From NCBI GenBank assembly GCA_016432365.1, contig CP066686.1:874918-938917 (forward strand): DNA of 64,000 nt. The letters are read 5' to 3'. Source of the DNA: Candidatus Woesebacteria bacterium (GTDB lineage: Bacteria; Patescibacteriota; Microgenomatia; UBA8517). The notes under the pieces are model-generated. The model searched no databases, was not told where the DNA came from, and saw only the letters and a program-made list of their open reading frames with translations. Shown here in pieces: positions 1-64,000 of this stretch. The position numbers were made by a program, and so were the translations under genes. The number at the start of each line of letters is the position of its first letter. Position 1 is the stretch's first letter.

Positions 1-8
1 AGACCGGA

Positions 9-515
9 GTGTCAAATCCAAAAAGGGAGAGAACTCCCAAATCAATCAAGGAGATTGAAATGAACATTCTAGGTTTTTTTCTGCCCATCTGGGCAATTGT
101 CCTTGCAGGCGTTGTTATCGTCCTGCTTTCACTCGTGGGTAGGATTCTTTACGTAAGATTCCTACAAACTAGTGTAAATGCGTTTGTGTTCAGGGTGCGC
201 GCACCGAAGCTTTTCGAAGAATACTTCGGTTCCACCCCCGATCATCGTGACGATCAACTTCGCCCGGTCCAACTGACGAGGGTTATTGAACCACGACTGT
301 TCGAACTTGCCGCCCTACTCAAAAAGGCCTATGAACGGGAAAGTGAACTCCTGGGTAACGGGCATGATATGGGAACATCTTACGAAGTAAAGCGTAATTC
401 GATCTTGAGCGCACGTTCGCTCAAAGAAGAGCGCGAAGTCGCGTTCTACAGTGCACACAAAACGGCCAAAGCCCTGGGCTTCCAGGTGAAAGAGACGGCC
501 TACTATCGCCGCTAA
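9..515 (+). CDS. hypothetical protein with N-terminal TM helix
   Basis: 168-aa ORF with a hydrophobic segment (FFLPIWAIVLAGVVIVLLSLVG). No recognisable motif. GC is visibly higher than the window average. Confidence 0.3.
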   Translation: MSNPKRERTPKSIKEIEMNILGFFLPIWAIVLAGVVIVLLSLVGRILYVRFLQTSVNAFVFRVRAPKLFEEYFGSTPDHRDDQLRPVQLTRVIEPRLFELAALLKKAYERESELLGNGHDMGTSYEVKRNSILSARSLKEEREVAFYSAHKTAKALGFQVKETAYYRR

Positions 516-627
516 ATAAATCTGAGAGTTTGGGGTTGCAGAGGCAGCCATGGGATTTAGGGTGTGAGAGATCTCACATTTTCTAACTTCTGTGCTGCAA
601 CCCCGTACTACCCTTCCAAGTCCTATT

Positions 628-1755
628 CTAGGCTCCTATTTTGAATTCCACAACATCACCATCATGCATTACGTAGTCGCGGCCCTCACTCCTGACTTTA
701 CCTTCCTCACGACAAACCTTCCACCCGCCTATGCCCGGCTTCGGTGAGGCAAGTCCACCAATAAAGTCATTAAAATCACAAACATCAGCTTTAATAAACT
801 TCTTGATAAAATCCGTATGAATTACACCGGCGGCTTCCTGAGCACTGATACCTACCGGAATTGTCCAAGCCCTAACTTCCTTCTCCCCCGCTGTTAGAAA
901 GGTAATAAGACCTAGTGTTTTAAATGCTTTTTGAATTAAACGCTCGAGTCCGGACTTTTTAATTCCAAGATCTTCCATATATATTTTCTGGTCTTCAGCT
1001 GAAAGTTCTGCAAGTTCGCTTTCGGTCTTTGCACAAATTGCCACAACTTGATCGAGATTTAATTTAAGTTTTTCAGCGAAAGAAATTTCCAGGTCATGTG
1101 CGTTTACCAAATCTTTTTCATCCACATTTAGTACAACCATAATAGGTTTAGCGGTAAGAAGAGATAGTTGTTTTGCTATTTTTAGTTCCTCCTCTGTTAA
1201 ATTTACCTCTCTGGCGGGGATACCTTTTTGAAGTTCATCTTTTATTTTTAAAACTACTTCCCATCTCTTTTTTAAATCTTTATCCGGAGTATTGCCTGGG
1301 TCTCTTTGATTTTCCAAAGTTTGAAAGTCCGCAAGTTTGAGTTCGGTTTCTACAACATCTAGATCGGTTGCAGGATCTGATACTCCCTGTTTAACAATGT
1401 CAGCATCGGTAAAAGCACGGACTACGTGGCAGATTGCAGAAGTCTCACGGATGTGGGAAAGAAATTTATTTCCCAACCCCTCACCTTTAGAAGCTCCCGC
1501 AATAAGCCCCGCAATATCGACAAATTCTACCGTAGCAGGAACTTCTGGAGGCAAATTGGCCATATTCTCGGCATTTTTTGTGACTTCAGATAATTTTTGA
1601 AGACGTTCATCCGGCACAGGTACAATCCCTATGTTTGGTTCAATCGTTGCGAACGGAAAGTTGGCAACATACGCCTGCTGCTTTTTAAGCAAGGCGTTAA
1701 ATAACGTTGACTTACCTACATTTGGAAGACCCACTATCCCAACAGAAAGTGACAT
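628..1755 (-). CDS. ychF: ribosome-binding ATPase YchF (Obg-family GTPase)
   Basis: N-terminal GLPNVGKSTLFNAL P-loop and the FATIEPN motif; C-terminal TGS domain (HTDFIKKFIKADV). 375 aa is typical for YchF. Confidence 0.9.
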   Translation of the reverse strand: MSLSVGIVGLPNVGKSTLFNALLKKQQAYVANFPFATIEPNIGIVPVPDERLQKLSEVTKNAENMANLPPEVPATVEFVDIAGLIAGASKGEGLGNKFLSHIRETSAICHVVRAFTDADIVKQGVSDPATDLDVVETELKLADFQTLENQRDPGNTPDKDLKKRWEVVLKIKDELQKGIPAREVNLTEEELKIAKQLSLLTAKPIMVVLNVDEKDLVNAHDLEISFAEKLKLNLDQVVAICAKTESELAELSAEDQKIYMEDLGIKKSGLERLIQKAFKTLGLITFLTAGEKEVRAWTIPVGISAQEAAGVIHTDFIKKFIKADVCDFNDFIGGLASPKPGIGGWKVCREEGKVRSEGRDYVMHDGDVVEFKIGA

Positions 1756-1771
1756 ACGCGTATTTTAACAT

Positions 1772-2485
1772 TTATTTATACTGCTTTGAGACGTAGTCGA
1801 ATTCTTTTCGAGCTTGATCAACTTTACTCCCTTCTGCCTCTACCTGAACACGGGTTTCCGCAAGTATTCCTAATATTTTTTCTACATCAGCATTTGGGGA
1901 ATTTAAAAGCCGTTTTAAATCATAAATATCCCTGTCATCTGTGTGTCTTTCTTTTGAAGTATCAACGCCATCTTTTAACAAATAAAGCTTGTGAATCTTT
2001 TGAGCAAGAAGATCGTTAATCTCAACCACTTGAACATTAATTCTTTCCCCTTGAGAATCGATCAAAAGGGCTGGTACATACCATGTTGTATTTTCCTTCG
2101 TATAAAGTACTATCTCCAACCTCCTTCTATCGAAAAAGGATTTAGATTCATCATCTTCACGATATTCACTTTTTGTGTCCGTCTGTTTATGGGTTTTCCA
2201 CTTAGTTGTTTCACTAAAAACGATTTTCTCTTCAATCGAAGAAAATATTTGTCTGGAGTCATGGAGATCATCTATTAAAATATGTATATCCACGTCTCCG
2301 TGTGGCCTTGTAATATTTCCGCCACATAAAGCTTCGGTGGCGTAACCCCCAGTCAACACGACAACGAAACCATTTGCTTCAGCATACATATTCAAAGATT
2401 TTATAGTAGCTAAGTCCAAATCAGCTTTCCTAATCTGCTCCGGAGTTATCGGAACTGTTAACTTATTGATATTGTGATTTTCCAT
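1772..2485 (-). CDS. nucleotidyltransferase, ANT(2'')/LinB-like (Pol-beta fold)
   Basis: Motif LTGGYATEALCGGNITRPHGDVDIHI matches the GG..A..G..R.H.D.D nucleotidyltransferase signature of aminoglycoside/lincosamide NTase-like enzymes. Recalled from memory, not database-verified. Confidence 0.5.
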   Translation of the reverse strand: MENHNINKLTVPITPEQIRKADLDLATIKSLNMYAEANGFVVVLTGGYATEALCGGNITRPHGDVDIHILIDDLHDSRQIFSSIEEKIVFSETTKWKTHKQTDTKSEYREDDESKSFFDRRRLEIVLYTKENTTWYVPALLIDSQGERINVQVVEINDLLAQKIHKLYLLKDGVDTSKERHTDDRDIYDLKRLLNSPNADVEKILGILAETRVQVEAEGSKVDQARKEFDYVSKQYK

Positions 2486-2583
2486 ACTACGATTTTACCA
2501 TTAAAAAATGGCATCCCGACAGAAAGCGAAGTGATTAGATTTTAGCATACCCTCTCCCCCATTTTTACTCGTCAGAAAAGAGG

Positions 2584-2591
2584 TGTATAAT
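2584..2591 (+). promoter_or_regulatory. extended -10 box (TGTATAAT) immediately upstream of ATG 2599; candidate leaderless promoter
   Basis: tgtataat at 2584-2591 ends 7 nt before the start codon. No room for a Shine-Dalgarno sequence. Confidence 0.35.
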
Positions 2592-2598
2592 TCCCGCC

Positions 2599-3789
2599 AT
2601 GAAACAGGAAATACTGTTTGCCGAAGCAAAAAACCTCAAGACCGAATTTACATTTTCAAAACTGGACCCGGAAGAAAAAGAAATTGTGGCCGCACTTGTC
2701 TCGTGGTCCAATCCTGCTAAGTACACAGGACAGATCGAACAACTTCACGGCAGAAGTGTGGTTATTAAAAGCCCAACAAGACATGTTTCGGATCCTACTG
2801 ACTTTTTTATGGAAAAATATGACGGAATCCAAATTTTCGGATTTGGAGGCGCAAGGGCAATGATTCGTGAGGGTGTTGCAGAAGTACCAAGCAAAATTGA
2901 AATTACACAACTTAACGAGACCAATCACTCAAACGAGCTTGCAGCAATTATTCAACTTAGAGACTTCGACGACAAAGGCAGACTTAAAACATGGAATAGA
3001 CCTTACGCCCCAATGCATGGAATGGACCAAACCGAGGCAAAGGCCAGAAAGGCAATAACAGTAAAAATTGCCGATTATCACAGCAAGGTCTTAAAAGAAC
3101 AGGGAGTTCCCTTTTTTTCTGTTCCCGAATTTGTTGCAGAAGGTTTTTTTCCCGACAAAAAAGATCCTTCCGGCAACCCTTTAGTTTTCCAGGCATACAG
3201 AGTCCCGATAATTGACAGATTCCCCTCTCAGTTAATCCAAACCGCTCAATCGGAGAGTGTTGAAATCATGTTTCATCGCTTGCAAACATTTTCTTTCCTG
3301 GCAGGCAGATTTTTTAGAACACTTCACCAGACATTCGACTTAGCTTATATGGATGGACACCTGGGAAATATGAGTCTTCTTAGAACTGAGAAAAAAGCCG
3401 GAATTTATGCAACCGATTTGGGAAGCGCCAAAGATATAAAAAGCCACCCATTTGCTGAAAAATTCAGAGGAATTGATATTTATACTTATATAGCAACATC
3501 ACGCAGTCTTATGGCAAGTTATGCTGGCTTTTTGGAGGCACGGCATGGGCAGGATAAAGCAATAAAAGATTTCCAAAACTTACTTACATTTATAAGTATT
3601 TCCGGCCTTGCTTCCGGATATTTTGAAACAGAAATAACAAAAGGTGAAAACATGTCTACAATAAAAGTTATAAAGAACGGGGAAAAGTTTGGAAATGATC
3701 TAATGAAGATATTCTCCCCAAATAGTAGTCCTCAGGTCTCACTGGATATGTTTGAGGTATACCTTAAAGAAATCACAGAAAATAACTAA
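2599..3789 (+). CDS. hypothetical protein (396 aa)
   Basis: Long ORF, divergent from the NTase gene. No motif recognised. Confidence 0.4.
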   Translation: MKQEILFAEAKNLKTEFTFSKLDPEEKEIVAALVSWSNPAKYTGQIEQLHGRSVVIKSPTRHVSDPTDFFMEKYDGIQIFGFGGARAMIREGVAEVPSKIEITQLNETNHSNELAAIIQLRDFDDKGRLKTWNRPYAPMHGMDQTEAKARKAITVKIADYHSKVLKEQGVPFFSVPEFVAEGFFPDKKDPSGNPLVFQAYRVPIIDRFPSQLIQTAQSESVEIMFHRLQTFSFLAGRFFRTLHQTFDLAYMDGHLGNMSLLRTEKKAGIYATDLGSAKDIKSHPFAEKFRGIDIYTYIATSRSLMASYAGFLEARHGQDKAIKDFQNLLTFISISGLASGYFETEITKGENMSTIKVIKNGEKFGNDLMKIFSPNSSPQVSLDMFEVYLKEITENN

Positions 3790-3791
3790 GC

Positions 3792-4274
3792 TCACTCACT
3801 CAATTTTCTTTTAGGAAAAGGGAGACCTGCTTCAACCACTTTCTTGGCAAAATTCAAAAAAAGGGCATCGCTTTTATCTGCAGAGATTTCGATAGTTTTC
3901 CCCTCCACCACCACGATTTTTAGTATCGGTCTTGATTCCTTTTCAAGATGATTAAACCTAATAATTTCCGTTGACGGATGCCTCATTGCCCGTCTGGCAT
4001 TATGATCACCAACCGGATGAACCGAAAACTCAACGCTTACAGGATCAGAAAAACCCGTTAGTGCCAAATTCATGTGTTCAGCAATTCTATTCGCCACACC
4101 CACAGCACCAGAGGCTGCATCTTGAATATCCTCAGTAGACAATACCTTAACTTTAAAATTATCCGGCTGTGAGTCTAAAATCTCCACTCTAAAGTCCGGC
4201 TTTGCATTCGCAAGAACATCAGCCTCGTAAATACTAAAATCTTGCTCGTCAAATTTACCCGTCTGCGCTTCCAT
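3792..4274 (-). CDS. hypothetical protein (160 aa)
   Basis: ORF only. Confidence 0.3.
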   Translation of the reverse strand: MEAQTGKFDEQDFSIYEADVLANAKPDFRVEILDSQPDNFKVKVLSTEDIQDAASGAVGVANRIAEHMNLALTGFSDPVSVEFSVHPVGDHNARRAMRHPSTEIIRFNHLEKESRPILKIVVVEGKTIEISADKSDALFLNFAKKVVEAGLPFPKRKLSE

Positions 4275-4291
4275 GGACTTATTATATCAAA

Positions 4292-4957
4292 CTAATAAAC
4301 TATCTTTACCCTTCCCCCGTTAAACGTTGCCTCGGCGCCATTTAGCGATTTAATTTGTACTCGATAAACATTTTGGCCCCTCCAAAAATAAAGTCTCCCA
4401 GATGCAGTCCTAACACCGATTGTGTTATTGCTTTCGAGTTCACTTCCATTGACGGCAATTTTATTTGTCGTATCATAAAGTCGGACAAATACTTTGCTTC
4501 CGGAGCTTGATATCTTGATTGATGCATCCCAATCAACATAACTGTCTTTACCATATTCAGTCTCTAAATTGATTGGCGTATCAGTCCCGGCAATGTCAAC
4601 CCAATCGGTATTTGTTGTAGTAAACGTCCCGTTTAAATTCAGATATGCAGTCTTTTTTACGGATGAAGTAGCTGTGACAACTTTGCCGGGTGTTGGTGTT
4701 TGTGTAGCTACAGGAGTCGGCGTCTGCGACTTTAAAACAGACACGACGACTTGAGTGACGTAATCTTTTATTTCATTTAAATCTACCTGCTGTGCAATTG
4801 TATTGGCCCCATCTTGTGTGGTAATTTTGTTGTCTTTAACTTTTTTAACTTCACCCAAAAGAAAAAGAAAACTGGCCGTCAACGCCACTATGCAAATTAG
4901 GAAAAATATATGTACCAACGTATCCGAAGTTACCTTTTTGCCATTCACTAAAGCCAT
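4292..4957 (-). CDS. membrane-anchored/secreted hypothetical protein with TP-rich linker
   Basis: N-terminal TM helix (IFFLICIVALTASFLFLLG) followed by a TPTPVATQTPTPG linker. C-terminal region predicted beta-rich. Confidence 0.4.
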   Translation of the reverse strand: MALVNGKKVTSDTLVHIFFLICIVALTASFLFLLGEVKKVKDNKITTQDGANTIAQQVDLNEIKDYVTQVVVSVLKSQTPTPVATQTPTPGKVVTATSSVKKTAYLNLNGTFTTTNTDWVDIAGTDTPINLETEYGKDSYVDWDASIKISSSGSKVFVRLYDTTNKIAVNGSELESNNTIGVRTASGRLYFWRGQNVYRVQIKSLNGAEATFNGGRVKIVY

Positions 4958-5034
4958 ATTAAAATCTTAACCCTTTTTATCCACAACTTCAATTTGTCGA
5001 GAGTCACAGAACTGTCATATGTTTTAACTAGATA

Positions 5035-5286
5035 TTAGAACAGTCTGCTAATGACAAGGACTAAAAGTGAACCTGCAACAGCAACTATAAAGGATGTTAA
5101 GTTAAATCCGGTAACACCGACTCCAAAAAATCTTTGTCCCAGATAACCACCTACAACAGCTCCGATAATCCCCAGGATGATTGATCCAACAATTCCACCC
5201 ATCGAACTGGGAGAAATAAAATTGGCAATCGCCCCTGCGATAAGTCCAAAAATAACCCAATAAATAATTTCAGTCATATCTATCAC
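5035..5286 (-). CDS. GlsB/YeaQ/YmgE family transglycosylase-associated membrane protein
   Basis: 83 aa, Gly-rich TM pattern GLIAGAIANF...GGIVGSIILGIIGAVVGGYLG, typical of this family. Confidence 0.7.
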   Translation of the reverse strand: MIDMTEIIYWVIFGLIAGAIANFISPSSMGGIVGSIILGIIGAVVGGYLGQRFFGVGVTGFNLTSFIVAVAGSLLVLVISRLF

Positions 5287-5290
5287 CCCC

Positions 5291-5485
5291 TTATTTTGTC
5301 TGATTAACGTTTACATCAATCTCACTGGGTATATTTACCTGCGGGGTTCCCATTTGTCTAAGCGCGGGAAGCCCATACACAAATCCCAGATAACCCAAAA
5401 TAACCAAAACTACAATTACAACGATCATTCCCATGGGTCCACCTGAATTGTCGGAAGACGGCGGATTGTTTACAATAGTTGTCAT
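5291..5485 (-). CDS. small membrane protein (64 aa)
   Basis: Single TM helix (IVVIVVLVILGYLGFVYGL). Confidence 0.3.
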   Translation of the reverse strand: MTTIVNNPPSSDNSGGPMGMIVVIVVLVILGYLGFVYGLPALRQMGTPQVNIPSEIDVNVNQTK

Positions 5486-5565
5486 ATAATATTCACCTCT
5501 TTTCCAAAAAGGCTGGCATTTAAACCTTTAATTTTGATTCAAATGCCAAGTCTTTACCCTAGAAC

Positions 5566-5820
5566 CTAAAGCTTGCTCTTAACAGCTTTTTTTGCCTCCT
5601 CAACTTTCTTCTCTCCTTGACTAACCACGTCCTTGGCCTGATCGGCAACACCCGCCGCAACCTCTTCTACTTTATCCTTAACTTCATTAAACTTTTTACC
5701 AATTGCTTTCCTATTTTTTTCCTCGGAAAGAACAACTGCTGTTGCCCCTACTGCTGCTCCTACTACGGCTCCTACCACCCCAGCGGCAATAGGACTCATC
5801 CCTTTGTCATTATTTGCCAT
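5566..5820 (-). CDS. YtxH-like small stress protein
   Basis: Gly/Ala-rich N-terminal helix followed by a Lys/Glu coiled-coil (KKFNEVKDKVEEVAAGVADQAKD). Start trimmed to an internal Met to limit overlap with the next gene. Confidence 0.4.
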   Translation of the reverse strand: MANNDKGMSPIAAGVVGAVVGAAVGATAVVLSEEKNRKAIGKKFNEVKDKVEEVAAGVADQAKDVVSQGEKKVEEAKKAVKSKL

Positions 5821-6046
5821 CTTTAACACCCCCCTTCTTTACGAACATATCCTTCAAATAAATAATTCCTTTTTTAATAAAATCCTTAAGTACTTCTGCA
5901 TCTTTTGCAATAGCGTCTACTTTTTCTAAAATTGAAGTTAGTTCTTTAAGAGTGTTGGAAAGGTTAAATGCCGAGTACGACACAAACCCTACCAGTACTA
6001 AAAATCCGATTGCCAAAGAGTAATTTAGAAGATCGTAAGAATTCAT
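5810..6046 (-). CDS. DUF948-like membrane-anchored coiled-coil protein
   Basis: N-terminal TM helix plus a short coiled coil; 78 aa. Confidence 0.35.
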   Translation of the reverse strand: MNSYDLLNYSLAIGFLVLVGFVSYSAFNLSNTLKELTSILEKVDAIAKDAEVLKDFIKKGIIYLKDMFVKKGGVKDGK

Positions 6047-6054
6047 ACTCTTAG

Positions 6055-6351
6055 TTATGTTGATTTTCCGGTAACTTCAAAAATACTTTTAATCTGGGGG
6101 TTTGTGACCTTGTAGAATATATTTTTACCTTGACGCCTAGATTTAACCAGCCCTGTAAGCCTTAATATTTTTAAATGTTGGGAGGTGTTAGATTTTCTGA
6201 CCTTTAGAACTTTTGATAGTTCATTGACCGTAACTTCGAAATTCATAGTCATACTTAGAATTTCGAGTCTTTTGGAGTTGGCAATAGCTTTGAACAGTTC
6301 GGCCATTTGTTCGTAAACTTTTGGTGTGTATGAAAGTTTATTTGTTACCAT
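6055..6351 (-). CDS. ArsR/SmtB-family HTH transcriptional regulator
   Basis: 98 aa with KALANSKRLEILSM...VNELSKVLKVRKSNTSQHLKILRLTGLVKSRRQGKNIFY, a winged-helix ArsR signature. Confidence 0.75.
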   Translation of the reverse strand: MVTNKLSYTPKVYEQMAELFKAIANSKRLEILSMTMNFEVTVNELSKVLKVRKSNTSQHLKILRLTGLVKSRRQGKNIFYKVTNPQIKSIFEVTGKST

Positions 6352-6366
6352 ATCTAATATGCTAAT

Positions 6367-6386
6367 ATGTTACATATTTGTAACAT
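6367..6386. promoter_or_regulatory. perfect 20-bp palindrome atgttacatatttgtaacat (candidate ArsR operator)
   Basis: Perfect inverted repeat 16 bp upstream of the arsR-like start (minus strand). Confidence 0.45.
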
Positions 6387-6422
6387 GTATACGACCCCCT
6401 GTCAATATGCAAACAGTACCAC

Positions 6423-6451
6423 TTGACAAAGTTTGGTATCTGCGATGTAAT
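6423..6451 (+). promoter_or_regulatory. sigma70-like promoter (TTGACA-17-TGTAAT) for the response-regulator gene
   Basis: ttgaca at 6423-6428, a 17-nt spacer, tgtaat at 6446-6451; about 33 nt upstream of ATG 6485. Confidence 0.45.
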
Positions 6452-6458
6452 GAAACTA

Positions 6459-6476
6459 AGTTACTGATTTGTAACT
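6459..6476. promoter_or_regulatory. second inverted repeat agttactgatttgtaact (operator-like, half-sites related to 6367-6386)
   Basis: gttac-N6-gtaac palindrome between the -10 box and the start codon. Confidence 0.35.
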
Positions 6477-6484
6477 ATACGTAA

Positions 6485-6907
6485 ATGAAAAAAATTTTGA
6501 TTGTCGAAGACGAACCATCTTTCCTTAACCTACTCCACAAAGAGTTAACTTCAAAAGGATATACAGTAGTTGACGCTAAGGACGGAAAGGAGGGCTACGA
6601 TACCGCAGTGCTTGTTAAACCGGATCTTATTCTTCTCGACATACTTATGCCCGGAGTTGACGGCCTCACCATGCTCGAACTTCTGAGAAAAAGCAAGGAA
6701 GGAAAGGACATGAAGGTTATTATTCTCACCAATTTGGAATTAGACAATAACGTTATGAAACGGGCGCTGGATGCCAAACCTCTTTATTACTTCGTAAAAA
6801 GCGATATCGCCCTTTCCGCCTTAATTGAAAAAATAGATGAAGAGCTAATGGAGCAGGAGGTAAAAGAGCTGGTCGAAGAAGACAACGAACATAAAGGAAT
6901 CATTTGA
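6485..6907 (+). CDS. response regulator receiver domain protein (CheY-like, stand-alone)
   Basis: KILIVEDE...DLILLDILMPGVDG...K motifs (phospho-acceptor Asp, conserved Lys); 140 aa with no output domain. Confidence 0.8.
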   Translation: MKKILIVEDEPSFLNLLHKELTSKGYTVVDAKDGKEGYDTAVLVKPDLILLDILMPGVDGLTMLELLRKSKEGKDMKVIILTNLELDNNVMKRALDAKPLYYFVKSDIALSALIEKIDEELMEQEVKELVEEDNEHKGII

Positions 6908-7158
6908 TACCCGCAATGAATGCTATTATCTGGATCGCAATCGGAATAATCAGAGGTTGGCTAATTGCAACATTTGTAAAACACTCCACAAGCAATCTTA
7001 TCGATCTGATCTTCGGGCTTGTGGGCAGTTTAGTTGGTGCCTTTATTGCCAGTTCACTAATAGGTATTCCGTCAACAAGTGCCTTTACTTTTATATCGGC
7101 CGCGGTCGGAGCCGTGGTTTTTATTTTTCTGGGAAGACTTCACGAAATATTCAAGTGA
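6904..7158 (+). CDS. GlsB/YeaQ/YmgE family membrane protein
   Basis: 84 aa, same Gly-rich TM pattern as 5035..5286. Confidence 0.6.
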   Translation: MIPAMNAIIWIAIGIIRGWLIATFVKHSTSNLIDLIFGLVGSLVGAFIASSLIGIPSTSAFTFISAAVGAVVFIFLGRLHEIFK

Positions 7159-7176
7159 GTGTAAATTGCACTCGCT

Positions 7177-9399
7177 TTACTTGGCAATTGTTTTTAAAGC
7201 TTTTAGTAGGGCCGGCTCAACCTCAAGTGCCATATCATACCTCCCTCCAGAATATTCATGTTTGTCTAGAATAAACTTATATCTATTTGCACCACGGTTG
7301 CGATTTATCCTCTTGAATACGCGTCTAAGACCATATTCAAAAGCTTTCGGATCGCCAACATCTGAAAATTTAATTTTTACACTCCTCTTAAAAAAATCCC
7401 TACCCTCAACCAAACCTCGTTCTTTCCAGTGCTTTGACCAAAATACTGAAGTGTTTTTATAGACATAGTCCTTATCGTTAACTTTAAAAAATAGCTTATT
7501 TTGGACCGCCTCCGGCGAAAATGTTATAACCCTCTTACTTAATTCGGTTTTAGAAAAGTCTTTAGCAAGTTTTCCCAGTTTTTCTCTAAAACCACGAGTG
7601 AGTCCTTTACTCAGGGGTCGGCTGTAAAGCAACCTCCTGTAACGAGCCCAGGCCGCCTTAGTCCAATTCCTGGGCTTTTCCCTAATTCGAATCTTGTTAA
7701 AATCATATTCTTTGACAACAAATTTAGTTTTTATGGTTTTTAACTCCAATGTTTTTTCCAACCTACCAACATCAATTACCACCTTTCTTTCAGGCATGGG
7801 GATCCTCTCCCCAGGCCGAATATACGGGGTATACTCCTCCCTTTCAACTTTCATCCCATGTAATAAGCGGAGCCTCATGGCAAGTGGAATTTTATCCATA
7901 TTTATTGCCGGAACCGTAAATTCATATTTTCCTTTTGAAGTTTCGGGGAATTTTAAAGACAACCCACCACCTTCAGAACGCACCACTCTTGTTGAGTTGA
8001 AAAAATTTTGTACAAATGGAAGATAATCCGACCTTGAAAACATTCTAAATACGGCATAGAACATACTTGCTTCCGGAGGTTTTTTGGTAATCCCCAATTC
8101 ATAATTTAAAATGTCATCGTGTTCCCTTATGTATTCGCTCGATACATTTAACATCCCATTTCTGCTGATCGTAGCGTTATTCAAAACATGTGACGTCACT
8201 TTGCTCCTATCTTTTGTATGGTGTACCACCGGGCTTTTAACCTTAGTCGCCGGGACTACTCCTTTTGCATCAGGTTTTTCCAAACCATAAATTGCACCGG
8301 ATAAAAGTATCGCCAAAATAACATCGGCATCTTGCATGGATTCATGGACAGACGGCCTTACCTCTATCCTATCAGTCGAGTATCTTAAAAGATTTTGTCT
8401 ATTCACCTCCAAGGCAAATTTGATTAATTTCTCAGATTGAACATGATATTTATTTATTAACACAAACATAGCATCATAAAATGCTTTAGTTATGCCTTGT
8501 GTAATCAGTTTGGCTTTTGAGGAAAATGCAGGATTTTTATCATTTAAAATGTTCCCATTTTTATTCCAAAAGCTTACGTTGATATGAAAGCTCGGATGTG
8601 AGGTTAATTCCAAACCATACTTAACTGCTTTATCGTAAAGTGAATTAAGAACTACCTGGCGGCTTTTAAGAGACATCTCCGGTGATAATGGCTTGACCTT
8701 CAGCTCTAATATGCTCTGAGCATCGTAATACCCGTTTCCATCTCTGGTCTTACCGAAAAGGGGCTCCAGAATATTCTTTGTCTTCGGATCCAATTCTATA
8801 AGATCATACATAAGCATTTCTCTAGCATTGAACTTTTTAACTGCAAAATACTTTTCCTTTAACCTTTTGCGTTCCCCAGATTCAACCGCCGCATCTATTT
8901 CTGTTCTCAATTCCCTAAGGACTTTACGTTTTACAGATCTTGCATGATAAAAACCTTTAACGGGTTTTTCGTTTGTAGAAAATTCCATTTCTAACCCAAC
9001 CTTGACTTCTGTGATTCCAAATTTTCGTAAAATACGCATTTGATTTTCAATTTCTTCGGGGATTTTTTCTCTGAGTGGCCAGGTAAACGGTTTTTCTTTT
9101 GTGGGGTATGGAAACCCATCTTCATGGATTGTCGTTGCTTGCCTGATAAGAAGCTGACTCCTGGCGGCCATATCCACGAGTGCCTCATATTTTGTCCCAG
9201 AAAGATGGGGGGAAATGTCGCTTAGTGCTTCAGGGGTTAACGAAGCAAAATCGGCAATGGAAAGCTCAAAAGGAGTCTCTATGCGTGTATAGCCGTTGTC
9301 ACGTCGCCTCTTAAGCAAAATGCCATTACGTTCATACTCTGCCTTTTTTTCGTCTCCCACAGGCATGGGATAATCTAAAGTTACGCCTTCTTTTGACAT
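7177..9399 (-). CDS. glutamine synthetase-fold ligase, type III GS-like (740 aa)
   Basis: GS/GCL catalytic signatures: VGLEMEF (GxExEF), SHPSFHINVSF (GxHxHxS-like), and RIEVRPS...DADVILAILLSGAIYGL (R.E.R.P...NPYL..A.LAAGL.GI-like). Length fits GSIII (about 730 aa). Motif match by eye only. Confidence 0.4.
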   Translation of the reverse strand: MSKEGVTLDYPMPVGDEKKAEYERNGILLKRRRDNGYTRIETPFELSIADFASLTPEALSDISPHLSGTKYEALVDMAARSQLLIRQATTIHEDGFPYPTKEKPFTWPLREKIPEEIENQMRILRKFGITEVKVGLEMEFSTNEKPVKGFYHARSVKRKVLRELRTEIDAAVESGERKRLKEKYFAVKKFNAREMLMYDLIELDPKTKNILEPLFGKTRDGNGYYDAQSILELKVKPLSPEMSLKSRQVVLNSLYDKAVKYGLELTSHPSFHINVSFWNKNGNILNDKNPAFSSKAKLITQGITKAFYDAMFVLINKYHVQSEKLIKFALEVNRQNLLRYSTDRIEVRPSVHESMQDADVILAILLSGAIYGLEKPDAKGVVPATKVKSPVVHHTKDRSKVTSHVLNNATISRNGMLNVSSEYIREHDDILNYELGITKKPPEASMFYAVFRMFSRSDYLPFVQNFFNSTRVVRSEGGGLSLKFPETSKGKYEFTVPAINMDKIPLAMRLRLLHGMKVEREEYTPYIRPGERIPMPERKVVIDVGRLEKTLELKTIKTKFVVKEYDFNKIRIREKPRNWTKAAWARYRRLLYSRPLSKGLTRGFREKLGKLAKDFSKTELSKRVITFSPEAVQNKLFFKVNDKDYVYKNTSVFWSKHWKERGLVEGRDFFKRSVKIKFSDVGDPKAFEYGLRRVFKRINRNRGANRYKFILDKHEYSGGRYDMALEVEPALLKALKTIAK

Positions 9400-9433
9400 G
9401 GCAGGTATTATACACCTTTTTGCAAGTTATAGG

Positions 9434-10450
9434 TTATAATTCTGAACCAACCAGTTGGGCAAGCTGTGCCTCCATTACATCGTCCATCCTGAACGCCCCC
9501 GGAGTAAAAGGATGTGGCAACCATTTTTCAACGTCTGTAGAACATGCGGACGAAACGAAAACTGTTCCATTTGTTATCCGTGACGCGTCTACTATTTCTA
9601 CCGGAAGTGGAGTTTTACTCCCCGTGTATCGCCTTAAAATCTCGTCGAGTTCCAATATAGCTTGACGGTCACGATAAAATGGCTTTGGCATATTGCCATA
9701 CGAAGCGAGAACTAATTTTGACAGTTTTAGGTGTTTTTCCGAAACAGTCCCAAGCGGATAACTATTCCTCCAATTTATAACTGCACTAAGTACGGGTGTA
9801 ATGGAGTCATAACCAACGTTGGTGTAGTGGGAACCCATCCAGGTCGCCCCGTCCTCGGAAACTAAAGCCGCGCCATAAACACCACGCTTAAGGTCTTCAG
9901 GCAAATATATGTTTACAGCAGAATCTACCGCGCCGAGCGCAATCTCTACCGCTAGTTTATCGATATTAAGCGTATCAATCTTGTCAAAATCGTCGTGTAA
10001 GAAATCTGAAAGACGTGTAAAAACAATCCCTTCAGAATTTCCAGTTAAAAGAGCCATACTTGGATCACAATACCTAAGCATTACATCACGGCAATTGCCG
10101 CAAGGGCGAGCATAACTCTCAGAAATCGGACCGGGTTTGTCTTTTTTTAAGTACCAAGCAACTGCCTCGATGGGACTAGCGGTAATATCACGTAGTCCTG
10201 ATATTGCAGCTGTCTCTCCGTGGATGAAAGCGTCACTTAACCCATATTCTTTATTTCCCCCTGCATGCATTTCACCATTAATTGATAGCGCAGCCGCACG
10301 TACATGATAACCCGATTGATATGGATAGGCCTTGCCCTCAAGTGCAAATGAGACAAGTCTTGTATATTTTTCAATCTGTTCAGAGGTCAGTTCGATTTCT
10401 ATGCTTTGATTCGAAACATAATCGGGTTGATGAAGCTGACGTCGTTCCAC
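9434..10450 (-). CDS. cdd: cytidine deaminase, two-domain (dimeric-type)
   Basis: HGETAAI ... PCGNCRDVM zinc-binding CDA motifs in the N-terminal domain, plus a second degenerate CDA-like domain, as in E. coli Cdd. Confidence 0.7.
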   Translation of the reverse strand: MERRQLHQPDYVSNQSIEIELTSEQIEKYTRLVSFALEGKAYPYQSGYHVRAAALSINGEMHAGGNKEYGLSDAFIHGETAAISGLRDITASPIEAVAWYLKKDKPGPISESYARPCGNCRDVMLRYCDPSMALLTGNSEGIVFTRLSDFLHDDFDKIDTLNIDKLAVEIALGAVDSAVNIYLPEDLKRGVYGAALVSEDGATWMGSHYTNVGYDSITPVLSAVINWRNSYPLGTVSEKHLKLSKLVLASYGNMPKPFYRDRQAILELDEILRRYTGSKTPLPVEIVDASRITNGTVFVSSACSTDVEKWLPHPFTPGAFRMDDVMEAQLAQLVGSEL

Positions 10451-10514
10451 AAATGACTTTTACAGCAGGTTGTATGTCTTGTCAATAATAAATACCTGAT
10501 ATAAAATAAGGAAC

Positions 10515-12194
10515 ATGAAGTTCGTCTTCGTGTCAGGTGGAGTTGTCTCGGGTTTAGGTAAAGGCATAACCTGCTCCTCAATCGGCGCCATTTTAGAATC
10601 CTTCGGAATCAAAGTCACCATCGTCAAAATTGATATGTACCTCAATGTTGATGCCGGTACAATAAGGCCCCAAGAGCATGGTGAAGTTTTTGTAACTGAA
10701 GATGGCCTGGAAACAGACCAGGATCTTGGGAATTACGAACGCTTTTTGAATCACTCACTTCATAGGGAAAATTACATGACCGCAGGACAAGTTTATAAAT
10801 CAGTTATCGATCGTGAACGGGCATTTGGTTATGAGGGCGAAGATGTAGAAGCCATCCCCCATGTAACCGATGAGATAACTAGTCGAATAATGGCGGCAGG
10901 GAAAATAAATAAAGCCGACGTGGTTATAATTGAACTTGGCGGAACAGTTGGCGAATATCAAAATGCAATTTTTTTTGAAGCAAGCAGAATTTTAAAGCTC
11001 AAAAAGCCGAAGGATGTTCTTCAGATACATGTAACATATCTCCCCTTCCTTAAAAATATAGGAGAACTTAAAAGCAAACCGGCTCAACAATCCGTAAAAA
11101 TTTTAAACGGCATGGGAATTCAGCCTGACTTTGTAATTACCAGAAGCGAACTTCCGATCGATCAAAAAAGAAAAGAGAAAATATCAGTATTTTGCAATGT
11201 CCGTGAAGATGAGATTATCGGTAACCCCGATTTAACAAGCATCTACGAAGTTCCGCTATATCTGGAGGAACAAAAGTTTGGTGAAAAGATAATTAAAAAA
11301 CTTGGGCTGAAGAAGAAAGCACGCAACTCCGGACTATCCAGTTGGAAAAAACTTAAAAATCAAAGGCTTAGTGCTAAAAAAGTTTTAAAAATCGCAATGG
11401 TCGGCAAATATTTTATGACCGGAAATTACAAACTGATCGACTCTTATGTTTCAGTTGTTGAGGCAATAAAACAAGCGAGCTGGGCACAAGGAGTTGATCC
11501 CGAATTTACATGGATTGACAGTACTGAATTTGAAAAAGGAAAGATGAGTCTAAAGGGGTTCGACGGAATAGTTGTTCCACAGGGCTGGGGCAGCCGAGGT
11601 ATTGAAGGAAAGCTTATGGCAGTTAGATACGCAAGAGAAAACAAGATCCCCTATCTCGGGCTTTGTTTTGGGATGCAAATGGCCACCATTGAATTCGCGA
11701 GAAATGTTTTAAAACTTAAGGGGGCAAATACAACTGAAGCAGACCCAAGAACGGGTTGTCCGATTATTCATGTAATGAATGATCAAAAAGAATATCTATT
11801 AAAAAAACAATATGGGGGAACCATTCGACTCGGCTCATGGCCTTGCAAAATAAAAGAAGGGTCATTGCTCGATAAAATCTATATGAAATACGGAACCGAT
11901 CCGTCAGCTCCCTGGTATTCTGATCGCGGTTTTAATTCGGTTCCTTCGGATACCAAAGATATAATTTACGAACGCCACAGACATCGATATGAATTTAATA
12001 ATGACTACCGTGAACAATTTGAAAAAGCAGGGTTCGTAATTTCCGGTACTTCCCCGGATGGTAAATTAGTTGAGGCGATGGAACTGGCTAATCACCCATT
12101 TTTTTTGGGAACGCAATTTCACCCTGAATATATTGCGCGTCCACACTCCCCTCACCCAATTTTCCTGGCGTTTGTAAATGCTTGTAAAAAATAG
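10515..12194 (+). CDS. pyrG: CTP synthase
   Basis: N-terminal KFVFVSGGVVSGLGKG; glutamine amidotransferase GLCFGMQ catalytic Cys; 559 aa. Confidence 0.95.
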   Translation: MKFVFVSGGVVSGLGKGITCSSIGAILESFGIKVTIVKIDMYLNVDAGTIRPQEHGEVFVTEDGLETDQDLGNYERFLNHSLHRENYMTAGQVYKSVIDRERAFGYEGEDVEAIPHVTDEITSRIMAAGKINKADVVIIELGGTVGEYQNAIFFEASRILKLKKPKDVLQIHVTYLPFLKNIGELKSKPAQQSVKILNGMGIQPDFVITRSELPIDQKRKEKISVFCNVREDEIIGNPDLTSIYEVPLYLEEQKFGEKIIKKLGLKKKARNSGLSSWKKLKNQRLSAKKVLKIAMVGKYFMTGNYKLIDSYVSVVEAIKQASWAQGVDPEFTWIDSTEFEKGKMSLKGFDGIVVPQGWGSRGIEGKLMAVRYARENKIPYLGLCFGMQMATIEFARNVLKLKGANTTEADPRTGCPIIHVMNDQKEYLLKKQYGGTIRLGSWPCKIKEGSLLDKIYMKYGTDPSAPWYSDRGFNSVPSDTKDIIYERHRHRYEFNNDYREQFEKAGFVISGTSPDGKLVEAMELANHPFFLGTQFHPEYIARPHSPHPIFLAFVNACKK

Positions 12195-12219
12195 TTAATA
12201 GTTTATCGTATTTTGAAGC

Positions 12220-12639
12220 CTACTCTGTCTTTTTCTGGGGTTTCTTAAAAACCAACAAAATTCCCAAAGTGAAGACTGTAATCATATCCAGTTGGCACAA
12301 TATGCAAACAGGACAGACTACACGAAGTTCAAAAAGCTCACGAAAGGCAATATATAGACAAAATGCCAAACCAAATGTCGCCATACCTAGAACCAACTTC
12401 GCATTTTTCTTGAATGCAGCAAAAAGTATGATGACATAACCAACTAGCCCAATTAAGGGCGTGGGGATTCCGAGAGTGTTTGAAACTTCTCCGGAAATCA
12501 CTGCATCGCAATTAACAGTAGCATTTATATTGCATGGTTGGAAACTTGGTTGAAAATACCTCTCCCAAAGAAGAAAAAGGGCCAAAAAAATTCCAACAAA
12601 GGCTAATATCTTTATCCAGTCAAAATATTTATTATTCAT
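12220..12639 (-). CDS. vitamin K epoxide reductase (VKOR) family protein
   Basis: Four-TM protein with CPVC redox motif and a conserved Cys pair in the loop (CNINATVNCD). Confidence 0.65.
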   Translation of the reverse strand: MNNKYFDWIKILAFVGIFLALFLLWERYFQPSFQPCNINATVNCDAVISGEVSNTLGIPTPLIGLVGYVIILFAAFKKNAKLVLGMATFGLAFCLYIAFRELFELRVVCPVCILCQLDMITVFTLGILLVFKKPQKKTE

Positions 12640-12646
12640 CTAAAAA

Positions 12647-13171
12647 TTATTTTACCACAAAAGTCCCTGTCATCCCTAAACTTTTATGACTTCCTACTGA
12701 ACAATAGAATTCAAAACTCCCTGCTTTGTCGGCCACGAACTGAAGCTGAGCCTCGGATCCACTGCCTATTATCTTTGTTGATAGATTGTATCCATCTATA
12801 CCCAGATTGTGCCTGCCGTCATTATCTTTAAAAGTAATTTTTACTATATCGCCTTTATTTACAACGATTGTTTCAGGATCAAACTTGTAGCTGCTTCCAT
12901 TAACTGTAAATTCTTTAACAGGACCACCCGAAATACTTTTTACATTAGCCAAATCGTTTGAAGACTGTGTTTTTGTTTTACTGAAAAGAAAACCGGCCAT
13001 ACCCAAAACAACCAGTACAACTACAACAACTAACAATTTTGTTGATTTTTTATTTTCCGGTGATCCGTTCGATTCTTCCACTCTGGGTAAATTGTAGCAC
13101 GAATCACCGGCAAGTGGTTTCAAAATTTGTTGTTTGCCCTCGCATAAATGCTTGGGGAAATCTTCATCCAT
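12647..13171 (-). CDS. membrane-anchored cupredoxin (type-1 copper) domain protein
   Basis: N-terminal TM helix; C-terminal C-x2-H-x4-M copper ligand pattern (YCSVGSHKSLGM) with upstream His (GRHNLG). Confidence 0.5.
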   Translation of the reverse strand: MDEDFPKHLCEGKQQILKPLAGDSCYNLPRVEESNGSPENKKSTKLLVVVVVLVVLGMAGFLFSKTKTQSSNDLANVKSISGGPVKEFTVNGSSYKFDPETIVVNKGDIVKITFKDNDGRHNLGIDGYNLSTKIIGSGSEAQLQFVADKAGSFEFYCSVGSHKSLGMTGTFVVK

Positions 13172-13211
13172 CGCGCTGGCGCGCGAGGTTTTAAGATTTG
13201 TTGTTATAAAG

Positions 13212-13589
13212 ATGCAATTGCACGGGTGTATAATGAAGGCGAGAATGTTAAGTCACGAACATTATTTGAGCGAAGGCCTCGTTTGCCACTATCTTATAGA
13301 AAATGCGGACAGAATCGCAAGAGTACGAGATCCAAAAAAAAGAAGTGTCCAGTGTGAAGAATACGCAAGAATAATTTTAGTACCCCTTGCGGCACACGGT
13401 ATTCCCGTTTCTTTGTTGGAACGAATTAAAATAGATTTTGTAAGACCTCAAAGAAATTCAGAGCTTGATAACATTAACAGAGAGTCTGGAATTCTTAAAA
13501 CAGTCAGGGAAACTATTGAGCAAGAATTTGGTCAGGAGTTATCAAGAAGGGTGTCTTTAGTGTTAAGTCCTGAAAAACATCAGTCATGA
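13212..13589 (+). CDS. hypothetical protein
   Basis: ORF only. Start moved to an internal Met to avoid overlap with 12647..13171. Confidence 0.2.
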   Translation: MQLHGCIMKARMLSHEHYLSEGLVCHYLIENADRIARVRDPKKRSVQCEEYARIILVPLAAHGIPVSLLERIKIDFVRPQRNSELDNINRESGILKTVRETIEQEFGQELSRRVSLVLSPEKHQS

Positions 13590-14468
13590 ACGCAAAGAGA
13601 AAATAGCTTTTTTCAAAGCAGGAGCTACGTTCACGATTTCAAATTTTTTAGAAAGACCTTCGACAGGTTTAATAGAATCTGTAGTTATTATCTTTTTGAT
13701 TAGATTGCTGCGATCCAGCTTTTTCCAACCACCTCCGCCATAGTCCATGTGAACCGAGGCTACATAGATGTCATTTGCACCGTTTTTCCTAAGAGATTTT
13801 GCTGCTGAAAGAATCGTTCCTCCGGATTGAACCATGTCGTCTACAACTACGACGTTTAAGTCTTTAACATTGCCCGTAATTTGTAACACCTCAACGTTTG
13901 TATGAGACAAGCGATTTTTTTTAATAGTCACAATATTTTTTTTACCCAAATAACCGGCAAATTCTTTTGCCCTGGCCACTCCCCCTTCGTCTGGGGAAAC
14001 GATCTCAAAATTTTTTAAACTTTTAAAATTTTCGGCCAACCCGTTAATAAAACTGACATGCATGACGGGGGTCTTGAAAAACTTTTCGAGTCTGATGCTG
14101 TGAAGATTCATTACAAGAATATCTTTAAGTTTTTTCCCACCCAATGCCTCTATTGTATTTATCAACGCCCTGGAACTTATTGATTGCCCCGATATTTTCT
14201 CCACATCACTTTTGGCATAACCGAGATAAGGAACAGCTATTGAAACCTTTCTGGCCCCGTTATGCACAACGGTGTCCAAAGTGAGTAAAAGTTCAATTAA
14301 ATTCTCTGCCGGCGGTTGGGTAGAACCAATAATGACCACCTCTTTATTTTTGACATCTTCGCCCAACGTAACAGACACTTCACCATCCGGAAATCTTCCG
14401 CATATAAGTTCTCCGTTATCCAAACCCAAGTGCTTGCTACTGCTTATGGCCAAAATTATTTTTTTCAC
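13584..14468 (-). CDS. prs: ribose-phosphate pyrophosphokinase
   Basis: PRPP-binding VVVDDMVQSGGT motif; 294 aa. Confidence 0.9.
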   Translation of the reverse strand: MKKIILAISSSKHLGLDNGELICGRFPDGEVSVTLGEDVKNKEVVIIGSTQPPAENLIELLLTLDTVVHNGARKVSIAVPYLGYAKSDVEKISGQSISSRALINTIEALGGKKLKDILVMNLHSIRLEKFFKTPVMHVSFINGLAENFKSLKNFEIVSPDEGGVARAKEFAGYLGKKNIVTIKKNRLSHTNVEVLQITGNVKDLNVVVVDDMVQSGGTILSAAKSLRKNGANDIYVASVHMDYGGGGWKKLDRSNLIKKIITTDSIKPVEGLSKKFEIVNVAPALKKAIFSLRS

Positions 14469-14575
14469 AATAGCATTATATATTAATACTCTTTACGTCT
14501 ACTATATTTGGATATGGTCTTATGCCTTAAAAATCAAGAGTTGATTTTGAGTTCGTCTTTAGCGAAAATTGGAGT

Positions 14576-14899
14576 ATGACAAAATACAAAGAATACTTTA
14601 ACCGAATGGTTGAAGAAAATAAGGAGGCTTTTGACAAATTTACTCAGAAGCATTTTGAATATTCCACAGACGAGGACAAATTTCAGGCGGAATTTAACCA
14701 GGCCGGAGAGGAAATCTTAAAAATAATTCACGAATGGGAAGACAGGCTGTGCAAAACTTCAGAAAAAGCCGGTTTTAGCAGTTATACGGGAAACCTCGCG
14801 GAAAAATTTCAAGAAGAAATTCGGGGCCATTTTCCCTTGATCGATCACGTAGGTATTATCGTAAAGCCTGCATTTTCCCTCAAGAAGATTAAGCTCTAA
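14576..14899 (+). CDS. hypothetical protein (107 aa)
   Basis: ORF only. Confidence 0.3.
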   Translation: MTKYKEYFNRMVEENKEAFDKFTQKHFEYSTDEDKFQAEFNQAGEEILKIIHEWEDRLCKTSEKAGFSSYTGNLAEKFQEEIRGHFPLIDHVGIIVKPAFSLKKIKL

Positions 14900-16107
14900 A
14901 GAGCTATTAATATTGAGGCAAGTATTACAAGCACCCCTACTCCGCCGGCAATAACTGTTGGCCAATCGGTACCCGTAACAGGAATCGGACGAGGGGTAGC
15001 ACCGGTTCCCGATGAACCGGTTGGGGTAGCTGTAGCGGTTGCAGTAGCAGTTGCAGTAGCAGTAGCTGTGGCTGTAGCGGTTGCAGTAGCAGTTGCAGTA
15101 GCAGTAGCTGTGGCTGTAGCGGTTGCAGTAGCAGTTGCAGTAGCGCTTGCAGGACAACTAACAACCAAGTTGTCGTATGTCACGGTAGCGGTGTTTGAAG
15201 TTGCACCTAAAGCCAGACCCGAAAACGTAAAGTTCACATCGTCAGTGATTGTACCGGTGAAAGTTTTTACTAAAACATAATCTGCCGTAGTTTTATACCA
15301 AAGCGTAAAAACACCGGACTTTCGTTCGACCTTAAAACTAACCGGACCTGAGGTGATATCAACACTAGCACTATCGTTGCCGGTAGTCGCTATATTTCCC
15401 CCAACCTTACTTACACCTCTAAAAACACCAAAATTATATTGATTGGCCGCCATAAAAACAACCATGCCATTTCCTCCTTGGCCGGTTACTGCTATAGACG
15501 GAGAGTCAAAAGTTACTGAAAAGTCCCCACTAAGCTTATTAAGCATTGTTATACCGGAAGTTTCACCAGACTTAATAACCATAGACAACTGACCGGACAC
15601 AATACTAGCATTATTTCCTACATGCCATTTAGTTGTGTCTATAGTGGATGAGGAAAAAGTTTCAGAAAATCCTGCCGAACAAACCAGCGTCCCACCGGTT
15701 CCGGGCGAAGCTGTCGCTGCAGCACACTTAGCCATGTCTGTTGTCCAAGCCCCACCCACAGATGGACAACAATATTCATCCCCTCCACACGACCCGATTT
15801 TACCAACTCTGTTACAAACCTGTTCATCAGGAGACCCGTCTGCCTGAGCAGGGGTACAATTTCTTAAATGTGACGGGTTGCCAGTAACGGGACATTGCTC
15901 GTCAGCGGGACATACAGGTACCGCAGCTTTCTCCTGAATGTTTTGCCTTTGTCGTACTAGAAGAACTCCGGCTACGACGCTAAGAATCAAAAATACAACA
16001 ACCAAAACCGCTACAAGCACACCTTTTTTGCCAAAACTTTTACTTTTTTTAGAAGTTACGATTTCGAACGGAGAGGCAGCTTTCTGATTTGTATTTTGAT
16101 CGGGCAT
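14896..16107 (-). CDS. cell-surface protein with Cys-rich region, lectin/glucanase-like beta domain, (Ala-Thr)n linker and C-terminal TM anchor
   Basis: N-terminal TM/signal-anchor, a Cys cluster, an (AT)x22 run, then PVTGTDWPTVIAGGVGVLVILASILIAL as C-terminal hydrophobic anchor. Confidence 0.5.
   Translation of the reverse strand: MPDQNTNQKAASPFEIVTSKKSKSFGKKGVLVAVLVVVFLILSVVAGVLLVRQRQNIQEKAAVPVCPADEQCPVTGNPSHLRNCTPAQADGSPDEQVCNRVGKIGSCGGDEYCCPSVGGAWTTDMAKCAAATASPGTGGTLVCSAGFSETFSSSTIDTTKWHVGNNASIVSGQLSMVIKSGETSGITMLNKLSGDFSVTFDSPSIAVTGQGGNGMVVFMAANQYNFGVFRGVSKVGGNIATTGNDSASVDITSGPVSFKVERKSGVFTLWYKTTADYVLVKTFTGTITDDVNFTFSGLALGATSNTATVTYDNLVVSCPASATATATATATATATATATATATATATATATATATATATATPTGSSGTGATPRPIPVTGTDWPTVIAGGVGVLVILASILIAL
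15029..15150. repeat. 42-bp tandem repeat, about 2.9 copies (encodes the (Ala-Thr)n linker on the minus strand)
   Basis: Unit gctgtagcggttgcagtagcagttgcagtagcagtagctgtg repeated head-to-tail. Alternate-frame ORFs 14759..15157 and 15068..15280 are artefacts of this repeat. Confidence 0.8.
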
Positions 16108-16160
16108 ATTAAATCATCATACAATGTTTTTTAATGAGTGGTCAACAAGATCCTGTAACA

Positions 16161-17543
16161 TCATTTAACTGAGTCATCATTGGTCTCAAATCCCGCGTCT
16201 TCAATCTGCTTTCTGATTTTGTCTGCCTCTTCAAACTTTTTTTCTTTCCTCAACTGTTCTCTTTTAGAAATTAGGATTTGAATATTGTTTGGAATTTCGG
16301 ATTTAGAATTTTGGATTAGGCCTAAATTTAGGCCTAATACTTCATCAAAACTCATGGCAAGATCATATTTATCCTCCGATGGAATATTGCTTTTCAGCAT
16401 CTCCCAAACTATAGCCAACGACTGAGAAATGTTAATGTCATCCGCAAGAGCAGCCATGAACTTATTTCTAAATTCATCGATCTTATTTTCTTTTTCTTCA
16501 GATAACATAGTTCTATCGGACTGAGACCGGAGGCCAGCAACTTGGTCTCTCAAATTATTGAGTGCATTCTGGGCAGCATCCAAAGATTCAAAAGAAAAAT
16601 TAATTCCCTTTTTATAATGAGAGGTTAAAATTAAATATCTCATTGCAAGTGGATCATACCCTTTCTCCAAAAGGTCCTGAGCAGTAACAAAATTTCCCAG
16701 AGATTTACTCATTTTTTCTCCCCCCTTACCCATAAGCCAACCGTTATGGAGCCAATAGTTGGCGGTTCTTTTGCCGAACGCCGCGAAACCCTGCGCTATT
16801 TCGTTCGTATGATGAACCGCAATATGTTCAACCCCCCCAGTATGAATATCAAAATTATTACCTAAATATTTTGTAGACATTGCGGTGCACTCAATATGCC
16901 AACCCGGGTAACCTTCACCCCAAGGGCTAGACCACTTCATAATATGATTTGGGTTTATCGCCCAAAGGAAAAAGTCCCAAGGAAGTTTTTTGTCGGGATC
17001 GATTTCTACATCACTTCTGGTTTTGGTTTCTTCTAAATTCAGATTGCCAAACTTGGCATAATCCGGAAATTTCGAAGTGTCATAGATTAAACCTTTTTTT
17101 GTAGTGTAAGTAAAACCGTTTTTTTCAATTAACTGATTTAATTTAATTTGTTCAGGAATGTTTTCAGTTGCCCGGCATAAAACATCGGGTGGATTTATTC
17201 CCAAAAGTTTCATACTGTCTTTAAATTGATTTATATATTTATCGGCAATTTCCCAAACCGTAAGACCTTCACGTTTGGCACCTTTTTCCATCTTGTCTTC
17301 GCCCAAATCTTCATCAGAAGTCATGTGTCCAACATCTGTTACATTCATCACCCATTTGACATCGTTACCAACAAAACGGAGGAATCGTACCAAAATATCC
17401 CACTGAACATAGGCATACATGTGTCCGATATGTTGATTCCAATACACTGTGGGGCCGCATGAATAAATTCCAACTTTACCTGAAGTATTTTGGACAAACT
17501 TTTCTTTTTTTCTTGTAAGTGAATTGGTTAAATAAATATCCAT
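16161..17543 (-). CDS. cysS: cysteinyl-tRNA synthetase
   Basis: YSCGPTVY...HIGH and KMSKS class I motifs; 460 aa. Confidence 0.95.
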   Translation of the reverse strand: MDIYLTNSLTRKKEKFVQNTSGKVGIYSCGPTVYWNQHIGHMYAYVQWDILVRFLRFVGNDVKWVMNVTDVGHMTSDEDLGEDKMEKGAKREGLTVWEIADKYINQFKDSMKLLGINPPDVLCRATENIPEQIKLNQLIEKNGFTYTTKKGLIYDTSKFPDYAKFGNLNLEETKTRSDVEIDPDKKLPWDFFLWAINPNHIMKWSSPWGEGYPGWHIECTAMSTKYLGNNFDIHTGGVEHIAVHHTNEIAQGFAAFGKRTANYWLHNGWLMGKGGEKMSKSLGNFVTAQDLLEKGYDPLAMRYLILTSHYKKGINFSFESLDAAQNALNNLRDQVAGLRSQSDRTMLSEEKENKIDEFRNKFMAALADDINISQSLAIVWEMLKSNIPSEDKYDLAMSFDEVLGLNLGLIQNSKSEIPNNIQILISKREQLRKEKKFEEADKIRKQIEDAGFETNDDSVK

Positions 17544-17559
17544 AACTGATTATATATCA

Positions 17560-17672
17560 GAAATGCGAAGCACGAAATCCGAAATCCTAAACAAACATCA
17601 AATACAAATGTTTCAAATTTTAAATTTATAATTTTGACATTGTTTCGAATTTCGATTTTCGATATTCGAATT
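17560..17672. repeat. interspersed repeat element, family A, copy 1 (about 110 bp)
   Basis: cgaagcacgaaatccgaaatcctaaacaaa ... ttcgaatttcgattttcgatattcgaattt. The reverse complement recurs at 61866..61976, with an identical 30-mer core. Confidence 0.7.
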
Positions 17673-18226
17673 TATCCTGAGGGTGGAACCGGTTTTTCTA
17701 CTCTAGTCTGTTGTTTTTCTGCTTCCTGCTTTTGCCCCCCGCCCATTTTTCTTCCTTTTTTGGCAGTACCGAATAACGAGCCGCCACCCTGAGACTCAGC
17801 GTACTCTTGTTGTTTCTTTTGAAATGCTACAGCTTCCATTTGGGCTTTGAGTACTTGCTTTTGTTCCATTGAAAGCTCCGAATAATCCTCCAGTGGAATT
17901 ATTTCTCCATCAGTAATTCTGGCTTGAAGATCTTTGAAAATATCCTGTTTATGAATGTCCCCCAACTCCCTCTCCAAAGCTTCAATTAACCTGCTGCTTT
18001 TCATCTTGTCCTGAATTTCCTGCTGGTGATGAATAAGTTTTGCTTGATCCTCTTGGGTTTGGGGTTGTGATTGTGGCTGAAATTCACCCGAACTCCGTTT
18101 TTCTTCCCCCGTCACCTGAGAGCCTGCGGTCTTAAGTACCTCCAATGGCTCCCGAGCCATTTGTTTGGCAATCTGTTGGGCCAGGCTTTTAGCCGATTGT
18201 CCTACTTGTTTGGCAGTACCATTCAT
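17672..18226 (-). CDS. hypothetical Gln/Glu-rich protein
   Basis: ORF. Start set at the internal Met (MNGTAKQ) so it does not overlap recR. Confidence 0.3.
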   Translation of the reverse strand: MNGTAKQVGQSAKSLAQQIAKQMAREPLEVLKTAGSQVTGEEKRSSGEFQPQSQPQTQEDQAKLIHHQQEIQDKMKSSRLIEALERELGDIHKQDIFKDLQARITDGEIIPLEDYSELSMEQKQVLKAQMEAVAFQKKQQEYAESQGGGSLFGTAKKGRKMGGGQKQEAEKQQTRVEKPVPPSG

Positions 18227-18236
18227 AATTCTTAAT

Positions 18237-18875
18237 TTATAACTCACGCCTGCCCTCGAGCGCTTGCGTAAGTGTTGTCTCATCAGCATATTCCAAATCT
18301 GCGCCCGTTGGAATACCCATCCCAAGTCTACTAATTTTGACTTTTGCATTTTGAATTTTGACTTTTTTATCTAGATACATGGCAGTAGCATTCCCTTCCA
18401 TAGTTGGATTTGTCGCAATGATTATTTCTTCCACCAGGGCTTTGTCTGGCCAAGCTTTGCTTACTCTTCCACTCTCCTGCTCTTTTACTCTCTTCAATAG
18501 ATCGTCAATATATAATTCATCCGGTCCAATGTTTTCCAATGGATTAATCGCGCCATGAAGAACATGGTAAACCCCTTTAAAATGAGTTCTTTCGAATGCA
18601 AGAATATCCAATGGTTGTTCAACCACCATCACTAACGATTTGTCCCGCATTGGATCTGTACAAATCGGGCAAGGGTCGTCTTCACTAATATTTTTACATA
18701 TTGAACAAAGTTTTGTATTTTTCTTTAAGTTCATAACGGAGTCGGCAAACTCGTCGAGTTGGATTTGGGGAACATGCAAAAGATAGTAAGTAAGGCGCTG
18801 AGCACTCTTTGGCCCGATTCCGGGAAGTTTACTAAAAGATTCAATTAGAGCTGTAATGGGACGTGCAATCTTCAT
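18237..18875 (-). CDS. recR: recombination protein RecR
   Basis: HhH motif (LPGIGPKSAQRL), C4 zinc finger (CSICKN...CPIC), Toprim region, C-terminal GMGIPTGADLEYADETTL. Confidence 0.9.
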   Translation of the reverse strand: MKIARPITALIESFSKLPGIGPKSAQRLTYYLLHVPQIQLDEFADSVMNLKKNTKLCSICKNISEDDPCPICTDPMRDKSLVMVVEQPLDILAFERTHFKGVYHVLHGAINPLENIGPDELYIDDLLKRVKEQESGRVSKAWPDKALVEEIIIATNPTMEGNATAMYLDKKVKIQNAKVKISRLGMGIPTGADLEYADETTLTQALEGRREL

Positions 18876-19011
18876 TAGGTCATTCTATCAAATAGAATTA
18901 ATAAGCAAATAAACAAATTCATAATAAACAAATAAATTACAAATTATTAAATGTCATATGAATTAATTCATTTGAAGATTTATTTGTAGATTGGGTTATT
19001 GGCAGATTTGC

Positions 19012-19296
19012 TTATTTAAGCCCCCCAAGAAGCCCGCCCAAACCTCCGCCCATTTCCATCATTTTCTTAGCAGATTCTTTTTGCACTTTCTTCATTGCTT
19101 CGTTTATCAAATCAACTAACTCCTGCAAATCTTCACCATCTTTCTTAATGTATCGAATTTTCTGATCCCCCGTTACGGAAACTGTCCAGCCCTTTTTTTC
19201 CAGAGTTTCAATTATTTTTTCGAGTTCCTTCTGGAGCTCTGCGGCCTTTTTCCGCATTTCGTTTAACTGACCCAATTGTTTAAATTTATCAAACAT
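19012..19296 (-). CDS. ybaB: nucleoid-associated protein YbaB/EbfC
   Basis: 94 aa; ...MRKKAAELQKELE...VTGDQK... with a Gly-rich tail. Conserved dnaX-ybaB-recR order. Confidence 0.9.
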   Translation of the reverse strand: MFDKFKQLGQLNEMRKKAAELQKELEKIIETLEKKGWTVSVTGDQKIRYIKKDGEDLQELVDLINEAMKKVQKESAKKMMEMGGGLGGLLGGLK

Positions 19297-19310
19297 AATA
19301 GAAAAATCAA

Positions 19311-19380
19311 AAGTTAGAAGTCAAAACTCAAAATTTTTACTTTTGAATTGTATTTTTGACTTTTGCTTTTTGAATCTTAA
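19311..19380. repeat. interspersed repeat, family B, copy 1 (dnaX-ybaB intergenic)
   Basis: ttagaagtcaaaa...cttttgaattgtatttttgacttttgctttttgaat. Related to 42285..42395. Confidence 0.6.
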
Positions 19381-19381
19381 T

Positions 19382-20848
19382 TTAATTTCCAAATATCTCT
19401 TCTGCAACCTTGATTATATCCTTATCTTTCCCTTCAGTCAAAATCGGTTCAATTTTATTTTCTTCCACAATCTTCTTTACGGGAGGGTCTACCAATGTAC
19501 AAACAACCCTTGTAGGAGATTGAAGAACTTTTCCAACCACGTCCTCTACTATCCGCCGATGCTGATTATCTTCTAATCGTTCTTTATGAAATTTATAATA
19601 TACCCCCAGGGTCAGGGTCTTTCCGTCGTAAGCTACCGGGCGGGCAGCCCGGAGCAACGCTTCGATCGAGGCATTAATGGGTTTTACAAGTGATAGGACA
19701 TTCTTCCAGGTCTCGCCCTCAACCTCCATATTTTCGACGGGGGCTGAAATTCGCTCATTAGTGATGATTTCAACCGCTTGAATCATCCCTGTCTTAGGAG
19801 TAGGCTCATTTACATCTTCTTTTTTAATTTTTAATTCTTCATTATCAATTACCTCCCCGCACCACTTTATTACAGCAATCTCGAGTGGCAATTCTTCAAT
19901 CGGCGAATCCGGAACTTGGCGGTTGGCTTCAATCAAGAGTTCTGCCAGAAGAATCAATTCGCCACTTCCGTCGACATCCGAAATGATATTTTTGTGTATC
20001 TCGGTAAGCGTTTGTTTAAGTAATGCCTCAACACCCGCACCAGCCTCAACTGCATTTTTGACAAAATTAAGAGCACTGTCCAAATCTTTCTTGTACAAAA
20101 AGTTTACAAACTCCTCCACACCCTGAGCTTTGCCCTTTTCCAGAAATTTATTACCTTCAACACTAACCTGCTCTAAAAGTTTCACAGCATCCCTGAACGA
20201 CCCGTTGGCTGCACCGGCAATATCTTCCAAAGTTTTTGGATCAATATCAAGGTTTTCCCCTTTAATCACACGTGTTAAAGATTGCCGGATTTCTTCAGAG
20301 CTGGCTTTTCTGAATCTGATAAACGTCGTTCTTGATCGGATTGTGTCTATTAGTTTCTCGGGATTTGTTGTTGCCAAAATAAAAACAACATGCTCTGGGG
20401 GTTCCTCAAGGGTTTTAAGTAGCGCGTTGCTGGCTTCGGTTGTTAACATGTGAGCCTCGTCAATAATGTATATTTTTTTATTCGCTTTTACAGGTGAAAG
20501 TTTGACGGCGTCTTTTAAAGTACGAACATCGTCAATACCACGATGACTTGCGGCATCCATTTCAACAACGTCTAAATTATTACCTTTTGTAATAGATATG
20601 CACTGTTCACACTTATCACACGGTTCATAACTTTTCACTTTTAACTTTTCACTTTTCGCTACCTCCTCACAGTTTATTATTTTTGCTAATATTCTTGCTG
20701 CGGAAGTTTTACCCGTTCCTTTTGGTCCGGCAAATAAAAATGCATGAGGTATTTGGCCGGAAGTTACAATTTTTTTTAATGATTCACGGACCTCGGGCAA
20801 ATCAAGTTCATCTAAATTATTTGAACGGTATTTTAAATAGAGTGTCAT
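19382..20848 (-). CDS. dnaX: DNA polymerase III subunit gamma/tau
   Basis: AAA+ P-loop FAGPKGTGKTS; zinc module C..CDKCEQC; DEAH-like IIDEAHML; 488 aa. Confidence 0.9.
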   Translation of the reverse strand: MTLYLKYRSNNLDELDLPEVRESLKKIVTSGQIPHAFLFAGPKGTGKTSAARILAKIINCEEVAKSEKLKVKSYEPCDKCEQCISITKGNNLDVVEMDAASHRGIDDVRTLKDAVKLSPVKANKKIYIIDEAHMLTTEASNALLKTLEEPPEHVVFILATTNPEKLIDTIRSRTTFIRFRKASSEEIRQSLTRVIKGENLDIDPKTLEDIAGAANGSFRDAVKLLEQVSVEGNKFLEKGKAQGVEEFVNFLYKKDLDSALNFVKNAVEAGAGVEALLKQTLTEIHKNIISDVDGSGELILLAELLIEANRQVPDSPIEELPLEIAVIKWCGEVIDNEELKIKKEDVNEPTPKTGMIQAVEIITNERISAPVENMEVEGETWKNVLSLVKPINASIEALLRAARPVAYDGKTLTLGVYYKFHKERLEDNQHRRIVEDVVGKVLQSPTRVVCTLVDPPVKKIVEENKIEPILTEGKDKDIIKVAEEIFGN

Positions 20849-20883
20849 TATTTATTTACCTATTTGTTGATTTGATTATTTGC

Positions 20884-21270
20884 TTATTCCGCATGGTGTA
20901 TTCCCAACAAGTGCAAAGTTCCGTGTTCAGTGAGTTCGTAAACTCTCTCGTCGATCAAAACATTTTCTTCTTTGGCCTCCCTAAGCGCTTCGGGATAACA
21001 AATAATTACCTCTCCAAGATGCATGGTTCCATCGGGGGGATATACGAACCCTTTTACTTCAGTTGGAGTAAAAGAAAGAACATTGTGAAGTTTCCTATCT
21101 TTAAGATATTTTTTACCAATCTCCAACATTTTAGTTTCTCCAACGATGGCGACTGAAATTTCAGCATCAGAAACTATACCATTTTTAGCCAAAAAATCGG
21201 CCAGTTTTTTCTTAATGACCGTTGCCTTAACGGGATAATTTGACTGTTTAGTTATTGAAACTTTAATCAT
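20884..21270 (-). CDS. ybeY: rRNA maturation endoribonuclease YbeY
   Basis: HGTLHLLGIHH metal-binding motif (H..H....H) at the C-terminus; 128 aa. Confidence 0.8.
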   Translation of the reverse strand: MIKVSITKQSNYPVKATVIKKKLADFLAKNGIVSDAEISVAIVGETKMLEIGKKYLKDRKLHNVLSFTPTEVKGFVYPPDGTMHLGEVIICYPEALREAKEENVLIDERVYELTEHGTLHLLGIHHAE

Positions 21271-21285
21271 AATAGTAACTAGCTA

Positions 21286-21744
21286 CTAGTGACTAGTTAC
21301 TAGTTTCTGGCGAACAAGTTCTGCAATTTTCCCTCCTTCAACACTTGGGGCCTTTGATTTAACGACCCCGATGACCCTACCTAAATCGGCAATTGTTTTA
21401 GCCCCTAACTGATTTATTGAATCACTGATTAATTGATTTAATTCCGCCTCATCCATTTCCGGAGGTAAAAATTCCTGAAGTATCTTAAGCTCCAATTTTT
21501 CCGATTCAGCCAAATCAGACCTCCCCGCCTTTTCGTATGCATCGATAGAATCTTTTCTTTGTTTGGCCTGCTTTCGAATTACGTTTAATTCCTCATCTCC
21601 CGTTAAATCGTGTTGTTTCTCGATTTTTTCGTAATTAAAAGCGCTAGAAAGAAGTTTGAGAGTCGAAAGACGCACCGTGTCATGCGCCTTCATGGCCTCT
21701 CCTATTAATTTTGCAATGTCTTTAGATATCATAGTTTTGAGCAA
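21286..21744 (-). CDS. GatB/YqeY domain protein
   Basis: 152 aa; full-length similarity pattern of the YqeY family (LKLLSSA...IRKQAKQRKDSI). Confidence 0.75.
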   Translation of the reverse strand: MLKTMISKDIAKLIGEAMKAHDTVRLSTLKLLSSAFNYEKIEKQHDLTGDEELNVIRKQAKQRKDSIDAYEKAGRSDLAESEKLELKILQEFLPPEMDEAELNQLISDSINQLGAKTIADLGRVIGVVKSKAPSVEGGKIAELVRQKLVTSH

Positions 21745-21816
21745 CTTGCCCTTACGCCCGCATGCGATGCAGTCTGCCTTGGCGAAGGAGGGTCATTGTC
21801 TGTATATTTTGAGCTA

Positions 21817-22209
21817 TCATATGTTTTCTTTAATCATTTTAGCAGTTTTTTCCATTTCGACAGCGTCAAATGTTTTTCTATTCGAAGTATCTATGAATGC
21901 TTCTTTCCCATAGATCGGAACTATCCAAATATGCGCATGGTGAACATCCATACCGTGCGTCAAAAACTCAACCATTGGAGCCCCCAAAGACTTCAACTGC
22001 GCCTTTGCAACTTTCCTGGCCACTTCCCAATATTCACCAAAATTGGGAACATCCCAAGTCCATCTGTAGTGTGTCTTTGGAATTAATTGGACGTGACCGA
22101 TATTTAGTGGAGATATGTCTAAAAATGCCATGAAATCGGCATCTTCGTATACTTTATATGAAGGTATTTCTCCTTTAACGATTTTGCAAAAAATACAATC
22201 AGAAACCAT
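21817..22209 (-). CDS. HIT-family hydrolase (histidine triad)
   Basis: CIFCKI zinc motif and HGMDVHHAHIWIVP histidine triad. Confidence 0.85.
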   Translation of the reverse strand: MVSDCIFCKIVKGEIPSYKVYEDADFMAFLDISPLNIGHVQLIPKTHYRWTWDVPNFGEYWEVARKVAKAQLKSLGAPMVEFLTHGMDVHHAHIWIVPIYGKEAFIDTSNRKTFDAVEMEKTAKMIKENI

Positions 22210-22366
22210 AGCCCGACAAGTATATATATTTTCACGGAGAACGACAAGACATCAATCTATACAAAAATGAAGACATAAGTCGTTGACTATGGGTTTACAT
22301 TAATGTAAACTTCATCCTCGCTGTTTGAAAGTAAAATAAGGAAAAAGGAGCCACAATGTTTCATTT

Positions 22367-22648
22367 GTGATGCTCGAAGACCGTACGCGCGGACCAGCGA
22401 CAAAGATCGCAGCGGAAATTTTGTGCCGTTGGCTACTCTTGTTCTGGGGCTTTTTAAAATCCCTTACCAAGGAAGAATCTGAAAGGAGAGGAATGAACAA
22501 AAACGAAGAAAGGTTTCTCTGGGCATTGGCCAAGGTGATCTTCTACTTTAAGCAAATTTTCTGGTCAGATTTTGCCAAAGCCATATATGTAGCATTGCTA
22601 CTGCTCGCTTTTGTCTACGGTGTTTCCCGCAACTTTATGCTGCCGTAG
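22367..22648 (+). CDS. small hypothetical membrane protein
   Basis: 93-aa ORF followed directly by a strong intrinsic terminator on the same strand. Confidence 0.3.
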   Translation: MMLEDRTRGPATKIAAEILCRWLLLFWGFLKSLTKEESERRGMNKNEERFLWALAKVIFYFKQIFWSDFAKAIYVALLLLAFVYGVSRNFMLP

Positions 22649-22656
22649 CCAAATCC

Positions 22657-22706
22657 TCACAGTGGTTGTTAACCAACAATAACCACTGTGAGAGTACTAT
22701 TTTTTT
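22657..22706 (+). terminator. Rho-independent terminator (12-bp perfect stem, 13-nt loop, T7 run)
   Basis: ctcacagtggtt-gttaaccaacaat-aaccactgtgag followed by agtactattttttt. Confidence 0.6.
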
Positions 22707-23893
22707 AGTCTCTCAATAGCCTCGTCTAAACTCAGAAGTTCACTTTCGTCTTTTGATCTTTCCTTATATTCAACTTTATCCCCATTTCTTTCCGATAACA
22801 CCAACCTGACCGGTATTCCGATTAAATCGCTGTCTCCAAATTTTTCCCCGGCACTAACTTCACGGTCATCCCAAAGAACGTCGAAACCTGTCTCAATCAA
22901 TTTACCGTATATTTCTTTACCATTGCCGTTTAAGTCAACTAAATGGATATCAAAAGGAGAAATTTGCTTGCTCCAAATAATTCCTTTATCATCATGCGAA
23001 ACTTCAACCCAAGTTCCCATGACACGTGTCGGACCTATTCCGTAGCTTCCAAACCAAATCGGTTTCTTGCCACCATCACGATCGGTAAAATAGGCTCTCA
23101 TGCGTTCTGAATAAAAGGTTCCCAGAGGAAAAATATTTCCGACTTCAATAGACTTTGCACTTATATATTCCTCTTTATTCCCCTCCATCACTTCCTCATT
23201 TGTAGCTTCTGTATCTCCTTCTTTCCAATAAATTGTATCTTCACCAACATCGCTTAATACTTGAAATTCGTGAGTAAATTTGTCTGTAAATACCCCACCC
23301 GATGCTTTAGCAATTTTAAAATTGAAGCCTAAACGGGTAAAAATCTTTGAATATGCACTTTTGACTTTTTCATAATACTCCATTAGGTCTTCTTCAGAAG
23401 CGTGGGCAGAATACAAATCTTTCATCATGAATTCTCGACCTCTTAAAATTCCGCTTTTAGCACGAAGCTCGTTTCTGAATTTTGTGGAAAAATGATAAAT
23501 GGAAACCGGCAAATCTTTGTAGCTGCTAATCGTTTTTCTCAGAAGATCCATAACTATTTCTTCGTGAGTAAAAGAGAGGGCGTATTCTTTTTCTCTTGAA
23601 TCTTTAAGCTTATACATTATCTCATTGGCCTTGTCCCACCTCCCGGTTTCGTTCCATATTGTTTTCGGGTGAAGTAGTGGCATAAGCATTTCCTGCCCGC
23701 CAACAGCATTAATTTCTTCCCTGATTATCTGGTTAATTTTTTGCACAACCTTAAAACCCATTGGAAGAAGTGTCCAGCTGCCCGCCATAAGTTGATCCAT
23801 AAATCCGGCACGGACCAGGAGTTTATGATTGATACTTTCTGCATCCTTCGGCGCTTCTTTTTTTGTCTTCGGAAAAAGTTGAGATTGCTTCAC
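22697..23893 (-). CDS. proS: prolyl-tRNA synthetase, minimal form (no editing insertion, no C-terminal Zn domain)
   Basis: Class II core (LVRAGFMDQLMAGSWTLLPMGFKV; motif 2/3 regions) plus an anticodon-binding C-terminal domain. Only 398 aa. Confidence 0.85.
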   Translation of the reverse strand: MKQSQLFPKTKKEAPKDAESINHKLLVRAGFMDQLMAGSWTLLPMGFKVVQKINQIIREEINAVGGQEMLMPLLHPKTIWNETGRWDKANEIMYKLKDSREKEYALSFTHEEIVMDLLRKTISSYKDLPVSIYHFSTKFRNELRAKSGILRGREFMMKDLYSAHASEEDLMEYYEKVKSAYSKIFTRLGFNFKIAKASGGVFTDKFTHEFQVLSDVGEDTIYWKEGDTEATNEEVMEGNKEEYISAKSIEVGNIFPLGTFYSERMRAYFTDRDGGKKPIWFGSYGIGPTRVMGTWVEVSHDDKGIIWSKQISPFDIHLVDLNGNGKEIYGKLIETGFDVLWDDREVSAGEKFGDSDLIGIPVRLVLSERNGDKVEYKERSKDESELLSLDEAIERLKK

Positions 23894-23913
23894 AGAAGTT
23901 ATTCTACTATATA

Positions 23914-25002
23914 TTACCTAACAATGCTCTTTAAAAATCCATCTATGCTTCCCGCTGTAATCAGCCGCCGGATATCCCCTATTGTTATTGCCAGGATCAG
24001 AGTCAAAAGAATTACCATTCCAATTGTATGAACTATTGCCTCAACTTTAGGAACAATTTTTTTACCGATTATGGATTCAATTCCAATAAAAAACAGGCGT
24101 CCACCGTCAAGGGCCGGGAATGGAAGAATGTTTAAGATAGCCAAATTTACAGATAAAACTCCTACAAAATTAATTAAAGTTATGATTCCATTTTTTGCGG
24201 CCTCAGTTGTCACAGCAAATATTCCCACTGGCCCGGAAACGTCCTGCGGGGCGTGTCCTTTGAATAGTCCAGCAATAATTCCCAAAAGCCCGACAAGGAT
24301 TGTTTGTCCCCAGAAAATCGCGTCTTTAAATCCGTAATAAATTCCGTAAAATGGTCGCTGCCAAACAGGTGGAAAATATATTTCAGTTGAAGTAATGGTT
24401 ACTCCCAACGGACCTTCCCCTGCAGGCGGATTAACCCTGGGGATTACAGTGATTTTACCTTTTTCAGTTTCTATATTAACTTTTTGCCCTTTTTTGGCAT
24501 CAACATTTTTTATGAAGTTGTTTACATCGGCTACATCTTTTCCGTCAACTTTCCTGATGATGTCCCCCACAACTAATCCAGCTGAAATCGCCGGAGAATT
24601 TGCGGAAATATCAACTACTTTTATTTGATGAGTATCTTTTGGAATTCCAGTTACGGAATAGACTATTGCAAAAGCGACTACGGCAAGTAGAAAATTCATA
24701 ACCACTCCGGCTACGACGACAGAAATTCTGGTTCTCTTATTTTTGTTGAGAAATGCGCGGTTGGGATCGGTAACTCCACCCTCTTCTTGTTCACCATGAA
24801 GCCTAACGAATCCACCGAAAGGGAGTGCGTTTACAGAATAAATTGTTTCCCCTATTTTTTTGCCGAAAAGCCGGGGTGGAAGTCCAAAACCAAATTCCTC
24901 AACCCAGATTCCGGCCCGCCTGGCCATAATAAAGTGGCCAAGTTCATGAACCAAAATCAGAACGGAAAGAACAACAAGAAAAACTAAAATTGAAATCAAC
25001 AT
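23914..25002 (-). CDS. rseP: RIP metalloprotease RseP (site-2 protease, M50) with PDZ domain
   Basis: HELGHFIMAR zinc motif in TM1, PDZ segment, LDGG motif near the C-terminal TM region. Confidence 0.85.
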   Translation of the reverse strand: MLISILVFLVVLSVLILVHELGHFIMARRAGIWVEEFGFGLPPRLFGKKIGETIYSVNALPFGGFVRLHGEQEEGGVTDPNRAFLNKNKRTRISVVVAGVVMNFLLAVVAFAIVYSVTGIPKDTHQIKVVDISANSPAISAGLVVGDIIRKVDGKDVADVNNFIKNVDAKKGQKVNIETEKGKITVIPRVNPPAGEGPLGVTITSTEIYFPPVWQRPFYGIYYGFKDAIFWGQTILVGLLGIIAGLFKGHAPQDVSGPVGIFAVTTEAAKNGIITLINFVGVLSVNLAILNILPFPALDGGRLFFIGIESIIGKKIVPKVEAIVHTIGMVILLTLILAITIGDIRRLITAGSIDGFLKSIVR

Positions 25003-25061
25003 GTAAAAAGTAGTATGTAGAATACGAAGAGGAAAAGCAAGGAAGAAAATTGAAAAATGAT

Positions 25062-26171
25062 TTATTTCGACTTAGGACCAATCAATAACTTGTAGTCGCC
25101 GGAAAGTTTGTGGCCATTGACCTGTAACCTGTCAAAAATTCCTTTCTTGGTTCTTTTAGGATCACTATTGGGAGCCAAATACAAGTACCTTCCCACCTCT
25201 GATTCCTGATCTTGAGTATAAAACCTGATCCCGGCAATTCTGGCTCCGGGGTTTCCAAGTACTGAAGACTTGCCGTTTTCATCCACCCAATGGGAGTCCA
25301 CACCCTCAAAAATATTTTTAAATACCGCAGCAGAAATGAATGCGCTTTTTGTCTCGTCTTTCGATACAACCCTGATTCCCGACACTTCTGCGTTTTTTCC
25401 ACTACCGGTTATATCCACCTCTATTTTGCTGACATCGTCATGTTCCCAAAGCGAAACAAAAAGACCCACCATCTCTTCTTCTTTGGGGGTCGTTCGCCTT
25501 TTAATTTCATCTTTTGACTTTAACTTTATGGAAAACATTTGTTCAGTTTCCGGCTTAGGTTTTTCCCGCTCCTCTTTAAAACTATCTGCCGCCCTTGCAG
25601 CGGGCTCGGTTTGGACCGGTTCAGCGGCTGGCGTTTCCGGTTCTTGGGGATTTGGATTTGATTTCAACACTTTCAATTGGTCTTCTTCTACTTTATATCT
25701 TTTTCTTTCCTCCGCAAAATCGTCAACAATAAACTTCATAAATGAATCTTCGTCTTGTCCATCAAAATCGGGGTTTGGGGTACCATAAACTTTTTCCAAG
25801 TCTTTGAGAGTGTTAATGGGTTCCGGACTGGTGTAACTATGAAGGTATCTTTCCCAATCCGCCTTCAAACCTTCGTCCTCAATCGGACGATCCGTTTTTA
25901 TATGGTCCACAAGTTCGGCCTGCCAGTTTATCTCTTTTGGTTTTTCTTCAACCGCCGGCATTCTCTTATCTGCCTCAATATCCCTCAACGCCGCCGCTAC
26001 AATATCTGAACCAAGTGCGACCCTAGTACCACCCCTTGACCATGGTTCAGAATCTTTTCTGTCACGGCCACCACGCCGTCTGGAATGCTCATCCTTGACC
26101 TGGGGTTTCCTCTCTACAGGCTCAATGCCGCCAACTCCATATCTATCATCTGCTTCTCCACCTCGTGCCAT
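25062..26171 (-). CDS. hypothetical acidic protein (369 aa)
   Basis: Charged, low-complexity N-terminal half and a folded C-terminal half. Sits where uppS/cdsA usually lie between frr and rseP. Confidence 0.35.
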   Translation of the reverse strand: MARGGEADDRYGVGGIEPVERKPQVKDEHSRRRGGRDRKDSEPWSRGGTRVALGSDIVAAALRDIEADKRMPAVEEKPKEINWQAELVDHIKTDRPIEDEGLKADWERYLHSYTSPEPINTLKDLEKVYGTPNPDFDGQDEDSFMKFIVDDFAEERKRYKVEEDQLKVLKSNPNPQEPETPAAEPVQTEPAARAADSFKEEREKPKPETEQMFSIKLKSKDEIKRRTTPKEEEMVGLFVSLWEHDDVSKIEVDITGSGKNAEVSGIRVVSKDETKSAFISAAVFKNIFEGVDSHWVDENGKSSVLGNPGARIAGIRFYTQDQESEVGRYLYLAPNSDPKRTKKGIFDRLQVNGHKLSGDYKLLIGPKSK

Positions 26172-26208
26172 ACATTCAGTTTATCACAATTTGAAAACTG
26201 TCAAGAAG

Positions 26209-26763
26209 TTAAATTTGAAGTAACTCTGCCTTTTTCTTTTCTCCCATCTCGTCGATCTTGGCGATGAAGGAATCTGTAATTTCTTGAAGTTTTTTTTCAT
26301 TTGCAAATTTTTCGTCTTCCGTAATTTCCTTTTCTTCAAATTTCTTTTTAATTTCATGCATTTCGTCAGCACGGACTTGCCTAACCGCTACCTTGCCGTT
26401 TTCCAGTTTGACGGATAGGAGCTTTACATATTTTTCGCGATCTTCTGTTGTCAGGGGCTGCATAATTATTCTGAGAATCTCTCCATCAATGGAGGGATTC
26501 ATACCAATATTGGCTTCTAAGATTCCTTTTCGGATATCCCCGATTATAGATTTATCCCAAGGGTTAATTACTATTGAGGTTGGGTCGGGCGAAGTAATAC
26601 TAGCCACCTCCATTACTCTTAGGCGCTGTGTTCCGCCATACGCAGGAACAACAATGTTTTCTACAAGCGAAGGAGTTGCACGACCAGTGCGAACACCTGC
26701 GATGTCCGAGGCAATAGAATCTACCGAAGCCTGCATTTTGGAGCGGATTAAACCTTCATCCAT
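26209..26763 (-). CDS. frr: ribosome recycling factor
   Basis: 184 aa; conserved RTGRA.P..L.N..V.YGG motif. Confidence 0.9.
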   Translation of the reverse strand: MDEGLIRSKMQASVDSIASDIAGVRTGRATPSLVENIVVPAYGGTQRLRVMEVASITSPDPTSIVINPWDKSIIGDIRKGILEANIGMNPSIDGEILRIIMQPLTTEDREKYVKLLSVKLENGKVAVRQVRADEMHEIKKKFEEKEITEDEKFANEKKLQEITDSFIAKIDEMGEKKKAELLQI

Positions 26764-27215
26764 TACTTTCCTAATTCTACACGAAAAACGCGACCGATGC
26801 GAATATTTTCTCCGGTCTTGGCGATAACTTCTTTAACAAGATCCAAAACTTTCTTTGATGGGTCTTTTATAAAATCCTGTTTTTCTAAATCAACTTCCCC
26901 CATTGACGCAGCTTGCATAGCAACTTCGCGGCCTAAATTTTCAAAAAGCTCGTTTTTGGCTACAAAGTCGGTTTCGCAAAGAAGCTCTACTACTCCGACA
27001 ACTTTACCTGTGTGGTGAGTGTAAACAAAAATTTTTCCCTGTGAAGTTACCCTACCTTCTCTTTTTTCTGCTTTGGCCAATCCCTCTTTCTTAAGAATTA
27101 CCAGAGCCTCCTTCTCACTTCCTTTTACATCCTCCAAAACTTCTCTAATACGGATAAATGCCACCCCAGTTTCTTCCCTAAGTTTTTTAATAAGACCGAT
27201 ATCTATCTTTCCCAT
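26763..27215 (-). CDS. tsf: elongation factor Ts (short form)
   Basis: N-terminal LIKKLREETG UBA-like motif; 150 aa; conserved rpsB-tsf order. Confidence 0.8.
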   Translation of the reverse strand: MGKIDIGLIKKLREETGVAFIRIREVLEDVKGSEKEALVILKKEGLAKAEKREGRVTSQGKIFVYTHHTGKVVGVVELLCETDFVAKNELFENLGREVAMQAASMGEVDLEKQDFIKDPSKKVLDLVKEVIAKTGENIRIGRVFRVELGK

Positions 27216-27218
27216 GCT

Positions 27219-27932
27219 TTATTTTTCCGTTTTTACTTCTTCGCTCTTCGGTTTTCCTTCAAGAATAGCCTCTTTGACTAAATTAAGTACATACTCCAAA
27301 GCCTTGCTTGCATCGTCATTCATGGGAATTGGGTAATCAATATCATCCGGATCAGAATTGCTGTCAACTATACCGACAATGGCCACATGCCCCGCAGTTG
27401 CTTCTCTTATTGCCGATGTCTCTCTTTTTGTGTCGATGACAAAAAGAACGTCCGGGACTTTCGTCAAGGTTTGAACTCCACCAAAAAATCTTTCAAGTCT
27501 TGTTATCTCTCTGTCAATTAAAAGCCTCTCTTTTTTCGTAAATTTAGCGTAACCACCCGAGGCCATATTGGCTCTCATTTCCTCCATTTTGGTAAGTGAT
27601 TTTTTAATTTGACCGAAGTTTGAGACTGTTCCACCCAACCATCTTTCGTTGACATAAGGAACACCAGCTTCCTCTGCAACCTCTTTAACCCTCTCTTTAA
27701 TCTGTTTTTTTGTACCCAAAAGAAGTATTGTTTTTCCTTCTTTTGCTGATTTTGTTAAAAATTCCAAAGCCTCTTCGATAAGGGGCTTGGTTTTGGTTAA
27801 ATCAAAAATATGAACTCCGTTTTCTGAGCCATAAAGATACTCCTCCATTTTGGGGTTCCAACGTTTGGTTTGATGCCCAAAATGAGCTCCAGAATCCAAG
27901 AGATCTTCGAGTGAAATTTTAACTTTTGACAT
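27219..27932 (-). CDS. rpsB: 30S ribosomal protein S2
   Basis: LLDSGAHFGHQTKRWNPKM N-terminal signature. Confidence 0.95.
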   Translation of the reverse strand: MSKVKISLEDLLDSGAHFGHQTKRWNPKMEEYLYGSENGVHIFDLTKTKPLIEEALEFLTKSAKEGKTILLLGTKKQIKERVKEVAEEAGVPYVNERWLGGTVSNFGQIKKSLTKMEEMRANMASGGYAKFTKKERLLIDREITRLERFFGGVQTLTKVPDVLFVIDTKRETSAIREATAGHVAIVGIVDSNSDPDDIDYPIPMNDDASKALEYVLNLVKEAILEGKPKSEEVKTEK

Positions 27933-28021
27933 GTTATCGTCGTGGCTTCCTTTGTCCGCCGCAGATCGGAAGTGATCCAGGAAACCGGATCTGCGTGTGA
28001 GATCGAATTATAACCTAAGCC

Positions 28022-28537
28022 TTACAGCTTGGCAAGGGCTGACTTATTTATCTTTATATTTTCCAAGGCGCTTTTGGCCGCGGCACGGGCGAGATGAATT
28101 GCGGTTCGTCCGTCGCTAACAGCGTTTTTGTTACCCACCCTGGAAACTCTATACCCCAACTCCTCCAGTTCGTGAGAAAGTTTTCTTACTTCCATTGGAA
28201 CTTCGATTGCGTATTTTAAGGATTTTTTAATTATCTGGGCTCTATTCGGATTTTCTTTGTCCATTTTGTATGCTTCCATTACTTTTTGATAAGCTTTGGC
28301 GTCTTCCTCGGCAAGGACAGCCAATCGTTTTTTGATTTCTCCCGTGTCTTTGGCAATTTTAAGTAGAATTTTTTCTTTATCTTCATACCCCTTTTTACCT
28401 ATTGTTAAATTAACAACCATTTCTATTAACGATGCCGCAAAGCTTGCCGCAAGTGCCGCCACAACCCCACCCCCAGGAGTCGGATTTTTACTACTCAATT
28501 CTCTCTGAAATTCCTCAATTGTTTGTTTGTTTACCAT
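28022..28537 (-). CDS. formiminotetrahydrofolate cyclodeaminase / methenyl-THF cyclohydrolase family protein
   Basis: PTPGGGVVAALAASFAASL motif of the FTCD C-terminal (cyclodeaminase) fold; 171 aa. Confidence 0.65.
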   Translation of the reverse strand: MVNKQTIEEFQRELSSKNPTPGGGVVAALAASFAASLIEMVVNLTIGKKGYEDKEKILLKIAKDTGEIKKRLAVLAEEDAKAYQKVMEAYKMDKENPNRAQIIKKSLKYAIEVPMEVRKLSHELEELGYRVSRVGNKNAVSDGRTAIHLARAAAKSALENIKINKSALAKL

Positions 28538-28580
28538 TTGCTCTACTGAATTACTATTTTTATCGAATTATTTGTTTTTA

Positions 28581-29492
28581 TTATTCCCAGAGTTTCTTTT
28601 CTAAAATCTGGTCTGATTTAAAATTGTCAGCCTTAAATGTTGTCTTAACTGCCCGAACTAGTGATTCAAGCGGAATCATACCATAAATTTCCGAGCTTTT
28701 AATTTTAATTCCCAATTTATTTGCTTCTGTTTCAATAGCACGATATGCCTCATCAAAATTTGTGACTTCAAAATCCACCAAATTCATTGAGACTTGAGCA
28801 AATCCGTCTACTTCAAATCCCAGCGCTTTAACAGCTTTTAGACCACCGTCTTTTTCTCTAATTTTCTTGGCAATATCTTTTGCAATTTGAACGTCGGCTG
28901 TATCCAAATTCACATTGTATGCCACCAAATATTTCCTGGCACCAATTACGGTTGCCCCGGCCGAAAGATGGATTTTATCTGGTCCGTAATCCGGTGTTTT
29001 CATTTTTACTCTTAAACTCTCCAGCTCTCCTGCTCTTACATCAGCCAGATTTCTATTTTCCGGCTTTGTTGCCGCTTCTTCATACAAAAATACCGGGATC
29101 CCAAGTTCCTCACCAACCTTTTTGCCCAATTTATTGGCCAATTCCACACATTCTTCCATGGACACCCCGGAGACCGGAACAAAAGGAACGACATCCGTTG
29201 CCCCAATTCTGGGATGTTCACCGACATGTTTATTCATGTCAATTAGTTTTGTTGCAGTTTTAATTGATTCAAAAACAGAATTCATTACTGCCTCGGGCTC
29301 CCCGACGATTGTGAACAACATGCGATTATGTGAAGCGTTAAATTCTAGCTCGAACACCTTGGCTGATTTGACAGATTGGGCCGATTTGAAAATAGCATCT
29401 ATGATTTTCTTATCGCGGCCCTCGCTGAAGTTTGGTACACACTCGACAATTTTTTGCATATTATTTAAACTTACCAACAACTCTCTCTGCAA
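28581..29492 (-). CDS. glutamate formimidoyltransferase
   Basis: VECVPNFSEGR N-terminal signature of the formiminotransferase domain; 303 aa. Confidence 0.8.
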   Translation of the reverse strand: MQRELLVSLNNMQKIVECVPNFSEGRDKKIIDAIFKSAQSVKSAKVFELEFNASHNRMLFTIVGEPEAVMNSVFESIKTATKLIDMNKHVGEHPRIGATDVVPFVPVSGVSMEECVELANKLGKKVGEELGIPVFLYEEAATKPENRNLADVRAGELESLRVKMKTPDYGPDKIHLSAGATVIGARKYLVAYNVNLDTADVQIAKDIAKKIREKDGGLKAVKALGFEVDGFAQVSMNLVDFEVTNFDEAYRAIETEANKLGIKIKSSEIYGMIPLESLVRAVKTTFKADNFKSDQILEKKLWE

Positions 29493-30171
29493 AACCTCCC
29501 ATGCTAGGAATTAGGTCTGTAACAAAAGCGCCACTTTTATTCAATTTTAGATTCAATGGGGCAACCTCGATATTTTGCTCCCCAGTACTTTCCCTAAGTT
29601 TCGATGACAACTCCGTTACCGTTCTGATATTTGCATTATATTCCCTAGACGATAAAGAACCAAGTGACGGATGATCATGAACAAAGTATTCGTTCCCATC
29701 ACCAGTAAGTGAGTACCCTTCGATAAATGGTCTGACCAACTCTGGAAAACCCTCCTTTACACCAACCTTTAACACTCTTACAATATTTACTGCAAAGGAT
29801 ATCTCTTTTCCTCCACCTCTTAACTTTGCACTTTGACCGAACCATTTTAGAGCTAACCTGTCCACCCAATCTTTGTATAAATTAAAAACGCTAAGATTAT
29901 ATCTGGGATCAAACTCGTTCGGTGGAAAAATTTGATGAACTTCGTCTCCAATATGTACAACTTCCGATTCTCGCCCGGAAGAGACTAAAACACCTCCAGA
30001 TTCGACTAACCTTTTTACCAGTCCGTCGCGCCGCTCCCACCACTCCAAATTTAGTTTTGATCTTTCCACAATAACGGGTATTTTACACCAACTACAGCCG
30101 TTCGCGCCCCCCGCGATTACCCTCTGGAGATCTAAATGCGCTTTCCATGACCTCATTCCATACAAGGCCAT
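29461..30171 (-). CDS. hypothetical protein (236 aa) overlapping tmk by about 80 nt
   Basis: Long ORF with a CSWC motif and no in-frame Met downstream that would avoid the overlap; may use a non-ATG start. Embedded in the thymidylate gene cluster. Confidence 0.3.
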   Translation of the reverse strand: MALYGMRSWKAHLDLQRVIAGGANGCSWCKIPVIVERSKLNLEWWERRDGLVKRLVESGGVLVSSGRESEVVHIGDEVHQIFPPNEFDPRYNLSVFNLYKDWVDRLALKWFGQSAKLRGGGKEISFAVNIVRVLKVGVKEGFPELVRPFIEGYSLTGDGNEYFVHDHPSLGSLSSREYNANIRTVTELSSKLRESTGEQNIEVAPLNLKLNKSGAFVTDLIPSMGGFAERVVGKFK

Positions 30172-30811
30172 GAATTTCTTCGGGAGTCATTAGTTTGCCC
30201 TCTTTTGTACAATCTATTCCAACTACATTAGGAAAAAAATTTGGAATATCTTGATATATTCCTGCAACTTCTAACTGGTATGCAACATCGGCCTCATGAA
30301 TATCTTTTTTACCACCCTCTAAGTATGCCCTAGCCTTTTTAAGTTCTATAAGTTGGGCACTTATTTCTGCGGGAATGTGCAAAACGATATTTAGGTCTTC
30401 TTTTGGAATTCCGTAAATTATATATTCCAACTCCTGTAGAAATTGTATAAATTTTGGACGCTCCTCAACCGGAAGTTTTGCTGACTGGTGTGCCACATTT
30501 GATAAAAAATATCTGTTTGATACCACATTCACCCCCCCTGATAACATTTCATTAATTTTTGAACTGGCCTGCCATCTGTCACCGGCATAAGTTAAAGAAG
30601 CAAGATATGGATTTACTTCTTTAAGACCTCCAAATTCACCTTTTAAAAACCGGCCAACCAGTTTTCCAAAAAAACTTGTTTCATATTGAGGAAAATCAAA
30701 AAATTCAACAGGCAGACCCCGCTCTTTAAAACGCGACATTAACAGCTTGGCCTGTGTCTCTTTTCCTGTTCCATCAGGGCCTTCAATGACAACAAAGCTT
30801 CCTTTTTTCAT
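30092..30811 (-). CDS. tmk: thymidylate kinase
   Basis: FVVIEGPDGTGKETQ P-loop and DRW/Y (AGDRWQAS) motif. Confidence 0.85.
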   Translation of the reverse strand: MKKGSFVVIEGPDGTGKETQAKLLMSRFKERGLPVEFFDFPQYETSFFGKLVGRFLKGEFGGLKEVNPYLASLTYAGDRWQASSKINEMLSGGVNVVSNRYFLSNVAHQSAKLPVEERPKFIQFLQELEYIIYGIPKEDLNIVLHIPAEISAQLIELKKARAYLEGGKKDIHEADVAYQLEVAGIYQDIPNFFPNVVGIDCTKEGKLMTPEEIHGLVWNEVMESAFRSPEGNRGGRERL

Positions 30812-31500
30812 GATTTATTTTTACCCGGTCGCCCTGGGACTTCGTGATGCTGACGGCACCTGGCTTCATATAAATTGGTTCCTCCCACCACTTCTACCGG
30901 ATCGTTATAACTTGCAGGTCTACGGATTTTTTTACCATTAGAGTCTTCTTCAATTATTCTTTGAGTAAAAATTGCAGCGTCACCGCATTTTGTACATACT
31001 GCGCTTAAAAAATCTGGATGTTCCGCTTCAAGTGCCAACACCCCAATCCCGCCCCATTTTTCGCCCTTAAAATTTAAAGAGAGGCCTACAACAATAACTT
31101 TTAGTCCTTTTTTCCTTGCCAACTCTCTGCAAGTTTCGACAAGGTCATCTTCGGACCAAAACTGTGCTTCATCAAACGCCACAATCAGGGTGTCTTTTGT
31201 GATTAGTTCTAAAGCTCTGTTTGCATTTTCAATCGGTATGGCTGGATAAGACTGTCCATTTTCCGAATTTACAGTCCTTTCACCTCTTCGTTTATCAATC
31301 GTGGGTTTGAAAACCATAATCCTTTGATCTAAATCGGCTTCCGTCAAAACACCCGCATTCTGCATCGTTTTTATTGCAATCCCCGCTATTGTTAACCGCC
31401 TTATTAACTCGTCCGATTTTCCACTAAACATCGGTCCGGTTATTATGTCGATAGAACCCTTTCCACTCAAAATCTCCGATGGATTAATTTTTTCTTTCAT
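30808..31500 (-). CDS. tdk: thymidine kinase
   Basis: GPMFSGKS P-loop; C-terminal zinc ribbon CTKCG...; 230 aa. Confidence 0.9.
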   Translation of the reverse strand: MKEKINPSEILSGKGSIDIITGPMFSGKSDELIRRLTIAGIAIKTMQNAGVLTEADLDQRIMVFKPTIDKRRGERTVNSENGQSYPAIPIENANRALELITKDTLIVAFDEAQFWSEDDLVETCRELARKKGLKVIVVGLSLNFKGEKWGGIGVLALEAEHPDFLSAVCTKCGDAAIFTQRIIEEDSNGKKIRRPASYNDPVEVVGGTNLYEARCRQHHEVPGRPGKNKS

Positions 31501-31502
31501 GT

Positions 31503-32459
31503 TTATTTTTTAACTATCCCCAGTTTTGTAAGTTTTTCCATTAACTCTTCTCTTTCTCTTTTGTTGGTGAGGCCAACTACCTTTGATGCTTGGTCTACTT
31601 GATCTGCGGTAAACGTCAATCCTGAATCCAACAATAATTTAGATAACGTGTTTTGCTCCGGGCGTGATAGAGCTGTTGCGAAAAGTTCGTAATCTTCGAA
31701 TGCCTTATAAGACATGGGGAATGCGTCTTTAACTATTGTCGCCATTACATTTGCATATTGCCTAATTTCGAGTTGGGCATGAGGATCCATTCTGAGCGCA
31801 AGAAAATGAAACAAGTTATGAAGATCGACCTTCCAATACCATTGAGTATAAATATCCACTGGCAAAACATTTCTGGCAAGCTCTCTGGCGATTTGAGGTC
31901 TTCGGGGATCGACCGGGTTTCCCGTTCCGTCATCATTTAGCAATAGTTGATAGTCTGCATAGCTCCTTGCTCCGTTTTCCTCAAAAACCCGGCGGACAAA
32001 TTCTGCCTCATCTTTTCCAACACCGTCACCCCGGCCCTGTTTATTATTTGCAGATTGGATATTTACAGAATCGGCTCCAGGGATATAAAACTCGTCTTTG
32101 AGAATAGAATACCTTGCGGAATATTCATTTAGACTTGCTGTTCTGTGGCGAACCCATTGCCTGGCAACCGAAATGGGAAGCTTAACATGAAACTTAAGTT
32201 CGGACATTTCGAAAGGGCTTGTATGTCTGTTTCGATCAAGATACCTGATTAACCCCTCTGTTTGGCTAACCGACTTTGTTCCATAACCATATGAGACTCT
32301 TGCCGCCTGGGCAATTGATTCATCATCCCCCATGTAGTCGACCAGATAAATAAATCCGTGATCTAGAACGGGTACAACTTCTCCAAGCCATTTTTCAGCA
32401 CCGGGATTAACGGTTCGTTTTGTTAGTTCTGGTTCCCGATTTTGAAATTCAGCACTCAT
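31503..32459 (-). CDS. thyX: FAD-dependent thymidylate synthase ThyX
   Basis: ThyX signature RHRTASLNEYSARY (RHR..S..E.S.RY). Confidence 0.9.
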   Translation of the reverse strand: MSAEFQNREPELTKRTVNPGAEKWLGEVVPVLDHGFIYLVDYMGDDESIAQAARVSYGYGTKSVSQTEGLIRYLDRNRHTSPFEMSELKFHVKLPISVARQWVRHRTASLNEYSARYSILKDEFYIPGADSVNIQSANNKQGRGDGVGKDEAEFVRRVFEENGARSYADYQLLLNDDGTGNPVDPRRPQIARELARNVLPVDIYTQWYWKVDLHNLFHFLALRMDPHAQLEIRQYANVMATIVKDAFPMSYKAFEDYELFATALSRPEQNTLSKLLLDSGLTFTADQVDQASKVVGLTNKREREELMEKLTKLGIVKK

Positions 32460-32578
32460 GTGATCTGAAAGCTTTTTACCAGTTGGCGAAGAGGAGTGTC
32501 AATACGCAATCAAATAGCAAAACGGCACTACAAATTGTGTCTCTTTATTTTTTATTCTTTTCTTGATATTAATATTTA

Positions 32579-33160
32579 ATGAAAGAACTTCTTTGTGTAA
32601 CCGGACTTACCGGTTCCGGCAAAAGTGTCGCCTCAGACTTCTTTGTAGATAAAGGTTATCAATATGTAAGATTTGGACAAATAGTTTTGGACGAAGTCAA
32701 AAAAAGAAACTTGGAGCCAATCGAAGCAAACGAAAGGCCTATCCGCGAAGAATTCAGAAAGAAATATGGAATGGCCGCGATGGCCATTTTAAATCTCCCA
32801 AAATTTAAAAAACTTTTAGAAGTTGGTGATGTTTTGGGCGACGGACTTTACAGTTTTGAAGAGTATAAAATACTGAAAGAAGAATTCGGAAAACAATTTA
32901 TTACCGTCGCGGTTTACGCCCCACCTGAGTTGAGATACGAAAGACTTGCCAAACGGAAATTAACGAGCGAAGACACTGAGCTTAGAAACCGTCCCTCGAC
33001 AAAAGAGGCCGCCGAGTCCCGTGATTACGCAGAACTTGAAAACTTAAACAAAGGTGCGACTATTGCGATGAGCGATTACACTGTTTTAAACACAAAAGAT
33101 TTAGATTTTTTTAAAAAACAGTTAAATGAAATCTTCCAAGAAATCCAAAAAAATAAATAA
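32579..33160 (+). CDS. P-loop nucleotide/nucleoside kinase (dNMP-kinase / CoaE-like)
   Basis: GLTGSGKS Walker A at the N-terminus; 193 aa; sits beside dCMP deaminase in a pyrimidine cluster. Confidence 0.5.
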   Translation: MKELLCVTGLTGSGKSVASDFFVDKGYQYVRFGQIVLDEVKKRNLEPIEANERPIREEFRKKYGMAAMAILNLPKFKKLLEVGDVLGDGLYSFEEYKILKEEFGKQFITVAVYAPPELRYERLAKRKLTSEDTELRNRPSTKEAAESRDYAELENLNKGATIAMSDYTVLNTKDLDFFKKQLNEIFQEIQKNK

Positions 33161-33665
33161 CAAATCTGAATATGTCCGCCCGTCTTGGGATGATTATTTC
33201 ATGGAAATAATGCGGTCTGTTTCCAAAAGAGCGACATGCGATCGCGGACGCGCGTCAGCCGTTTTTGTAAAAGACAAGCAAATATTGGTTACGGGTTATG
33301 TGGGTTCCCCAAAAGGCATGCCCCATTGCGACGAAATCGGGCATCAGATGAAAAAAACAATTCACGAGGACGGAACAATAACCGACCATTGCGTCCGCAC
33401 CGTCCATGCTGAACAAAATGCAATTTGCCAAGCTGCAAAACGCGGAGTAACAATTGACGGAGCCACGGTTTACGTAAACATGACGCCCTGCAGAACATGT
33501 GCGATGCTTTTAATTAATTGTGGGGTTAAAAGAGTCGTTGCAGATAAAAAATATCACGCCGGGGCCGAAAGTGAAATGATGTTTAAAAAGGCAAAAATCA
33601 AGTTGGAATTTATCTCTTCAAAAATTGAAAAGTATGAAAATCGAGTACAATTAAATCATGAGTGA
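33126..33665 (+). CDS. dCMP deaminase (deoxycytidylate deaminase)
   Basis: PSWDDYFM N-terminal box, HAEQNAI and PCRTCAMLL zinc motifs. The annotated start overlaps the upstream gene; the true start is probably downstream or non-ATG. Confidence 0.8.
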   Translation: MKSSKKSKKINNKSEYVRPSWDDYFMEIMRSVSKRATCDRGRASAVFVKDKQILVTGYVGSPKGMPHCDEIGHQMKKTIHEDGTITDHCVRTVHAEQNAICQAAKRGVTIDGATVYVNMTPCRTCAMLLINCGVKRVVADKKYHAGAESEMMFKKAKIKLEFISSKIEKYENRVQLNHE

Positions 33666-34617
33666 AACTTCTTTAGAACCACCTACCACAATTTTGGAGC
33701 CTGAAAAACTAGATAATGAACCTCAATTTTTAAATAAATTAGGTATTGACCATCCAACAGTTGCAAATGAAATAAGAGGCCGCATTCCTGAATGGAAAAA
33801 GAAGGTCGATGAATTAAGCGGAATTGAGGATTTTGGCGCGAAGATGTTGAACGCAATTGAATATGTCGATAAGGAAGAAACTGATCGGTTGATAAGTTCT
33901 GTCGCAGATGAAATAAGAAAAATCAGAGAAAAAGATCCAACCAAGCCTATTAGATTCATTGCTTGGAGTACTACAGATGGAAGCGGTAAGTGGTTTTACG
34001 ATCAGCTTGTGGCATCTTTACAAGATATTTCGACAGATAATATTTCATTAATTGCACCATATGATGTTGGCTACGAGGCAGACTTAAAAGCATACGAACC
34101 AACATATTTCTATCTGGATGACGCCGGGAATTCTGGGCAGCAAATTCAACAAGGTATTTTTGCTTTTAGAAGTGTTGTAGGAAATTTAGAACATTCAGTA
34201 GATCAGGGTGAGGACGAAAACGCAATGATTGAAAACCCAATAGATGTAAGAATCAGACTTCTTAGAGTGACAGATGAAGTAACAGACTTCATAAATCGAC
34301 AAAAAAAATTTTTCATTAATGAGTCAGGTCATCCTTTGGTTGTAGTCGATACCGAAAATAATCCAAACGCTAATAAGCGCATGCCGACCGTGAGTGATTT
34401 GATAACCAACCTAGGATTAAAAGCGGACGACATACAAAATTACGGCGCTTTCCTTTATGGTCATCACGGTAGATTTCCCACAACCCTCGCAATATTTCGA
34501 CATAAAATCCAAGACAACATGCCTATCGCTTTAGTTGAAGGCAGATTGAGTAGCGACAAGGTACCGTTTTTAATTTCGCAAGAAAACAGAAAGTCTATAA
34601 GAAAGTTTTATAAATAA
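33658..34617 (+). CDS. hypothetical protein (319 aa)
   Basis: ORF only. Confidence 0.35.
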   Translation: MSETSLEPPTTILEPEKLDNEPQFLNKLGIDHPTVANEIRGRIPEWKKKVDELSGIEDFGAKMLNAIEYVDKEETDRLISSVADEIRKIREKDPTKPIRFIAWSTTDGSGKWFYDQLVASLQDISTDNISLIAPYDVGYEADLKAYEPTYFYLDDAGNSGQQIQQGIFAFRSVVGNLEHSVDQGEDENAMIENPIDVRIRLLRVTDEVTDFINRQKKFFINESGHPLVVVDTENNPNANKRMPTVSDLITNLGLKADDIQNYGAFLYGHHGRFPTTLAIFRHKIQDNMPIALVEGRLSSDKVPFLISQENRKSIRKFYK

Positions 34618-36630
34618 CTATTTTTCTTCTTCTTTTTTAGGAGAACGCCAACTGGCATATTTACAATCCGGGTAGCGGGAACAGCCAAAAAACCTTCTTC
34701 CCTTGCCCGTCTTTTTTACAATTACTTCTCCTTTTTTGCATTCGGGACAAATTACCCCAACTTTTTCCAAATATTTTTCCGTGTATTTACATGTCGGGAA
34801 AAGAGAACAGGATATAAACTTACCAAACCTTCCGGTTCTTACTACCAACTCTCCGGTTCTGCTCGCATCACCCGCCACCCTTGCTTCATCGCAATTGGGA
34901 CAAGTCCTGCCCAACTTTTCTGTCTCAATTTTCACCCTTTCACTATTTTTCTCTACATCTTTTAATTTGTTGGCGAATGGACTCCAAAACTCTTTGATCG
35001 GCTCAACCCATTTTAATTTACCGTTAGCAATATCATCCAAATCGTTTTCCATGTGCGCTGTAAATTGATATTCAAAAGTATCCGGGAAATTTCCGATTAA
35101 AAAATCATTGACGGCAATGCCGATTGAAGTCGGCATAAACTGTTTGCTTTCATTTTTTTCAATATAGTTCCTGACTTGAACAGTGGAAATCGTTGGCGCG
35201 TAAGTGCTGGGCCTACCGATTCCCAACTTTTCCAAAGTCTTGATTAATGACGCTTCGTTATATCTTGCCGGGGGTTGGGTAAACTTTTGGTCTCCCCAAG
35301 TTTTGATCAAATCAAGTTCTTCATCTTTTTCAACATCCGGAAGAGTTACAACAACTTCTTCCGCATCTTTTTTAATAGGAAGAACACGTCTCCAACCGTC
35401 AAAAATCATTATTTGCCCTGAAGCCCTTAGTAGATACTTAGTACTCTGCACTTTGTACTCCGCACTAACCTCAATTGTTGTTTCGTCAAAAATCGAAGGG
35501 TTCATTTGACACGCGACAAACCTGGCCCAAATCAATTCGTAAAGCTTAGAGTTTTCCTCAGCAAATTTGTCACCGGTAATTCCAAGTTTGAAATTTACGT
35601 CTGTTGGACGTATAGCCTCATGCGCTTCCTGTGCCACTTTTGAGACTGTCTTAAAAAATCTTGGCGATGGCGGTAAGTACTTATCCCCATATTCTTTCTG
35701 AATAAATGACCGGACTGAGTCGACTGCGGTTTTAGCCAAATTTAACGAGTCGGTTCTGTGGTACGTAATAAAACCTTCTTCGTATAATTTCTGAGCAACC
35801 GACATTGTTTTTTTGGACGACCAGCCAAAAACTCTTGAACCCGCCTGAGATAAAGTGGAAGTCGTAAACGGCGGATAGGGACTTTTTGTAACCTTGCGCT
35901 TTTTTATGTCGGCAACTTTGTACTCCGCCTTTTCCAAATCAGCCAAAATTTTATCTGCTTCATCTTTATTTTTTACTTCCGCGGCTTTGTCCCCGATTTT
36001 TATTAGTTGAACTGTAAAATCATCTTTGACTTTTGAATTTCGACTTTTAACTTTGGAATATATTTCCCAATACTCTTCTGCTTTAAACTTCCCAATCTCC
36101 CTCTCTTTTTCTACAACCAGGCGAACAACAACCGACTGGACTCTGCCTGCGGAAAGCCCCACCCTAACTTTTTTCCAAAGAAGTGGAGAAAGTTTATAAC
36201 CAACTAGGCGATCAAGTACCCTACGAGCTGTCTGTGCATCAACTAAATTCTTATCTATTTCATGAGGATTGTTTATAGCGTCCGTAACAGCCCCTTTTGT
36301 AATTTCGTGGAATGTAACCCGTTTCAACTTGCTGTCTGCGTGAAGTATGTCGGCTACATGTTGGGCAATTGCTTCTCCTTCACGATCAGGGTCGGAAGCC
36401 ACATATATCGTTTTTGCCTTTTTGGATAATTTGATTAGTTTTGCGATTGTATCTGCTCTTTTCGGAACATCAACAAATTCAGGAGCGAAATCGTTTTCGA
36501 TATCTACTCCTAGTGTACTTTTTGGAAGGTCTTTAATATGACCCATCGTTGCCTCCACGTCATACGCATTACCTAAAAATTTGGCTAATGTCCTAGCCTT
36601 TGTGGGTGATTCGACTATTATTAAATTCAT
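34618..36630 (-). CDS. topA: DNA topoisomerase I with C-terminal zinc ribbons
   Basis: Toprim (LIIVESPTKA), active-site region, C4 zinc ribbons (CPNCDE...; CPECKKG...CSRYPDC). Confidence 0.95.
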   Translation of the reverse strand: MNLIIVESPTKARTLAKFLGNAYDVEATMGHIKDLPKSTLGVDIENDFAPEFVDVPKRADTIAKLIKLSKKAKTIYVASDPDREGEAIAQHVADILHADSKLKRVTFHEITKGAVTDAINNPHEIDKNLVDAQTARRVLDRLVGYKLSPLLWKKVRVGLSAGRVQSVVVRLVVEKEREIGKFKAEEYWEIYSKVKSRNSKVKDDFTVQLIKIGDKAAEVKNKDEADKILADLEKAEYKVADIKKRKVTKSPYPPFTTSTLSQAGSRVFGWSSKKTMSVAQKLYEEGFITYHRTDSLNLAKTAVDSVRSFIQKEYGDKYLPPSPRFFKTVSKVAQEAHEAIRPTDVNFKLGITGDKFAEENSKLYELIWARFVACQMNPSIFDETTIEVSAEYKVQSTKYLLRASGQIMIFDGWRRVLPIKKDAEEVVVTLPDVEKDEELDLIKTWGDQKFTQPPARYNEASLIKTLEKLGIGRPSTYAPTISTVQVRNYIEKNESKQFMPTSIGIAVNDFLIGNFPDTFEYQFTAHMENDLDDIANGKLKWVEPIKEFWSPFANKLKDVEKNSERVKIETEKLGRTCPNCDEARVAGDASRTGELVVRTGRFGKFISCSLFPTCKYTEKYLEKVGVICPECKKGEVIVKKTGKGRRFFGCSRYPDCKYASWRSPKKEEEK

Positions 36631-36739
36631 ATTGATATATAAAAAATTAAATATTAAACATCAAAATAGATTTTAAAATTCAAAAATTCTAAAACTATTT
36701 ACATTTTTATCTGTCATTTTAATCTTTAATATTTTATAT

Positions 36740-37822
36740 TTACACTTTCTTGTATACTCCTTTTCCCATATTTCTGACCATCCCTTTCATTTCCATAATG
36801 GTAAGTCTAGCAGACACTTCACTTGTTTTGCCACCCGATATTCTAACAAGCTCGTCAAGATGTATGGGTTCACGCTCCAAAATTTCCAGAAATTTAGCTT
36901 CGGTTGCGTCACTTGGCATCACTTTTTTGACCGCCTCTTTATCCACTTTAAACTGCAAATGAAGTTCATCCAAAATGTCTTTTGACGAGGTTACTAACTT
37001 ACTTCCGTTTTGGATTAGATAGTTTGGAGCTTCTGAAGTTGGGGAAGTTATTGGTCCGGGCACAGCAAAAACAGTTCTTCCTTGCTCGGCCGCAGCATTG
37101 ACTGTGTAAAAAGTTCCACTTTTCATTCTGCCTTCAACAACAATAACCGCCTTTGAAAGACCGGAGATCAGACGATTACGAACTGCAAAATCGGATGGAA
37201 AAGGTTGATGCCCCAAGGGTTGTTCCGAAATTAAAGCACCGTTATTCTTAATAAACTCTAACGCCAGATTTTTATTCGTTAGGGGCGAGATTATATCCAG
37301 CCCCGATGCAAGAACTGCAATTGTTCGTCCTCCAACTGAAAGCGCAGCGCGTTGTGCCTCAGCATCAATTCCAAGTGCAAGACCTGAAACTATTGTGACA
37401 CCAAAACTTGCAAGTTCACCGGCAAATTTTTTGGCAACCTCACGTCCGTAACTTGTCATCATCCGACTTCCGACAATAGCAATCGCGTTTGTATCTGTAT
37501 TCTTAAATTTCCCGAGGATATAAAGTACATGTGGAGCATCAGATAAATCTTTAAGATTTTCCGGATAATCTTCATCAAAAATTGTTACAACTTTAATCGA
37601 AAGCCTTTCCAGTCTTGAAAGATAGTCTTGGATATTGAATGAATCCCTGTGCTTGATGAACTTTTCGCCAGTTTCCTGTTTTATTCCAATCTCTCTAAGA
37701 TCTGATAAACTCAAATTCCAAATTTTTTTTGCCGACTGAAAATACTTTAAAAGTAGTTTTGTCCGGGCTGGCCCAAACATAGTAAAGGTACTTAGAGCAG
37801 TTAAATATTCTTTTTCTGTCAT
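36740..37822 (-). CDS. dprA: DNA processing protein DprA (Smf)
   Basis: Rossmann-like core IAIVGSR...SGLALGID...VVVEG....SGT. Confidence 0.85.
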   Translation of the reverse strand: MTEKEYLTALSTFTMFGPARTKLLLKYFQSAKKIWNLSLSDLREIGIKQETGEKFIKHRDSFNIQDYLSRLERLSIKVVTIFDEDYPENLKDLSDAPHVLYILGKFKNTDTNAIAIVGSRMMTSYGREVAKKFAGELASFGVTIVSGLALGIDAEAQRAALSVGGRTIAVLASGLDIISPLTNKNLALEFIKNNGALISEQPLGHQPFPSDFAVRNRLISGLSKAVIVVEGRMKSGTFYTVNAAAEQGRTVFAVPGPITSPTSEAPNYLIQNGSKLVTSSKDILDELHLQFKVDKEAVKKVMPSDATEAKFLEILEREPIHLDELVRISGGKTSEVSARLTIMEMKGMVRNMGKGVYKKV

Positions 37823-39432
37823 TGGGTAGTAGAAAGTCCAGCAAAATAATAATCAAATATCTTTCGGGCAACCGGCCCCGCCACTTGCGACCCTTGTCCA
37901 CCTTTTTCAAACAGTATTGTTGCAACAATCTGGGGTTTGTCTATCGGAGAAAAAACAGTAAACCAAGCATGAGGATTTCCATCTGCCGACACTTCAGCTG
38001 TTCCAGTCTTACAAGCAACCGTCTGTCCACCATGTTTGGACGGAAAATCAAAAAATGTATAGGCTGTACCACCTTCACTACAAGCCTCTTTCATACCGGC
38101 TTTTACCAAATCCAGGTTTTGCTTATCAATCCCAATGCCTCGACATTTATTATTTAGATCTGCTAAAAAATGGGGAGTACAAATCGTTCCCCCGTCGGCT
38201 ATTGCAGAAATATAAGTGTTAATTTCAATTGGTGTAACAGCAACATCACCCTGCCCGATCGCCATATTGTAGGTGTTACCAAGAAACCAAGCTTCTTTTT
38301 TAACTTTTTGCTTCCACTCGGGGGTGGGAATTAAACCAACGGTTTCCCCGGGCAAATCGATTCCTGTGCGTTTGTTGAGTCCAAAAGTATCTGCCCATTT
38401 GGCTAAATTGTTAGCACCTATCATTTCCCCAATTTTGTAAAAAAAGGTATCTGTTGAACGAGCAATTGCGCGCGTTAAGTCAACCTCTCCTTCCGTGCGA
38501 CCGTACTCAACAAAGTACCAATTTCTGTAAGTAAATCCACTAACAGTAACTGAACCTGTGTCGTTGTATCTGAAATTTTTATCAATAACATTTTCCTGTA
38601 AGGCGGCGATTGCCGTAGCTGGTTTAAAAACACTTCCTGGATGAAATGTTCCACTTATTACTCTATTAAAAAGCGGCAAATTCTGATCGGTTAATGACGG
38701 TGCAACATTGTCGGGATCAAAAGAAGGCGAAGAATAAAAAGCCAATATTTGCCCCCCCGGATCAGTAACAATTGCAGCCCCCTTTTTATTATCCATCTCA
38801 CTTGCCACTTCAGCCTGTAAACCAAAATCGATTGTTGTGTTGATATCCTGACCGGGAATTGGAATACGTTTTCCGAGCGATCTGATTTTAGCCCCTTGAG
38901 TATTAACCTCAATGAGTTCTTCGCCCGGTATTCCCAATAATCTACACTGATATTCCTCTTCCAACCCCGTCCTGCCGACTAGAGTGCCGCTAACAACCGG
39001 CCCCTTTTCCGGACACTCAGGATTAATCTTGCCAACCTCAGTGTCTCCCGCCTTTGTCAGATATCCAATGGCGTGAGCCGCTTTAGTCCCCAAAGGATAA
39101 TATCTTTTATAGTCGGAGACGACTTCCTCAGACGACGCCTCCGTTAAATCGTCCGTAATTTCAAACCCGCCATTTTTTATAAATTTAACTCTTTTCTTTG
39201 TCTCGAAATTTCCCGCCAAAACTTCACCGCTTCTGGCGATTATTTTTCCACGGGGAGCAGGAATCGGAATGTGACGGATTCTATTTTCTTCGGATAACTT
39301 ACGGTAATAATCGCCTTTGATGATTTGAACTTCAATAAGTTTTGCAAAAAGAATGAGAAAAACGACAATCAAAAGCCCCCTCAAAAACCATGAAAGCCAG
39401 GACTGAGTATTCTGTGAAGCTAGTGAATTCAT
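37819..39432 (-). CDS. mrdA: penicillin-binding protein 2 (peptidoglycan D,D-transpeptidase)
   Basis: N-terminal TM helix, dimerisation domain, transpeptidase SVFKP (SxxK), SGT/KTGT motifs. Adjacent to mreB. Confidence 0.8.
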   Translation of the reverse strand: MNSLASQNTQSWLSWFLRGLLIVVFLILFAKLIEVQIIKGDYYRKLSEENRIRHIPIPAPRGKIIARSGEVLAGNFETKKRVKFIKNGGFEITDDLTEASSEEVVSDYKRYYPLGTKAAHAIGYLTKAGDTEVGKINPECPEKGPVVSGTLVGRTGLEEEYQCRLLGIPGEELIEVNTQGAKIRSLGKRIPIPGQDINTTIDFGLQAEVASEMDNKKGAAIVTDPGGQILAFYSSPSFDPDNVAPSLTDQNLPLFNRVISGTFHPGSVFKPATAIAALQENVIDKNFRYNDTGSVTVSGFTYRNWYFVEYGRTEGEVDLTRAIARSTDTFFYKIGEMIGANNLAKWADTFGLNKRTGIDLPGETVGLIPTPEWKQKVKKEAWFLGNTYNMAIGQGDVAVTPIEINTYISAIADGGTICTPHFLADLNNKCRGIGIDKQNLDLVKAGMKEACSEGGTAYTFFDFPSKHGGQTVACKTGTAEVSADGNPHAWFTVFSPIDKPQIVATILFEKGGQGSQVAGPVARKIFDYYFAGLSTTQ

Positions 39433-39486
39433 GTCTACAATATAGTGTTTCTGGTCGAGAGTTTCCAGTAACCAGTTTTTAGTAAA

Positions 39487-40554
39487 TCAAAGGCCTTTGG
39501 TTATTCGTATCTTTTTCAAAAGTCCGTTGTCTTCTAAACACACACCGCATCCCCGGACTACACAAGTTAGTGGGTCTTCAGCTACCCAAACAGGCATCTT
39601 TGTTGCTTCGGAAATTACTTTGTCAATTCCGCCGATAAGTGACCCGCCACCTGCAAGCGTTATCCCTTTTTCCATAATATCGCTGGTCAGCTCCGGCGGA
39701 GTTTCTTCCAAAGTGTCAACAATATTTGCAACTATTTCCTGAATGATTGTAGAGAGAGCTTCCTGAATTTCGCTACTCGTGAGTTTAACCGATTTGGGTA
39801 GCCCTGTTTCCAAATCCCGCCCGCGGACAACCGTAAATTTGTCTTTTGCCGGGATGACAGACCCAATCCCGATTTTAACCGCCTCCGCAGTTGGTTGACC
39901 CAAAAGAAGAGAGTATTTAAGTCTGACATAATTTATTATCGCCTCATCCATTTCATCTCCGGCAACACGGACGCTCCTCCCGATAACTATTCCACCAAGT
40001 GAAATTACTGCTATTTCGCTAGTCCCGCCACCAATATCAACAATAAAATTTCCCTCAGGTCCTTCTATTGGCAATTTCGCTCCGATTGCAGCAGCTAAAG
40101 GCTCTTCTATTAGATGAGCTTCCCTGGCACCGGCATCAAGGGCGGCATCTGCCACAGCCCGTCTTTCCACATCGGTTACCCCGGACGGAATTCCGATGAT
40201 AACTCTTGGACGCGGGATTTTTGGCATAATCGTTCCCGATTCATGAACTTTTTGAATATAATGCTTAAGCATTGCAGCTGTTGCATCAAAATCTGCAATG
40301 ACCCCGTCCCTGAGAGGCCTAATTGTTTCGATTGTCGCAGGCGCTCTTCCGTACATTTTTTTGGCGCTTGTTCCGATTGCCAAAATTTCCTTAGTTTTTT
40401 TATGACGAGCCACAGCCGAGGGTTCGCGTATTACTATTCCTTTTCCGCGGACATAAACCAGAGTGTTGGCAGTTCCCAAATCAATACCGATATCGTGCGA
40501 GAAAAGCCCTAAGAAACGGTCTATCGGATTTACAAATTTAACAAAATTTCGCAT
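39487..40554 (-). CDS. mreB: rod shape-determining protein MreB
   Basis: DIGIDLGTANTLVYV phosphate-1 motif and actin-like fold motifs. Start set at the internal Met (MRNFVKF). Confidence 0.9.
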   Translation of the reverse strand: MRNFVKFVNPIDRFLGLFSHDIGIDLGTANTLVYVRGKGIVIREPSAVARHKKTKEILAIGTSAKKMYGRAPATIETIRPLRDGVIADFDATAAMLKHYIQKVHESGTIMPKIPRPRVIIGIPSGVTDVERRAVADAALDAGAREAHLIEEPLAAAIGAKLPIEGPEGNFIVDIGGGTSEIAVISLGGIVIGRSVRVAGDEMDEAIINYVRLKYSLLLGQPTAEAVKIGIGSVIPAKDKFTVVRGRDLETGLPKSVKLTSSEIQEALSTIIQEIVANIVDTLEETPPELTSDIMEKGITLAGGGSLIGGIDKVISEATKMPVWVAEDPLTCVVRGCGVCLEDNGLLKKIRITKGL

Positions 40555-40722
40555 AGCAACGCAGTATATCCAGTCAGGCAAAATATTCAAATAGTCAAAT
40601 TACAAATTTGTAAATATCTGAAAAACCCAGCAATCTTTACTTATAAGTGGTAGTAGTGATACTATTCAACCTCGTTATCTCGCATCGAATTCAAATTTCA
40701 ATCGTCACAAAAGGAGGACGAA

Positions 40723-41004
40723 ATGACCTACCCACTTTATTTGCGCACACTCGCATGGATGATGGGAGACGATGATTTGGTAAAAATCATAGACGGTGAG
40801 CCCGCCGATTTACCCAATCTGACAGGCCAGGAACTCGCCCGCGCGCTTGGGTTAAAAGCAGACAAACCCGAAGATATCGACTGGACCGAGTTCGCAAATG
40901 CCTGCCTGAATGCGCAGTTCAACCCGTTGGTAATCGCCTTGCCGGAAAAGCAACGGTTGCAGGTGCTTCGTACCGCCGCCGACCTTCTGTCACACATCTG
41001 GTGA
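40723..41004 (+). CDS. hypothetical protein, GC-rich ORF (93 aa)
   Basis: About 52% GC by eye against a background of about 38-40%. No motif. Confidence 0.3.
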   Translation: MTYPLYLRTLAWMMGDDDLVKIIDGEPADLPNLTGQELARALGLKADKPEDIDWTEFANACLNAQFNPLVIALPEKQRLQVLRTAADLLSHIW

Positions 41005-41105
41005 GCCAACCGGAAAAACCCTCCCAACCAATATTTATGCTTTTAAAAGCGTTGATATCTGGTTCGGAGGGTTTAATTTTGCCAAAAATCGGTTAGAATA
41101 TCTAA

Positions 41106-43235
41106 ATGGACAAGCTTCAAAAAACAATTTTCGTCTTTTTTGCAATTCTTTTTTTCTTCGTTCCTTTAGTTTTATGGCCGTATACATCTGAGGTTTTTGA
41201 ATTCAACAAAATAGTTTTGGTATACGGATTAACCGTATTAATTACCGGCACCTGGGTAATCCGGATGATTCTGGAAAGAAAAATTATCTTTCGTCGCACA
41301 ATATTAGATATTCCGCTTTTAGTTTTTTTTGCTTCGCAGTTAATTTCGACCCTCCTCTCGATAGATCCATCGACATCATGGTTCGGATATTATTCAAGAT
41401 TTAACGGCGGACTATTGTCTACTATTTCCTATACCCTACTTTACTGGACATTTGTAAGTAATTTAGACCGAAAGCATACCCTACGTATTCTATATACCGT
41501 TCTGTGTTCTGCCGCTATCGTTTCAATATATGGTGTATTAGAACACTGGGGCATTGACAAAGCTCTCTGGGTACAAGATGTTAAGTCCCGTGTCTTTTCC
41601 ACTCTTGGACAGCCAAATTGGCTGGCGGCATATGTCGTAGCGCTCCTGCCCATCACTTGGGCACTCGCGCTAGAAAAATCTCAAATCTCAAATCCGAAAT
41701 CACAAACAAATTCTAAATTCTTAATATATTTCTCGCTTTCGGTTTTGTTTTTCTGGACATTAATTTTTACAAAGTCTCGTTCTGGTCTTTTAGGCCTTGG
41801 GGTTGCTTTCATAATATTTTGGGCTGGATACTTTTGGATTAACCGATTAAAAATTAAAAATATTATGTTTCCGTTTGCAATTATTACTTCTTCATTATTA
41901 ATTATTTGTTTAATCTCCGGCACCCAGTTCACTCCAAGTATTTCCGACCTATTAAACAAATCAAGGATGGCTTTGCCCTCCAAAGCTTTAGCGTCGGAGG
42001 GTCCAGCTCTTGAGGTTGGTGGAACTGAATCCGGCACTATACGTAAAATCGTTTGGACAGGGGCTGTCGAGGTCTGGAAACACTATCCAATTTTTGGGAC
42101 AGGGGTAGAAACATTTGCTTTTTCATACTATCAATATAGACCTGTTGAACACAACTTAGTTTCCGAATGGGATTTTATTTACAACAAAGCACACAACGAA
42201 TATCTTAACATTGCAGCCAATAGCGGATCGTTTGGTTTATTAAGCTATCTTATTTTGATAGGATTTTCAATTTATCAAACATCGCAAGTCAAAAATCAAA
42301 ATTTAGAAGTCAAAAATACAAGTAAAAATTCAAAAATAGAAAGCCAAAACTTTTCACTTTTGAATTGTAATTTTGACTTTTGCCTTTTGAATTTTGCATT
42401 ATTGGCAGGTTATGCAAGTCTCCTAATAACTAATTTTTTTGGCTTTTCGGTCGTTCCAACTCAACTTCAATTATTTTTATTTCCGGCGATAGCTGTGATA
42501 TTAAGTACTAATGAAGAATTAAGAATTAAGAATGAAAAATTTGGGACGCGAACAAATTTTCAAAAACTTGGCTACGTCTCAGTCATATTTCTTATTTCTT
42601 ATTTCTTATTTCTTATTTCTCGCTATTGGTACGCCGACACTCAATATGCTTTGGGTAAGGCATATAACGGCATTCAGAGACAAGACGTTGCCGCGAATTA
42701 TTTAATCCAAGCAGTTAACATTGAGCCCTGGCAACCGCTTTATCACAGCGAGTTGGCAAATTCATACGCGGCCATAGCTTTGGCCCTATACAACCAAAAA
42801 GACGCAGAAAATTCAAAGAAGTATACGGAGCTTGCAATTAGCGAATCCGACAGGTCTATCAACCTTTCTTCTTCTCTGAATTTAAAAAGGTCCCGTTTTG
42901 GCGTTTTTGTAGTACTTTCGACAACAAATCCAGATTACCTCCGTGCCGCCCAAGAAACATTGATTGGTGCCATAACACTTGCCCCAACCGATGCTAAACT
43001 TTATTACAATTTAGCCTTAACCTACGCAAGAACAAACCAACCCGACCGCGCGATGGAGGTTTTAATTAATACAATCGGTTTAAAAGCAAATTACAGGGAT
43101 GCAAGGCTGGCATATGCGTACCTTTTAATGGAGAAGAAAGAATACTCCGAGGCCAAAACTCAGCTCACTTACATTCTTAAATATATCGATCCGAACGACC
43201 CACTCGCCAAACAGGCGCTTGAGGGTATAAAATAA
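41106..43235 (+). CDS. O-antigen ligase (Wzy_C) family membrane protein fused to C-terminal TPR repeats
   Basis: Ten or more TM helices in the first about 390 aa, a low-complexity insert (QNLEVKNTSKNSKIESQNF...) and C-terminal TPR-like repeats (ALGKAYNGIQRQDVAANYLIQAV...). Confidence 0.6.
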   Translation: MDKLQKTIFVFFAILFFFVPLVLWPYTSEVFEFNKIVLVYGLTVLITGTWVIRMILERKIIFRRTILDIPLLVFFASQLISTLLSIDPSTSWFGYYSRFNGGLLSTISYTLLYWTFVSNLDRKHTLRILYTVLCSAAIVSIYGVLEHWGIDKALWVQDVKSRVFSTLGQPNWLAAYVVALLPITWALALEKSQISNPKSQTNSKFLIYFSLSVLFFWTLIFTKSRSGLLGLGVAFIIFWAGYFWINRLKIKNIMFPFAIITSSLLIICLISGTQFTPSISDLLNKSRMALPSKALASEGPALEVGGTESGTIRKIVWTGAVEVWKHYPIFGTGVETFAFSYYQYRPVEHNLVSEWDFIYNKAHNEYLNIAANSGSFGLLSYLILIGFSIYQTSQVKNQNLEVKNTSKNSKIESQNFSLLNCNFDFCLLNFALLAGYASLLITNFFGFSVVPTQLQLFLFPAIAVILSTNEELRIKNEKFGTRTNFQKLGYVSVIFLISYFLFLISRYWYADTQYALGKAYNGIQRQDVAANYLIQAVNIEPWQPLYHSELANSYAAIALALYNQKDAENSKKYTELAISESDRSINLSSSLNLKRSRFGVFVVLSTTNPDYLRAAQETLIGAITLAPTDAKLYYNLALTYARTNQPDRAMEVLINTIGLKANYRDARLAYAYLLMEKKEYSEAKTQLTYILKYIDPNDPLAKQALEGIK
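42285..42395. repeat. interspersed repeat, family B, copy 2, in-frame inside CDS 41106..43235
   Basis: gaagtcaaaaatac...cttttgaattgtaattttgacttttgccttttgaattttgc. The same family as 19311..19380, with a roughly 40-bp internal expansion. Confidence 0.6.
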
Positions 43236-43335
43236 ATCAGCCACATCAGAAAAGTTCAGAGATGTCAGAGGGGCTTGCCGGCAGGAATTCATCCAAATTA
43301 TTCTGATTTATCCGACCCTCTGGTATAATTCGTGT

Positions 43336-43881
43336 ATGATCAGAAAAATAGTTCAGTCCGGCGACCCGATTTTAAGACGAAAATCCAAAAACATTGCCAA
43401 GGTGGACAAAAAGGTTTTGGATATAATTAAGGACCTTAAAGATACTCTAAAAATTCAAAAGGAGCCGGAGGGCGTAGGACTTGCGGCCCCACAAATTGGG
43501 AAAAATCTAAATATTTTTATTGCGGATTACAAAAATTTTCAAAGGGTGGTAATAAACCCTGAAATACTAAAAATGAGCGAAAAGCAACCCCGCTCCGCCA
43601 AGGCTACGCGGGGCAAGAAAACTAATAAGGAAATACTTGAAGGCTGTTTATCGCTTCCCTATTATTACGGACCACTAAAACGGGCAGATAAAATTACAGT
43701 TAAATATCTAAACGAAAAGGGAGTAGAAATTACAGAAGATTTCGAAGGTTTTGACGCTCAAATAATCCTTCATGAAATTGACCATCTTAACGGCACCCTG
43801 TTCATCGACAGGCTTTTTGAAGAAAAAAAACCCTTGTATAAAGTTGATGGAGATGAATGGGAGGAGATAGAACTCGTATGA
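43336..43881 (+). CDS. def: peptide deformylase
   Basis: GVGLAAPQIG, EGCLS, HEIDHLNG motifs. Confidence 0.9.
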   Translation: MIRKIVQSGDPILRRKSKNIAKVDKKVLDIIKDLKDTLKIQKEPEGVGLAAPQIGKNLNIFIADYKNFQRVVINPEILKMSEKQPRSAKATRGKKTNKEILEGCLSLPYYYGPLKRADKITVKYLNEKGVEITEDFEGFDAQIILHEIDHLNGTLFIDRLFEEKKPLYKVDGDEWEEIELV

Positions 43882-44726
43882 AAATAGTTTTCTTTGGCAC
43901 ACCGGATTATGTTCTGCCTGTTCTCACCACCCTTCACAAAAAATTTGTGTCCGGCCCCGGAAAGTCTCCAATTGTTGCTGTAGTGACCCAAAGTCCCAAA
44001 CCAACCGGCAGAAAACAATATCTAACATATTCTCCCGTAGACAAATGGGCCCACGAACGTAAAGTTTTTACACATTATTCGGCCGAAGAACTAATTGATG
44101 CCAATCTTGATATGGAAGTTGGAATTTTGGCTTCCTACGGAGAAATCATCAAAAAGGAAGTAATAGACCTGTTTCCTAAGGGAATACTAGTAATCCATCC
44201 GTCTCTTTTGCCAGCATATAGAGGCGCTTCCCCAATTCAAGCGGCAATCGCAAACGGAGACACTCAAACCGGCGTTACTATATTCAAGATGGATGAAAAA
44301 GTGGACCACGGCCCGATAATTACTCAGTTTAAAGAAGAAGTCCTTCCTGATGATACATTTGAAACTCTTCGAACAAGACTTTTTGAGAGGTCGGCAGAGG
44401 TTTTGACCGAAATGATCGAGCCCTATCTTAAAGGGAAAATTACTCCCAAAACTCAAGATGAAACTGATGCCACATATACCAAAATTGTAAAAAGAGAAGA
44501 TGGATTTATAGATCTCAAAAAAGACAGTCCGGAAAAAATTGAGAGACTATCCAGGGCAATGTATCCCTGGCCCGGTATCTGGACTTATTTGCCTAACGAA
44601 AAACGTCTAAAAATTCTTAAATGCCACCTCGAAAATGGTAAGTTGATTCTTGATGAAGTCCAGTTGGAGGGCAAAAATCCTGTCAGTTGGAAACAATTCG
44701 AAGAAGCCTACAAGGCAGAACTCTAA
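43878..44726 (+). CDS. fmt: methionyl-tRNA formyltransferase
   Basis: MKIVFFGTPDY N-terminus; formyltransferase HPSLLPAYRG...; C-terminal domain. 4-nt overlap with def. Confidence 0.85.
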   Translation: MKIVFFGTPDYVLPVLTTLHKKFVSGPGKSPIVAVVTQSPKPTGRKQYLTYSPVDKWAHERKVFTHYSAEELIDANLDMEVGILASYGEIIKKEVIDLFPKGILVIHPSLLPAYRGASPIQAAIANGDTQTGVTIFKMDEKVDHGPIITQFKEEVLPDDTFETLRTRLFERSAEVLTEMIEPYLKGKITPKTQDETDATYTKIVKREDGFIDLKKDSPEKIERLSRAMYPWPGIWTYLPNEKRLKILKCHLENGKLILDEVQLEGKNPVSWKQFEEAYKAEL

Positions 44727-45272
44727 TTAATTTTGATTGACCAAACTCTGAAGTTGATCCAATACTTCCCCCAATATTGGACCATGAGTTGTTGCCAATT
44801 TATCACTCGAACTAAAATATCTCACTAAAAAAGCTTTCCATGAGGGACCAGATTTAGAAACCATATCCACACCCCATCCAAAAGCATTATAACGCTCCTC
44901 GAACCACTCTTTGGCCCCAGACTCGTCGGGTACCGACATGCCGACAGTTGGATCATTTATGTCAAACCTTTGCCCAACAATCTTCGCTCCCTTAATCCTC
45001 GCCGCATAGTTACTTTTCTCTTCGTCGTCAATCAAAGTTTGTACCTCCAAAATCAAAGATTCCCCGATAGACCCATTCGCCAGCAAAACTTCCAATTTTG
45101 ACTTACCGGTTTGCGAGTGAAATAAAACCGATTTTAAATAACCCTCTGAACTAATCAGTGCAAAAATCGCTTCAGCTTGTGAAATTTGCTCTTCTGTTGG
45201 TGTGTTCTCCTGAGCTTCAGATTTCACCTTAGTTAGTATAGAGTCTACAAGTTGCTGATGTGTTTCTTTCAT
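44727..45272 (-). CDS. hypothetical protein (181 aa)
   Basis: ORF only. Confidence 0.3.
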   Translation of the reverse strand: MKETHQQLVDSILTKVKSEAQENTPTEEQISQAEAIFALISSEGYLKSVLFHSQTGKSKLEVLLANGSIGESLILEVQTLIDDEEKSNYAARIKGAKIVGQRFDINDPTVGMSVPDESGAKEWFEERYNAFGWGVDMVSKSGPSWKAFLVRYFSSSDKLATTHGPILGEVLDQLQSLVNQN

Positions 45273-45352
45273 GCGGCAATTCTACTACTACCTATAGGCT
45301 ATGTCAAACATAAGAAATTGTAGCAAATCAGTCTCAATCCGCCAAATTATCG

Positions 45353-45613
45353 TCAAATACTTGCAGAGATAGAAGTCGAACGCTTTGGAGCTAATTTACC
45401 GACATTCTTAAATTTACTAATACAGTCGGTACAAAGCTTCATTTGAGACTTTTTGCCATTGACCATAACAGCTATCTTTTGGAGATTGGGTTTAAATTTT
45501 CTAAGTGTTACCTCTGCCCTCTTTTTCCAACGTTTACCGGCAACCCCTCTGTGATGAGAGCTGGTTCTGCCTGAAACCGTTCCTTTTCCGCAATTGTCGC
45601 AAATATATGCCAT
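45353..45613 (-). CDS. rpmB: 50S ribosomal protein L28 (zinc-ribbon form)
   Basis: CDNCGKG...GRTSSHHRG..KR.....LRKFKPNLQK; second Cys pair CTDC. Confidence 0.75.
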   Translation of the reverse strand: MAYICDNCGKGTVSGRTSSHHRGVAGKRWKKRAEVTLRKFKPNLQKIAVMVNGKKSQMKLCTDCISKFKNVGKLAPKRSTSISASI

Positions 45614-45683
45614 AAATTTAGTAGCTAGCAACTAGTGACTAGTAGCTAGGGATGAATTATACTATCAAAGACATATAAATTCA

Positions 45684-46325
45684 ATGGAAATATTATTAAT
45701 CATACTTGGAATTGCCGGACTGGCATACACAATAATTATCCACGAGGTCGCTCACGGTTGGATGGCTAACTACCTAGGCGATCCAACAGCACGGATATCG
45801 GGTAGATTAACCCTTAACCCAATTCCACACATTGACCCATTGGGAACTATAATTGTTCCGCTTCTAATGTATTTTTCCCCAGCCCACTTCGTTTTTGGGT
45901 GGGCAAAACCGGTACCCATTGACCCTTACAACCTTAAAAATCCAAAAAAGGATACTTTGCTCATTTCGCTGGCAGGACCTCTTTCCAATATGGTCTTAGC
46001 TTTGGTGTTAGCCGTCATTTTTTGGTTAATACCAATGCCTCAAATAATGGCAGATCTGGTAAAAACTATGGTTGGACTTAACGTAAGCTTGGCGGTTTTT
46101 AATTTGATTCCGATTTCCCCACTCGACGGAGAAAAAATACTTGTCGGGCTTTTACCCCACAAGGAAGCCAGAGAATTTGAATATTTTATGAGTAAATTCG
46201 GAATGATTTTACTGGCATTCTTAATATTTCCGATTTTTGGAGGTGTCTCCCTAATATCTCCGATTTTGTTCCCAATAATCAATTTTATATTGAATCTTCT
46301 AATACCAGGTTTCCCACGGTATTAA
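45684..46325 (+). CDS. site-2 protease family (M50) zinc metalloprotease
   Basis: HEVAHG zinc motif in TM1; multi-TM; LDGEK motif. Confidence 0.7.
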   Translation: MEILLIILGIAGLAYTIIIHEVAHGWMANYLGDPTARISGRLTLNPIPHIDPLGTIIVPLLMYFSPAHFVFGWAKPVPIDPYNLKNPKKDTLLISLAGPLSNMVLALVLAVIFWLIPMPQIMADLVKTMVGLNVSLAVFNLIPISPLDGEKILVGLLPHKEAREFEYFMSKFGMILLAFLIFPIFGGVSLISPILFPIINFILNLLIPGFPRY

Positions 46326-46644
46326 CTTTTTCATTTTTCACATTGACTTACGTGGTACAATTATATTGACCCTGTTAAAGAAGGATACGGTCGGAATTTC
46401 CTGATCAAGTATATTCTAAAATGGGAGGACGGAGTCCGTTAAGTAATGCGCAAGCTAGCTTAATGGCAGTTCACCCACCTGGTTTTTCCAGGAATATCGC
46501 CGTACTTTTGATAATGGGGTCATTTTTTGGCAAAAAACAGCTTCAATTTCTGATATAATTGGTTTTGATCCAAAATTGCTTGGCAATTTTGAGAGTGGAA
46601 GTTTCGACAGGCCGGGATAAGCGTAGCTTGTCCCCGCACTGCGT

Positions 46645-46716
46645 GCCGGGATAGCTCAACGGTGGAGCAACGCTTTTGTAAAGCGAAGGTTGAAGGTTCA
46701 AATCCTTTTCCCGGCT
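46645..46716 (+). tRNA. tRNA-Thr (anticodon TGT)
   Basis: Cloverleaf by hand: acceptor GCCGGGA/TCCCGGC, D-stem GCTC/GAGC, anticodon loop TTTGTAA, T-arm GAAGG-TTCAAAT-CCTTT. No CCA encoded. Confidence 0.8.
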
Positions 46717-46772
46717 CATAACAGTTCGCCGGTCGGATTTGATAGTGCCAAGATTGGTAGAGGCTTTGCACA

Positions 46773-46791
46773 CAAATCCTTTTCCCGGCTC
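46773..46791 (+). repeat. exact 19-nt duplicate of the tRNA-Thr(TGT) T-loop/3' acceptor end (caaatccttttcccggctc)
   Basis: Identical to 46699..46717 and lies 56 bp downstream of the tRNA. att-site-like footprint. Confidence 0.6.
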
Positions 46792-46839
46792 CCTAAACAC
46801 ACCTTTTTGGTGTACGATTAGCGCGTTGTATTAAAACAC

Positions 46840-46924
46840 GCTGAGGTGGCGGAGCGGTCAATCGCATCAGACTGTAAATCTGACGGCCGGAAGGCCTACA
46901 TAGGTTCGAATCCTGTCCTCAGCA
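46840..46924 (+). tRNA. tRNA-Tyr (anticodon GTA), class II with long variable arm
   Basis: Acceptor GCTGAGG/CCTCAGC, anticodon loop CTGTAAA, long variable arm, T-arm GGTTCGAATCC. Confidence 0.8.
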
Positions 46925-46930
46925 CATTTG

Positions 46931-47926
46931 TCATTTCTCCCACTCAGGCTGGGCGAAGTTTTGCATATAAATCGGAAGTTTTTCCTCCCCTATTAATTTC
47001 CTGTCACGATAAGTCAATTTCATAACAAGACCTCTTCTTGTTTCCTCACTCCACATCTGATCAAAAATAAAATTGCCAAGTGAATAATACACAGGTTTCC
47101 CGTTGATGTGATCAATTGATTGCACCCAATGCGGATGTGTCCCATACACAACATCCGCCCCCGCCCCCACTAGGTTTTTAGCTATTAGCTTTTGGCTTTT
47201 CGTTGGGTCTGTCGTGTATTCCAATCCCCAGTGCACAGCAACAATCAAAACATCCACCTTTTGTTTTGAATCAGAAGTTAATTGAAAGTCTTTATCCTTG
47301 GGAGCAAAATCAACGTAATCAAACCCCAAAAAACCAAATTTTGTACCATTTACTTCCTTAACCACCAAATTCCCGTCTCCGGTGTAATCTATCCCCGCCT
47401 TACTAAGAAAATTTTCAGTTTGAGATACCCCTTCTTTACCGTAATTTCCGGAGTGGTTATTGGCGATATTAACTACATCGATGCCTGCAAAAGTTAGGCC
47501 GTCAATCATTTTTGGATCCGCGCAAAATTTAAATCCCGAGCTTATCGAGGGACATTTTTCGATTATCGGATTTTCGAGATTGGCAAAAACAAGATCCGCG
47601 CCGGCAAGTGTGTCGCCAACTTTTAGAAATGGATAGGTGGGATCCCCTTTCTTCAAACTAACACCCATCACACTCCTCCCTAGCATGATATCCCCGGTTA
47701 AAAGTATAGAAATATCCTGCTTTCCGGAAAAATTGTTTACGAAGTTCTGGACCGAGTTGAGCTCAGTCCTGTTTTTAAGGTCCGGAGCCAGTACCGGTTT
47801 TGCAGAGATAACGTAAAGCAAAATTCCCAAAAAGCTTGCCGCAATTACCAAAATCCCCACCTGCCACCGATTCATGGTTTTAGTATACAGTTTGTGTATT
47901 GTATAATCATTGCTTGCGTCCCCCAC
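46931..47926 (-). CDS. CapA/PgsA-family metallophosphoesterase (poly-gamma-glutamate synthesis-like)
   Basis: N-terminal TM helix; GDIMLGR and GADLVFANLENP metallophosphatase motifs; NNHSGNYG; GTHPHW. Confidence 0.7.
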   Translation of the reverse strand: MGDASNDYTIHKLYTKTMNRWQVGILVIAASFLGILLYVISAKPVLAPDLKNRTELNSVQNFVNNFSGKQDISILLTGDIMLGRSVMGVSLKKGDPTYPFLKVGDTLAGADLVFANLENPIIEKCPSISSGFKFCADPKMIDGLTFAGIDVVNIANNHSGNYGKEGVSQTENFLSKAGIDYTGDGNLVVKEVNGTKFGFLGFDYVDFAPKDKDFQLTSDSKQKVDVLIVAVHWGLEYTTDPTKSQKLIAKNLVGAGADVVYGTHPHWVQSIDHINGKPVYYSLGNFIFDQMWSEETRRGLVMKLTYRDRKLIGEEKLPIYMQNFAQPEWEK

Positions 47927-48020
47927 AAAATTGCACGCAATTTTGAGAGGAGGAATAGCGAAACGGATAGATTTTGGCCTTTTAAGGCCAAATATCGCGA
48001 AGTGAAGCTTATTCCGACAA

Positions 48021-48092
48021 GCCTGGGTAGCTCAGTGGTAGAGCGCGTTCTTGGTAAGAACGAGGTCGTGGGTCCAATCCCCACCTCAGGCT
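48021..48092 (+). tRNA. tRNA-Thr (anticodon GGT)
   Basis: Acceptor GCCTGGG/CTCAGGC (one G-U), D-arm GCTCAGTGGTAGAGC, anticodon loop TTGGTAA, T-arm GTGGGTCCAATCCCCAC. Confidence 0.8.
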
Positions 48093-48120
48093 CAAAGATT
48101 GTGTCGTTCTCGGCTATGCC

Positions 48121-48171
48121 GTAAGAACGAGGTCATGGGGGTAGTCCCCACCTCAGGCTCAAAGATTGTGT
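48121..48171 (+). repeat. degenerate duplicate of the 3' half of tRNA-Thr(GGT) plus 12 nt of downstream flank
   Basis: gtaagaacgaggtcatgggggtagtccccacctcaggctcaaagattgtgt versus the original 48054..48104 (about 80% identity; the flank caaagattgtgt is identical). Confidence 0.6.
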
Positions 48172-48221
48172 ATTACACTCGCCCTTGTCGTTTGGTGTCA
48201 TGACTGGTAAAATACCCATGT

Positions 48222-48407
48222 ATGGCAAAAAAGGGCGCCCGAGAACTTGTTAGCATGATTTGTTCCGTATGTAAAAATCAAAATTACATTTCTACCCGGA
48301 ATAAAGTTAATATGGACGTAAAAGGTAAAGGTAAGCTCCAAATCAAAAAATATTGCAAATTTTGCCGAAAGTCTCAGCTTCACAAAGAGAGCTCCAAGCT
48401 CAAATAA
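48222..48407 (+). CDS. rpmG: 50S ribosomal protein L33 (zinc-ribbon form)
   Basis: MAKKG...CSVCKNQNY.STRNK.N...L...KYCKFCRK..LHKE. Confidence 0.8.
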   Translation: MAKKGARELVSMICSVCKNQNYISTRNKVNMDVKGKGKLQIKKYCKFCRKSQLHKESSKLK

Positions 48408-48459
48408 ACCTTACTTAGCTTTTGCCCACTCCCCTTGATATAATTAAACGTATCAATTT

Positions 48460-48533
48460 AGGGTCGTCGTTCAACGGCAGGACAGCGGTCTCCAAAACCG
48501 CTAATGATGGTTCGATTCCATCCGACCCTGCCA
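48460..48533 (+). tRNA. tRNA-Trp (anticodon CCA)
   Basis: Anticodon arm GCGGT-CTCCAAA-ACCGC, T-arm GGTTCGATTCC, acceptor AGGGTCG/CGACCCT, encoded CCA. Confidence 0.75.
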
Positions 48534-48573
48534 CATTTAGTTCACTTAGTTACGAACGTGGCTGGCCATGTAA

Positions 48574-49005
48574 ATGAAAGAAGATAAGGTGTGTTATAAT
48601 TTATCAGATAGAAACATGGTAGATACACAAATCGAGCAAGCTGGTGGAAATGAAATAAAACAAGCCCCTCCTCATTACGTAATCACAGTAGAAGATTTTT
48701 ATAGCGGTCACTATGCCGACAAAATAACACAAGGTGAGTGTGTGGTAGGCAAACTCTTCGGTGAGCCAAAAAGAGAAGATTATGATTCTGAGGCTGAGTA
48801 TCAAAGTAATCAAGCCGCTTTTGACCTCGTTATAAAAATAAATCCTACAGGAAATTTACAAACTTTTAATACGGTTGAAAAACAAGGTGATTACTATTTA
48901 ATGACATCTTTTGATAAAAGTGGTGGTGTTGGAACAATGCCAATGAGCGGAGACGAAAAACTTCTTGTATTTTCAAGGACTCCAAAATTATCTTCAGGTA
49001 GTTAG
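48574..49005 (+). CDS. hypothetical protein (143 aa)
   Basis: ORF. Its 3' end lies inside direct-repeat copy DR34-1. Confidence 0.35.
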   Translation: MKEDKVCYNLSDRNMVDTQIEQAGGNEIKQAPPHYVITVEDFYSGHYADKITQGECVVGKLFGEPKREDYDSEAEYQSNQAAFDLVIKINPTGNLQTFNTVEKQGDYYLMTSFDKSGGVGTMPMSGDEKLLVFSRTPKLSSGS

Positions 49006-49025
49006 AAACTAAAAATTTGCCATTT
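48992..49025. repeat. direct repeat DR34 copy 1 (cttcaggtagttagaaactaaaaatttgccattt)
   Basis: 32/34 identical to 49701..49734. The pair brackets CDS 49041..49652. Confidence 0.7.
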
Positions 49026-49040
49026 GCAGAGTAGCAACCC

Positions 49041-49652
49041 CTACTTTACAACCCTCATTCTGCTTGTCGGTATATTCTCCGGGATCAGAATTTCTGGTAA
49101 ATTAAAATCCCCATAATCGCCTTCACTCCCATCGTGCCCTTCCTTTAGATATTCGGATAAAGGTTTCGCTGTTTCCCAGTAACTTTTTGCGTATGATCTA
49201 GCCGCTTCTAATCCAAAACCCTCCAAATAAGAATCGGCCTCGGTATAATACTCGCCTTCTGCTACGACCGCATTTTGCATTTTCGGATCTATCATGGCTT
49301 CAACAATCACACTTTTTTTGGGGTCGTATGACAAACCCACATTAAACCTATCCGGTCGCCTTGGAAAAGCAAAAACACGTTTAGTTCTATCGACGCCTAC
49401 ACCCATATCCTGTGCCGTTTGATTAAATATTTCCTCAAGTTTTTGTTGTCGCCCGTTCATTCGATTATCTTCAACACGAAAACCATTATCAGCGACATGC
49501 TGCAAACTTTCTTTGCTTACTAGGATGTATACAGGGATAAACCCTTTTGGAATCTCACCGAAATCTCTCAAGGAAAATGGGATCTCATTTTTTGTGGATA
49601 GATTTTGATTATGCGTTTCTAACCCGTCGGCCTCAAGAGCATCAGCATTCAT
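49041..49652 (-). CDS. hypothetical protein (203 aa)
   Basis: ORF flanked by the DR34 pair. No motif recognised. Confidence 0.35.
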   Translation of the reverse strand: MNADALEADGLETHNQNLSTKNEIPFSLRDFGEIPKGFIPVYILVSKESLQHVADNGFRVEDNRMNGRQQKLEEIFNQTAQDMGVGVDRTKRVFAFPRRPDRFNVGLSYDPKKSVIVEAMIDPKMQNAVVAEGEYYTEADSYLEGFGLEAARSYAKSYWETAKPLSEYLKEGHDGSEGDYGDFNLPEILIPENIPTSRMRVVK

Positions 49653-49700
49653 ATTTTAACTATACATTATGAAGGCTGTAGCTCAAATTGTTTTAGATAC

Positions 49701-49734
49701 CTTCAGGTAGTTGGAAACTAAAAATTTGCCACTT
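49701..49734. repeat. direct repeat DR34 copy 2
   Basis: cttcaggtagttggaaactaaaaatttgccactt. Preceded by a 13-codon remnant ORF (MKAVAQIVLDTFR*). Confidence 0.7.
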
Positions 49735-49764
49735 TTCCGAGGGATTTCCATCCAGACCCGCAAA

Positions 49765-50322
49765 CTATTTAGGCAAGAAAAGGAAATCAACCAAGGTTTT
49801 TATTTGTTCTTCTATGTTTTGAGTTCGTATTGAATTGTCTATAACAATTCTCTCCTCAATATCCATTGGACTGTCGACCTCTCTCGATATGTATTGGCCG
49901 TCGATATTTCCTTTTCCGGCAACTTCTTCTTCACAAACAACCTCAATCCAAACAACTTTCTTGTTATTTCTCTGGGCCAATCCTACCGCTTTTTGCCGAT
50001 ATTCCAACTTCGAAAAAGTCGCATCTAAAACAACAGAATGTGCCCCCTCATCAAATAGTTTTTGTGCATTATCAAGCATATCTTCTAGGGCTACTTCCGA
50101 GTGCCAAGGCTCATATTGAATTTCAGAAATTCTTTTTCGCCTAAATACGTCGCTAGACAGTGTTGGGGTTTCCAATCGAAGACTGATTTCGTTAGCTATT
50201 GTGGTTTTTCCTACACCAATTTTTCCAAACACAACCACAACAATAGGCTCGGAAACACTTATTCGTAATTCTTTTGATTCAAACCCCGTTGCTTTAACCT
50301 TCTCAATACCCATATGCAACAA
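49765..50322 (-). CDS. P-loop kinase, AAA_33 / polynucleotide-kinase-like
   Basis: VVVFGKIGVGKTT Walker A; D..F......R pattern resembling the T4 Pnk / zeta-like kinase domain; 185 aa. Confidence 0.5.
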   Translation of the reverse strand: MLHMGIEKVKATGFESKELRISVSEPIVVVVFGKIGVGKTTIANEISLRLETPTLSSDVFRRKRISEIQYEPWHSEVALEDMLDNAQKLFDEGAHSVVLDATFSKLEYRQKAVGLAQRNNKKVVWIEVVCEEEVAGKGNIDGQYISREVDSPMDIEERIVIDNSIRTQNIEEQIKTLVDFLFLPK

Positions 50323-50365
50323 TCATACCAAAATTGAGCAAGCTTTCGACTACACTTTACTCATT

Positions 50366-50415
50366 CCCAACTTTTTGGGCCAGGAGTCGCCCTTCGGAGT
50401 AATTATAAACATCAT
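50366..50415. repeat. direct repeat DR50 copy 1 (perfect 50-mer)
   Basis: cccaactttttgggccaggagtcgcccttcggagtaattataaacatcat. Identical to 51425..51474. Confidence 0.85.
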
Positions 50416-50534
50416 TTTTTATCAGTTGCGTCAAATCTTTGTACAACACTCCTAAAACCCCTGTCCACCTTTCTAACGGTTGGGGCACTCTATCTAATAT
50501 CAACTAAGGAATTTAGTCACCTGCCATAAACCAA

Positions 50535-51461
50535 TTGCACTCCAACAATTGTTTGTCAACGATTTCTAACAATTGGTATACTAGATTCTCCATGTCTGAT
50601 CGTCCACAACAAGAAAAGGAATTTCGAATACGACCGTCTTTATTCGATTCTTTAGACCTACTTCCGCAGACTCCAGAACAAGCCTTAAAGTTCGGTGCTG
50701 AGTATTACAAAGAATTTCTTGAACCGGTTCTTCCGGGACTGGCCAGCGAAGTTGCAAAAATTCAGCAAGAAACAGGTGTACCAAATGACAAAACAGCATG
50801 TGTCTTCTTGGAAAGAGACGCTAGGCCTGCAATGCTTGCCTGGCACGAACTCACGACAGGATCCTCCCTCACTTCACTTTCAATACCAATTTCTGCAACG
50901 CAAATGGACGAAATATTTGAACTTTACCCGCCGTTCGAAAATGCAAACCTTGGACTCATTAAAAATCCCGACGAATGGTCCCGAACTTGGGCACATGAGA
51001 TTGATCCACTTTTCCATTATTTTGGAAATTCCCAAAATTGGGTTGATGCTATACGCGAAAGTCACGGCAAAAAACTAGCTAATACTAAACTCATTAATGT
51101 TGTTGATATCGGATACCACGGCAGCGCCGTTGAAACTGGACGTTACTTACTAAAAAGGGCTTTTCCTGATAAAACAGTAAAATCAATTTTGCTTTATCGT
51201 TACTCAGACGAAATTCCTATACGGTGCGTCAAATCTGACGAAACTACATGGTACGCAGAAAAATCTATCCCCCATACAACATCCGGGTATGCTTTAAGTG
51301 CTGGTAAATACAGGTATCTAAGACCAGAGGCAACAAAAAATAGTATCGAAATTGAAAACCAGTTCTACCGCGGGGTTATTAAGGCAGCCAGAAAAGATAA
51401 AGAGAGATTTAGACTTTTGTCATCCCCAACTTTTTGGGCCAGGAGTCGCCCTTCGGAGTAA
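50535..51461 (+). CDS. hypothetical protein (308 aa; TTG start, or Met at 50592)
   Basis: ORF bracketed by the DR50 pair. Its last 12 codons lie in DR50 copy 2. Confidence 0.35.
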   Translation: MHSNNCLSTISNNWYTRFSMSDRPQQEKEFRIRPSLFDSLDLLPQTPEQALKFGAEYYKEFLEPVLPGLASEVAKIQQETGVPNDKTACVFLERDARPAMLAWHELTTGSSLTSLSIPISATQMDEIFELYPPFENANLGLIKNPDEWSRTWAHEIDPLFHYFGNSQNWVDAIRESHGKKLANTKLINVVDIGYHGSAVETGRYLLKRAFPDKTVKSILLYRYSDEIPIRCVKSDETTWYAEKSIPHTTSGYALSAGKYRYLRPEATKNSIEIENQFYRGVIKAARKDKERFRLLSSPTFWARSRPSE

Positions 51462-52086
51462 TTATAAACATCATCCTTTTGTCGGTAATAGTACGGGGCT
51501 TGGAAGTTCCCCCAACTTTAATCTCGTTCGAATCCCACCAGCGCCTTTGAAAATCCTTAATTCTAAATCTTCTGTCCACCCCTGCGAACTTATGGAACGG
51601 GTCAGCAATTCTTAAATAACCTCTGTTTTTATCTACACGGGTAACAACGCCGTAATGCCCATCGTCTTCGTCTGCATCCTCGTAAAAAACTCCCTGCCAC
51701 TCTACACCTACCGGAAATCCATATTTGTTTACAATTGTATCCAAGTCACTTATTTTAGAATTAGCTTTTTTCCAGAAAGAAAAACCACCTTTGCCGGCAA
51801 TTTTAGATGCCCTTGCCAAGTCTCTTACACTCATACCCCATTTTCTGATTTTCTTCTGGGCGCGAAGAGAGGCCACAATTCGTTTTTGAAAAACCTTTAC
51901 TCCCAGGAAGGAGAAAAGCATGGCAAGGACGGCAGGGCCACAGCTATAGATGTCTACCTGCTTGATCCTGGCCATTTTAGGGAGGGCAACCCCCTGAAGC
52001 CTGTCCTGTAAGGCCAAAAGACGCCTGACTACCGCCCGAACAGTCCTGTTGGTATTTATTTCCATTTGGCCCAATTGTACGGCCAT
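51409..52086 (-). CDS. papain-like cysteine peptidase, C39-like domain
   Basis: QVDIYSCGPAVLAMLFSFLG matches the Q...SCGPA.LAM catalytic-Cys motif of Peptidase_C39-like domains; downstream His/Asp candidates (DGHYGVV). True start may be the internal Met. Confidence 0.45.
   Translation of the reverse strand: MAVQLGQMEINTNRTVRAVVRRLLALQDRLQGVALPKMARIKQVDIYSCGPAVLAMLFSFLGVKVFQKRIVASLRAQKKIRKWGMSVRDLARASKIAGKGGFSFWKKANSKISDLDTIVNKYGFPVGVEWQGVFYEDADEDDGHYGVVTRVDKNRGYLRIADPFHKFAGVDRRFRIKDFQRRWWDSNEIKVGGTSKPRTITDKRMMFIITPKGDSWPKKLGMTKV
51425..51474. repeat. direct repeat DR50 copy 2
   Basis: Perfect 50/50 match to 50366..50415, with one further match 5 nt upstream. Confidence 0.85.
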
Positions 52087-52103
52087 TAGTCAAATTTGTC
52101 CAC

Positions 52104-53177
52104 CTATATATTTCTGGCGTATTTGGAAAGAAGACTTCCAATTGTTTCCGAAAACTCGACTCCATTCATCGACATTACCTCTGTCATCGGAAGACCTATG
52201 TCGGGCCCAAACGCTGTATTGGGATTACTGTCTGTAAAATACGGAATATGAGTATTTTCATCAACCCTTATATCAAACTTTGCATAATCTTTATGTTGTA
52301 ACCCTCCGAAAGCTCTCACCGCAAGTTTTTTGATTTCATACTTTAAACTTTCTTCAACGGGAACATATCTATATGCCCTTGCATCAGAATACGATTCAAA
52401 ACTTGTAAAAAAATGCTTTCCGTCCGGTTTTTTTCTAAATACTTTTTGGGCCATAAAGACATGACGTTTAACGTTGTCTTCAAAAACCACAACCGTAATT
52501 TCCGGCCCATCAATAAACTTTTCTACAATTACAGGAACTTTATAGGTTGAAACCATATGATTGACTCTTAGTTTAGCTGCTCTGTCTGTTTCTTTGACTG
52601 ATGTGTCATTTATACCAACGCTTCCCCCACCTTCATTTAATTTGACTATTAGAGGCAAGCCCAAATCTTCGTCGATGTTTGTTCCGGCGCGACGAATAAA
52701 CTGAAAAGGAGGAGTCGGAACATCGTAAGCCATAAGAAGTCTCTTTGTTAAGTTACGGTTATTACCAATAATTAAGCCTTCCATTCCGGCACCGGTATAG
52801 GGAATGTTGGCAAGCTCAAGAGCCGCCGGAACCGATGGCTGAAGCTGATCTCGACCTTTTAATGTATCAACAAGGTTAATGACCAGATCGGGTCTGTCCA
52901 CCAACAAGTTGGTATAAAAATATTGATCCCCGGGAAGGGTGCGAGTGGGAATTCCGAGTTTCCTAACTTCTTCTGATACCTCAATTGCCCTCGCTTCTAC
53001 TTCGATTTCGGCTTCATATGCATCTTTAGTAGCAAAATTCTCCCGTTCAACAGATGAGTAAGCCACAACAACCAGCCGGAATTTTTTGAGAGCCTCTTTA
53101 TCTACAGACAACTTAATGTTTTCCCTGGACGGAGATTTTTTTATTTCGACTTCTTCCTCGACTTTGGCAGTGGGCAT
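52104..53177 (-). CDS. D-alanine--D-alanine ligase family ATP-grasp enzyme
   Basis: Ddl-like central and C-terminal domains: NIPYTGAG, PLIVKLNEGGGSVGI, ARFDIRVDENTHIPYFTDSNPNTAFGP. Confidence 0.65.
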   Translation of the reverse strand: MPTAKVEEEVEIKKSPSRENIKLSVDKEALKKFRLVVVAYSSVERENFATKDAYEAEIEVEARAIEVSEEVRKLGIPTRTLPGDQYFYTNLLVDRPDLVINLVDTLKGRDQLQPSVPAALELANIPYTGAGMEGLIIGNNRNLTKRLLMAYDVPTPPFQFIRRAGTNIDEDLGLPLIVKLNEGGGSVGINDTSVKETDRAAKLRVNHMVSTYKVPVIVEKFIDGPEITVVVFEDNVKRHVFMAQKVFRKKPDGKHFFTSFESYSDARAYRYVPVEESLKYEIKKLAVRAFGGLQHKDYAKFDIRVDENTHIPYFTDSNPNTAFGPDIGLPMTEVMSMNGVEFSETIGSLLSKYARNI

Positions 53178-53213
53178 ATATATATAGTAAAAGGTAAAAA
53201 GTAAAAGGTAAAG

Positions 53214-53678
53214 ATGTATAATTTTGATATGAAGAATAAGCAGAGCTTGCCATCAAATGGTAAAGTATTGGTTGGCGGGTGTTTTGATATTCTGCATTAT
53301 GGACATATTCACTTCCTTAAACACGCTAAGGCTTTGGGAAACCATCTTGTGATTGCTCTCGAGTCAGACAAAAATATCAAAAAATTAAAAGGGGTCGGGC
53401 GCCCCATTCATGATCAGAATAAAAGACGTGAAGTTCTTGAATCTTTAAACTTTGTAGATGAAGTAATAATTTTGAAAGACGAAATGCGCGATAGCGATTA
53501 TTTTGAACTGGTTGACAGGGTCCGACCCCTGGTAATCGCAGTCACCGCCGGAGACCCGATGATTGAAAAAAAGAAGTCTCATGCCTTCAAGGTCGGAGCC
53601 AAGGTTATTGAAATCCCCAAAATCGATTCGCCCTCAACGACACAAATTGCCAGGCTTTTAGAACTTGAGACAAATTGA
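53214..53678 (+). CDS. cytidylyltransferase-like nucleotidyltransferase (HldE domain II / TagD-like)
   Basis: GGCFDILHYGH (HxGH) motif near the N-terminus; 154 aa. Confidence 0.6.
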   Translation: MYNFDMKNKQSLPSNGKVLVGGCFDILHYGHIHFLKHAKALGNHLVIALESDKNIKKLKGVGRPIHDQNKRREVLESLNFVDEVIILKDEMRDSDYFELVDRVRPLVIAVTAGDPMIEKKKSHAFKVGAKVIEIPKIDSPSTTQIARLLELETN

Positions 53679-53762
53679 AAAGTTGACAAATGCAGTAATA
53701 GACCTATAATTAGGCCGAATACACACAAATGTTGTGTAAATCTTGCACCTTAGGAGCAAAAA

Positions 53763-54044
53763 ATGCCCGTAACATATTCGCTTGTAAAACCCGTTGCCAA
53801 TCCCAGTACCAAACCAAGGAAAAAGCGAACAACAGTACATCCAACGGCAAGAGAGATCGTGTTGGAAGCCAAAGGGCTAGATCTGAATAGGGTTGCTTTA
53901 CTGGCACACCAATCTGATGATCTATGTCTTACAAGACCTTTGCCGGCCGGTAAATCTGTAAATTTATGTCTCTACTGTGGCGCCGAAATGGAACTGGATC
54001 AGAACCAGTGCGCAGAATGTGACAACTTTGTTTCCAGTCTCTGA
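53763..54044 (+). CDS. hypothetical protein with C-terminal zinc-ribbon-like CxxC...CxxC
   Basis: CLYCGAEMELDQNQCAEC; GC is higher than the surrounding sequence. Confidence 0.3.
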   Translation: MPVTYSLVKPVANPSTKPRKKRTTVHPTAREIVLEAKGLDLNRVALLAHQSDDLCLTRPLPAGKSVNLCLYCGAEMELDQNQCAECDNFVSSL

Positions 54045-54213
54045 ATGAATCCATTTTTCCTTGAGGGGAGCAGAAAAAACAACAAATTTCAAAATTTGAT
54101 TGCATACTCTGCTCCCCGTACCACCCTCTAATCTTTCTCCAAAAAAAACGGGAGAAAAGATTTCCAAGATACAATAGTAAATTGTAAATTCTTGGTTCTC
54201 CCTTCTCCCTTAA

Positions 54214-54639
54214 CTAATGTGTTGACCGTCTTGTGTGCTTTCCGTGTCGGGACGCGTCGTTAGGGCTTAATGAAGCAATGTATTTCGCCTTTTGGATATA
54301 CAGCTCCATCTTGCCTGTACGAAGATTTGGCTGCCATCTTCCTACATCTCCATTAGGAAAATAGACCAACTGGCCAAATTCGGGCCTGCCCTCAGTCTTT
54401 TCGTCCGGCATGGGCTGGCTTTCAACAATCATCGGTCCTGCATCTATTCTCGAAAACCTTTTGGTGTCTTCATCCCGACGATACGTCTCTTTTTTGCCTT
54501 CTTCTCTTTCGACGGTCACAATCCCGGTGACCAGATCGAGCACTCCTTCCAAGAGTTCTCCCTTGCCCTTGACGCTAGCAAAGAAAGTAATTCTCTTTGT
54601 CTTGGCGTTCCCGTCAACATCCGACCGTTTCATTCTCAC
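54214..54639 (-). CDS. hypothetical protein (141 aa)
   Basis: ORF in a patch of relatively high GC. Confidence 0.3.
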   Translation of the reverse strand: MRMKRSDVDGNAKTKRITFFASVKGKGELLEGVLDLVTGIVTVEREEGKKETYRRDEDTKRFSRIDAGPMIVESQPMPDEKTEGRPEFGQLVYFPNGDVGRWQPNLRTGKMELYIQKAKYIASLSPNDASRHGKHTRRSTH

Positions 54640-54715
54640 TTCAGCCTCCGATCAAATTTGTACTTAAATTACTGTCTCAAAATGTGCCAGACGAGATTTT
54701 ACCACACACACCATA

Positions 54716-55966
54716 TTATTCCCAAGTCTTGATTTCCCCCTGAGGTAAACGAAATTTTTTTGGAGTTACAAAAAGAAGTAAAACTGACACTACCACTACG
54801 ATCACCCCCACAATACCGAACGTCATTTGTTCCCCTACTTTTGAAGAAATCAGTCCCGTAAACGGTGGGGCAAAAATATATGAGATATTTACCATCGAAT
54901 TGGTTAAACCTATCATTTCTTTTTTCTCTCTACCCATTCTGGCAACAACATCAGAATAAACGCCTTCTATTAATGGATAGCTGATTGATACCGCGATGGA
55001 AGACAGGAGTACCATAGAAAGCTGCCAGAAAACGGTTCCGCTTAATGTTAATGCAATCAAAAATAATCCTGCCAAAATTAACATTTTTTCACTTAAGATT
55101 TTCTTGCCTTTATATATTCCCCACCTGGCAATAATTAAACCCGTGACAATGCCTGGAAATTGGTATATCGGCAAAAACAACCCTCCCCAGAAATTTTCTC
55201 CGGAAAGTTTTTCTGTATAAACCGCACCCGTTGTCCAAAAAGTTGAATCGATTAATCCCAAAAGCAAACTTATTACTATTGCCGGCCACACCACCTTACC
55301 AAGGGTGAGCCAATGCCTAATTTCTAACCCGGGGTTTACTTCGGTTAAATCAACTTTTACAGGAATATCGTGAACTTTTTCTGTAATCAGAAGTAAGATC
55401 AGTGCAGCCACCAAAAATAAAATAATCGAAGCTTCCGTAATGACGTAACCCCTATACAGAAGATAAGATGCAATAAGAGGTCCTAAAAAATAGGCCAAAT
55501 TCAAAAATATTCCGGCTACTCCCCAAGCCGACGAGCGCATGTGTGGAGGCACAGATCCTTCCATAAATTGATAACTGGCGAATGAAATTAGTTCATAATA
55601 AATCCCCCAAAGTGCCATGGTGACAAGAAATATTGAAACAAAAGGCCAAAATATTGTGTTTACGAGAAAAAACGAAGTAAAGCCCGACATCATTATTCCC
55701 CAAAACACAAGTCCTCTTGCGCGGACACCTCGGAGTAACTTTGGAAAAACGATATCTGCCATTAGCCCAACAACAGACTGAAAACTTATAATTAATCCCA
55801 TTACCACAGAGCTCCCCAAAACACTTTGGATCTGAACCGGAGCCCAAAAACTTATAATTCCGTCGCTCAACCTGGCCAAAAACAGAATGAAACAGAAAAG
55901 CAAAATCTTTGGCCAAAATTCATTTTGAGAAATTTGAAGATATCTTCTGGAGAATAACGCAAACAT
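54716..55966 (-). CDS. MFS-type transporter
   Basis: About 12 predicted TM helices. Start set at the internal Met (MFALFSRRYL); the upstream part of the ORF looks non-coding. Confidence 0.6.
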   Translation of the reverse strand: MFALFSRRYLQISQNEFWPKILLFCFILFLARLSDGIISFWAPVQIQSVLGSSVVMGLIISFQSVVGLMADIVFPKLLRGVRARGLVFWGIMMSGFTSFFLVNTIFWPFVSIFLVTMALWGIYYELISFASYQFMEGSVPPHMRSSAWGVAGIFLNLAYFLGPLIASYLLYRGYVITEASIILFLVAALILLLITEKVHDIPVKVDLTEVNPGLEIRHWLTLGKVVWPAIVISLLLGLIDSTFWTTGAVYTEKLSGENFWGGLFLPIYQFPGIVTGLIIARWGIYKGKKILSEKMLILAGLFLIALTLSGTVFWQLSMVLLSSIAVSISYPLIEGVYSDVVARMGREKKEMIGLTNSMVNISYIFAPPFTGLISSKVGEQMTFGIVGVIVVVVSVLLLFVTPKKFRLPQGEIKTWE

Positions 55967-56084
55967 GATTAATCTTAAGTTCCCCGGAAATTTTATGCAA
56001 GATTTTGAAAATTGAAACATTGTGTATATAATAATGGCCTGTACTGGCACGTTTGTAACAAAAATCTTTTTTCTGGAGAGAAAA

Positions 56085-56351
56085 ATGAGCCAAACTGCAT
56101 GTATTTGCAATCCCTTACACTCCCATAAAAACAAGAGGTGCAAAAGATGTTTCCCTCCCAAGTGGAAACAAAAGAAAATTCAAACCGGAATGACCGGACA
56201 TGACCCCAAGCGGTATGCTGAAATTAAACAGCATGTCGGTATCAAGTTGGGTGAGGCCCTACTTTTGCAAAGCGCACCAATTCCTGTGGAGACCGATGAT
56301 GAAGAACCGACAGAATGGGAAGAAATTGATCGTGAATACGCCGACGCGTAA
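56085..56351 (+). CDS. hypothetical Cys/His-rich small protein
   Basis: CICNPLHSHKNKRCKRC; acidic C-terminus. Confidence 0.2.
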   Translation: MSQTACICNPLHSHKNKRCKRCFPPKWKQKKIQTGMTGHDPKRYAEIKQHVGIKLGEALLLQSAPIPVETDDEEPTEWEEIDREYADA

Positions 56352-56513
56352 CAAATCAGCGTCAAAACCGGCGGTTTCGATCAATAAACACAAAAGCCAA
56401 GGAGCAAGAAAGATAACCAGGGACGGAAAAAAGTAGTTACAATTGAACAAAAATACCGAAAGGTGGAATGAAAATTTCTCAGCCCACCTTTCGGTACGTC
56501 TTTTAAGTTCTTC

Positions 56514-56555
56514 CTTTTCGCTTTTCGCTTTTCGCTTTTCGCTTTTCGCTTTTCG
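56514..56555. repeat. 7-bp tandem repeat (cttttcg), about 5-6 copies, downstream of gmd
   Basis: Head-to-tail cttttcg units. My hand count (5) and the ORF-track frame (implies 6) disagree by one unit, so copy number and end coordinate are approximate. Confidence 0.6.
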
Positions 56556-57587
56556 CTATTTAAGTCTCGCTATATGCGCATCTACCATCATGGCAACTAA
56601 CTTTTTAAAAGTAGTTGTTGGTGTCCAGCCCAAGATCTTCTTAGCTTTTGCCGGGTTTGCGACCAACGGACCTGTTTCGGTCGGTCTAACAAATCTTTGG
56701 TCAATCTCTACATAATCCTCCCAATTTAATCCGACGTACTCAAATGCTTCCTCACAAAGCTCCCGAATCGTGTGGGTTTCCCCAGTCCCGATTACAAAAT
56801 CGTCCGGCTTAGGCTGTTGCATAATTAACCACATCGCCTCCACAAAGTCTCCCGTAAAACCCCAATCACGTTTAGCTTCTAAGTTCCCCAAAGCGACTTT
56901 TCCATTTTTGACAATCGGCTCCCCTTCTTCGTTCAAATGATCCGAGTTTTTGATCCCAAGCTTTGCTGCTGCTGCTGCGTAGGTAACCTTTTGCGTAACA
57001 AAATTCAAATGGCGTCTGGGAGATTCGTGATTAAAAAGTATTCCACAGGCTGCAAACATGTTGTAGCTTTCCCTATAAATTCTGGTCATAGAATGCGCGT
57101 AAAGTTTGGCTGCTGCATAAGGATTTGCCGGATTAAACGGTGTATCTTCACTCTGAGGAATTTCTCTAACCCAACCAAACATCTCGGAAGAGCTTGCCTG
57201 ATAGAACTTAGCTCGCGGAACCACATCCCAAACCGCATCAAGCACCCTGTGGGCGCCAAGAGCTGTAATTTCGGCAGTATGGATAGGTTGTTTAAAACTC
57301 TCCGCCGGGTGGCTCTGAGCTGCCAAATTGTATACCTCATCTGGCTGAATCTTTTGAATCGCCTCACGGAGTGACACAGGATCAAGAAGGTCTGCCTGAA
57401 TCAGATGAAGACGATCTTGAATATGGCCAATGTTGTCATAAGACATGTTGCTGCTTTTCCTGACAATCCCGCCTACAACGTCATATCCTTTTTTAAGAAG
57501 CAGTTCCGCCAAATACGAGCCGTCTTGACCGGTTATCCCTGTGATAAACGCCGTTTTGCTCTTGGGGCCCACCTTTTTCTTCGTCAT
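56556..57587 (-). CDS. gmd: GDP-mannose 4,6-dehydratase
   Basis: AFITGITGQDGSYLAELLL Rossmann motif; SDR catalytic region; 343 aa. Confidence 0.9.
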   Translation of the reverse strand: MTKKKVGPKSKTAFITGITGQDGSYLAELLLKKGYDVVGGIVRKSSNMSYDNIGHIQDRLHLIQADLLDPVSLREAIQKIQPDEVYNLAAQSHPAESFKQPIHTAEITALGAHRVLDAVWDVVPRAKFYQASSSEMFGWVREIPQSEDTPFNPANPYAAAKLYAHSMTRIYRESYNMFAACGILFNHESPRRHLNFVTQKVTYAAAAAKLGIKNSDHLNEEGEPIVKNGKVALGNLEAKRDWGFTGDFVEAMWLIMQQPKPDDFVIGTGETHTIRELCEEAFEYVGLNWEDYVEIDQRFVRPTETGPLVANPAKAKKILGWTPTTTFKKLVAMMVDAHIARLK

Positions 57588-57590
57588 GTG

Positions 57591-58622
57591 TCATATTTTA
57601 ATGATAATTATCAGTAAAATCCAGTGGACAATACTCAAGGGTTGAACCATTGAGTATGTTAAAAATGACAAAAGTGCAATTTTTTTGTTTATTTCAAGCC
57701 CAACAAATGTCTGATACAGAAATCCGAAAAATAAAATCAAGCCGACAATTCCGGACCACATGGTCACATCCAAAAACAAGTTGTGTGCGCGGTCAACTAT
57801 CAAATCCGATAAAGGAATGCCGCTCTTGACAAAAGCCTGATTAAAAACAAACTCACCGCTCTCCGCGCCGTAACCTAATATCGGTTTTTGTGAGATCTGA
57901 TTAACCGCCAGTTTCCAGATAATAGGCCTGTTTTCAAAAGGAGAAACCCCCTTTCCGATTGTAAAAATGTACAAAAATAAAACCATAGCCGGAATTAAAA
58001 CAATCAGAAAAGTTTTTTTTACGTTCCCCAAAAACGGAACTATTGCAAGAATTCCCGATCTTGATTGAGCCAAAAAAATTGTAAGAATAGGAACCAACAA
58101 TAATAATTTAGGGAAGGACTCAAAAACAAAATATGAACCGATTGCCAAAAATCCCGCTACCGCATTTGCCTCGCCAATTGTCCCAAGGGGGTGACCAAAA
58201 TATAATCTACCCCCAAAGAACTGAAAAATCACCACCACACATTCGATAAGAACCACTACTCCGACACTTTTAGTTAAAAGTTTTTTATGATCCTTATCGA
58301 GAAGTTCAACAGTTTTTCCGATCAACCATAAAGCAAGAAAAAAAATTACTCCCTCCTGTCTATAGCTTCCTCCCAAAAAAGATTCAAAAGGATGAATTCC
58401 GATAAAACTTGAGACTGAAAGGGTAAAAAGCCATGCAAGAAAAAAATAATCCGACTTGGAAAATGTAAAATATTTTTTGTATTTAAGCACCCTAAATATC
58501 CAAAAAATTATAAGCGGTACACTTCCTGTCAAAAAGTAGAAAACCTTTGGTCCTTCGTACAGACCTTTCCACACGACAAGGGGAAGCGCTGCTAAGTAAT
58601 AAATAAGGATGTCGTAAAGCAT
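57591..58622 (-). CDS. O-antigen polymerase/ligase-like polytopic membrane protein
   Basis: About 10 TM helices. Adjacent to gmd, consistent with surface-glycan synthesis. Confidence 0.45.
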   Translation of the reverse strand: MLYDILIYYLAALPLVVWKGLYEGPKVFYFLTGSVPLIIFWIFRVLKYKKYFTFSKSDYFFLAWLFTLSVSSFIGIHPFESFLGGSYRQEGVIFFLALWLIGKTVELLDKDHKKLLTKSVGVVVLIECVVVIFQFFGGRLYFGHPLGTIGEANAVAGFLAIGSYFVFESFPKLLLLVPILTIFLAQSRSGILAIVPFLGNVKKTFLIVLIPAMVLFLYIFTIGKGVSPFENRPIIWKLAVNQISQKPILGYGAESGEFVFNQAFVKSGIPLSDLIVDRAHNLFLDVTMWSGIVGLILFFGFLYQTFVGLEINKKIALLSFLTYSMVQPLSIVHWILLIIIIKI

Positions 58623-58705
58623 TACAATTAATTATATCCGATGCTTTTTTCTATTGTTTTGAAATAGCTATTGATAATAAATAATTACATGACTAATATT
58701 AATTA

Positions 58706-60547
58706 ATGGATTTTAAAACTAGGTTCAATTCTCTGCCTGTTTCAACCAAAAGACTTCTTGGAATAGGTGTTGTTTTGGCCCTTGCTGTTGCTCTCCCCCT
58801 CTTTATTTGGGCAATCATCACTCAAAGATTCCTTATTATTAAACGTGCTTCAAGTGGAGAACCAGGTGTTTGTCTGGCGCAAAATAAAGTTATTATTGTT
58901 ACTCCGGAATCTGACACGAATGGAACCTGTCACAATATTCAAACCGCGGTGGACGCAGTTACAGGTGACGGCTATACGGTTCAGATAGAACCCGGGACTT
59001 ACAACATAACATCAACAATTAACGTCAGCGGAAAAACAAACATAAATATTACCGGTAATTCACAAGCCGGCTCAGGTGCAGCCGTAATCAACTCAACTGC
59101 CGGTGGAGGGTGGGGATTCTTGGTAGACAGCTCATCCGGAACTATTCAATACCTTTCGATGCGGGGAGGAAGCTCAAACGGGATGTTAAGTGTAAAGAAT
59201 AGTAATAATTTTTCTGTAGCCTATACTAGCTTAAACTCTCAGTCATCTCACACTTTAGATGTTCAAGGATCAAACCATATCAGTATAATTAATAATGAAA
59301 TTGTAAGTTCCGCCGGAGCTGTTGAAGTTGGTACTTCGAACTATGTAAATGTAGCAAACAACAAGATCCACGACTCGGCAAACGCGATTTCGATCCATAA
59401 TTCTACAAATGTAAACGTGTTGGGAAATCTGGTTTACAATAACCGTGAATCGGGACTGACAATTAATGCTACCAACGGCTCAATTAGGCTTTTGAAGGTT
59501 AGCCACAATACTTTTGTAAACAACACCACAGGTAGTCCGAATTCTGCAACCATATTTTTGATAGGAAATTTCGGACGAAACCTGGAATTCAGTAACAACA
59601 TAGTTACTTCGAGTGTTGGGGCCGGAATTGACTCAAGAAGCAGACTCGCCTTTGATACATTTTCTTTCAACGATTTTTATAGAAATAACCCCAACTACAA
59701 ACAGTATCAAGTTATGACCGGAAGGTCGGGAAATATATCCGCTGATCCCCTACTCAATTCCGCCAACTTTATTTATTGTCCAAGTTCCAACTCTCCTGTT
59801 ATTTATGGAAACGTTGCAAACGGTAGATATATGGGTTACATGGGACCATGTGGGACAGCAACTCCAACCCCGACACCTACACCTACCGGAACACCCACCC
59901 CTACACCAACCGGATATCCCAGTCCAACACCCTCACCTTCGGCGACGCCAACGGCAACTCCGGGTGTGACTCCTCCCCCAACTGTAAGACCATTCGAAAT
60001 ATTGCTAAAGTTTGACGGTGTCACCGATGGTTCGGCTGACCTCGCAAAAGTAACCGTAAGGTTTATTAATTCAGCATTCGGCAACTCCCTTGGACTAACC
60101 ACACCGGCGCTCCCGGTCAATTATGTTGATAGTGGGGTCTACAGATTACCGTTTGGTGTTTGGTCATCCGACCTTGTCTCCCTTTCAAATTATTCGATTG
60201 TACTAAAAGGAGAAAAGCACTTGGGTGTAAAATTCTGCGCTCCAAGCGGACAAACAACTCATTGTTCAGGAAGTGAAACAGGAAGCATCTCGCTTCCCAA
60301 TGACCCGTTGCAAATGGTTTCCCTGGACTTTACAGGGATTTCTCTTCCCGCAGGAGACACTTATCCACAAGACGGAGTTGTCAATTCTGTCGACTACGAC
60401 AGAGTAAGAAGTTTATTTAGCAAACCGGATTCCGAATTAACAACTACTGACAAACTCACAGGCGACCTTAATTACGATGGGTTCATCGATATTAGGGATT
60501 CATTCCTAATTAGAAAAACATTAGGAACCAGATACGATGAAAATTAA
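58706..60547 (+). CDS. secreted right-handed beta-helix (pectate-lyase-like) protein with PT-rich linker and C-terminal dockerin-like module
   Basis: N-terminal signal-anchor. Parallel beta-helix repeats (NNEIVSSAGAVEVGTSNYVNVANNKIHDSANAISIHNSTNVNVLGNLVYNN). A TPTPTPTPTGTPTPTPTGYPSPTPSPS linker. C-terminal DLNYDGFIDIRDSFLIRKTL matches the dockerin Ca-binding repeat. Confidence 0.55.
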   Translation: MDFKTRFNSLPVSTKRLLGIGVVLALAVALPLFIWAIITQRFLIIKRASSGEPGVCLAQNKVIIVTPESDTNGTCHNIQTAVDAVTGDGYTVQIEPGTYNITSTINVSGKTNINITGNSQAGSGAAVINSTAGGGWGFLVDSSSGTIQYLSMRGGSSNGMLSVKNSNNFSVAYTSLNSQSSHTLDVQGSNHISIINNEIVSSAGAVEVGTSNYVNVANNKIHDSANAISIHNSTNVNVLGNLVYNNRESGLTINATNGSIRLLKVSHNTFVNNTTGSPNSATIFLIGNFGRNLEFSNNIVTSSVGAGIDSRSRLAFDTFSFNDFYRNNPNYKQYQVMTGRSGNISADPLLNSANFIYCPSSNSPVIYGNVANGRYMGYMGPCGTATPTPTPTPTGTPTPTPTGYPSPTPSPSATPTATPGVTPPPTVRPFEILLKFDGVTDGSADLAKVTVRFINSAFGNSLGLTTPALPVNYVDSGVYRLPFGVWSSDLVSLSNYSIVLKGEKHLGVKFCAPSGQTTHCSGSETGSISLPNDPLQMVSLDFTGISLPAGDTYPQDGVVNSVDYDRVRSLFSKPDSELTTTDKLTGDLNYDGFIDIRDSFLIRKTLGTRYDEN

Positions 60548-61589
60548 ATTTTTTCTTAAAACTTTATTTGTTTCCTGCCTTTTTTTTGTGGCAAGCGGAC
60601 TTACAGGTCAGGTTTACGCAGCCCCCAGAATTTATTTTGAGCCTGCAACATACTCCACTTCTAAAAACACGGATTTCCAAATAAATCTTAAAATTGACGT
60701 TGAAAGCAAATCTTCAACAGGCGCAAAAGTTACTCTGAACTTTCCGTCTGACACCATAACTTTTAAAGATCCTGCAAACGGAGGGTTTTTTAGTGATTTT
60801 TCATTTTCCCGAAGCGATGGGAAAATTGTAATCAATGCCCAACCGGCATTGGGAGATAGTAAATCAGGAAACGGAACTTTGGCTGTTTTGACTTTAAATT
60901 CAAATAAAGACACAGGAACCGGAGCAGTTAGCATCACCTGTTCAGGGAGTGGCAACGATAGTTTTATTCTTGATTCAACTGGCGCAAACATCTTGGATTG
61001 CGGATCTATCAATCAATTGAGCCTTACCTACTCTTCAAGCAGCTCTGGTGGAAATTCCGGAGACGGGCCAACAAACGCCTGTGGAGGAACTTGCGGAAGT
61101 GTATACAATTGCAATTCCGGACTATTCTGCTATCAGGGTTTTTGTAGAAACCCGGATTGCCGAACAGACTTGACCTGCGGTTGCAAAAGTCCTACACCTT
61201 CGCCTTCTGCAAAACCCAAGACTCCGACTCCAACAATAAAACCGTCGTCGACCCCCACAGTCGTGACTCTAACCCAATTTACTCCGTTACCTTCATCTAC
61301 TCCTTCGGCCACACCGGTTTCTAGTGGTAGCGGATCAGGTCTAAACCTGCAAAGTGTGGCTCTTTGGGCTGGACTAGGGATCTTGGGCCTTGCTATATTG
61401 TTTGCCATTATCGGGATGATCAAAAGCAGAAATAAACCGCCCAAAATAACTCCTCCGGAAACAACAACGACGACGACAACCACAACCGAAGTGACCACAC
61501 CTTCATCCCTCAATACTCCGCCTGAGCCGCCGGCTGTTCCACAACCACCACCCATGCCTCCAGTCGAACCCCCTCCTGCCACTTTTTAA
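60537..61589 (+). CDS. membrane-anchored cohesin-like beta-sandwich protein with Cys-rich module and Pro-rich C-terminal tail
   Basis: Signal peptide. A beta-rich roughly 140-aa module (RIYFEPATYSTSKNTDFQINLKIDVESK...GTLAVLTLNS...) of cohesin-like composition. A Cys-rich knot, TP linker, TM helix (ALWAGLGILGLAILFAIIGMI) and Pro-rich tail. The ATG overlaps the upstream stop (ATGAAAATTAA). Confidence 0.35.
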   Translation: MKIKFFLKTLFVSCLFFVASGLTGQVYAAPRIYFEPATYSTSKNTDFQINLKIDVESKSSTGAKVTLNFPSDTITFKDPANGGFFSDFSFSRSDGKIVINAQPALGDSKSGNGTLAVLTLNSNKDTGTGAVSITCSGSGNDSFILDSTGANILDCGSINQLSLTYSSSSSGGNSGDGPTNACGGTCGSVYNCNSGLFCYQGFCRNPDCRTDLTCGCKSPTPSPSAKPKTPTPTIKPSSTPTVVTLTQFTPLPSSTPSATPVSSGSGSGLNLQSVALWAGLGILGLAILFAIIGMIKSRNKPPKITPPETTTTTTTTTEVTTPSSLNTPPEPPAVPQPPPMPPVEPPPATF

Positions 61590-61652
61590 ATTTCCGATTT
61601 TTGTGTTAAAATGGAAACCAAGAAAGATAGGTGATTTTATCAGACTATAAAA

Positions 61653-61847
61653 ATGTTCATACTCAAAAAGAATAAAGGCGAAAGCGATGACAAGCTAATT
61701 GCCCGCTTCCGCAAAAAAACCATTGTAGAAGGTGTAATGCAAGAATATCGCGACCGCGAACACTACAAAAAACCTTCTGAAAAAAGGAAAGAGGCCAAAT
61801 ACAGGATTGCCCACTCTATTGAATTGGAGAAAAAGAGGCACTTCTAA
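61653..61847 (+). CDS. rpsU: 30S ribosomal protein S21
   Basis: ...LIARFRKK...EYRDREHYKKPSEKRKEAK..., the S21 pattern; 64 aa. Confidence 0.7.
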   Translation: MFILKKNKGESDDKLIARFRKKTIVEGVMQEYRDREHYKKPSEKRKEAKYRIAHSIELEKKRHF

Positions 61848-61865
61848 TTTTGCATAGCAAAAATT

Positions 61866-61976
61866 AAATTCGAAAATCCAAATCCGAAATTCGAAACAGT
61901 CCTCAAGTTCCAAAGTTTTAAATTTGGAACATTTTTGATTTTGAATTTGTTTAGGATTTCGGATTTCGTGCTTCGA
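61866..61976. repeat. interspersed repeat element, family A, copy 2 (inverted relative to copy 1)
   Basis: The reverse complement aligns with 17560..17672 over about 110 bp. The core tttgtttaggatttcggatttcgtgcttcg equals the reverse complement of 17566..17595. Confidence 0.7.
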
Positions 61977-62778
61977 GTTTAGAACTCCAAGTGTTGACGA
62001 AGGCTTTTCTGTGTAATTTGGTCATTCCATGTTTTTTGATGGCTTTTTGATGTTCTTTTGTGCCGTAACCCTTGTTTTTACCCCATTTGTAAATCCTGAA
62101 TTTTGAATTATTTGATAATTTTGTCATCAAACTATCTCGATAAACTTTAGCTATAATTGAGGCCGCCGCGATTGAAATTGATTTCGTGTCCCCTTTGACA
62201 ATCGCCTTCTGATTTCTACGTCTTAAACCCTTTACATAAGGTATGTAAAAAGCATCTATTAGAAGATAGTCAATCGAAGTCTGATGTGAGAAATTTGAAG
62301 TTTGAATAGGAAATATGAATTTAGAATTATGAATTTTGAGTTTTCGGGCCTCAGACTTCATTTTTCGAACTTCGTTATCCCGCTTCGCTTCTCTGTCTTC
62401 CAAATTCTTACTGGCCACTTTGATCGCCAATCGGAAAGCTATCTCACTCGCCTTTTTGGTCCCAAATTTATTTATCTGAGCAACACTCGCCTGACCAATT
62501 CCAACTGCGAGTGCGTTTTCCCTTATCCACTTATCCGCGATCTCTCTTTGTTTCGGAGACAGTCGCTTTGAATCATTGATAATTATCTGATTATTTGCAT
62601 ATTTGCTTTTCAGCGCAGCTGACGACATTCGCTTATTGAAGACGGCGCATCCGGCTACAACCGGACCTGCAAAACAGCCCCGGCCCACCTCGTCTACTCC
62701 GGCAACGGTTTTAAAACCTCGTTTCCAAGCTTTTTTTTCGAAAGAGAAATCCGGTAATTCCATTTGTCGTTTTTTCAT
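61951..62778 (-). CDS. rnhB: ribonuclease HII with about 50-aa internal insertion
   Basis: GVDEVGRGCFAGPVV and DSK catalytic motifs. An extra low-complexity segment (NLEDREAKRDNEVRKMKSEARKLKIHNSKFIFPIQTSNFSHQ) is encoded by repeat-like DNA at 62288..62400. Confidence 0.8.
   Translation of the reverse strand: MKKRQMELPDFSFEKKAWKRGFKTVAGVDEVGRGCFAGPVVAGCAVFNKRMSSAALKSKYANNQIIINDSKRLSPKQREIADKWIRENALAVGIGQASVAQINKFGTKKASEIAFRLAIKVASKNLEDREAKRDNEVRKMKSEARKLKIHNSKFIFPIQTSNFSHQTSIDYLLIDAFYIPYVKGLRRRNQKAIVKGDTKSISIAAASIIAKVYRDSLMTKLSNNSKFRIYKWGKNKGYGTKEHQKAIKKHGMTKLHRKAFVNTWSSKLEARNPKS
62288..62400. repeat. family-A-related repeat fragment inside the rnhB coding sequence
   Basis: aaatttgaagtttgaatagg...tttttcgaacttcgttatcccgcttcgcttc shares the ttcgaa(t/c)ttcg...gcttcg blocks with family A. 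Confidence 0.45.
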
Positions 62779-62821
62779 TGCCTTGATTATACTACCCGCA
62801 ATCTGTTACAATTTAGCTTCG

Positions 62822-63007
62822 ATGAAACAAATTTTCAACTTCTTTTCTGAGGTTAAAATCGAGCTTTCCAAGGTAACTTGGCCTAAAAGAGACGACGTTA
62901 TAAAGCTCACCTTGATAGTATTCGCTGTCTCAGCTATAATTGGAGCCTACGTCGGAGGTTTAGACTTTTTATTCACAAAACTTCTAGCGTTAATTGTTAC
63001 TAAATAA
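62822..63007 (+). CDS. secE: preprotein translocase subunit SecE
   Basis: 61 aa; MKQIFNFFSEVKIELSKVTWPKRDDV...; single TM helix; conserved secE-nusG order. Confidence 0.7.
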   Translation: MKQIFNFFSEVKIELSKVTWPKRDDVIKLTLIVFAVSAIIGAYVGGLDFLFTKLLALIVTK

Positions 63008-63010
63008 TAT

Positions 63011-63637
63011 ATGGCAGACGATCAAAAACAGGAGGATATAACCCAAATTGCTGAGCGTGGAACCGGAAAAAAGAAGATCCCCGGTCACATGGTAATTGCT
63101 CAAACAGAAGATCCCAAGGCTAAATGGTATGTGGTCCATACCTCCTCAGGACACGAAGTTCGTGTTATGGAGACTCTTAGACAAAGGGTTGAAACGATGA
63201 ACCTTGTTGGCCGAATATTCGAAATGCTTGTCCCCACTCAAGATAGAGTCATCATCCGCGGTGGTAAAAAGGCCACAATCAAAGAAAAGATTTTCCCGGG
63301 ATACCTTCTGGTTAAAATGATTTTAGACGACCCAACCTGGTTGGCAGTTCGCACCACAGCAGGAATTACCGGATTTGTAGGCGCAGGCAACAACCCGACA
63401 CCTTTGTCCGAAACCGAAGTTGCCAACATTCAAAAGTTTGTCAGCTCCCCGGCTCCCAGGTTCAAAACCAAATTTACAGTTGGAGAAGCTGTCAAAATCA
63501 CCGACGGACCTTTCAGCGATTTTCTTGGAACGATTCACGAAATGGACGATGAAAAAGGTAAAGTTAAAGTTTTGGTAAGCATTTTCGGACGAGAAACCCC
63601 AGTCGAGCTTGACTTCTTGCAAATCCAAAAAGTATAA
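63011..63637 (+). CDS. nusG: transcription termination/antitermination factor NusG
   Basis: NGN domain (KWYVVHTSSGHE) and KOW motif (GEAVKITDGPFSDFLGTI). Confidence 0.9.
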   Translation: MADDQKQEDITQIAERGTGKKKIPGHMVIAQTEDPKAKWYVVHTSSGHEVRVMETLRQRVETMNLVGRIFEMLVPTQDRVIIRGGKKATIKEKIFPGYLLVKMILDDPTWLAVRTTAGITGFVGAGNNPTPLSETEVANIQKFVSSPAPRFKTKFTVGEAVKITDGPFSDFLGTIHEMDDEKGKVKVLVSIFGRETPVELDFLQIQKV

Positions 63638-63639
63638 GT

Positions 63640-63906
63640 TTATTTGTAGAATATTTCCCCTGTTTGAGGATTGATCGAAGAGAGTCTTTGTGTCTCACCA
63701 TCGCTACGCTTTAACAAAACTCCGAATTTTCCTGTTTTTGGTTCAAAAACACGAACTAATGTGCTCCCATATACTCCTTCAGTTTTGTCTTCTATGGCCA
63801 CGACCTCAAGGACTTCTGTAGCTTTTCCAAATGGAGTATGCTCTAAAGTATCTCCAATGTTTATATCACCTGTCTTAATTCTTTCTGCCACAAGCGGATC
63901 ATACAT
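63640..63906 (-). CDS. hypothetical protein (88 aa)
   Basis: ORF only. Confidence 0.25.
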   Translation of the reverse strand: MYDPLVAERIKTGDINIGDTLEHTPFGKATEVLEVVAIEDKTEGVYGSTLVRVFEPKTGKFGVLLKRSDGETQRLSSINPQTGEIFYK

Positions 63907-64000
63907 GTTCCTTATTGAAGAATCAACGTAGATTTGTTACAATGGCCATACCTCGGAACAATCTGAGGAAGACGCAGGTCGAAACTTCTTTTAGTTTCTC

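Follow-up and report, generated by a model that had tools for sequence, protein, structure and literature searches.

Single-gene inserts and duplicated gene ends at a recombination hot spot adjoining tRNA genes in Candidatus Woesebacteria

In a genome of Candidatus Woesebacteria, two short genes close to a cluster of tRNA genes are each bracketed by a pair of long direct repeats, and two of the tRNA genes are followed by partial copies of their own 3′ ends. This raises the question whether the repeats are the working sites of a mobile system or traces of insertions of another kind. The initial annotation favoured a modular cassette system or a decayed integrative element array; the sequence features that it described were all present and in place. 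The genome was assembled from a metagenome (1.08-Mb contig/genome), and the window, i.e., the whole stretch of DNA analyzed here, comprises 64 kb of it. For comparison, 24 related genomes (loci including L008 and L011) were used, none of which is a strain-level relative.

A variable interval between conserved flanks

The flanks of the locus are syntenic, and their gene order is kept in all 24 related loci. The conserved block on one side contains genes for a GDP-mannose dehydratase, an MFS transporter, a cytidylyltransferase (53214-53678, plus strand; CTP_transf_like, 2.7e-14), a Ddl-family ATP-grasp ligase (52104-53177, minus strand; Dala_Dala_lig_C, 2.1e-17) and a C39-like cysteine peptidase (51409-52086, minus strand; Peptidase_C39, 1.4e-7), the last of which is the anchor of the variable interval. 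The domain calls for the latter three genes and for a Pnk-like P-loop kinase (49765-50322, minus strand; AAA_33, 3.9e-12) were confirmed by Pfam. The ligase, the peptidase and the cytidylyltransferase had been counted as island cargo. They have to be assigned to the conserved flank instead, as the first two are found in order in 24/24 relatives and the third in 14/24.

The other border is formed by the cluster tRNA-Thr/Tyr/Thr, rpmG and tRNA-Trp, which precedes the genes for an M50 peptidase, fmt and def. The genes for tRNA-Thr(UGU) (46645-46717), tRNA-Tyr(GUA) (46840-46925), tRNA-Thr(GGU) (48021-48093) and tRNA-Trp(CCA) (48460-48533) are all located on the plus strand and score 60-67 bits against the Rfam tRNA model. 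The rpmG gene, encoding ribosomal protein L33 (48222-48407, plus strand), was located as an ORF with a conserved tblastn match in 17/24 loci. The annotated cluster of four tRNAs and rpmG was verified. A CapA-like gene lies within the tRNA cluster (46931-47926, minus strand; PGA_cap, Pfam 1.1e-56); it is present in L011, and L008 keeps just a 44-nt remnant of it.

The locus is of mosaic ancestry. The tRNA-Thr(UGU) gene is 100% identical to the alleles of L008 and L011, and the position and orientation of tRNA-Tyr differ among relatives. For tRNA-Trp, the identity is 70-72% to the closest genomes, L008 and L011, and 91-95% to the more distant L019 and L010; by these identities, the tRNA-Trp allele is discordant with genome relatedness. 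In L011 and L024, a divergent tRNA-Thr(GGU) allele is followed, 3-6 nt on, by the orphan 3′ end of the other allele.

Between C39 and tRNA-Trp, the length of the interval ranges from 366 nt to 7.4 kb in the 17 related genomes with both landmarks. Inside it, 48 of 68 ORFs of at least 80 aa (71%) are singletons, compared with 32 of 162 (20%) in the conserved block upstream of C39. In the window, this slot holds four lineage-specific stand-alone genes, coding for a 143-aa protein, a 203-aa protein, the Pnk-like kinase and a 289-aa protein. Among the relatives, a homologue of the kinase could be found only in L031, likewise downstream of C39. Synteny applies to the flanks, and the 143-, 203- and 289-aa genes were found in none of the 24 related genomes, which agrees with the accessory segment in fast turnover that had been proposed next to the tRNA cluster. 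Conserved syntenic flanks with variable content in between were thus found across the 24 loci, and 46.6-51.5 kb of the window is one genome's version of a recombination hot spot common to all sampled Woesebacteria. A further window-specific insertion compared to L008, a 181-aa gene at 44727-45272, has no flanking repeat, and therefore insertions at this locus need no repeats.

The statement that no integrase was recognised could be substantiated: no recombinase or transposase domain was detected in ORFs of at least 120 aa between 43.3 and 58.6 kb (Pfam, including precomputed matches), and no integrase was detected among 20 variable-interval proteins from ten relatives (Pfam). Furthermore, no relatives were found in viral contigs or phage genomes.

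Duplicated ends of two resident genes

Both repeat pairs are built alike: a resident gene (C39 or the 143-aa gene) has one copy as its functioning 3′ end, and the other is an orphan located beyond one inserted gene. Both inserted genes point towards the resident gene and have a promoter-like site of their own. Neither pair is related to the other, and neither is related to a tRNA. For each repeat core, exactly two occurrences were counted in the 64 kb, against an expectation of 0 from 100 shuffles. The only other long direct repeats in the window belong to two simple or AT-rich families or to one weak pair with distant copies. Their secondary structure is not significant (z -0.2 to -0.9, no better than shuffles).

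At the C39 end, the annotated perfect 50-bp repeat about 1.06 kb apart was recovered at 50366-50415 and 51425-51474 (spacing 1059 nt). It is the core of a 70-nt pair with 91% identity that brackets a 308-aa ORF; all six mismatches fall in the 20 flanking bases and 0 in the core. The second copy (51410-51479, plus strand) is the true 3′ end of C39, and the first is an orphan C39 end of the last 22 codons (50351-50420, plus strand) with the minus-strand reading KMMFIITPKGDSWPKKLGMSKV*. The promoter-like site of the kinase (50349-50322) follows directly after this orphan. On the minus strand, both 70-nt copies translate to the C39 C-terminus, a protein motif conserved in 24/24 relatives. The gene-attached tail matches that of L008, and the orphan tail deviates from it at 4 of 15 positions, in the same manner as C39 tails vary from relative to relative, so that it looks like a different allele type. 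At the upstream edge of the orphan the similarity ends abruptly, with only an A-run shared.

The mosaic character extends into C39 itself. Where window and L008 encode identical amino acids, 51 of 58 codons are identical in the last ~61 codons of C39, compared with 75 of 139 in the rest of C39 and 196 of 339 in the ATP-grasp gene. The combined contrast (51/58 vs. 271/478 elsewhere) is significant (Fisher p = 1.5e-6), and the sliding identity concurs. Judged by codon identity, this final part of C39 (~61 codons, roughly 51412-51594) has the appearance of a tract that recombined recently, although a clade-specific constraint at the nucleotide level could raise the synonymous identity as well. 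The anchor gene C39 thus carries an apparently donor-like tract that ends at the insertion.

The inserted 308-aa ORF was taken as 289 aa, with the ATG at 50592 as start codon (50592-51461, plus strand; promoter-like site at 50553-50582). Over its last 19 codons, which are not conserved, it reads through into the antisense of the C39 end; this points to a recent junction. A phosphoribosyltransferase-like fold was predicted for the 289-aa protein. In this predicted fold it resembles PRPP-dependent polysaccharide ribofuranosyltransferases (PDB 8a0c Bcs3, 7shg) and phosphoribosyltransferases, but it differs from them in belonging to a tiny family without sequence match to known families. In the contig groups L004-L006 and L007, members of this family are located after a RecD-like helicase gene and not among glycan genes.

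For the second pair, a 34-bp repeat with two mismatches about 0.7 kb apart had been described. The repeat is present; its extent was corrected to 37 nt with three mismatches and a spacing of 709 nt. Copy R1 (48989-49025, plus strand) covers the end of the 143-aa gene (the final 14 nt and the stop codon) together with the 20 nt that follow, and R2 (49698-49734, plus strand) is the orphan copy of this 3′ end. R2 differs from R1 by three scattered transitions, with the stop codon changed from TAG to TGG; an inner 31-nt stretch has one mismatch, and the longest identical run comprises at most 18 bases. The resident 143-aa gene (48574-49005, plus strand) is lineage-specific and has four homologues (P0017-P0020, 57-73% protein identity), three of which were looked up and stand in unrelated contexts.

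Between R1 and R2 lies the inserted 203-aa gene (49041-49652, minus strand; promoter-like site at 49686-49659). A DarT-like ADP-ribosyltransferase fold was predicted for its product, and the predicted fold can be likened to the DarT toxins of DarTG (PDB 7omu, 7yk3, 7omv, 8baq) and to BC2332 (2aua). DarTG differs in that the 203-aa protein has no detectable sequence similarity, no macrodomain partner and no conserved neighbour: a DarG macrodomain antitoxin was not found next to the gene, the neighbours being the P-loop kinase and the 143-aa protein without domain match, and the neighbours of its homologues are unrelated to one another.

The 143-, 203- and 308-aa proteins had been left without a nameable family, and indeed none of them has a match in Pfam, PADLOC, PHROGs or NCBIfam. 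By the same four resources, no known defence system was found in the region. The peptidase C39, which had been counted into a suggested defence or toxin-like module, is a conserved flank gene; a toxin or defence role of any slot gene is putative. Around homologues of the bracketed genes elsewhere, neither such repeats nor shared neighbours were found.

Partial tRNA copies and hairpins

The copies of tRNA 3′ ends exist as annotated; their interpretation as a classical integration footprint does not hold. The 3′ part of tRNA-Thr(GGU) with its 11-nt trailer recurs as a 51-nt copy (90%) at 48121-48171. This copy belongs to an exact head-to-tail duplication of 48046-48104, i.e., 59 nt from the anticodon stem through the 11-nt trailer. 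In the second unit (48105-48171, plus strand), the anticodon loop is longer by 8 nt and the T loop contains a cluster of changes. As a precise tandem duplication starting in the anticodon stem, it was rejected as an att footprint.

For tRNA-Thr(UGU), a perfect 19-nt copy of the 3′ end is located at 46773-46791, 55 nt past the gene. It is the direct, outer arm of a trailer hairpin (46728-46791, plus strand), in which an imperfect inverted copy of tRNA positions 55-73 (46728-46741) is followed by a loop and the exact copy (fold -23 kcal/mol, z -2.0). This copy was rejected as an att footprint as well, because the hairpin to which it belongs is found again, in mirrored form, at tRNA-Thr genes of relatives. 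In L018, the arms of the homologous trailer element match L018's own, different tRNA. A leader hairpin precedes tRNA-Thr(UGU) (46605-46643, plus strand; fold -21.7 kcal/mol, z -3.4), with a 5′ arm, GCCGGGATA, that is a copy of tRNA positions 1-9; L008 has a hairpin of similar kind, and longer versions are present in L012, L014, L021 and L024. No Rfam match was obtained for the hairpins (46400-51600, E up to 1): the hits were limited to the four tRNAs and a single 21-bit match at chance level (E 0.84) on the strand opposite tRNA-Thr(UGU).

What the partial tRNA copies enclose amounts to just 16 and 55 nt, without any cargo. The arrangement of cargo between an intact target and a displaced copy is thus realized in form at the C39 and 143-aa ends, with one gene each, and not at the tRNAs. 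The tRNA-copy events are separate from the long-repeat events and took place at the same unstable locus.

Origin of the repeats and comparison with known systems

The long repeats are scars and not the recombination sites of a cassette system. With a probability of roughly 0.5, the locus is a hot spot with single-gene inserts whose repeats were left by homology-facilitated illegitimate recombination or by an equivalent single crossover of a circularised fragment. Homology-facilitated illegitimate recombination, or Campbell-type single crossover, is known for naturally transformable bacteria, and natural DNA uptake by the host organism would have to be assumed here. DNA of a related lineage would arrive with its own copy of the resident gene's end and a new gene. 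On one side, homologous recombination would take place inside the resident gene; on the other side, a join without homology would fall a few dozen bases ahead of the resident stop codon. Because this join would precede the stop codon, the gene would stay intact and its old end would be left behind. The jump in codon identity within C39, together with an orphan tail of another allele, fits recombination with related-lineage DNA.

Donors with adjacent C39 and 289-aa genes were not found among the 24 genomes and the homologue loci, nor were donors with adjacent 143- and 203-aa genes, and no close relative with an empty site was found. Two independent illegitimate joins, both within the last 14-70 nt of the anchor, would be a coincidence unless favoured by selection or mechanism. 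The mismatches of the 37-nt pair are evenly spread, and an in-place duplication followed by drift would fit this pair equally well.

It is improbable that the repeats are att sites of small integrative elements, decayed or non-autonomous, which would have been inserted, one single-gene unit each, into the 3′ end of a gene or tRNA by a tyrosine or serine recombinase encoded elsewhere. Like islands that target tRNAs and like tycheposon arrays, such elements would bring along a gene end to replace the original one. A duplicated gene end beside a gene that stays intact is classical for att sites, the perfect 50-nt core between diverged arms resembles attL/attR, the hypervariable locus adjoins tRNA genes, and partial tRNAs are present as in tycheposon islands, which hold scattered partial tRNAs and degenerate elements (10.1101/2020.12.28.424599). 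However, the scans described above revealed no recombinase, each of the units (0.7 and 1.06 kb) contains a single ordinary gene, the repeat pairs are related neither to each other nor to tRNAs, the tRNA copies are a tandem duplication and a hairpin arm, and the cargo homologues elsewhere lack such repeats. A decayed integrative element array is accordingly disfavoured. A trans-acting integrase might be encoded elsewhere in the 1.08-Mb genome. An insertion sequence or transposon was rejected due to the lack of a transposase and of terminal inverted repeats, none of which appeared in the repeat scan (the duplications are 37 and 70 nt long).

Similarly doubtful is an origin of all four duplications from replication errors at the fork-stalling, highly transcribed tRNA cluster, in which the nascent strand switches template and returns upstream of its departure point. 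A switch on the same strand would give a tandem duplication, one to the complementary strand hairpins, and one to a distant or foreign template gene-sized inserts with a re-copied target. Template switching is documented to yield inverted triplications (PMC11790251), and this single process would cover the tandem duplication, the hairpins of direct-inverted-direct layout that accompany tRNA-Thr genes of the window as well as of L008, L012, L014, L018, L021 and L024, and the duplications flanking the inserts. In its favour, too, a 71-nt segment is cleanly present in one and absent from the other of L014 and L021. Against it, the C39 tails differ at 4/15 positions although the 50-nt core is perfect, unlike a fresh re-copy; in the protein set of the same genome, neither the 289-aa nor the 203-aa gene was found a second time as a possible template; and the hairpin arms are identical to their own tRNA in distant genomes, which requires repeated origin or selection.

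Very unlikely is an integrase-free cassette system, in which units of promoter and CDS would loop out as circles and re-insert at convergent gene ends, with the repeats as working sites. If the two 50-nt cores recombined, a 1059-bp circle would be set free and C39 would again be intact, with the ending MSKV*. Each unit is closely fitted to the size of one gene, brings a promoter of its own and borders on a convergent gene at the latter's 3′ end. However, the pairs share neither sequence nor structure, further repeat copies are absent from the window, and at most 18 identical bases in a row make the 37-nt pair a poor substrate for homologous recombination. As the repeats are local gene 3′ ends, without structure and absent at homologue loci, the modular cassette system was abandoned. 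No relative carries the units; presence or absence of a unit as a whole in close relatives, or the same ends elsewhere, was not observed. An integron array was rejected, there being no IntI or other integrase and no attC, and the repeats being direct and derived from the target.

It is just as far-fetched that the 1-kb unit between the perfect 50-mers is an assembly error, the true chromosome joining kinase and C39 directly with the 289-aa gene elsewhere or on a small circle: short-k assemblies do break exactly at the 50-mer (Logan contigs from two sequencing runs, 100% identical to 42591-50395 and 51445-56543, end exactly 30 nt into it from both sides), but since a k=31 graph must break at a real repeat these ends fit a genuine one, the repeat runs past its core with copy-specific mismatches continuous with unique flanks, the deposited 1.08-Mb contig spans the repeat, 50 nt is less than a normal read length, and independent contigs span the 37-nt pair and the tRNA copies at 100% identity.

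Among known systems, tycheposons and integrase-borne tRNA islands (10.1101/2020.12.28.424599) share with this locus a streamlined genome, a tRNA-adjoining hot spot and partial tRNA copies. Here, in contrast, no tyrosine recombinase is present, the partial tRNAs enclose no cargo, and the repeats stem from the ends of protein-coding genes and not from tRNAs. The leader and trailer hairpins of tRNA-Thr resemble direct-inverted-direct duplications (PMC11790251) in the order of copy, inverted copy and original, but they are on a 20-nt scale with stereotyped boundaries (tRNA positions 1-20 or 55-73), and even in distant genomes each arm still matches its own tRNA exactly. Integron cassettes are likewise single-gene units in a row at a variable locus; they differ from the units described here, which have no IntI or attC hairpins, are flanked by direct target copies, and have their own promoters and mixed orientation.

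Compared to regions of genomic plasticity, the scale is tiny (single genes within 0.4-7 kb), swaps, inversions and partial duplications affect even the tRNA genes, and no remnant of an integrase or phage was detected in the window or among the scanned proteins of relatives. Shared with these regions are the conserved syntenic flanks, the variable and mostly unique genes, the mosaic borders and toxin-type content (AbiEii in L008 and, by predicted fold, the DarT-like protein here). From homology-facilitated illegitimate recombination the locus differs in that the process is deduced from the sequence only and that the homologous segments are very short. It has in common with it one homologous anchor, adjoining foreign DNA, a non-homologous junction and a leftover duplicate of the anchor.

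A variable interval beside a tRNA cluster

At the tRNA cluster, the segment forms a small slot of hypervariable content, whose long direct repeats are gene ends orphaned when single genes were inserted. The cluster contains four tRNAs identified with ARAGORN, tRNA-Thr(UGU) (46645–46717), tRNA-Tyr (46840–46925), tRNA-Thr(GGU) (48021–48093) and tRNA-Trp (48460–48533), all of which scored 60–67 bits against the Rfam tRNA family, as well as rpmG (48222–48407). The variable interval extends from tRNA-Trp to the C39 peptidase gene (51409–52086, minus strand). It encodes proteins of 143 aa (48574–49005, plus strand), 203 aa (49041–49652, minus strand) and 289 aa (50592–51461, plus strand) and a kinase (49765–50322, minus strand).

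The domains named in the initial annotation (AAA_33 kinase, C39 peptidase, Ddl-type ATP-grasp ligase and cytidylyltransferase) were recovered by Pfam, which also assigned a PGA_cap gene in the region. Three proteins of 143, 203 and 308 aa had been described as belonging to no nameable family, in agreement with zero matches in Pfam, PADLOC, PHROGs and NCBIfam. The 308-aa ORF is present, but is better described as 289 aa starting at ATG 50592, as in the deposited annotation (HYV90_05200; Candidatus Woesebacteria, 1.08-Mb contig). Among named families, the kinase comes closest to the bacterial Pnkp kinase domain, with a score far under the cut-off of that family. The predicted folds are a DarT-like ADP-ribosyltransferase for the 203-aa protein and a PRTase-like, PRPP-type transferase for the 289-aa protein, by which both could be ruled out as new recombinases. 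A toxin or nucleotide-modifying role of the interval genes is plausible. No known defence system was detected among the region's proteins, and no conserved partner suggesting a toxin-antitoxin pair could be found for the 203-aa protein, the neighbours of its homologues being unrelated.

Scanning species-representative genomes with the C39 protein revealed 24 loci from Woesebacteria/Microgenomates. One flank is kept in these relatives (O-antigen-ligase-like, GDP-mannose dehydratase, MFS, cytidylyltransferase, ATP-grasp, C39), as is the opposite one (M50, fmt, def). Due to this conserved gene order, the ligase, the peptidase and the cytidylyltransferase, which had been counted as island content, are flank and not cargo. 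The spacing between C39 and tRNA-Trp varies from 366 nt to 7.4 kb among the relatives, and 48 of 68 ORFs of at least 80 aa inside the interval have no homologue in the other loci, compared with 32 of 162 upstream of C39. The 143-, 203- and 289-aa proteins are encoded in none of the 24 related loci. The kinase was found elsewhere among the relatives only in the distant locus L031, past C39 and one unrelated gene on the opposite strand. The intervals of the relatives hold a nucleoside hydrolase, an AbiEii toxin, an EEP-family enzyme, a second ATP-grasp ligase, an amino-acid kinase, QueA and a sigma factor. Furthermore, the tRNA cluster is reshuffled, with order and orientation varying between genomes. 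In the closest genome, L008, PGA_cap is reduced to 44 nt, and the MFS transporter and a 141-aa gene were lost except for short remnants (7296–7800 versus 53703–56161 in the window); the conserved flank is thus eroding in places, too.

In three relatives, a protein of about 210 aa with weak IS630-type HTH matches is encoded between tRNA-Thr(UGU) and an inverted tRNA-Tyr (L008, 14322–14954; L011, 11771–12436 and 15204–15845; L026, 16111–16716). Two of these three genomes are the closest relatives of the window, from which the gene is absent. The gene might be mobile or encode a nuclease, driving rearrangement. The motif LYWAEGSK had suggested a LAGLIDADG homing endonuclease; profile searches found the HTH alone.

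The variable intervals of the distant relatives L031 (14386–14500 and 17578–17692, also 17016–17084) and L029 (11928–12030 and 13806–13908) contain repeated intergenic segments upstream of genes. They are 100–115 nt long with 79–88% identity and may be shared leaders or regulatory RNAs, a phenomenon distinct from the gene-end orphans.

Orphaned gene ends around inserted genes

The repeat scan recovered every repeat listed in the initial annotation. These are a perfect 19-nt copy of the tRNA-Thr(UGU) 3′ end (46773–46791), a 51-nt copy (90%) of the tRNA-Thr(GGU) 3′ part and trailer (48121–48171), a 37-nt pair (92%; 48989–49025 and 49698–49734, spacing 709 nt) bracketing the 203-aa gene, and a 70-nt pair (91%, with a perfect 50-nt core; 50351–50420 and 51410–51479, spacing 1059 nt) bracketing the 289-aa gene. 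Exactly two occurrences of either core exist in the 64 kb, against none expected in shuffles. Apart from low-complexity families, no further long local repeats were found in the window.

Other repetitive sequences comprise a dispersed AT-rich family (TTTTGACTTTTGCATTTTGAATTTTGAC-like; 18332, 19323–19386, 20626, 36021, 42340–42403 and 62282–62345) and an array of about 160 nt with 12- and 18-nt periodic repeats (GTTGCAGTAGCA-like; 15008–15168), which is probably a repetitive coding stretch. A conserved 43-nt palindrome downstream of the GDP-mannose dehydratase gene (window, 56441–56555; L008, 6856–6898; L011, 5571–5614), which in the window precedes about seven tandem CTTTTCG units, probably marks a terminator region.

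On the minus strand, 51410–51479 comprises the last 22 codons of C39 (RMMFIITPKGDSWPKKLGMTKV, then stop). Its partner at 50351–50420 translates on the same strand to KMMFIITPKGDSWPKKLGMSKV and stop and is preceded by stop codons, which identifies it as an orphan C39 3′ end. In the 37-nt pair, the first copy spans the final 14 nt of the 143-aa gene, its stop codon and the next 20 nt, and the second is an orphan of this gene end with TGG in place of the stop TAG. The order is the same in both pairs: the resident gene, its true end, one insert facing the resident gene, and the orphan end. Promoter-like sites precede the 289-aa gene (TTGTCA-18-TATACT) and the 203-aa gene (TTGAGC-16-TATAGT). The last 19 codons of the 289-aa gene are unconserved in its homologues and result from the frame running on into antisense sequence of the C39 end.

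Three other explanations of the repeats were rejected. As structured RNAs or attC-like sites they fold no better than shuffles. A diversity-generating retroelement disagrees with mismatches that are not adenine-specific and with the predicted 289-aa fold, which is PRTase-like and not that of a reverse transcriptase. Retention of the orphan C39 end as a kinase promoter is contradicted by the position of the promoter-like site, just past the orphan and outside it.

Hairpins at the tRNA-Thr genes

The copies of tRNA 3′ ends had been interpreted as integration footprints. They are present, but they are not att scars, one being a tandem duplication and the other a hairpin arm. The tRNA-Thr(GGU) copy forms unit two of an exact head-to-tail duplication of 48046–48104 (anticodon stem to 11-nt trailer), with eight added bases in the anticodon loop and clustered T-loop changes. 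At tRNA-Thr(UGU), a hairpin is formed by the 19-mer as 3′ arm and, as 5′ arm, by an imperfect copy of the same tRNA end in inverted orientation (46728–46741). A homologous element in the related locus L018 has arms matching its own, different tRNA.

A census of exact tRNA fragments of at least 12 nt within 500 nt of every tRNA in 25 loci yielded 11 fragments. Ten of them adjoin a tRNA-Thr gene, and the one exception is a single inverted 12-mer located 465 nt away from tRNA-Tyr in L012. Two stereotyped types were observed: tRNA positions 1–20 upstream of the gene (L012, L014 twice, L021 and L024), and positions 55–73 downstream of it (window and L018), with the inverted copy in between in every case. 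The hairpins combine an exact with an inverted copy of the first 20 or last 19 nt of their own tRNA, and each copy is identical to the tRNA of its own genome. They are located at 46605–46643 and 46728–46791 in the window, and at 8166–8220 (L012), 14600–14660 and 14793–14862 (L014), 13924–13983 (L021), 13404–13470 (L024) and 10153–10214 (L018) in the relatives. Compared with its close relative L021, L014 carries one such element as a clean 71-nt insertion, and a compensatory change was found in L014 and L024 (CAGTGG/CCACTG versus CAGCGG/CCGCTG). All tRNA-Thr elements, including the shorter leader hairpin of the window (46605–46643), fold strongly (z −3.4 to −7.0). No matching Rfam family was found for them.

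These hairpins are the least explained part of the locus. They may be either template-switch errors, and thus a mutational signature, or functional leader and trailer RNAs constituting a new tRNA-linked element; the functional reading draws on the arms staying identical to each genome's own tRNA. It appears improbable that both orphans and hairpins were made by one undescribed Woesebacteria process, a terminus-regenerating insertion or copying at gene ends, with the hairpins as functional co-transcribed RNAs and not scars.

Proposed exchange with sister lineages

The nucleotide identity between the window and L008 is about 0.80–0.83 over the ATP-grasp gene and most of C39, whereas it reaches 0.90–0.97 in the final 180 nt of C39. 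For L011, also a close genome, it is 0.43–0.75 in the C39 body and 0.97 in the final 60 nt. Among codons for the same amino acid, the window and L008 agree at 51 of 58 in the last 61 or so C39 codons, at 75 of 139 over the remainder of C39 and at 196 of 339 within the ATP-grasp gene (p = 1.5e-6). Since third positions vary freely in more distant relatives, a nucleotide-level element of a general kind is unlikely, and the simplest reading is a recent exchange tract in C39 ending at the island border. The six differences between the 70-nt copies are all confined to the 20 flanking bases, leaving the core perfect; the tail of the gene-attached copy is L008-like, and that of the orphan departs as C39 tails do between relatives.

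The tRNA alleles of the cluster have a mosaic ancestry and are discordant with genome relatedness. tRNA-Thr(UGU) is 100% identical with L008 and L011 (ATP-grasp 95–96% identical), whereas the tRNA-Trp of the window is 70–72% identical to those of L008 and L011 and 95% and 91% to those of the more distant L010 and L019, respectively. In L011 and L024, a divergent (replaced) tRNA-Thr(GGU) allele has, 3–6 nt behind it, an orphaned 3′ end belonging to the other, old allele. A 181-aa gene (44727–45272) with no family match is a window-specific insertion without a flanking repeat; its site, with fmt on one side and the gene upstream of M50 on the other, measures 672 nt in the window and 17 nt in L008.

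The most likely route, to which a probability of about one half is assigned, is that DNA from sister lineages would recombine in, homologously on one side and illegitimately on the other. An integrase acting in trans is possible at lower probability; no recombinase or transposase domain was found between 43.3 and 58.6 kb, and viral and phage searches were empty. Replication template switching, which may also account for the hairpins, is likewise possible and less probable than recombination. The modular cassette system proposed in the initial annotation was not borne out, and an integrase-free variant of it is again possible with lower probability. The 289-aa family comprises 7 clusters among 1.84 billion representatives, and in two other contig groups (L004–L006 and L007) its homologues, with no flanking repeats, lie directly after a RecD-like helicase (AAA_30/UvrD_C_2; L004, 3520–5619; L007, 8767–10834), which is absent from the window. 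The 203- and 143-aa families are also small, their members occur in unrelated settings with neither repeats nor common neighbours, none was found in the viral contigs and phage genomes searched, and the two repeat pairs have nothing in common. Together, this argues against recombination sites carried by cassettes. Two members of the 289-aa family (P0012 and P0013) have an additional N-terminal part of about 240 aa without Pfam match. Searches for an empty site or a close strain gave the same strain alone in Logan look-ups and distant matches only in a metagenome scan with the kinase. Mis-assembly is possible at lower probability. Independent Logan contigs match the window at 100% identity and end 30 nt inside the 50-mer from either side, the behaviour of a k=31 assembly at a real repeat.

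Candidate Phyla Radiation bacteria have tiny genomes with few recognisable mobile elements, and for this reason their gene gain is, to our knowledge, poorly documented. The locus provides a concrete, datable case in which a conserved hot spot gained single units of promoter plus gene, with footprints pointing to recombination of sister-lineage DNA and not to integrases, and in which essential tRNA genes were themselves swapped between lineages. In addition, two small uncharacterised protein families gain testable fold-level predictions (DarT-like ADP-ribosyltransferase and PRPP-type transferase). Instructive as it is for gene gain in streamlined bacteria, the locus is a variant of known genome-plasticity hot spots and not a new kind of system.

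What the first reader, a model, noticed from the sequence alone, without database searches (positions are those of the whole stretch)
48992..49734. 34-bp direct repeats flanking a 203-aa unknown gene, with a remnant mini-ORF
cttcaggtagttRgaaactaaaaatttgccaYtt occurs at 48992..49025 and 49701..49734, 32/34 identical. Copy 1 forms the 3' end (KLSSGS*) of the 143-aa gene. Copy 2 follows a 13-codon remnant ORF whose stop falls at the same place within the repeat. This suggests repeated recombination at a conserved gene-end sequence, or serial cassette insertion, each unit ending in the same motif in the way integron or att-type cassettes do.
Basis: seen in the sequence. Interest (0 to 1): 0.6.

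Follow-up and report, generated by a model that had tools for sequence, protein, structure and literature searches.

The report
Duplicated gene end flanking inserted gene
A 37-base copy of the end of one small gene reappears 709 bases later, bracketing a single orphan gene in a highly variable spot next to a tRNA gene of an uncultured Woesebacteria genome; it is best read as the scar of a recombination that slipped a gene in, which is a familiar kind of event and not an integron.

Summary
The repeat is real: 37 nt (48989-49025 / 49698-49734, 34/37 identical), with only two copies in 64 kb and none expected by chance. Independent assemblies reproduce it. Copy 1 is the authentic 3' end of gene A (143 aa). 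Copy 2 is an orphan, non-coding copy in which A's stop codon is TGG. The "13-codon remnant ORF" is in another frame, stops 4 nt earlier in the repeat and shows no similarity to A.

The locus is a hypervariable islet between tRNA-Trp and two conserved genes (C39-like peptidase E, ATP-grasp F). None of 24 related Woesebacteria/Patescibacteria genomes carries A, B or D there. A second pair has the same architecture 0.6 kb away: 70 nt, the last 21 codons of E, flanking orphan gene D. Two tRNA-Thr genes nearby also have copies of their 3' ends.

There is no integrase or transposase in the window, no attC-like hairpin and no terminator.

Best reading: junction scars of recombination that added single genes to a tRNA-adjacent islet while preserving the resident gene's end. 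This could be att/Campbell-type insertion or homology-facilitated illegitimate recombination.

A-family genes elsewhere sit in repeat-bounded single-gene arrays with a precise junction polymorphism. An active cassette system therefore remains a minority possibility.

The parts
48460..48533 (+). tRNA-Trp (CCA). Its 3' end faces the variable islet and forms the islet's left border.
   Evidence: ARAGORN and Rfam at 60 bits. No second copy of its 3' end anywhere in the window.
48574..49005 (+). Gene A, 143 aa, function unknown. It belongs to a small Patescibacteria family. Its last 5 codons and stop lie in DR1a.
   Evidence: ORF. Four homologues at 57-73% identity with conserved core and C-terminus. 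No Pfam, PHROG, PADLOC or NCBIfam hit. Model pLDDT 75.5 with no significant fold match.
48989..49025 (+). DR1a: the native 3' end of gene A (15 nt of coding sequence, stop TAG 49003-49005, then 20 nt).
   Evidence: Homology to the A' coding end in L006.
49041..49652 (-). Gene B, 203 aa orphan, the only gene between the two DR1 copies. Weak ADP-ribosyltransferase-like fold.
   Evidence: ORF. Only four homologues at 42-52% identity. Model pLDDT 77. Best Foldseek hits are DarT 7omv (prob 0.95, TM 0.37), pertussis toxin S1 and Tpt1/KptA, all weak.
49659..49686 (-). Promoter-like site for gene B (TTGAGC-16-TATAGT), inside the inserted segment.
   Evidence: Consensus scan. This is a pattern match only.
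49669..49710 (+). 13-codon mini-ORF. It is a chance ORF and not a remnant of A.
   Evidence: Different frame and different stop position from A. No similarity to A.
49698..49734 (+). DR1b: an orphan, non-coding copy of A's 3' end. A's stop codon position reads TGG here.
49765..50322 (-). Gene C, a P-loop kinase (AAA_33, Pnkp-kinase-like). Its likely start is the ATG at 50313. DR1b and DR2a bracket it.
   Evidence: Pfam AAA_33 at 3.9e-12. NCBIfam bacter_Pnkp weak. Logan gene call of 182 aa.
50351..50420 (-). DR2a: an orphan copy of the last 21 codons plus stop of gene E (reads ...KMMFIITPKGDSWPKKLGMSKV* on the minus strand).
   Evidence: It also matches E of relative L012 at 91.8%.
50535..51461 (+). 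Gene D, 308 aa orphan (likely start ATG 50592). Its last ~17 codons are read from DR2b.
   Evidence: ORF. Seven cluster representatives; their conserved core ends near residue 290. Start context.
51410..51479 (-). DR2b: the native 3' end of gene E.
   Evidence: A 50-nt identical core (50366-50415 in copy a) with all 6 mismatches in the margins, P about 0.002.
51409..52086 (-). Gene E, a C39-like peptidase. It is a conserved backbone gene and forms the islet's right border.
   Evidence: Pfam Peptidase_C39. 286 homologues. Syntenic in 24 relatives.
52104..53177 (-). Gene F, an ATP-grasp (D-Ala-D-Ala-ligase-like) backbone gene.
   Evidence: Pfam and NCBIfam. 67-96% amino-acid identity in relatives.
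48054..48171 (+). The 3' half of tRNA-Thr(GGT) plus 11 nt, present twice (48054-48104 and 48121-48171; 51 nt, 90%).
   Evidence: No such extra tRNA 3'-end copy was found in 10 relatives.
46699..46791 (+). The last 19 nt of tRNA-Thr(TGT) (46699-46717), repeated exactly at 46773-46791.

Best explanation
DR1 is a recombination-junction scar. It is not a functional motif and not an integron site. The stretch between tRNA-Trp (48533) and the stop of the conserved peptidase gene E (51409) is a hypervariable islet in a Candidatus Woesebacteria chromosome. DR1a is the authentic end of resident gene A: its last 5 codons, its stop and 20 nt beyond. DR1b is a displaced 37-nt copy of that end, and it marks the far junction of a 709-bp segment. 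That segment carries one gene, B, with its own promoter-like site. The most likely history is that B was added by a recombination that used the terminal segment of A as its crossover or anchor sequence. That would duplicate the segment and leave A intact. Two mechanisms fit: a Campbell-type single crossover of a small circular DNA carrying an A-end homologue (att-type or short-homology), or homology-facilitated illegitimate recombination after DNA uptake, with the illegitimate joint landing 15 nt before A's stop. The same thing happened at the other border, where the 1059-bp segment with gene D is flanked by two copies of the last 70 nt of E. What is shown: the repeat and its sharp limits; that copy 1 is native and copy 2 is an orphan with the stop lost; that B and D are real but rare genes; that the islet is hypervariable; the second pair with the same (mirror-image) layout; and the absence of any recombinase, hairpin or terminator. 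What is inferred: which gene was the newcomer, and which enzymes acted.
For: The repeat is real, non-random and has sharp limits. It was assembled independently in two runs. A's C-terminus PKLSS and its DNA are conserved in the 73% homologue, so DR1a is native. In DR1b the stop is TGG and the upstream sequence is unrelated to A. The backbone CTP-transferase, F, E, [variable 0.36-4.4 kb], tRNA-Trp, rpmG is conserved in relatives. Nucleotide synteny with the closest relative L012 breaks exactly at E's stop and resumes at rpmG. A, B and D are absent from all 24 relatives, and the window's islet shares nothing with theirs. The second pair, DR2, has the same layout in mirror image: a resident gene end, then a convergent orphan gene, then a displaced copy of the end. 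D's conserved core stops just before DR2b, so D's tail is read-through into the duplicated E end. DR2's 6 mismatches all lie outside a 50-nt identical core (P about 0.002), as expected for a crossover between diverged homologous ends and not for uniform decay of a copy. Two nearby tRNA-Thr genes carry copies of their own 3' ends. This is the classical mark of recombination at tDNA ends and was not seen in 10 relatives. The principle is described in PMC4383910. DprA and RecR are encoded in the window, and homology-facilitated illegitimate recombination is an established route (PMC3240628).
Against: No empty site (A next to C, or E next to C) was found in any database, so the direction of the event is inferred. 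No circular or excised form is known. A 0.7-1.06 kb circle that carries one gene plus a copy of its future neighbour's end is an awkward intermediate. B homologues elsewhere are not flanked by repeats and are not next to A homologues. Both displaced copies flank gene C, which a single insertion of C explains with fewer events (rival 1). The mechanism rests on one genome. The rest of the 1.08-Mb contig could not be searched: the 26-mer search found nothing in the GTDB representative genomes or the JGI metagenomes, so this genome itself is evidently not in either collection.
Confidence: 0.45

Rival explanations
1. One-step insertion of gene C. A sister strain had the islet configuration A, then C, then E. 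A 723-bp piece of that strain (49698-50420) was inserted between divergent genes B and D of a strain with the configuration A-B-D-E. The piece consisted of C plus 37 nt of the donor's A end and 70 nt of the donor's E end. DR1b and DR2a would then be the ragged ends of one donor fragment. They would still be recombination scars, but C would be the newcomer.
For: Both orphan copies flank C and point toward it. Both pairs are about equally diverged, 3/37 and 6/70. DR2a differs from the window's own E at positions that also vary among E orthologues, and it shares two bases with L012's E, as expected for a foreign E allele. A C homologue lies downstream of E on the same strand in L035. This needs only one event.
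Against: A fragment whose two ends are homologous to A and E would be expected to replace B-D by double crossover, not to insert between B and D where it has no homology. No A-C-E or A-B-D-E genome was found. DR2a is still closest to the window's own E: 62/75, against 59/75 for L012.
Confidence: 0.2
2. An active att-type cassette array anchored at tRNA-Trp. A (48534-49022) and B (49023-49731) would be two single-gene cassettes. Each would end in the same roughly 34-nt recombination site, which finishes with TGCCA like tRNA-Trp itself. A recombinase encoded elsewhere would move them.
For: The closest A homologue lies in such units. L006 and L007/L008 come from three samples and are 100% identical from ...CCCGC|TCGG onward. 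Upstream of that exact point they differ: a tRNA/tmRNA-like 3' end in L006 and a 27-nt repeat element in L007/8. The same element follows A' and also the next ORF. L009 carries A' within 7 ORFs separated by 9 copies of a repeat that ends ...ACCC. A' directly follows tmRNA in L011, and B' directly follows tRNA-Gln in L003. DR1 and tRNA-Trp both end in TGCCA.
Against: The similarity between DR1 and the tRNA-Trp end is only 5 nt, and TGCCA occurs 8 times in 5 kb. The first ~11 nt of DR1 are A-family coding sequence. DR1b is therefore a copy of A's end and not an independent cassette site. An HMM of the L009 element does not hit DR1 or L006. There are only two copies. No recombinase was found in 64 kb. 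B homologues carry no such repeats. DR2 has an unrelated sequence.
Confidence: 0.15
3. A functional cis element repeated after genes: a terminator, or a promoter/UP element, or a small RNA, found downstream of the minus-strand genes B and C.
For: On the minus strand each copy lies 15-30 nt after a stop codon (B and C). The repeat contains a 5-bp palindrome, TAGTT-NNN-AACTA, and the one internal A/G difference falls in its loop.
Against: No terminator-like site on either strand. RNA and DNA folding are no better than shuffles, with z from 0 to +0.8. No Rfam hit. Only two copies in 64 kb and none in two public collections. Copy 1 overlaps coding sequence that is conserved for protein reasons.
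Confidence: 0.05
4. A classical integron or CALIN: gene cassettes separated by attC sites and moved by IntI.
For: One-gene units end in a shared motif. GTTAGAA/GTTGGAA in DR1 matches 6 of 7 positions of the R' consensus GTTRRRY (consensus from established knowledge).
Against: No IntI or any tyrosine recombinase in the window. No imperfect-palindrome hairpin and no R'' partner. Half of the repeat is coding sequence of A. There are only two copies.
Confidence: 0.01
5. The shared 3' end of two paralogous genes, with copy 2 as the last trace of a decayed A paralogue.
For: Copy 2 contains A's terminal codons.
Against: In-register identity upstream of the repeat is at background level. tblastn of A against 49026-49800 gives nothing better than E = 0.4. 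That space is occupied by the conserved gene B on the other strand.
Confidence: 0.02
6. Chance match, or a metagenome mis-assembly that joins two strain variants.
For: The source is a metagenome-assembled genome. Logan contigs break inside DR2a.
Against: 0 of 100 shuffles give a match. A k=31 de Bruijn contig from run SRR12113421 runs through both DR1 copies and both tRNA-Thr duplications with 0 mismatches, and a contig from a second run, SRR12113420, has the same gene order C-B-A. The break in DR2a lies 30 nt into a 50-nt exact repeat, as expected for a true repeat at that k.
Confidence: 0.03

Closest known systems
Genomic islands and prophages that integrate into the 3' end of a tRNA, tmRNA or protein gene and carry a replacement end (Islander principle, PMC4383910; e14 in icd, from my own knowledge)
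   Same: The target gene stays intact. A displaced fragment of its 3' end, including the stop, marks the far end of the inserted DNA. The locus lies next to tRNA genes, and those genes themselves show displaced 3' fragments.
   Different: The inserted segments are only 709 and 1059 bp, carry one orphan gene each and have no integrase. The target of DR1 is a small accessory gene, not the tRNA. No second copy of the tRNA-Trp end exists.
Homology-facilitated illegitimate recombination during natural transformation (PMC3240628)
   Same: It adds foreign DNA next to a homologous anchor and needs no mobile-element enzymes. This fits a genome that has DprA and RecR but no local recombinase, and it fits sharp, microhomology-poor outer junctions.
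   Different: The outcome I recall as usual (from my own knowledge, not checked in the paper) is replacement or deletion of recipient DNA, not a 37-70 nt duplication. Competence of this organism is not shown.
Integron cassette arrays and CALINs (attC plus IntI)
   Same: One-gene units, mostly orphan genes, each ending in a shared sequence. Related loci L006 and L009 show true repeat-separated one-gene arrays.
   Different: No IntI, no attC secondary structure and no R''/R' pair. The repeat is a copy of the neighbouring gene's end. There are only two copies.
tRNA-anchored variable islands of streamlined genomes built from tandem and degraded integrative elements (Prochlorococcus tycheposons, bioRxiv 10.1101/2020.12.28.424599; only the start of the abstract was seen here)
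   Same: A small streamlined genome with a hypervariable islet next to tRNA genes, partial tRNA repeats and cargo genes without their own recombinase.
   Different: No element-encoded integrase or transposase was found here. The repeats that bound B and D are protein-gene ends. Membership was not tested.
Neisseria 'minimal mobile elements': alternative cassettes between conserved flanking genes, exchanged by transformation and homologous recombination (from my own knowledge)
   Same: Conserved flanks (tRNA-Trp/rpmG and E-F) with unrelated cargo in each lineage.
   Different: Minimal mobile elements are replaced cleanly and leave no internal copies of the flanking gene ends.

Membership tests
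Integron / CALIN cassette array | Integron integrase (IntI, tyrosine recombinase) next to the array (not required for a CALIN) | tested here: not met
   Pfam scan of ORFs of at least 120 aa across the window (the longest of each overlapping set): no Phage_integrase or other recombinase hit.
Integron / CALIN cassette array | attC sites: imperfect inverted repeats (R''-L''...L'-R') that fold as single-stranded hairpins | tested here: not met
   DR1 copies folded as ssDNA give -2.8 and -3.7 kcal/mol, z +0.5 and +0.2. RNA folds are likewise no better than shuffles. Only a 5-bp palindrome is present.
Integron / CALIN cassette array | Core sites RYYYAAC ... GTTRRRY at the two ends of each site | tested here: not met
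   GTTAGAA/GTTGGAA matches 6/7 of R', but there is no complementary R'' box within the repeat.
Integron / CALIN cassette array | Several sites in the same orientation, one per cassette | tested here: inconclusive
   Two co-oriented copies 709 nt apart and no third even at 21/34 matches. The next repeat pair (DR2) has an unrelated sequence.
tDNA- or gene-3'-end-targeting integrative island (Islander definition, PMC4383910) | A regenerated target gene plus a displaced fragment of its 3' end bound the inserted DNA | tested here: met
   DR1a is the intact end of A and DR1b is a displaced fragment with the stop lost. DR2b and DR2a show the same for E.
tDNA- or gene-3'-end-targeting integrative island (Islander definition, PMC4383910) | An integrase gene inside the island | tested here: not met
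   The segments hold only B (no Pfam hit, ART-like fold) or D (no Pfam hit). There is no recombinase in the window.
tDNA- or gene-3'-end-targeting integrative island (Islander definition, PMC4383910) | The same element is found integrated or absent at the same site in other genomes | tested here: not met
   No empty site and no other occupied site were found: 24 relatives lack A, B and D, and B homologues sit in other contexts without repeats.
Transposon or insertion sequence with target-site duplication | Transposase, terminal inverted repeats and a short (2-15 bp) target duplication | tested here: not met
   No transposase hit. The listed inverted pairs with an arm in or near a DR1 copy (I10, I11) are 16 nt and 81% complementary, and neither lies at the two ends of 49026-49697. 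The duplications are 37 and 70 nt.
Paralogous gene ends / gene remnant | Similarity continues upstream of the repeat at DNA or protein level | tested here: not met
   Background identity upstream. tblastn of A against 49026-49800 gives a best E of 0.4.
Intrinsic terminator or structured RNA element | A stable G+C-rich hairpin followed by a U-tract, or a match to a known RNA family | tested here: not met
   0 terminator-like sites in 48400-52200. No Rfam hit other than tRNAs and a weak 6S match. Folding z-scores are about 0.
Homology-facilitated illegitimate recombination product | A donor-type sequence on the anchor side and a microhomology joint on the other, shown by comparing donor and recipient | not testable with these tools
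   Neither a donor nor a recipient genome is available. Only 2 nt (TA) are shared at the outer joint 49697/49698.

The most novel reading that the evidence does not exclude
Patescibacteria may have a cassette system of their own: promoter-bearing single-gene units stacked downstream of a tRNA or tmRNA gene. Each unit would end in an AT-rich imitation of that RNA gene's 3' end and would be exchanged by precise recombination at a core of about 5 nt. There would be no attC hairpins and no linked integrase. DR1 would be this genome's unit-end site (ending TGCCA, like tRNA-Trp), and A and B would be two stacked units. The L006 versus L007/L008 junction polymorphism and the 9-repeat array in L009 are real observations that fit this. 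The link to DR1 is weak.
Probability: 0.15. Interest if true: 0.7.

Novelty: new member of a known kind. Interest (0 to 1): 0.3.

Why it matters
Taken alone, this is a small scar. It does show base by base how a streamlined, symbiont-like CPR genome with no visible mobile-element enzymes nearby still gains orphan genes. Single genes are slotted in next to a tRNA cluster while the resident gene ends are preserved, and the displaced copies left behind date and delimit each event. If the repeat-bounded one-gene arrays around A-family genes in other Patescibacteria prove to be an active system, they would be an integron-like gene-capture platform in a phylum where none has been described to my knowledge. 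One literature search found no paper describing integrons of Patescibacteria.

Tried and rejected
1. Chance was rejected.
2. Assembly artefact was rejected: the Logan contig is identical over 42591-50395, and a second run shows the same order.
3. A paralogue or remnant gene was rejected.
4. Terminator, promoter or structured RNA: no support.
5. Integron: no IntI, no hairpin, no R''.
6. A wider search for the repeat, using a 26-mer core against GTDB representative genomes and JGI metagenomes, gave 0 hits in each. The source MAG is evidently not a species representative, so the rest of its 1.08-Mb contig stayed unsearched.
7. The search for an empty site or other contexts found none. The exact proteins A and B occur only on the same contigs. 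A-family loci in JGI metagenomes gave only two weak hits. IMG/VR has no relatives of A, B or D.
8. B and D are not related to each other.
9. I first read DR2a as a recent intragenomic copy of E's end, because it shares one lineage-specific base with the window's E. I withdrew this after aligning 24 orthologues. The mismatches cluster in the margins and two of them agree with L012, so a diverged E allele or a crossover between diverged ends is more likely.
10. A resemblance between A's last 43 nt and tRNA-Trp from the anticodon loop to CCA (CTCCAAAA ... TGCCA at the same spacing) was considered and set aside. CCAAAA encodes the conserved Pro-Lys of the A family.
11. The shared motif TAGTT-NNN-AACT between DR1 and the L006 element is not supported by profile search.
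12. The motif GA[AT]TTT(T)AGC[CT]TCA at unit starts is not specific to unit junctions. In two of eight occurrences a TATAAT box follows closely, and one of these lies just upstream of a tRNA gene. That suggests a promoter rather than a recombination site.
Full report
OBSERVATION. The repeat exists as described. The 34-mer occurs at 48992-49025 and 49701-49734 (32/34 identical). These are the only two matches in the window at up to 3 mismatches, and none appeared in 100 dinucleotide-preserving shuffles. The repeat finder extends it to 37 nt, 48989-49025 / 49698-49734, 34/37 identical. The mismatches are at 48991, 49004 and 49023. Its limits are sharp: in-register identity is 28/30 inside the repeat and 4-11/30 on both sides. 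Even at 21/34 matches there is no third copy in the 64 kb.

Copy 1 contains the last five codons and the stop of a 143-aa ORF, gene A (48574-49005). A 203-aa ORF on the minus strand, gene B (49041-49652), lies between the copies.

The 13-codon ORF (49669-49710) stops at TAG 49708-49710, which is repeat offset 8-10. Gene A stops at offset 12-14 (49003-49005). That position in copy 2 reads TGG, and the two ORFs are in different frames. The mini-ORF has no similarity to A and overlaps the promoter-like site of B. It is a chance ORF.

IS IT REAL DNA? The source is a metagenome-assembled genome, Candidatus Woesebacteria bacterium, locus tags HYV90_05185 and HYV90_05190, on a contig of 1,078,985 bp. 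A Logan contig from run SRR12113421 equals window 42591-50395 with no mismatch. A contig from a second run, SRR12113420, shows the same gene order C-B-A. A k=31 de Bruijn contig can pass copy 1, gene B and copy 2 only if the junction k-mers are present in reads. The first contig ends 30 nt into a 50-nt exact repeat (DR2, below), as expected for a true repeat at that k.

THE SURROUNDINGS. The order of features is as follows:
- tRNA-Thr(TGT) 46645-46717
- tRNA-Tyr
- a PGA_cap gene
- tRNA-Thr(GGT) 48021-48093
- rpmG 48222-48407
- tRNA-Trp 48460-48533
- gene A (+)
- DR1a
- gene B (-)
- DR1b
- gene C (-, 49765-50322), a P-loop kinase of the AAA_33 / Pnkp-kinase type
- a second repeat copy, DR2a (50351-50420)
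- gene D (+, 50535-51461), no family hit
- DR2b (51410-51479)
- gene E (-, 51409-52086), a C39-like peptidase
- gene F (-, ATP-grasp, D-Ala-D-Ala-ligase-like)

DR2 is 70 nt at 91% identity. DR2b is the native end of E. On the minus strand DR2a reads ...KMMFIITPKGDSWPKKLGMSKV*, a copy of E's last 21 codons and stop.

The DR2 layout mirrors that of DR1: a resident gene, its end, a convergent orphan gene, then a displaced copy of that end. D's conserved core ends near residue 290 in its seven known cluster representatives. Its last ~17 codons are therefore read-through into DR2b.

Two further gene-end copies lie within 3 kb. The 3' half of tRNA-Thr(GGT) plus 11 nt occurs twice (48054-48104 / 48121-48171; 51 nt, 90%). 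The last 19 nt of tRNA-Thr(TGT) recur exactly at 46773-46791. In one search, which reports repeats of at least 25 nt, DR1, DR2 and the tRNA-Thr(GGT) pair are the only closely spaced (67-1059 nt), two-copy direct repeats of distinct sequence in the 64 kb. The 19-nt tRNA-Thr(TGT) copy, seen, lies in the same region.

COMPARATIVE GENOMICS. E is a well-conserved Patescibacteria gene with 286 homologues. A scan of one genome per species found 24 loci. They share the backbone cytidylyltransferase, F, E, [variable stretch], tRNA-Trp, [variable], rpmG, tRNA-Thr/Tyr/Thr.

The closest relative is L012 (Woesebacteria GW2011_GWB1_39_10; E 88% amino-acid identity). It aligns with the window at 81.5% nucleotide identity through F and E. 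The alignment breaks exactly at E's stop (51409) and resumes only at rpmG.

The E-to-tRNA-Trp interval is 359 nt in L028, between 1.0 and 4.4 kb in the others, and 2875 nt in the window. By tblastx the window's interval shares nothing with any other. A, B and D are absent from all 24 loci, and a C homologue occurs only in L035.

None of the relatives has a copy of E's end in its interval. No extra tRNA 3'-end copy turned up in the 10 relatives checked. There is no compositional anomaly.

A, B, C and D are therefore lineage-specific cargo in a tRNA-adjacent hot spot. The four gene-end copies were found only in this genome.

THE GENES.
- Gene A has four homologues at 57-73% identity, all Patescibacteria. 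They share a conserved core and the C-terminus PKLSS. The DNA of the closest one (L006) is homologous to the window up to about 49002, which is inside DR1. DR1a is therefore A's own end, and DR1b contains a piece of A-family coding sequence.
- A's model (pLDDT 75.5) has no significant fold match.
- Gene B has four homologues at 42-52% identity. Its model has pLDDT 77.
- B's best Foldseek hits are all ADP-ribosyltransferase-fold proteins but weak: DarT 7omv (prob 0.95, TM 0.37), pertussis toxin S1, Tpt1/KptA and cholera toxin. A profile search of solved structures found nothing.
- A, B and D have no PHROG, PADLOC, NCBIfam or viral-contig relatives.
- B and D are unrelated to each other.

WHAT THE REPEAT IS NOT.
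- It is not the shared end of paralogues. tblastn of A against 49026-49800 gives nothing better than E = 0.4, and the space is filled by conserved gene B.
- It is not a terminator, a promoter or a known RNA. There are 0 terminator-like sites, folding is no better than shuffles as RNA or ssDNA, and there is no Rfam hit.
- It is not an integron. No integrase or other recombinase or transposase Pfam hit was found in any ORF of at least 120 aa in the window. There is no attC-like hairpin, no R'' partner for the GTTAGAA box, only two copies, and the neighbouring pair has another sequence.
- It is not a transposon target duplication. There is no transposase and no terminal inverted repeats, and 37 and 70 nt are far too long.

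MOST LIKELY MECHANISM. In both pairs the resident gene keeps an intact end, and a displaced copy of that end lies on the far side of a one-gene segment. This is the geometry produced when incoming DNA recombines through a sequence homologous to the end of a resident gene.

Integrative islands do this at tRNA, tmRNA and protein-gene 3' ends. [quoted passage not shown]

A Campbell-type single crossover of any small circle carrying such a patch would give the same result. So would homology-facilitated illegitimate recombination (PMC3240628), if the illegitimate joint falls a few codons upstream of the end of the anchor.

DR2 gives some mechanistic signal. All six mismatches lie in the margins around a 50-nt identical core (P about 0.002 for random placement). 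In the margins DR2a differs from the window's E where E orthologues also vary, and it agrees with L012 at two positions. This fits a crossover between two diverged E ends better than uniform decay of a recent copy.

The window encodes DprA and RecR, so uptake-and-recombination routes are plausible, though competence is not shown.

I put 0.45 on 'B (and D) were added by recombination that duplicated the resident gene end'.

RIVAL 1 (0.2). Both orphan copies flank gene C and are about equally diverged. One insertion of a 723-bp fragment (DR1b-C-DR2a) from a sister strain with islet A-C-E into a strain with A-B-D-E would explain both pairs in a single event. Against this, a fragment with two homologous ends should replace B-D and not insert between them. 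No such configurations were found either.

RIVAL 2 (0.15). The loci of A homologues gave an unexpected result.

L006, L007 and L008 come from three samples and encode the same 135-aa A'. They are 100% identical from ...CCCGC|TCGGTTCC... onward, but they differ upstream of exactly that point. L006 has a tRNA/tmRNA-like 3' end (GAGTTCGAGTCTCGTCGACCCCGC). L007 and L008 have a repeat element (AGTTCTAAACTTGTACCATGTAGCCCGC). The same 27-nt element follows A' and also the next ORF in L006, as exact copies at 704-730 and 1254-1280.

L009 carries A' among 7 small ORFs separated by 9 copies of an element that ends ...ACCC, after which the sequences diverge. In L011, A' begins 10 nt after a tmRNA gene (Rfam 154 bits). 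In L003 a B homologue begins 36 nt after tRNA-Gln.

So A-family genes, and perhaps B-family genes, do travel as small units stacked at tRNA-like 3' ends. In the window DR1 ends with TGCCA, as does tRNA-Trp. This would make A (48534-49022) and B (49023-49731) two stacked units.

The link is thin, for these reasons:
- The shared part is 5 nt, and TGCCA occurs 8 times in 5 kb.
- The left part of DR1 is A coding sequence.
- A profile of the L009 element hits neither DR1 nor L006.
- None of these elements folds as an attC-like hairpin.
- B homologues carry no flanking repeats.
- There are only two DR1 copies.

COMPARISON WITH KNOWN SYSTEMS AND NOVELTY. In function the locus looks like the junctions of 3'-end-targeting integrative elements, or of transformation-driven additions, in a tRNA-anchored variable islet. 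It fails the membership tests for integrons. It lacks the integrase required of a canonical island.

I class it as a new member of a known kind: recombination scars in a tRNA-adjacent hot spot. The unusual features are that the units are single orphan genes of 0.7-1.1 kb, and that four gene-end copies cluster in 5 kb of one lineage.

A specialist would not be very surprised, so I give it an interest of 0.3. The most novel reading still allowed is a Patescibacteria-specific array of one-gene cassettes anchored at an RNA-gene end, without attC or IntI. I give that about 0.15, and it would deserve about 0.7 if true.

LIMITS. No empty site, circle or sister strain was found. The 26-mer core of DR1 has no match in the GTDB representative genomes or in JGI metagenomes, so the rest of the source genome could not be searched. 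The direction of the events and the enzymes involved are inferred.

Noticed in passing
window 50351-50420 and 51410-51479: A second direct-repeat pair (70 nt, 91%, 50-nt exact core). It is a copy of the last 21 codons plus stop of the C39-like peptidase gene E, and it flanks orphan gene D. D's last ~17 codons are read from the repeat.
   Followed up: yes
window 48054-48104 / 48121-48171 and 46699-46717 / 46773-46791: Both tRNA-Thr genes are followed, 67-74 nt start-to-start, by a copy of their own 3' part (51 nt at 90%; 19 nt exact), enclosing no ORF. No such extra tRNA 3'-end copy was found in 10 related genomes. They look like att-type scars or empty units.
   Followed up: partly
L006 1-1300; L007 and L008 1-270: The same A-family unit has two different upstream neighbours, with the breakpoint exactly after CCCGC: a tRNA/tmRNA-like 3' end in one and a 27-nt repeat element in the others. 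The element recurs exactly after two successive ORFs. This is direct evidence of precise unit shuffling in a relative.
   Followed up: partly
L009 1-4882 (GCA_043825355.1, JBDRRZ010000101.1): A dense array of 7 small ORFs (one is an A homologue, one an inositol monophosphatase-like gene) separated by 9 copies of an element ...GTTC[GT]AAC...ACCC, with sequences diverging right after ACCC. No ssDNA hairpin, and no integrase on the contig.
   Followed up: partly
L003 930, L006 211 and 734, L009 145 and 1343, L025 8436, L022 10311; degenerate at window 48534-48545: The motif GA[AT]TTT(T)AGC[CT]TCA lies directly after tRNA(-like) 3' ends or unit junctions in six of eight occurrences. In two a TATAAT box follows closely, and one of those precedes a tRNA gene. 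It may be a Patescibacteria promoter element rather than a recombination site.
   Followed up: partly
L001 (reverse strand), downstream of tRNA-Trp 6568-6639: A partial copy of the tRNA-Trp 3' end (TTCGATTCC...CCCTCCACCCCTGC) lies about 190 nt downstream of the tRNA, in a locus that also carries a B homologue four genes further on.
   Followed up: no
window 49041-49652 and 49765-50322: Gene B models as a weak ADP-ribosyltransferase-like fold (DarT, pertussis toxin S1, Tpt1/KptA). The gene just upstream on the same strand (C) is a Pnkp-like P-loop kinase. This could be a toxin/defence or RNA-repair-type pairing. It was not tested.
   Followed up: partly
L017 149-203 / 304-358 and 2550-2604 / 2705-2759: Two pairs of perfect 55-nt direct repeats, each 155 nt apart, in a SPAdes-style contig of a relative. 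This is probably a k-mer-length assembly artefact, in contrast to the imperfect repeats in the window.
   Followed up: no
window 36740-37822, 18237-18875, 1772-2485: DprA and RecR are encoded in the window, and so is an AbiEii-type toxin. No integrase or transposase was found anywhere in the 64 kb.
   Followed up: yes
window 18332-18367, 19351-19386, 36021-36056, 42368-42403, 62310-62345; 17561-17674 versus 61865-61980: Families of AT-rich intergenic repeats (TTTTGACTTTTGAATTTTGA-like), and a 60-64 nt inverted pair 44 kb apart (73-80% complementary). Their nature is unknown.
   Followed up: no
window 15008-15168: Tandem 12/18-nt GCAGTAGC-type repeats inside the 403-aa ORF 14896-16107 (no Pfam hit). 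This is a low-complexity repeat protein.
   Followed up: no
window 46366-46524: A weak 6S RNA match (27.4 bits, below the gathering score of 46.4, E = 0.018) just upstream of the tRNA cluster.
   Followed up: no

Follow-up and report, generated by a model that had tools for sequence, protein, structure and literature searches.

A Perfect 50-bp Direct Repeat Around a Single Gene in a Candidatus Woesebacteria Genome: the Duplicated 3' End of a C39-Peptidase-Like Gene as a Probable Scar of Homology-Anchored Recombination

Genes and Features of the Locus

The window is the whole 64,000-nucleotide (64-kb) stretch of DNA that was analysed, and all positions are counted from its first letter. It contains a variable islet (48534-51408) that lies between a conserved left border, formed by rpmG (48222-48407) and tRNA-Trp (48460-48533, plus strand), and a C39-peptidase-like gene annotated with 218 aa (HYV90_05205; 51409-52065, minus strand). 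Inside the islet are found a P-loop kinase gene (AAA_33; 49765-50313, minus strand, 182 aa), near which a promoter scan placed a promoter-like site (50349-50322, minus strand), two genes of unknown function, and the gene that is here called the cargo gene (HYV90_05200; 50592-51461, plus strand); the genes flanking the islet are collinear housekeeping genes. The cargo gene had been described in the original prediction as a 308-aa gene. This length applies to the maximal open reading frame, which starts at a TTG, and the annotated protein starts at the ATG at 50592 and has 289 aa; it corresponds to the source-genome protein P0001 with 100% identity and coverage.

The cargo gene is bracketed by a perfect pair of 50-mers on the plus strand (50366-50415 and 51425-51474, no mismatches), a repeat that is not attributable to chance (no matches in 100 dinucleotide-preserving shuffles). 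No third copy exists in the 64-kb window, even with three mismatches allowed. The match of 55/56 that was reported for the inclusion of the nucleotides upstream is correct, the ungapped homology of the pair reaches 70 nt with 91% identity (50351-50420 and 51410-51479), and the true homology of the copies extends over about 68 nt. As predicted, copy 1 lies between the kinase gene and the cargo gene, and copy 2 holds the last 12 codons and the stop of the cargo reading frame (SPTFWARSRPSE, then the stop).

What had been missed is the reading of the opposite strand. On the minus strand copy 2 (51409-51474) supplies the convergent C39-like gene with its final 21 codons and stop (…DKRMMFIITPKGDSWPKKLGMTKV, then the TAA at 51409-51411). 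Copy 1 (50350-50415, minus strand) is an orphaned C39-like 3' end with 21 codons and a TAG; it reads K-MMFIITPKGDSWPKKLGMSKV followed by the stop, with an in-frame TGA and TAA immediately upstream and unrelated sequence beyond these, and the kinase gene is located 36 nt downstream of the orphan stop codon. The edges of the homology coincide with the stop codon on one side and with codon -21/-22 on the other. Translated, both copies give the conserved C-terminus of the family with the stop at the same codon; copy 2 completes the intact 218-aa gene, and copy 1 is devoid of a gene body.

The C39-Peptidase-Like Gene and Its Two 3' Ends

The gene to which the repeat belongs is by profile a member of the Peptidase C39 family (PF03412: E = 1.4e-7, 31.8 bits versus a cut-off of 22; PF13529: 24.3 versus a cut-off of 24), and Cys42 and His137 were invariant in the 27 homologues aligned. 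In total 286 homologues were found; the family is conserved across Patescibacteria, and its gene always adjoins a Ddl-like ATP-grasp gene in the synteny comparison. The C-terminal consensus of the family is VMFVITPKGESWPKKLGMxKx (27 sequences aligned, 286 homologues). The closest relatives found carry C39-like proteins with 88% (L010) and 78% (L005) identity. The core of the repeat is slow-evolving (49/50 identical in L010, compared to 81% identity overall) and the protein varies in its last codons, therefore two related alleles of this gene are expected to look like copies 1 and 2. Copy 2 and the tail of L010 differ at two positions (66/68, p about 1e-4). The idea of a tail that travels with mobile DNA was ruled out, since 66/68 is also attained by other 68-nt blocks and slow evolution extends over the entire 3' third of the gene.

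As far as can be read from its sequence, the repeat is fully explained as conserved coding sequence, and nothing suggests a present-day function of the repeat itself. The repeat folded no better than shuffled sequence (z from -1.8 to +0.4), and terminator and Rfam searches with it yielded no match. The search for the 50-mer beyond the pair, which had been proposed as a check, returned nothing from the window or from viral and metagenome collections other than the orthologous gene end of L010. A dispersed REP-like or regulatory element, e.g., a terminator or a small RNA occurring twice by chance, has nothing in its favor beyond the repetition itself. Such an element is extremely improbable: the 64 kb hold just two copies, viral contigs gave no match and metagenomes none besides the L010 gene end, and a sequence that conserved coding already accounts for has no significant fold, terminator or Rfam match.

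The two copies differ at five positions, all confined to the final 16 nt, within the five terminal sense codons and the stop. The differing codons (copy 2/copy 1) are GGG/GGA, ACA/AGT, GTC/GTG, and TAA/TAG, and the allele of copy 1 ends with …GGA ATG AGT AAA GTG TAG. Four of the five differences are at third codon positions, one gives Thr/Ser, and the stop remains a stop; an ending in …GMSKV and the stop occurs naturally elsewhere in the C39-like family (P0115). Under neutral drift the clustering of the differences has a probability of about 1e-3 (C(18,5)/C(66,5)), with the scripted version of the calculation using n = 68 and 7 differences. Because the differences look coding-constrained, the copies appear to derive from two alleles rather than from a duplication in place.

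Such a duplication in place, whereby a 1-kb fragment would have been inserted with a long target-site duplication (by staggered breaks or replication template switching) and the orphan would have drifted later, agrees with direct repeats that tightly bracket the insert, with a perfect core that suggests a recent event, and with the presence of a second pair of the same geometry next door (described below). However, drift in the stub should be spread over about 66 nt and not be confined to the last 16 nt, nor should it favor third positions and spare the stop. The flank of copy 2 is ancestral-like (one difference from L010), so that the changes would all have to lie in the stub. Transposase target-site duplications typically measure 2-15 bp, and the 66 nt needed here are far above this length. 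A duplication of this kind is thus considered unlikely, and the long target-site duplication put forward in the original prediction does not agree with a repeat of ~66 nt that is imperfect and has neither terminal inverted repeats (none at 50416 or 51408) nor a transposase.

The two coding-type alleles could also be explained without any foreign DNA, if a second C39-like gene had once existed in tandem or nearby and been lost except for its final 66 nt, with the 289-aa gene now lying between this remnant and the survivor. Against this, a second C39-like copy or a second tail was absent from all 79 other C39-like loci over 10 kb on either side, the stub breaks off sharply and no decayed C39-like coding signal is visible to the right of 50415, and a perfect core of 50 nt between old paralogues would need gene conversion. 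An eroded paralogue is therefore held to be improbable as well, and the derivation of the copies from two alleles by recombination is the reading followed below.

The Inserted Segment and the Cargo Gene

The presumed inserted segment (50416-51408, plus strand) comprises the 993 nt between the tail copies, namely a 176-nt upstream region, in which the promoter scan identified a promoter-like site (50553-50582), and the main part of the 289-aa reading frame. The reading frame has no stop codon of its own inside the insert; over its last 17 codons it lies antisense to the C39-like tail, with a 53-nt overlap between the convergent genes, and the repeat-encoded end of the cargo protein is disordered. 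The GC content of the insert (0.411) is indistinguishable from that of the genome, which fits a closely related donor without demonstrating one.

The cargo protein is a member of a very rare family for which a phosphoribosyltransferase-like fold is predicted; it had no Pfam, NCBIfam, PHROG or PADLOC match, and it is not a recombinase. A viral origin of the cargo was rejected, with no relatives in IMG/VR and no PHROG match. The three known homologues of the cargo protein do not have the repeat-encoded tail, contrary to the possibility that homologues of the 308-aa protein share this C-terminus, and their context differs, as their genes follow a RecD-like helicase gene. None of them is flanked by any such repeat sequence, and a helicase remnant was not found in the sequence that precedes the 289-aa gene. 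A duplicated gene 3' end, named in the original prediction as the outcome that would speak against a cassette boundary, is indeed what the repeat represents, but it is that of the C39-like gene on the opposite strand and not that of the 308-aa gene.

Integrative elements are typically inserted at a gene's 3' end and flanked by direct repeats whose core is identical, and the copy on the side of the element rebuilds the gene. The arrangement at this locus is similar, and a mobile cassette would treat the 50-mer as an attachment site and the 1,059-bp unit, equipped with a surrogate gene end, as a circle that moves by means of a recombinase encoded elsewhere or of host recombination; the de Bruijn graph implied by the Logan contigs (see below) fits an empty site plus a circle equally well. 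Yet no recombinase or transposase was found in or beside the unit, no integrase or transposase in the islet, and no integrase in its flanks either, and the cargo is phosphoribosyltransferase-like. No orphan tail was detected in the 79 other target loci, and neither the window nor the viral and metagenome collections yielded further copies. In addition, the homologues of the cargo occur without such flanks, and the neighboring repeat pairs are unrelated in sequence. We accordingly consider a mobile cassette quite unlikely, and the att-like sites proposed in the original prediction are not borne out by a locus with no recombinase, no recurrence in 79 loci and no further copies found.

Support from Independent Assemblies

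Two independent Logan assemblies, built from different sequencing runs, contain the kinase gene, the flank of the orphan and the core with 100% identity, and both of these assemblies break exactly 30 nt into the core. The raw read sets therefore contain copy 1, which is not a mistake confined to the deposited genome. SRR12113420 and SRR12113421 were the only runs in which the sequence was found. In the Logan contigs the graph branches at the core, and each junction between a flank and the core is independently supported. An exact look-up of the 289-aa protein in the assemblies gave no match, probably because short-k contigs break in the repeat before the stop codon is reached.

The source is a metagenome-assembled genome, and the exact break of short-k assemblies at the core could also be expected if strain variants that share the core had been joined wrongly into an arrangement present in no single cell. 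This explanation is very unlikely, since the junction between the core and the sequence upstream of the 289-aa gene must exist in the reads for any k-mer assembler. A repeat of 50-56 nt is, moreover, presumably shorter than typical reads and the largest k values, each flank-core junction has its own support, and the contig that carries the locus is 1.08 Mb long.

Relatives, the Variable Islet and Its Other Repeat Pairs

The genes on both sides of the locus are collinear with those of L010, L005, L006, and L007/8, and between the C39-like gene and tRNA-Trp/rpmG each genome differs. The flanks common to L005-L010 consist of the Ddl-like and C39-like genes on one side and of rpmG and tRNA genes on the other. 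L090/L091 and L010 represent one organism. The relatives searched included no donor-like or pre-insertion genome, with L005, L010, and L090/L091 being too distant and having other islet content, and for this reason we infer the history of the locus from one genome. A search for a recombination breakpoint between the window and L005 showed only a drop in identity from ~85% to ~75% at the gene boundary, which the differing constraint on the two genes explains.

Only three high-identity direct-repeat pairs occur in the 64 kb; all of them are inside the 3.4-kb islet, and two involve the 3' ends of other genes. The second pair consists of 37 nt at 48989-49025, which contain the last five codons and the stop of ORF143 (48574-49005, plus strand) as well as 20 nt downstream, and of a copy at 49698-49734 between the 203-aa gene and the kinase gene that is identical at 34/37 positions and has TAG changed to TGG. 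This pair brackets the 203-aa gene (49041-49652, minus strand) in the same geometry as the 50-mer pair. The third pair (48054-48171, plus strand) is formed by the 3' half of tRNA-Thr(GGU) with 11 nt of trailer (48054-48104), which appears again at 48121-48171 (46/51 identical, differences clustering in the T-loop). No motif common to the pairs is evident by eye, and their sequences are unrelated.

The kinase gene is in the place expected for a former downstream neighbor of the orphan's C39-like gene. The possibility that the orphan arrived together with the kinase gene was examined with uninformative outcome: the homologues of the kinase gene occur in NUDIX/DUF1706 surroundings, and neither a C39-like gene nor a tail is close to them.

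Proposed Origin and Significance

The reading that we consider probable is that the repeat is the 3' end of the conserved C39-like gene, orphaned at the left copy, and that the pair is the scar of homology-anchored recombination. The slow-evolving 3' end of the C39-like gene would have offered a pairing site to DNA from a related Woesebacteria genome, which would have been joined in one of two ways: a re-circularised fragment entered by a single crossover, or one side was joined through homologous exchange and the other through an illegitimate joint (50415/50416). Some 1 kb with a single phosphoribosyltransferase-like gene would hereby have come to lie between two versions of the gene end, leaving the C39-like gene intact and a 66-nt stub behind. 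Duplication of the homologous segment has been described for single crossovers of re-circularised fragments (PMC3240628), and displacement by incoming DNA has been shown to leave orphaned 3' ends (PMC5361080).

The coding nature of the repeat, the stub, the coding-like differences and the variability of the islet are direct observations, as are the negative searches for a recombinase, for recurrence and for further copies; the route and the side of the incoming DNA are what we infer. Either the 289-aa gene side or the kinase side may have been incoming; the resemblance of the flank of copy 2 to L010, over 18 nt, would make copy 1 the foreign allele. A perfect run of 50 nt between two independent alleles is plausible only because this stretch is slow-evolving, and gene conversion may have acted on the core later. 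The view that the repeat reflects a duplication and brackets one gene that looks inserted is correct.

On this reading, the locus provides a base-resolved example of how a very small, host-dependent genome gains one gene without mobile-element machinery: the conserved end of a resident gene served as the homology, the gene was kept intact, and a stub records the event. The finding leaves the current understanding of gene transfer unchanged. The event is most likely of an ordinary sort rather than the work of a new mobile cassette. It also calls for caution, in that perfect 'intergenic' repeats should be translated on both strands before an att site is named. On a more speculative note, the three gene-3'-end duplications, two of which tightly bracket one gene each, might point to a recurrent, recombinase-independent gain of single genes in reduced CPR genomes, by means of tiny circles or fragments that use short homology to a neighboring gene's conserved end, with the 1,059-bp unit still able to excise and re-insert; we deem this extension improbable.

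Comparison with Known Systems

Several known systems share single traits with the locus. Short direct repeats flank a small unit also in the case of transposon target-site duplications and integron cassettes, and a repeated short sequence is the hallmark of REP elements. Unlike in transposons, the repeat here is about 66 nt long with five coding-like differences and is accompanied by neither a transposase nor inverted repeats; unlike in integron cassettes, an attC-like hairpin is lacking and neither the islet nor its flanks were found to encode an integron integrase; and unlike REP elements, the sequence has only two copies in the 64-kb window. Integrative elements at the 3' ends of tRNA or protein genes resemble the locus in their direct repeats with an identical core, in the rebuilding of the gene by the copy that adjoins the insert, and in the islet border next to a tRNA gene. 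They differ from it in that the present unit has no integrase, is a 1-kb single-gene unit, shows no reuse of the target in 79 genomes and gives no sign of excision.

In a Campbell-type single crossover with a circularised fragment the homologous segment is duplicated on both sides of the insert, as is the case here, and homology-facilitated illegitimate recombination (HFIR) integrates about 1 kb of foreign DNA beside a homologous anchor (PMC3240628). The duplications in these experimental reports are 109-950 bp long, as opposed to about 66 nt at this locus. Classical HFIR usually results in an insertion plus a deletion with 3-10 bp of microhomology, whereas here a duplication is seen with at best a few T residues at 50415/50416.

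Parallels are further offered by rhs loci, the CDI/Rhs orphan arrays, and the displacement of T6SS effector-immunity modules in Vibrio cholerae, termed 'C-terminal displacement'. In this process a resident gene receives a new end from incoming DNA that pairs with its conserved part, the old 3' end is shifted downstream and persists as an orphan, and the route proposed for it is homologous pairing combined with an illegitimate joint (PMC5361080). Unlike in these systems, the displaced piece here is 21 codons long, both ends encode essentially the same peptide, and no new protein variant results; the gain is a separate, unrelated gene placed between the two ends, and the gene is no polymorphic toxin.

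The repeat and the gene it encodes

An exact search of the window found the 50-mer CCCAACTTTTTGGGCCAGGAGTCGCCCTTCGGAGTAATTATAAACATCAT in exactly two + strand copies (50366-50415 and 51425-51474), as originally predicted, with 0 matches in 100 shuffled sequences; no third copy occurred in the window, even with three mismatches allowed. Without gaps the homology extends over 70 nt (91% identity). The repeat folded no better than shuffled sequence, no terminator was found in it, and no Rfam family matched. The placement of both copies relative to the genes was also correct, and one gene does lie between them, but it is annotated as 289 aa in the source genome (HYV90_05200, ATG at 50592; Candidatus Woesebacteria, 1.08-Mb contig), the 308 aa previously assigned to it being the maximal TTG ORF.

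The earlier reading of the repeat was confined to the + strand. Read in the minus direction, copy 2 terminates a convergent gene of 218 aa (51409-52065). Its product matches Peptidase_C39 with a score above the Pfam cut-off, and 286 homologues of it could be detected, most of them in Patescibacteria. The C-terminus is among the best conserved parts of these homologues (consensus VMFVITPKGESWPKKLGMxKx). Copy 2 encodes …DKRMMFIITPKGDSWPKKLGMTKV* and copy 1, in the same frame, K-MMFIITPKGDSWPKKLGMSKV*; TGA and TAA lie directly upstream of the latter. The homology between the copies extends exactly from codon -21/-22 to the stop codon. Since the repeat encodes the conserved C39-like C-terminus and its homology ends at the stop codon, it is the 3' end of the C39-like gene in duplicate, with one working end (copy 2) and one orphan stub (copy 1). 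A duplicated gene 3' end instead of a cassette boundary, which the original prediction had considered for the bracketed gene, was therefore found for the opposite-strand gene, as its C-terminal consensus shows.

The C39-like gene is paired with a Ddl-like ATP-grasp gene (together 51409-53177), and the same pairing with a stand-alone C39-like gene was observed at five gene-called Patescibacteria loci (L005-L009) and at L010 of Woesebacteria GW2011_GWB1_39_10, which suggests a common, uncharacterised peptide-ligase/peptidase function. C39-like homologues were also present in contigs labelled Chloroflexi/Anaerolineales. Among the contigs with this Patescibacteria-type C39-like gene, many (loci L013-L023 and others) bear the title “uncultured Gammaproteobacteria/Pseudomonadales bacterium” and are probably mislabelled bins.

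The bracketed gene

With no stop codon before the C39-like tail, the 289-aa ORF (50592-51461) continues into it in antisense for 17 codons until a TAA; it overlaps the convergent C39-like gene by 53 nt (51409-51461). Its three known homologues are 44-47% identical, and the alignment ends at …FYRGVIxAAxxD, before the repeat-encoded C-terminus; none of the three carries the SPTFWARSRPSE tail. Residues 281-289 are disordered in the predicted structure, which has a phosphoribosyltransferase/ribofuranosyltransferase-like fold. The family is very rare, with 8 representative clusters among 1.84 billion proteins.

At four loci in other genomes (L001-L004) a RecD-like helicase gene immediately precedes the family gene, and the two may constitute an undescribed two-gene module. 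At L001 (6767-8834) and L002 (3520-5619) a tRNA-Trp-like sequence, recognised only by tblastx similarity to the tRNA-Trp of the window, is found 2-4 kb away. Two members (P0132 and P0134) have an additional N-terminal half of ~240 aa without a Pfam match.

Tests for mobility and assembly support

The proposed duplication around one gene stands, but its readings as att-like sites, a long target-site duplication, or a mobile 1.06-kb cassette were not supported: no recombinase is encoded in the repeat-bracketed unit or the islet, the insert ends lack inverted repeats, and a second C39-like tail was found at 0 of 79 other C39-like loci, each searched up to 10 kb on either side at the DNA and peptide levels using its own tail as query. 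A codon-degenerate version of the tail matched only the L010 organism in JGI metagenomes, the 50-nt core was absent from IMG/VR, and no tail was found at loci of homologues of the kinase or the 289-aa protein.

Logan assemblies from two separate runs (SRR12113421 and SRR12113420) were 100% identical to the window from 50395 leftwards, and both stopped exactly at this position, which is 30 nt (k-1, k = 31) into the core from the first base distinguishing the flanks. A break of this kind is typical of a unitig assembler where two different flanks meet a shared core. This shows that the stub beside the AAA_33 kinase gene (49765-50313, minus strand) is genuine and that the second flank is present in the same read sets. 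The graph is silent on the sequence following each core, and would fit the integrated form and, equally, a 1,059-bp circle alongside an empty site; in the deposited contig the arrangement is the integrated one.

The islet and its other repeats

Every relative examined has a CTP-transferase-like and then a Ddl-like ATP-grasp gene upstream of the C39-like gene, and rpmG and tRNA genes lie on the opposite side. The segment between is a small variable islet with different gene content in each genome: the 289-aa gene, the stub, the kinase and two proteins without assigned function (203 and 143 aa) in the window; a YafQ-like toxin with RHH partner, a nucleoside hydrolase and two more ORFs beyond tRNA-Trp at L010; an acetyltransferase at L006; and eight other genes at L007/8. 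The L010 toxin pair (10662-11190) lies 5 nt from the C39-like stop codon. A 223-aa ORF (12632-13303) separates tRNA-Trp and rpmG there; in the window these are adjacent.

The 64-kb window contains only three high-identity direct-repeat pairs that are not low-complexity, all within a 3.4-kb islet region (48054-51479) bounded by tRNA-Thr/rpmG/tRNA-Trp and the C39-like gene; the L010 islet has none. Besides the C39-like tail pair, a 37-nt pair (48989-49025 and 49698-49734; 34/37 identical) brackets the 203-aa minus-strand gene (49041-49652). Its first copy includes the last 5 codons and stop of the convergent 143-aa ORF (48574-49005), and in the second TAG has become TGG; as in the 50-mer pair, the orphan copy lies upstream of the bracketed gene. 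The third pair (48054-48104 and 48121-48171; 46/51 identical) arises from duplication of the tRNA-Thr(GGU) 3' half, together with 11 trailer nt, 67 nt downstream; all five differences are clustered in the T-loop, and a hairpin can still form in the second copy. This duplicate is absent from L010, where a 141-aa ORF lies between tRNA-Thr and rpmG. That three duplicated gene ends are clustered within 3.4 kb is the sole feature that might repay more work.

The remaining repeat families of the window are low-complexity A/T-rich motifs. TTTTGACTTTTGCATTTTGAATTTTGAC-like motifs (75-89% identical) occur at at least six sites, including 18332-18367, 19323-19386 and 42340-42403, and may be promoter or regulatory motifs. 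A tandem array at 15008-15168 (12/18-nt periodicity, 9 overlapping copies of GTTGCAGTAGCA-like units) would encode a low-complexity repeat if inside a gene.

Two putative alleles of one gene end

The two copies differ at five positions, all in the last 16 nt (GGG/GGA, ACA/AGT, GTC/GTG, TAA/TAG). Four are third codon positions, one pair is Thr/Ser, and both copies retain the stop at the identical codon position. By our arithmetic the chance of all five falling within the last 18 nt is ~1e-3; being clustered and not scattered over ~66 nt, the differences do not show the pattern expected from drift of the stub after in-place duplication. The ending “…GMSKV*” occurs naturally elsewhere in the C39-like family (P0115 and others). 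Judged from their sequences, the copies appear to be two alleles rather than a fresh in-place copy. The whole 3' third of the C39-like gene evolves slowly, the 50-nt core being such a stretch, and the variable part of the protein is formed by the last five codons; between two related alleles one would therefore expect a core without differences and a flank that has diverged.

L010 was the closest relative found, with 88% identity at the protein and 81% at the DNA level and with collinear genes to either side. Only one core position and one flank position distinguish its tail from copy 2. This near-identity was considered as an anomaly (p ~1e-4) and dropped, other 68-nt blocks being equally conserved.

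Putative origin and known counterparts

The repeat is most likely a recombination scar at the islet border. DNA bearing its own version of the gene end would have recombined with the resident C39-like gene end, possibly when a re-circularised fragment entered the chromosome by a single crossover; such a crossover would duplicate the shared segment, as has been documented (PMC3240628). Alternatively, homologous exchange inside the C39-like gene or past it may have been accompanied by an illegitimate joint in the resident tail (50415/50416). The 18 nt of copy 2 flank that resemble L010 hint at the stub, perhaps together with the kinase block, being the foreign allele. HFIR-type events usually result in insertion plus deletion, but a joint located within the anchor gene leaves a stub. 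Such displacement is well described as a source of orphaned 3' ends at rhs, CDI and T6SS loci (PMC5361080). The gene-end duplication reported here is a fresh instance of an already known kind of event.
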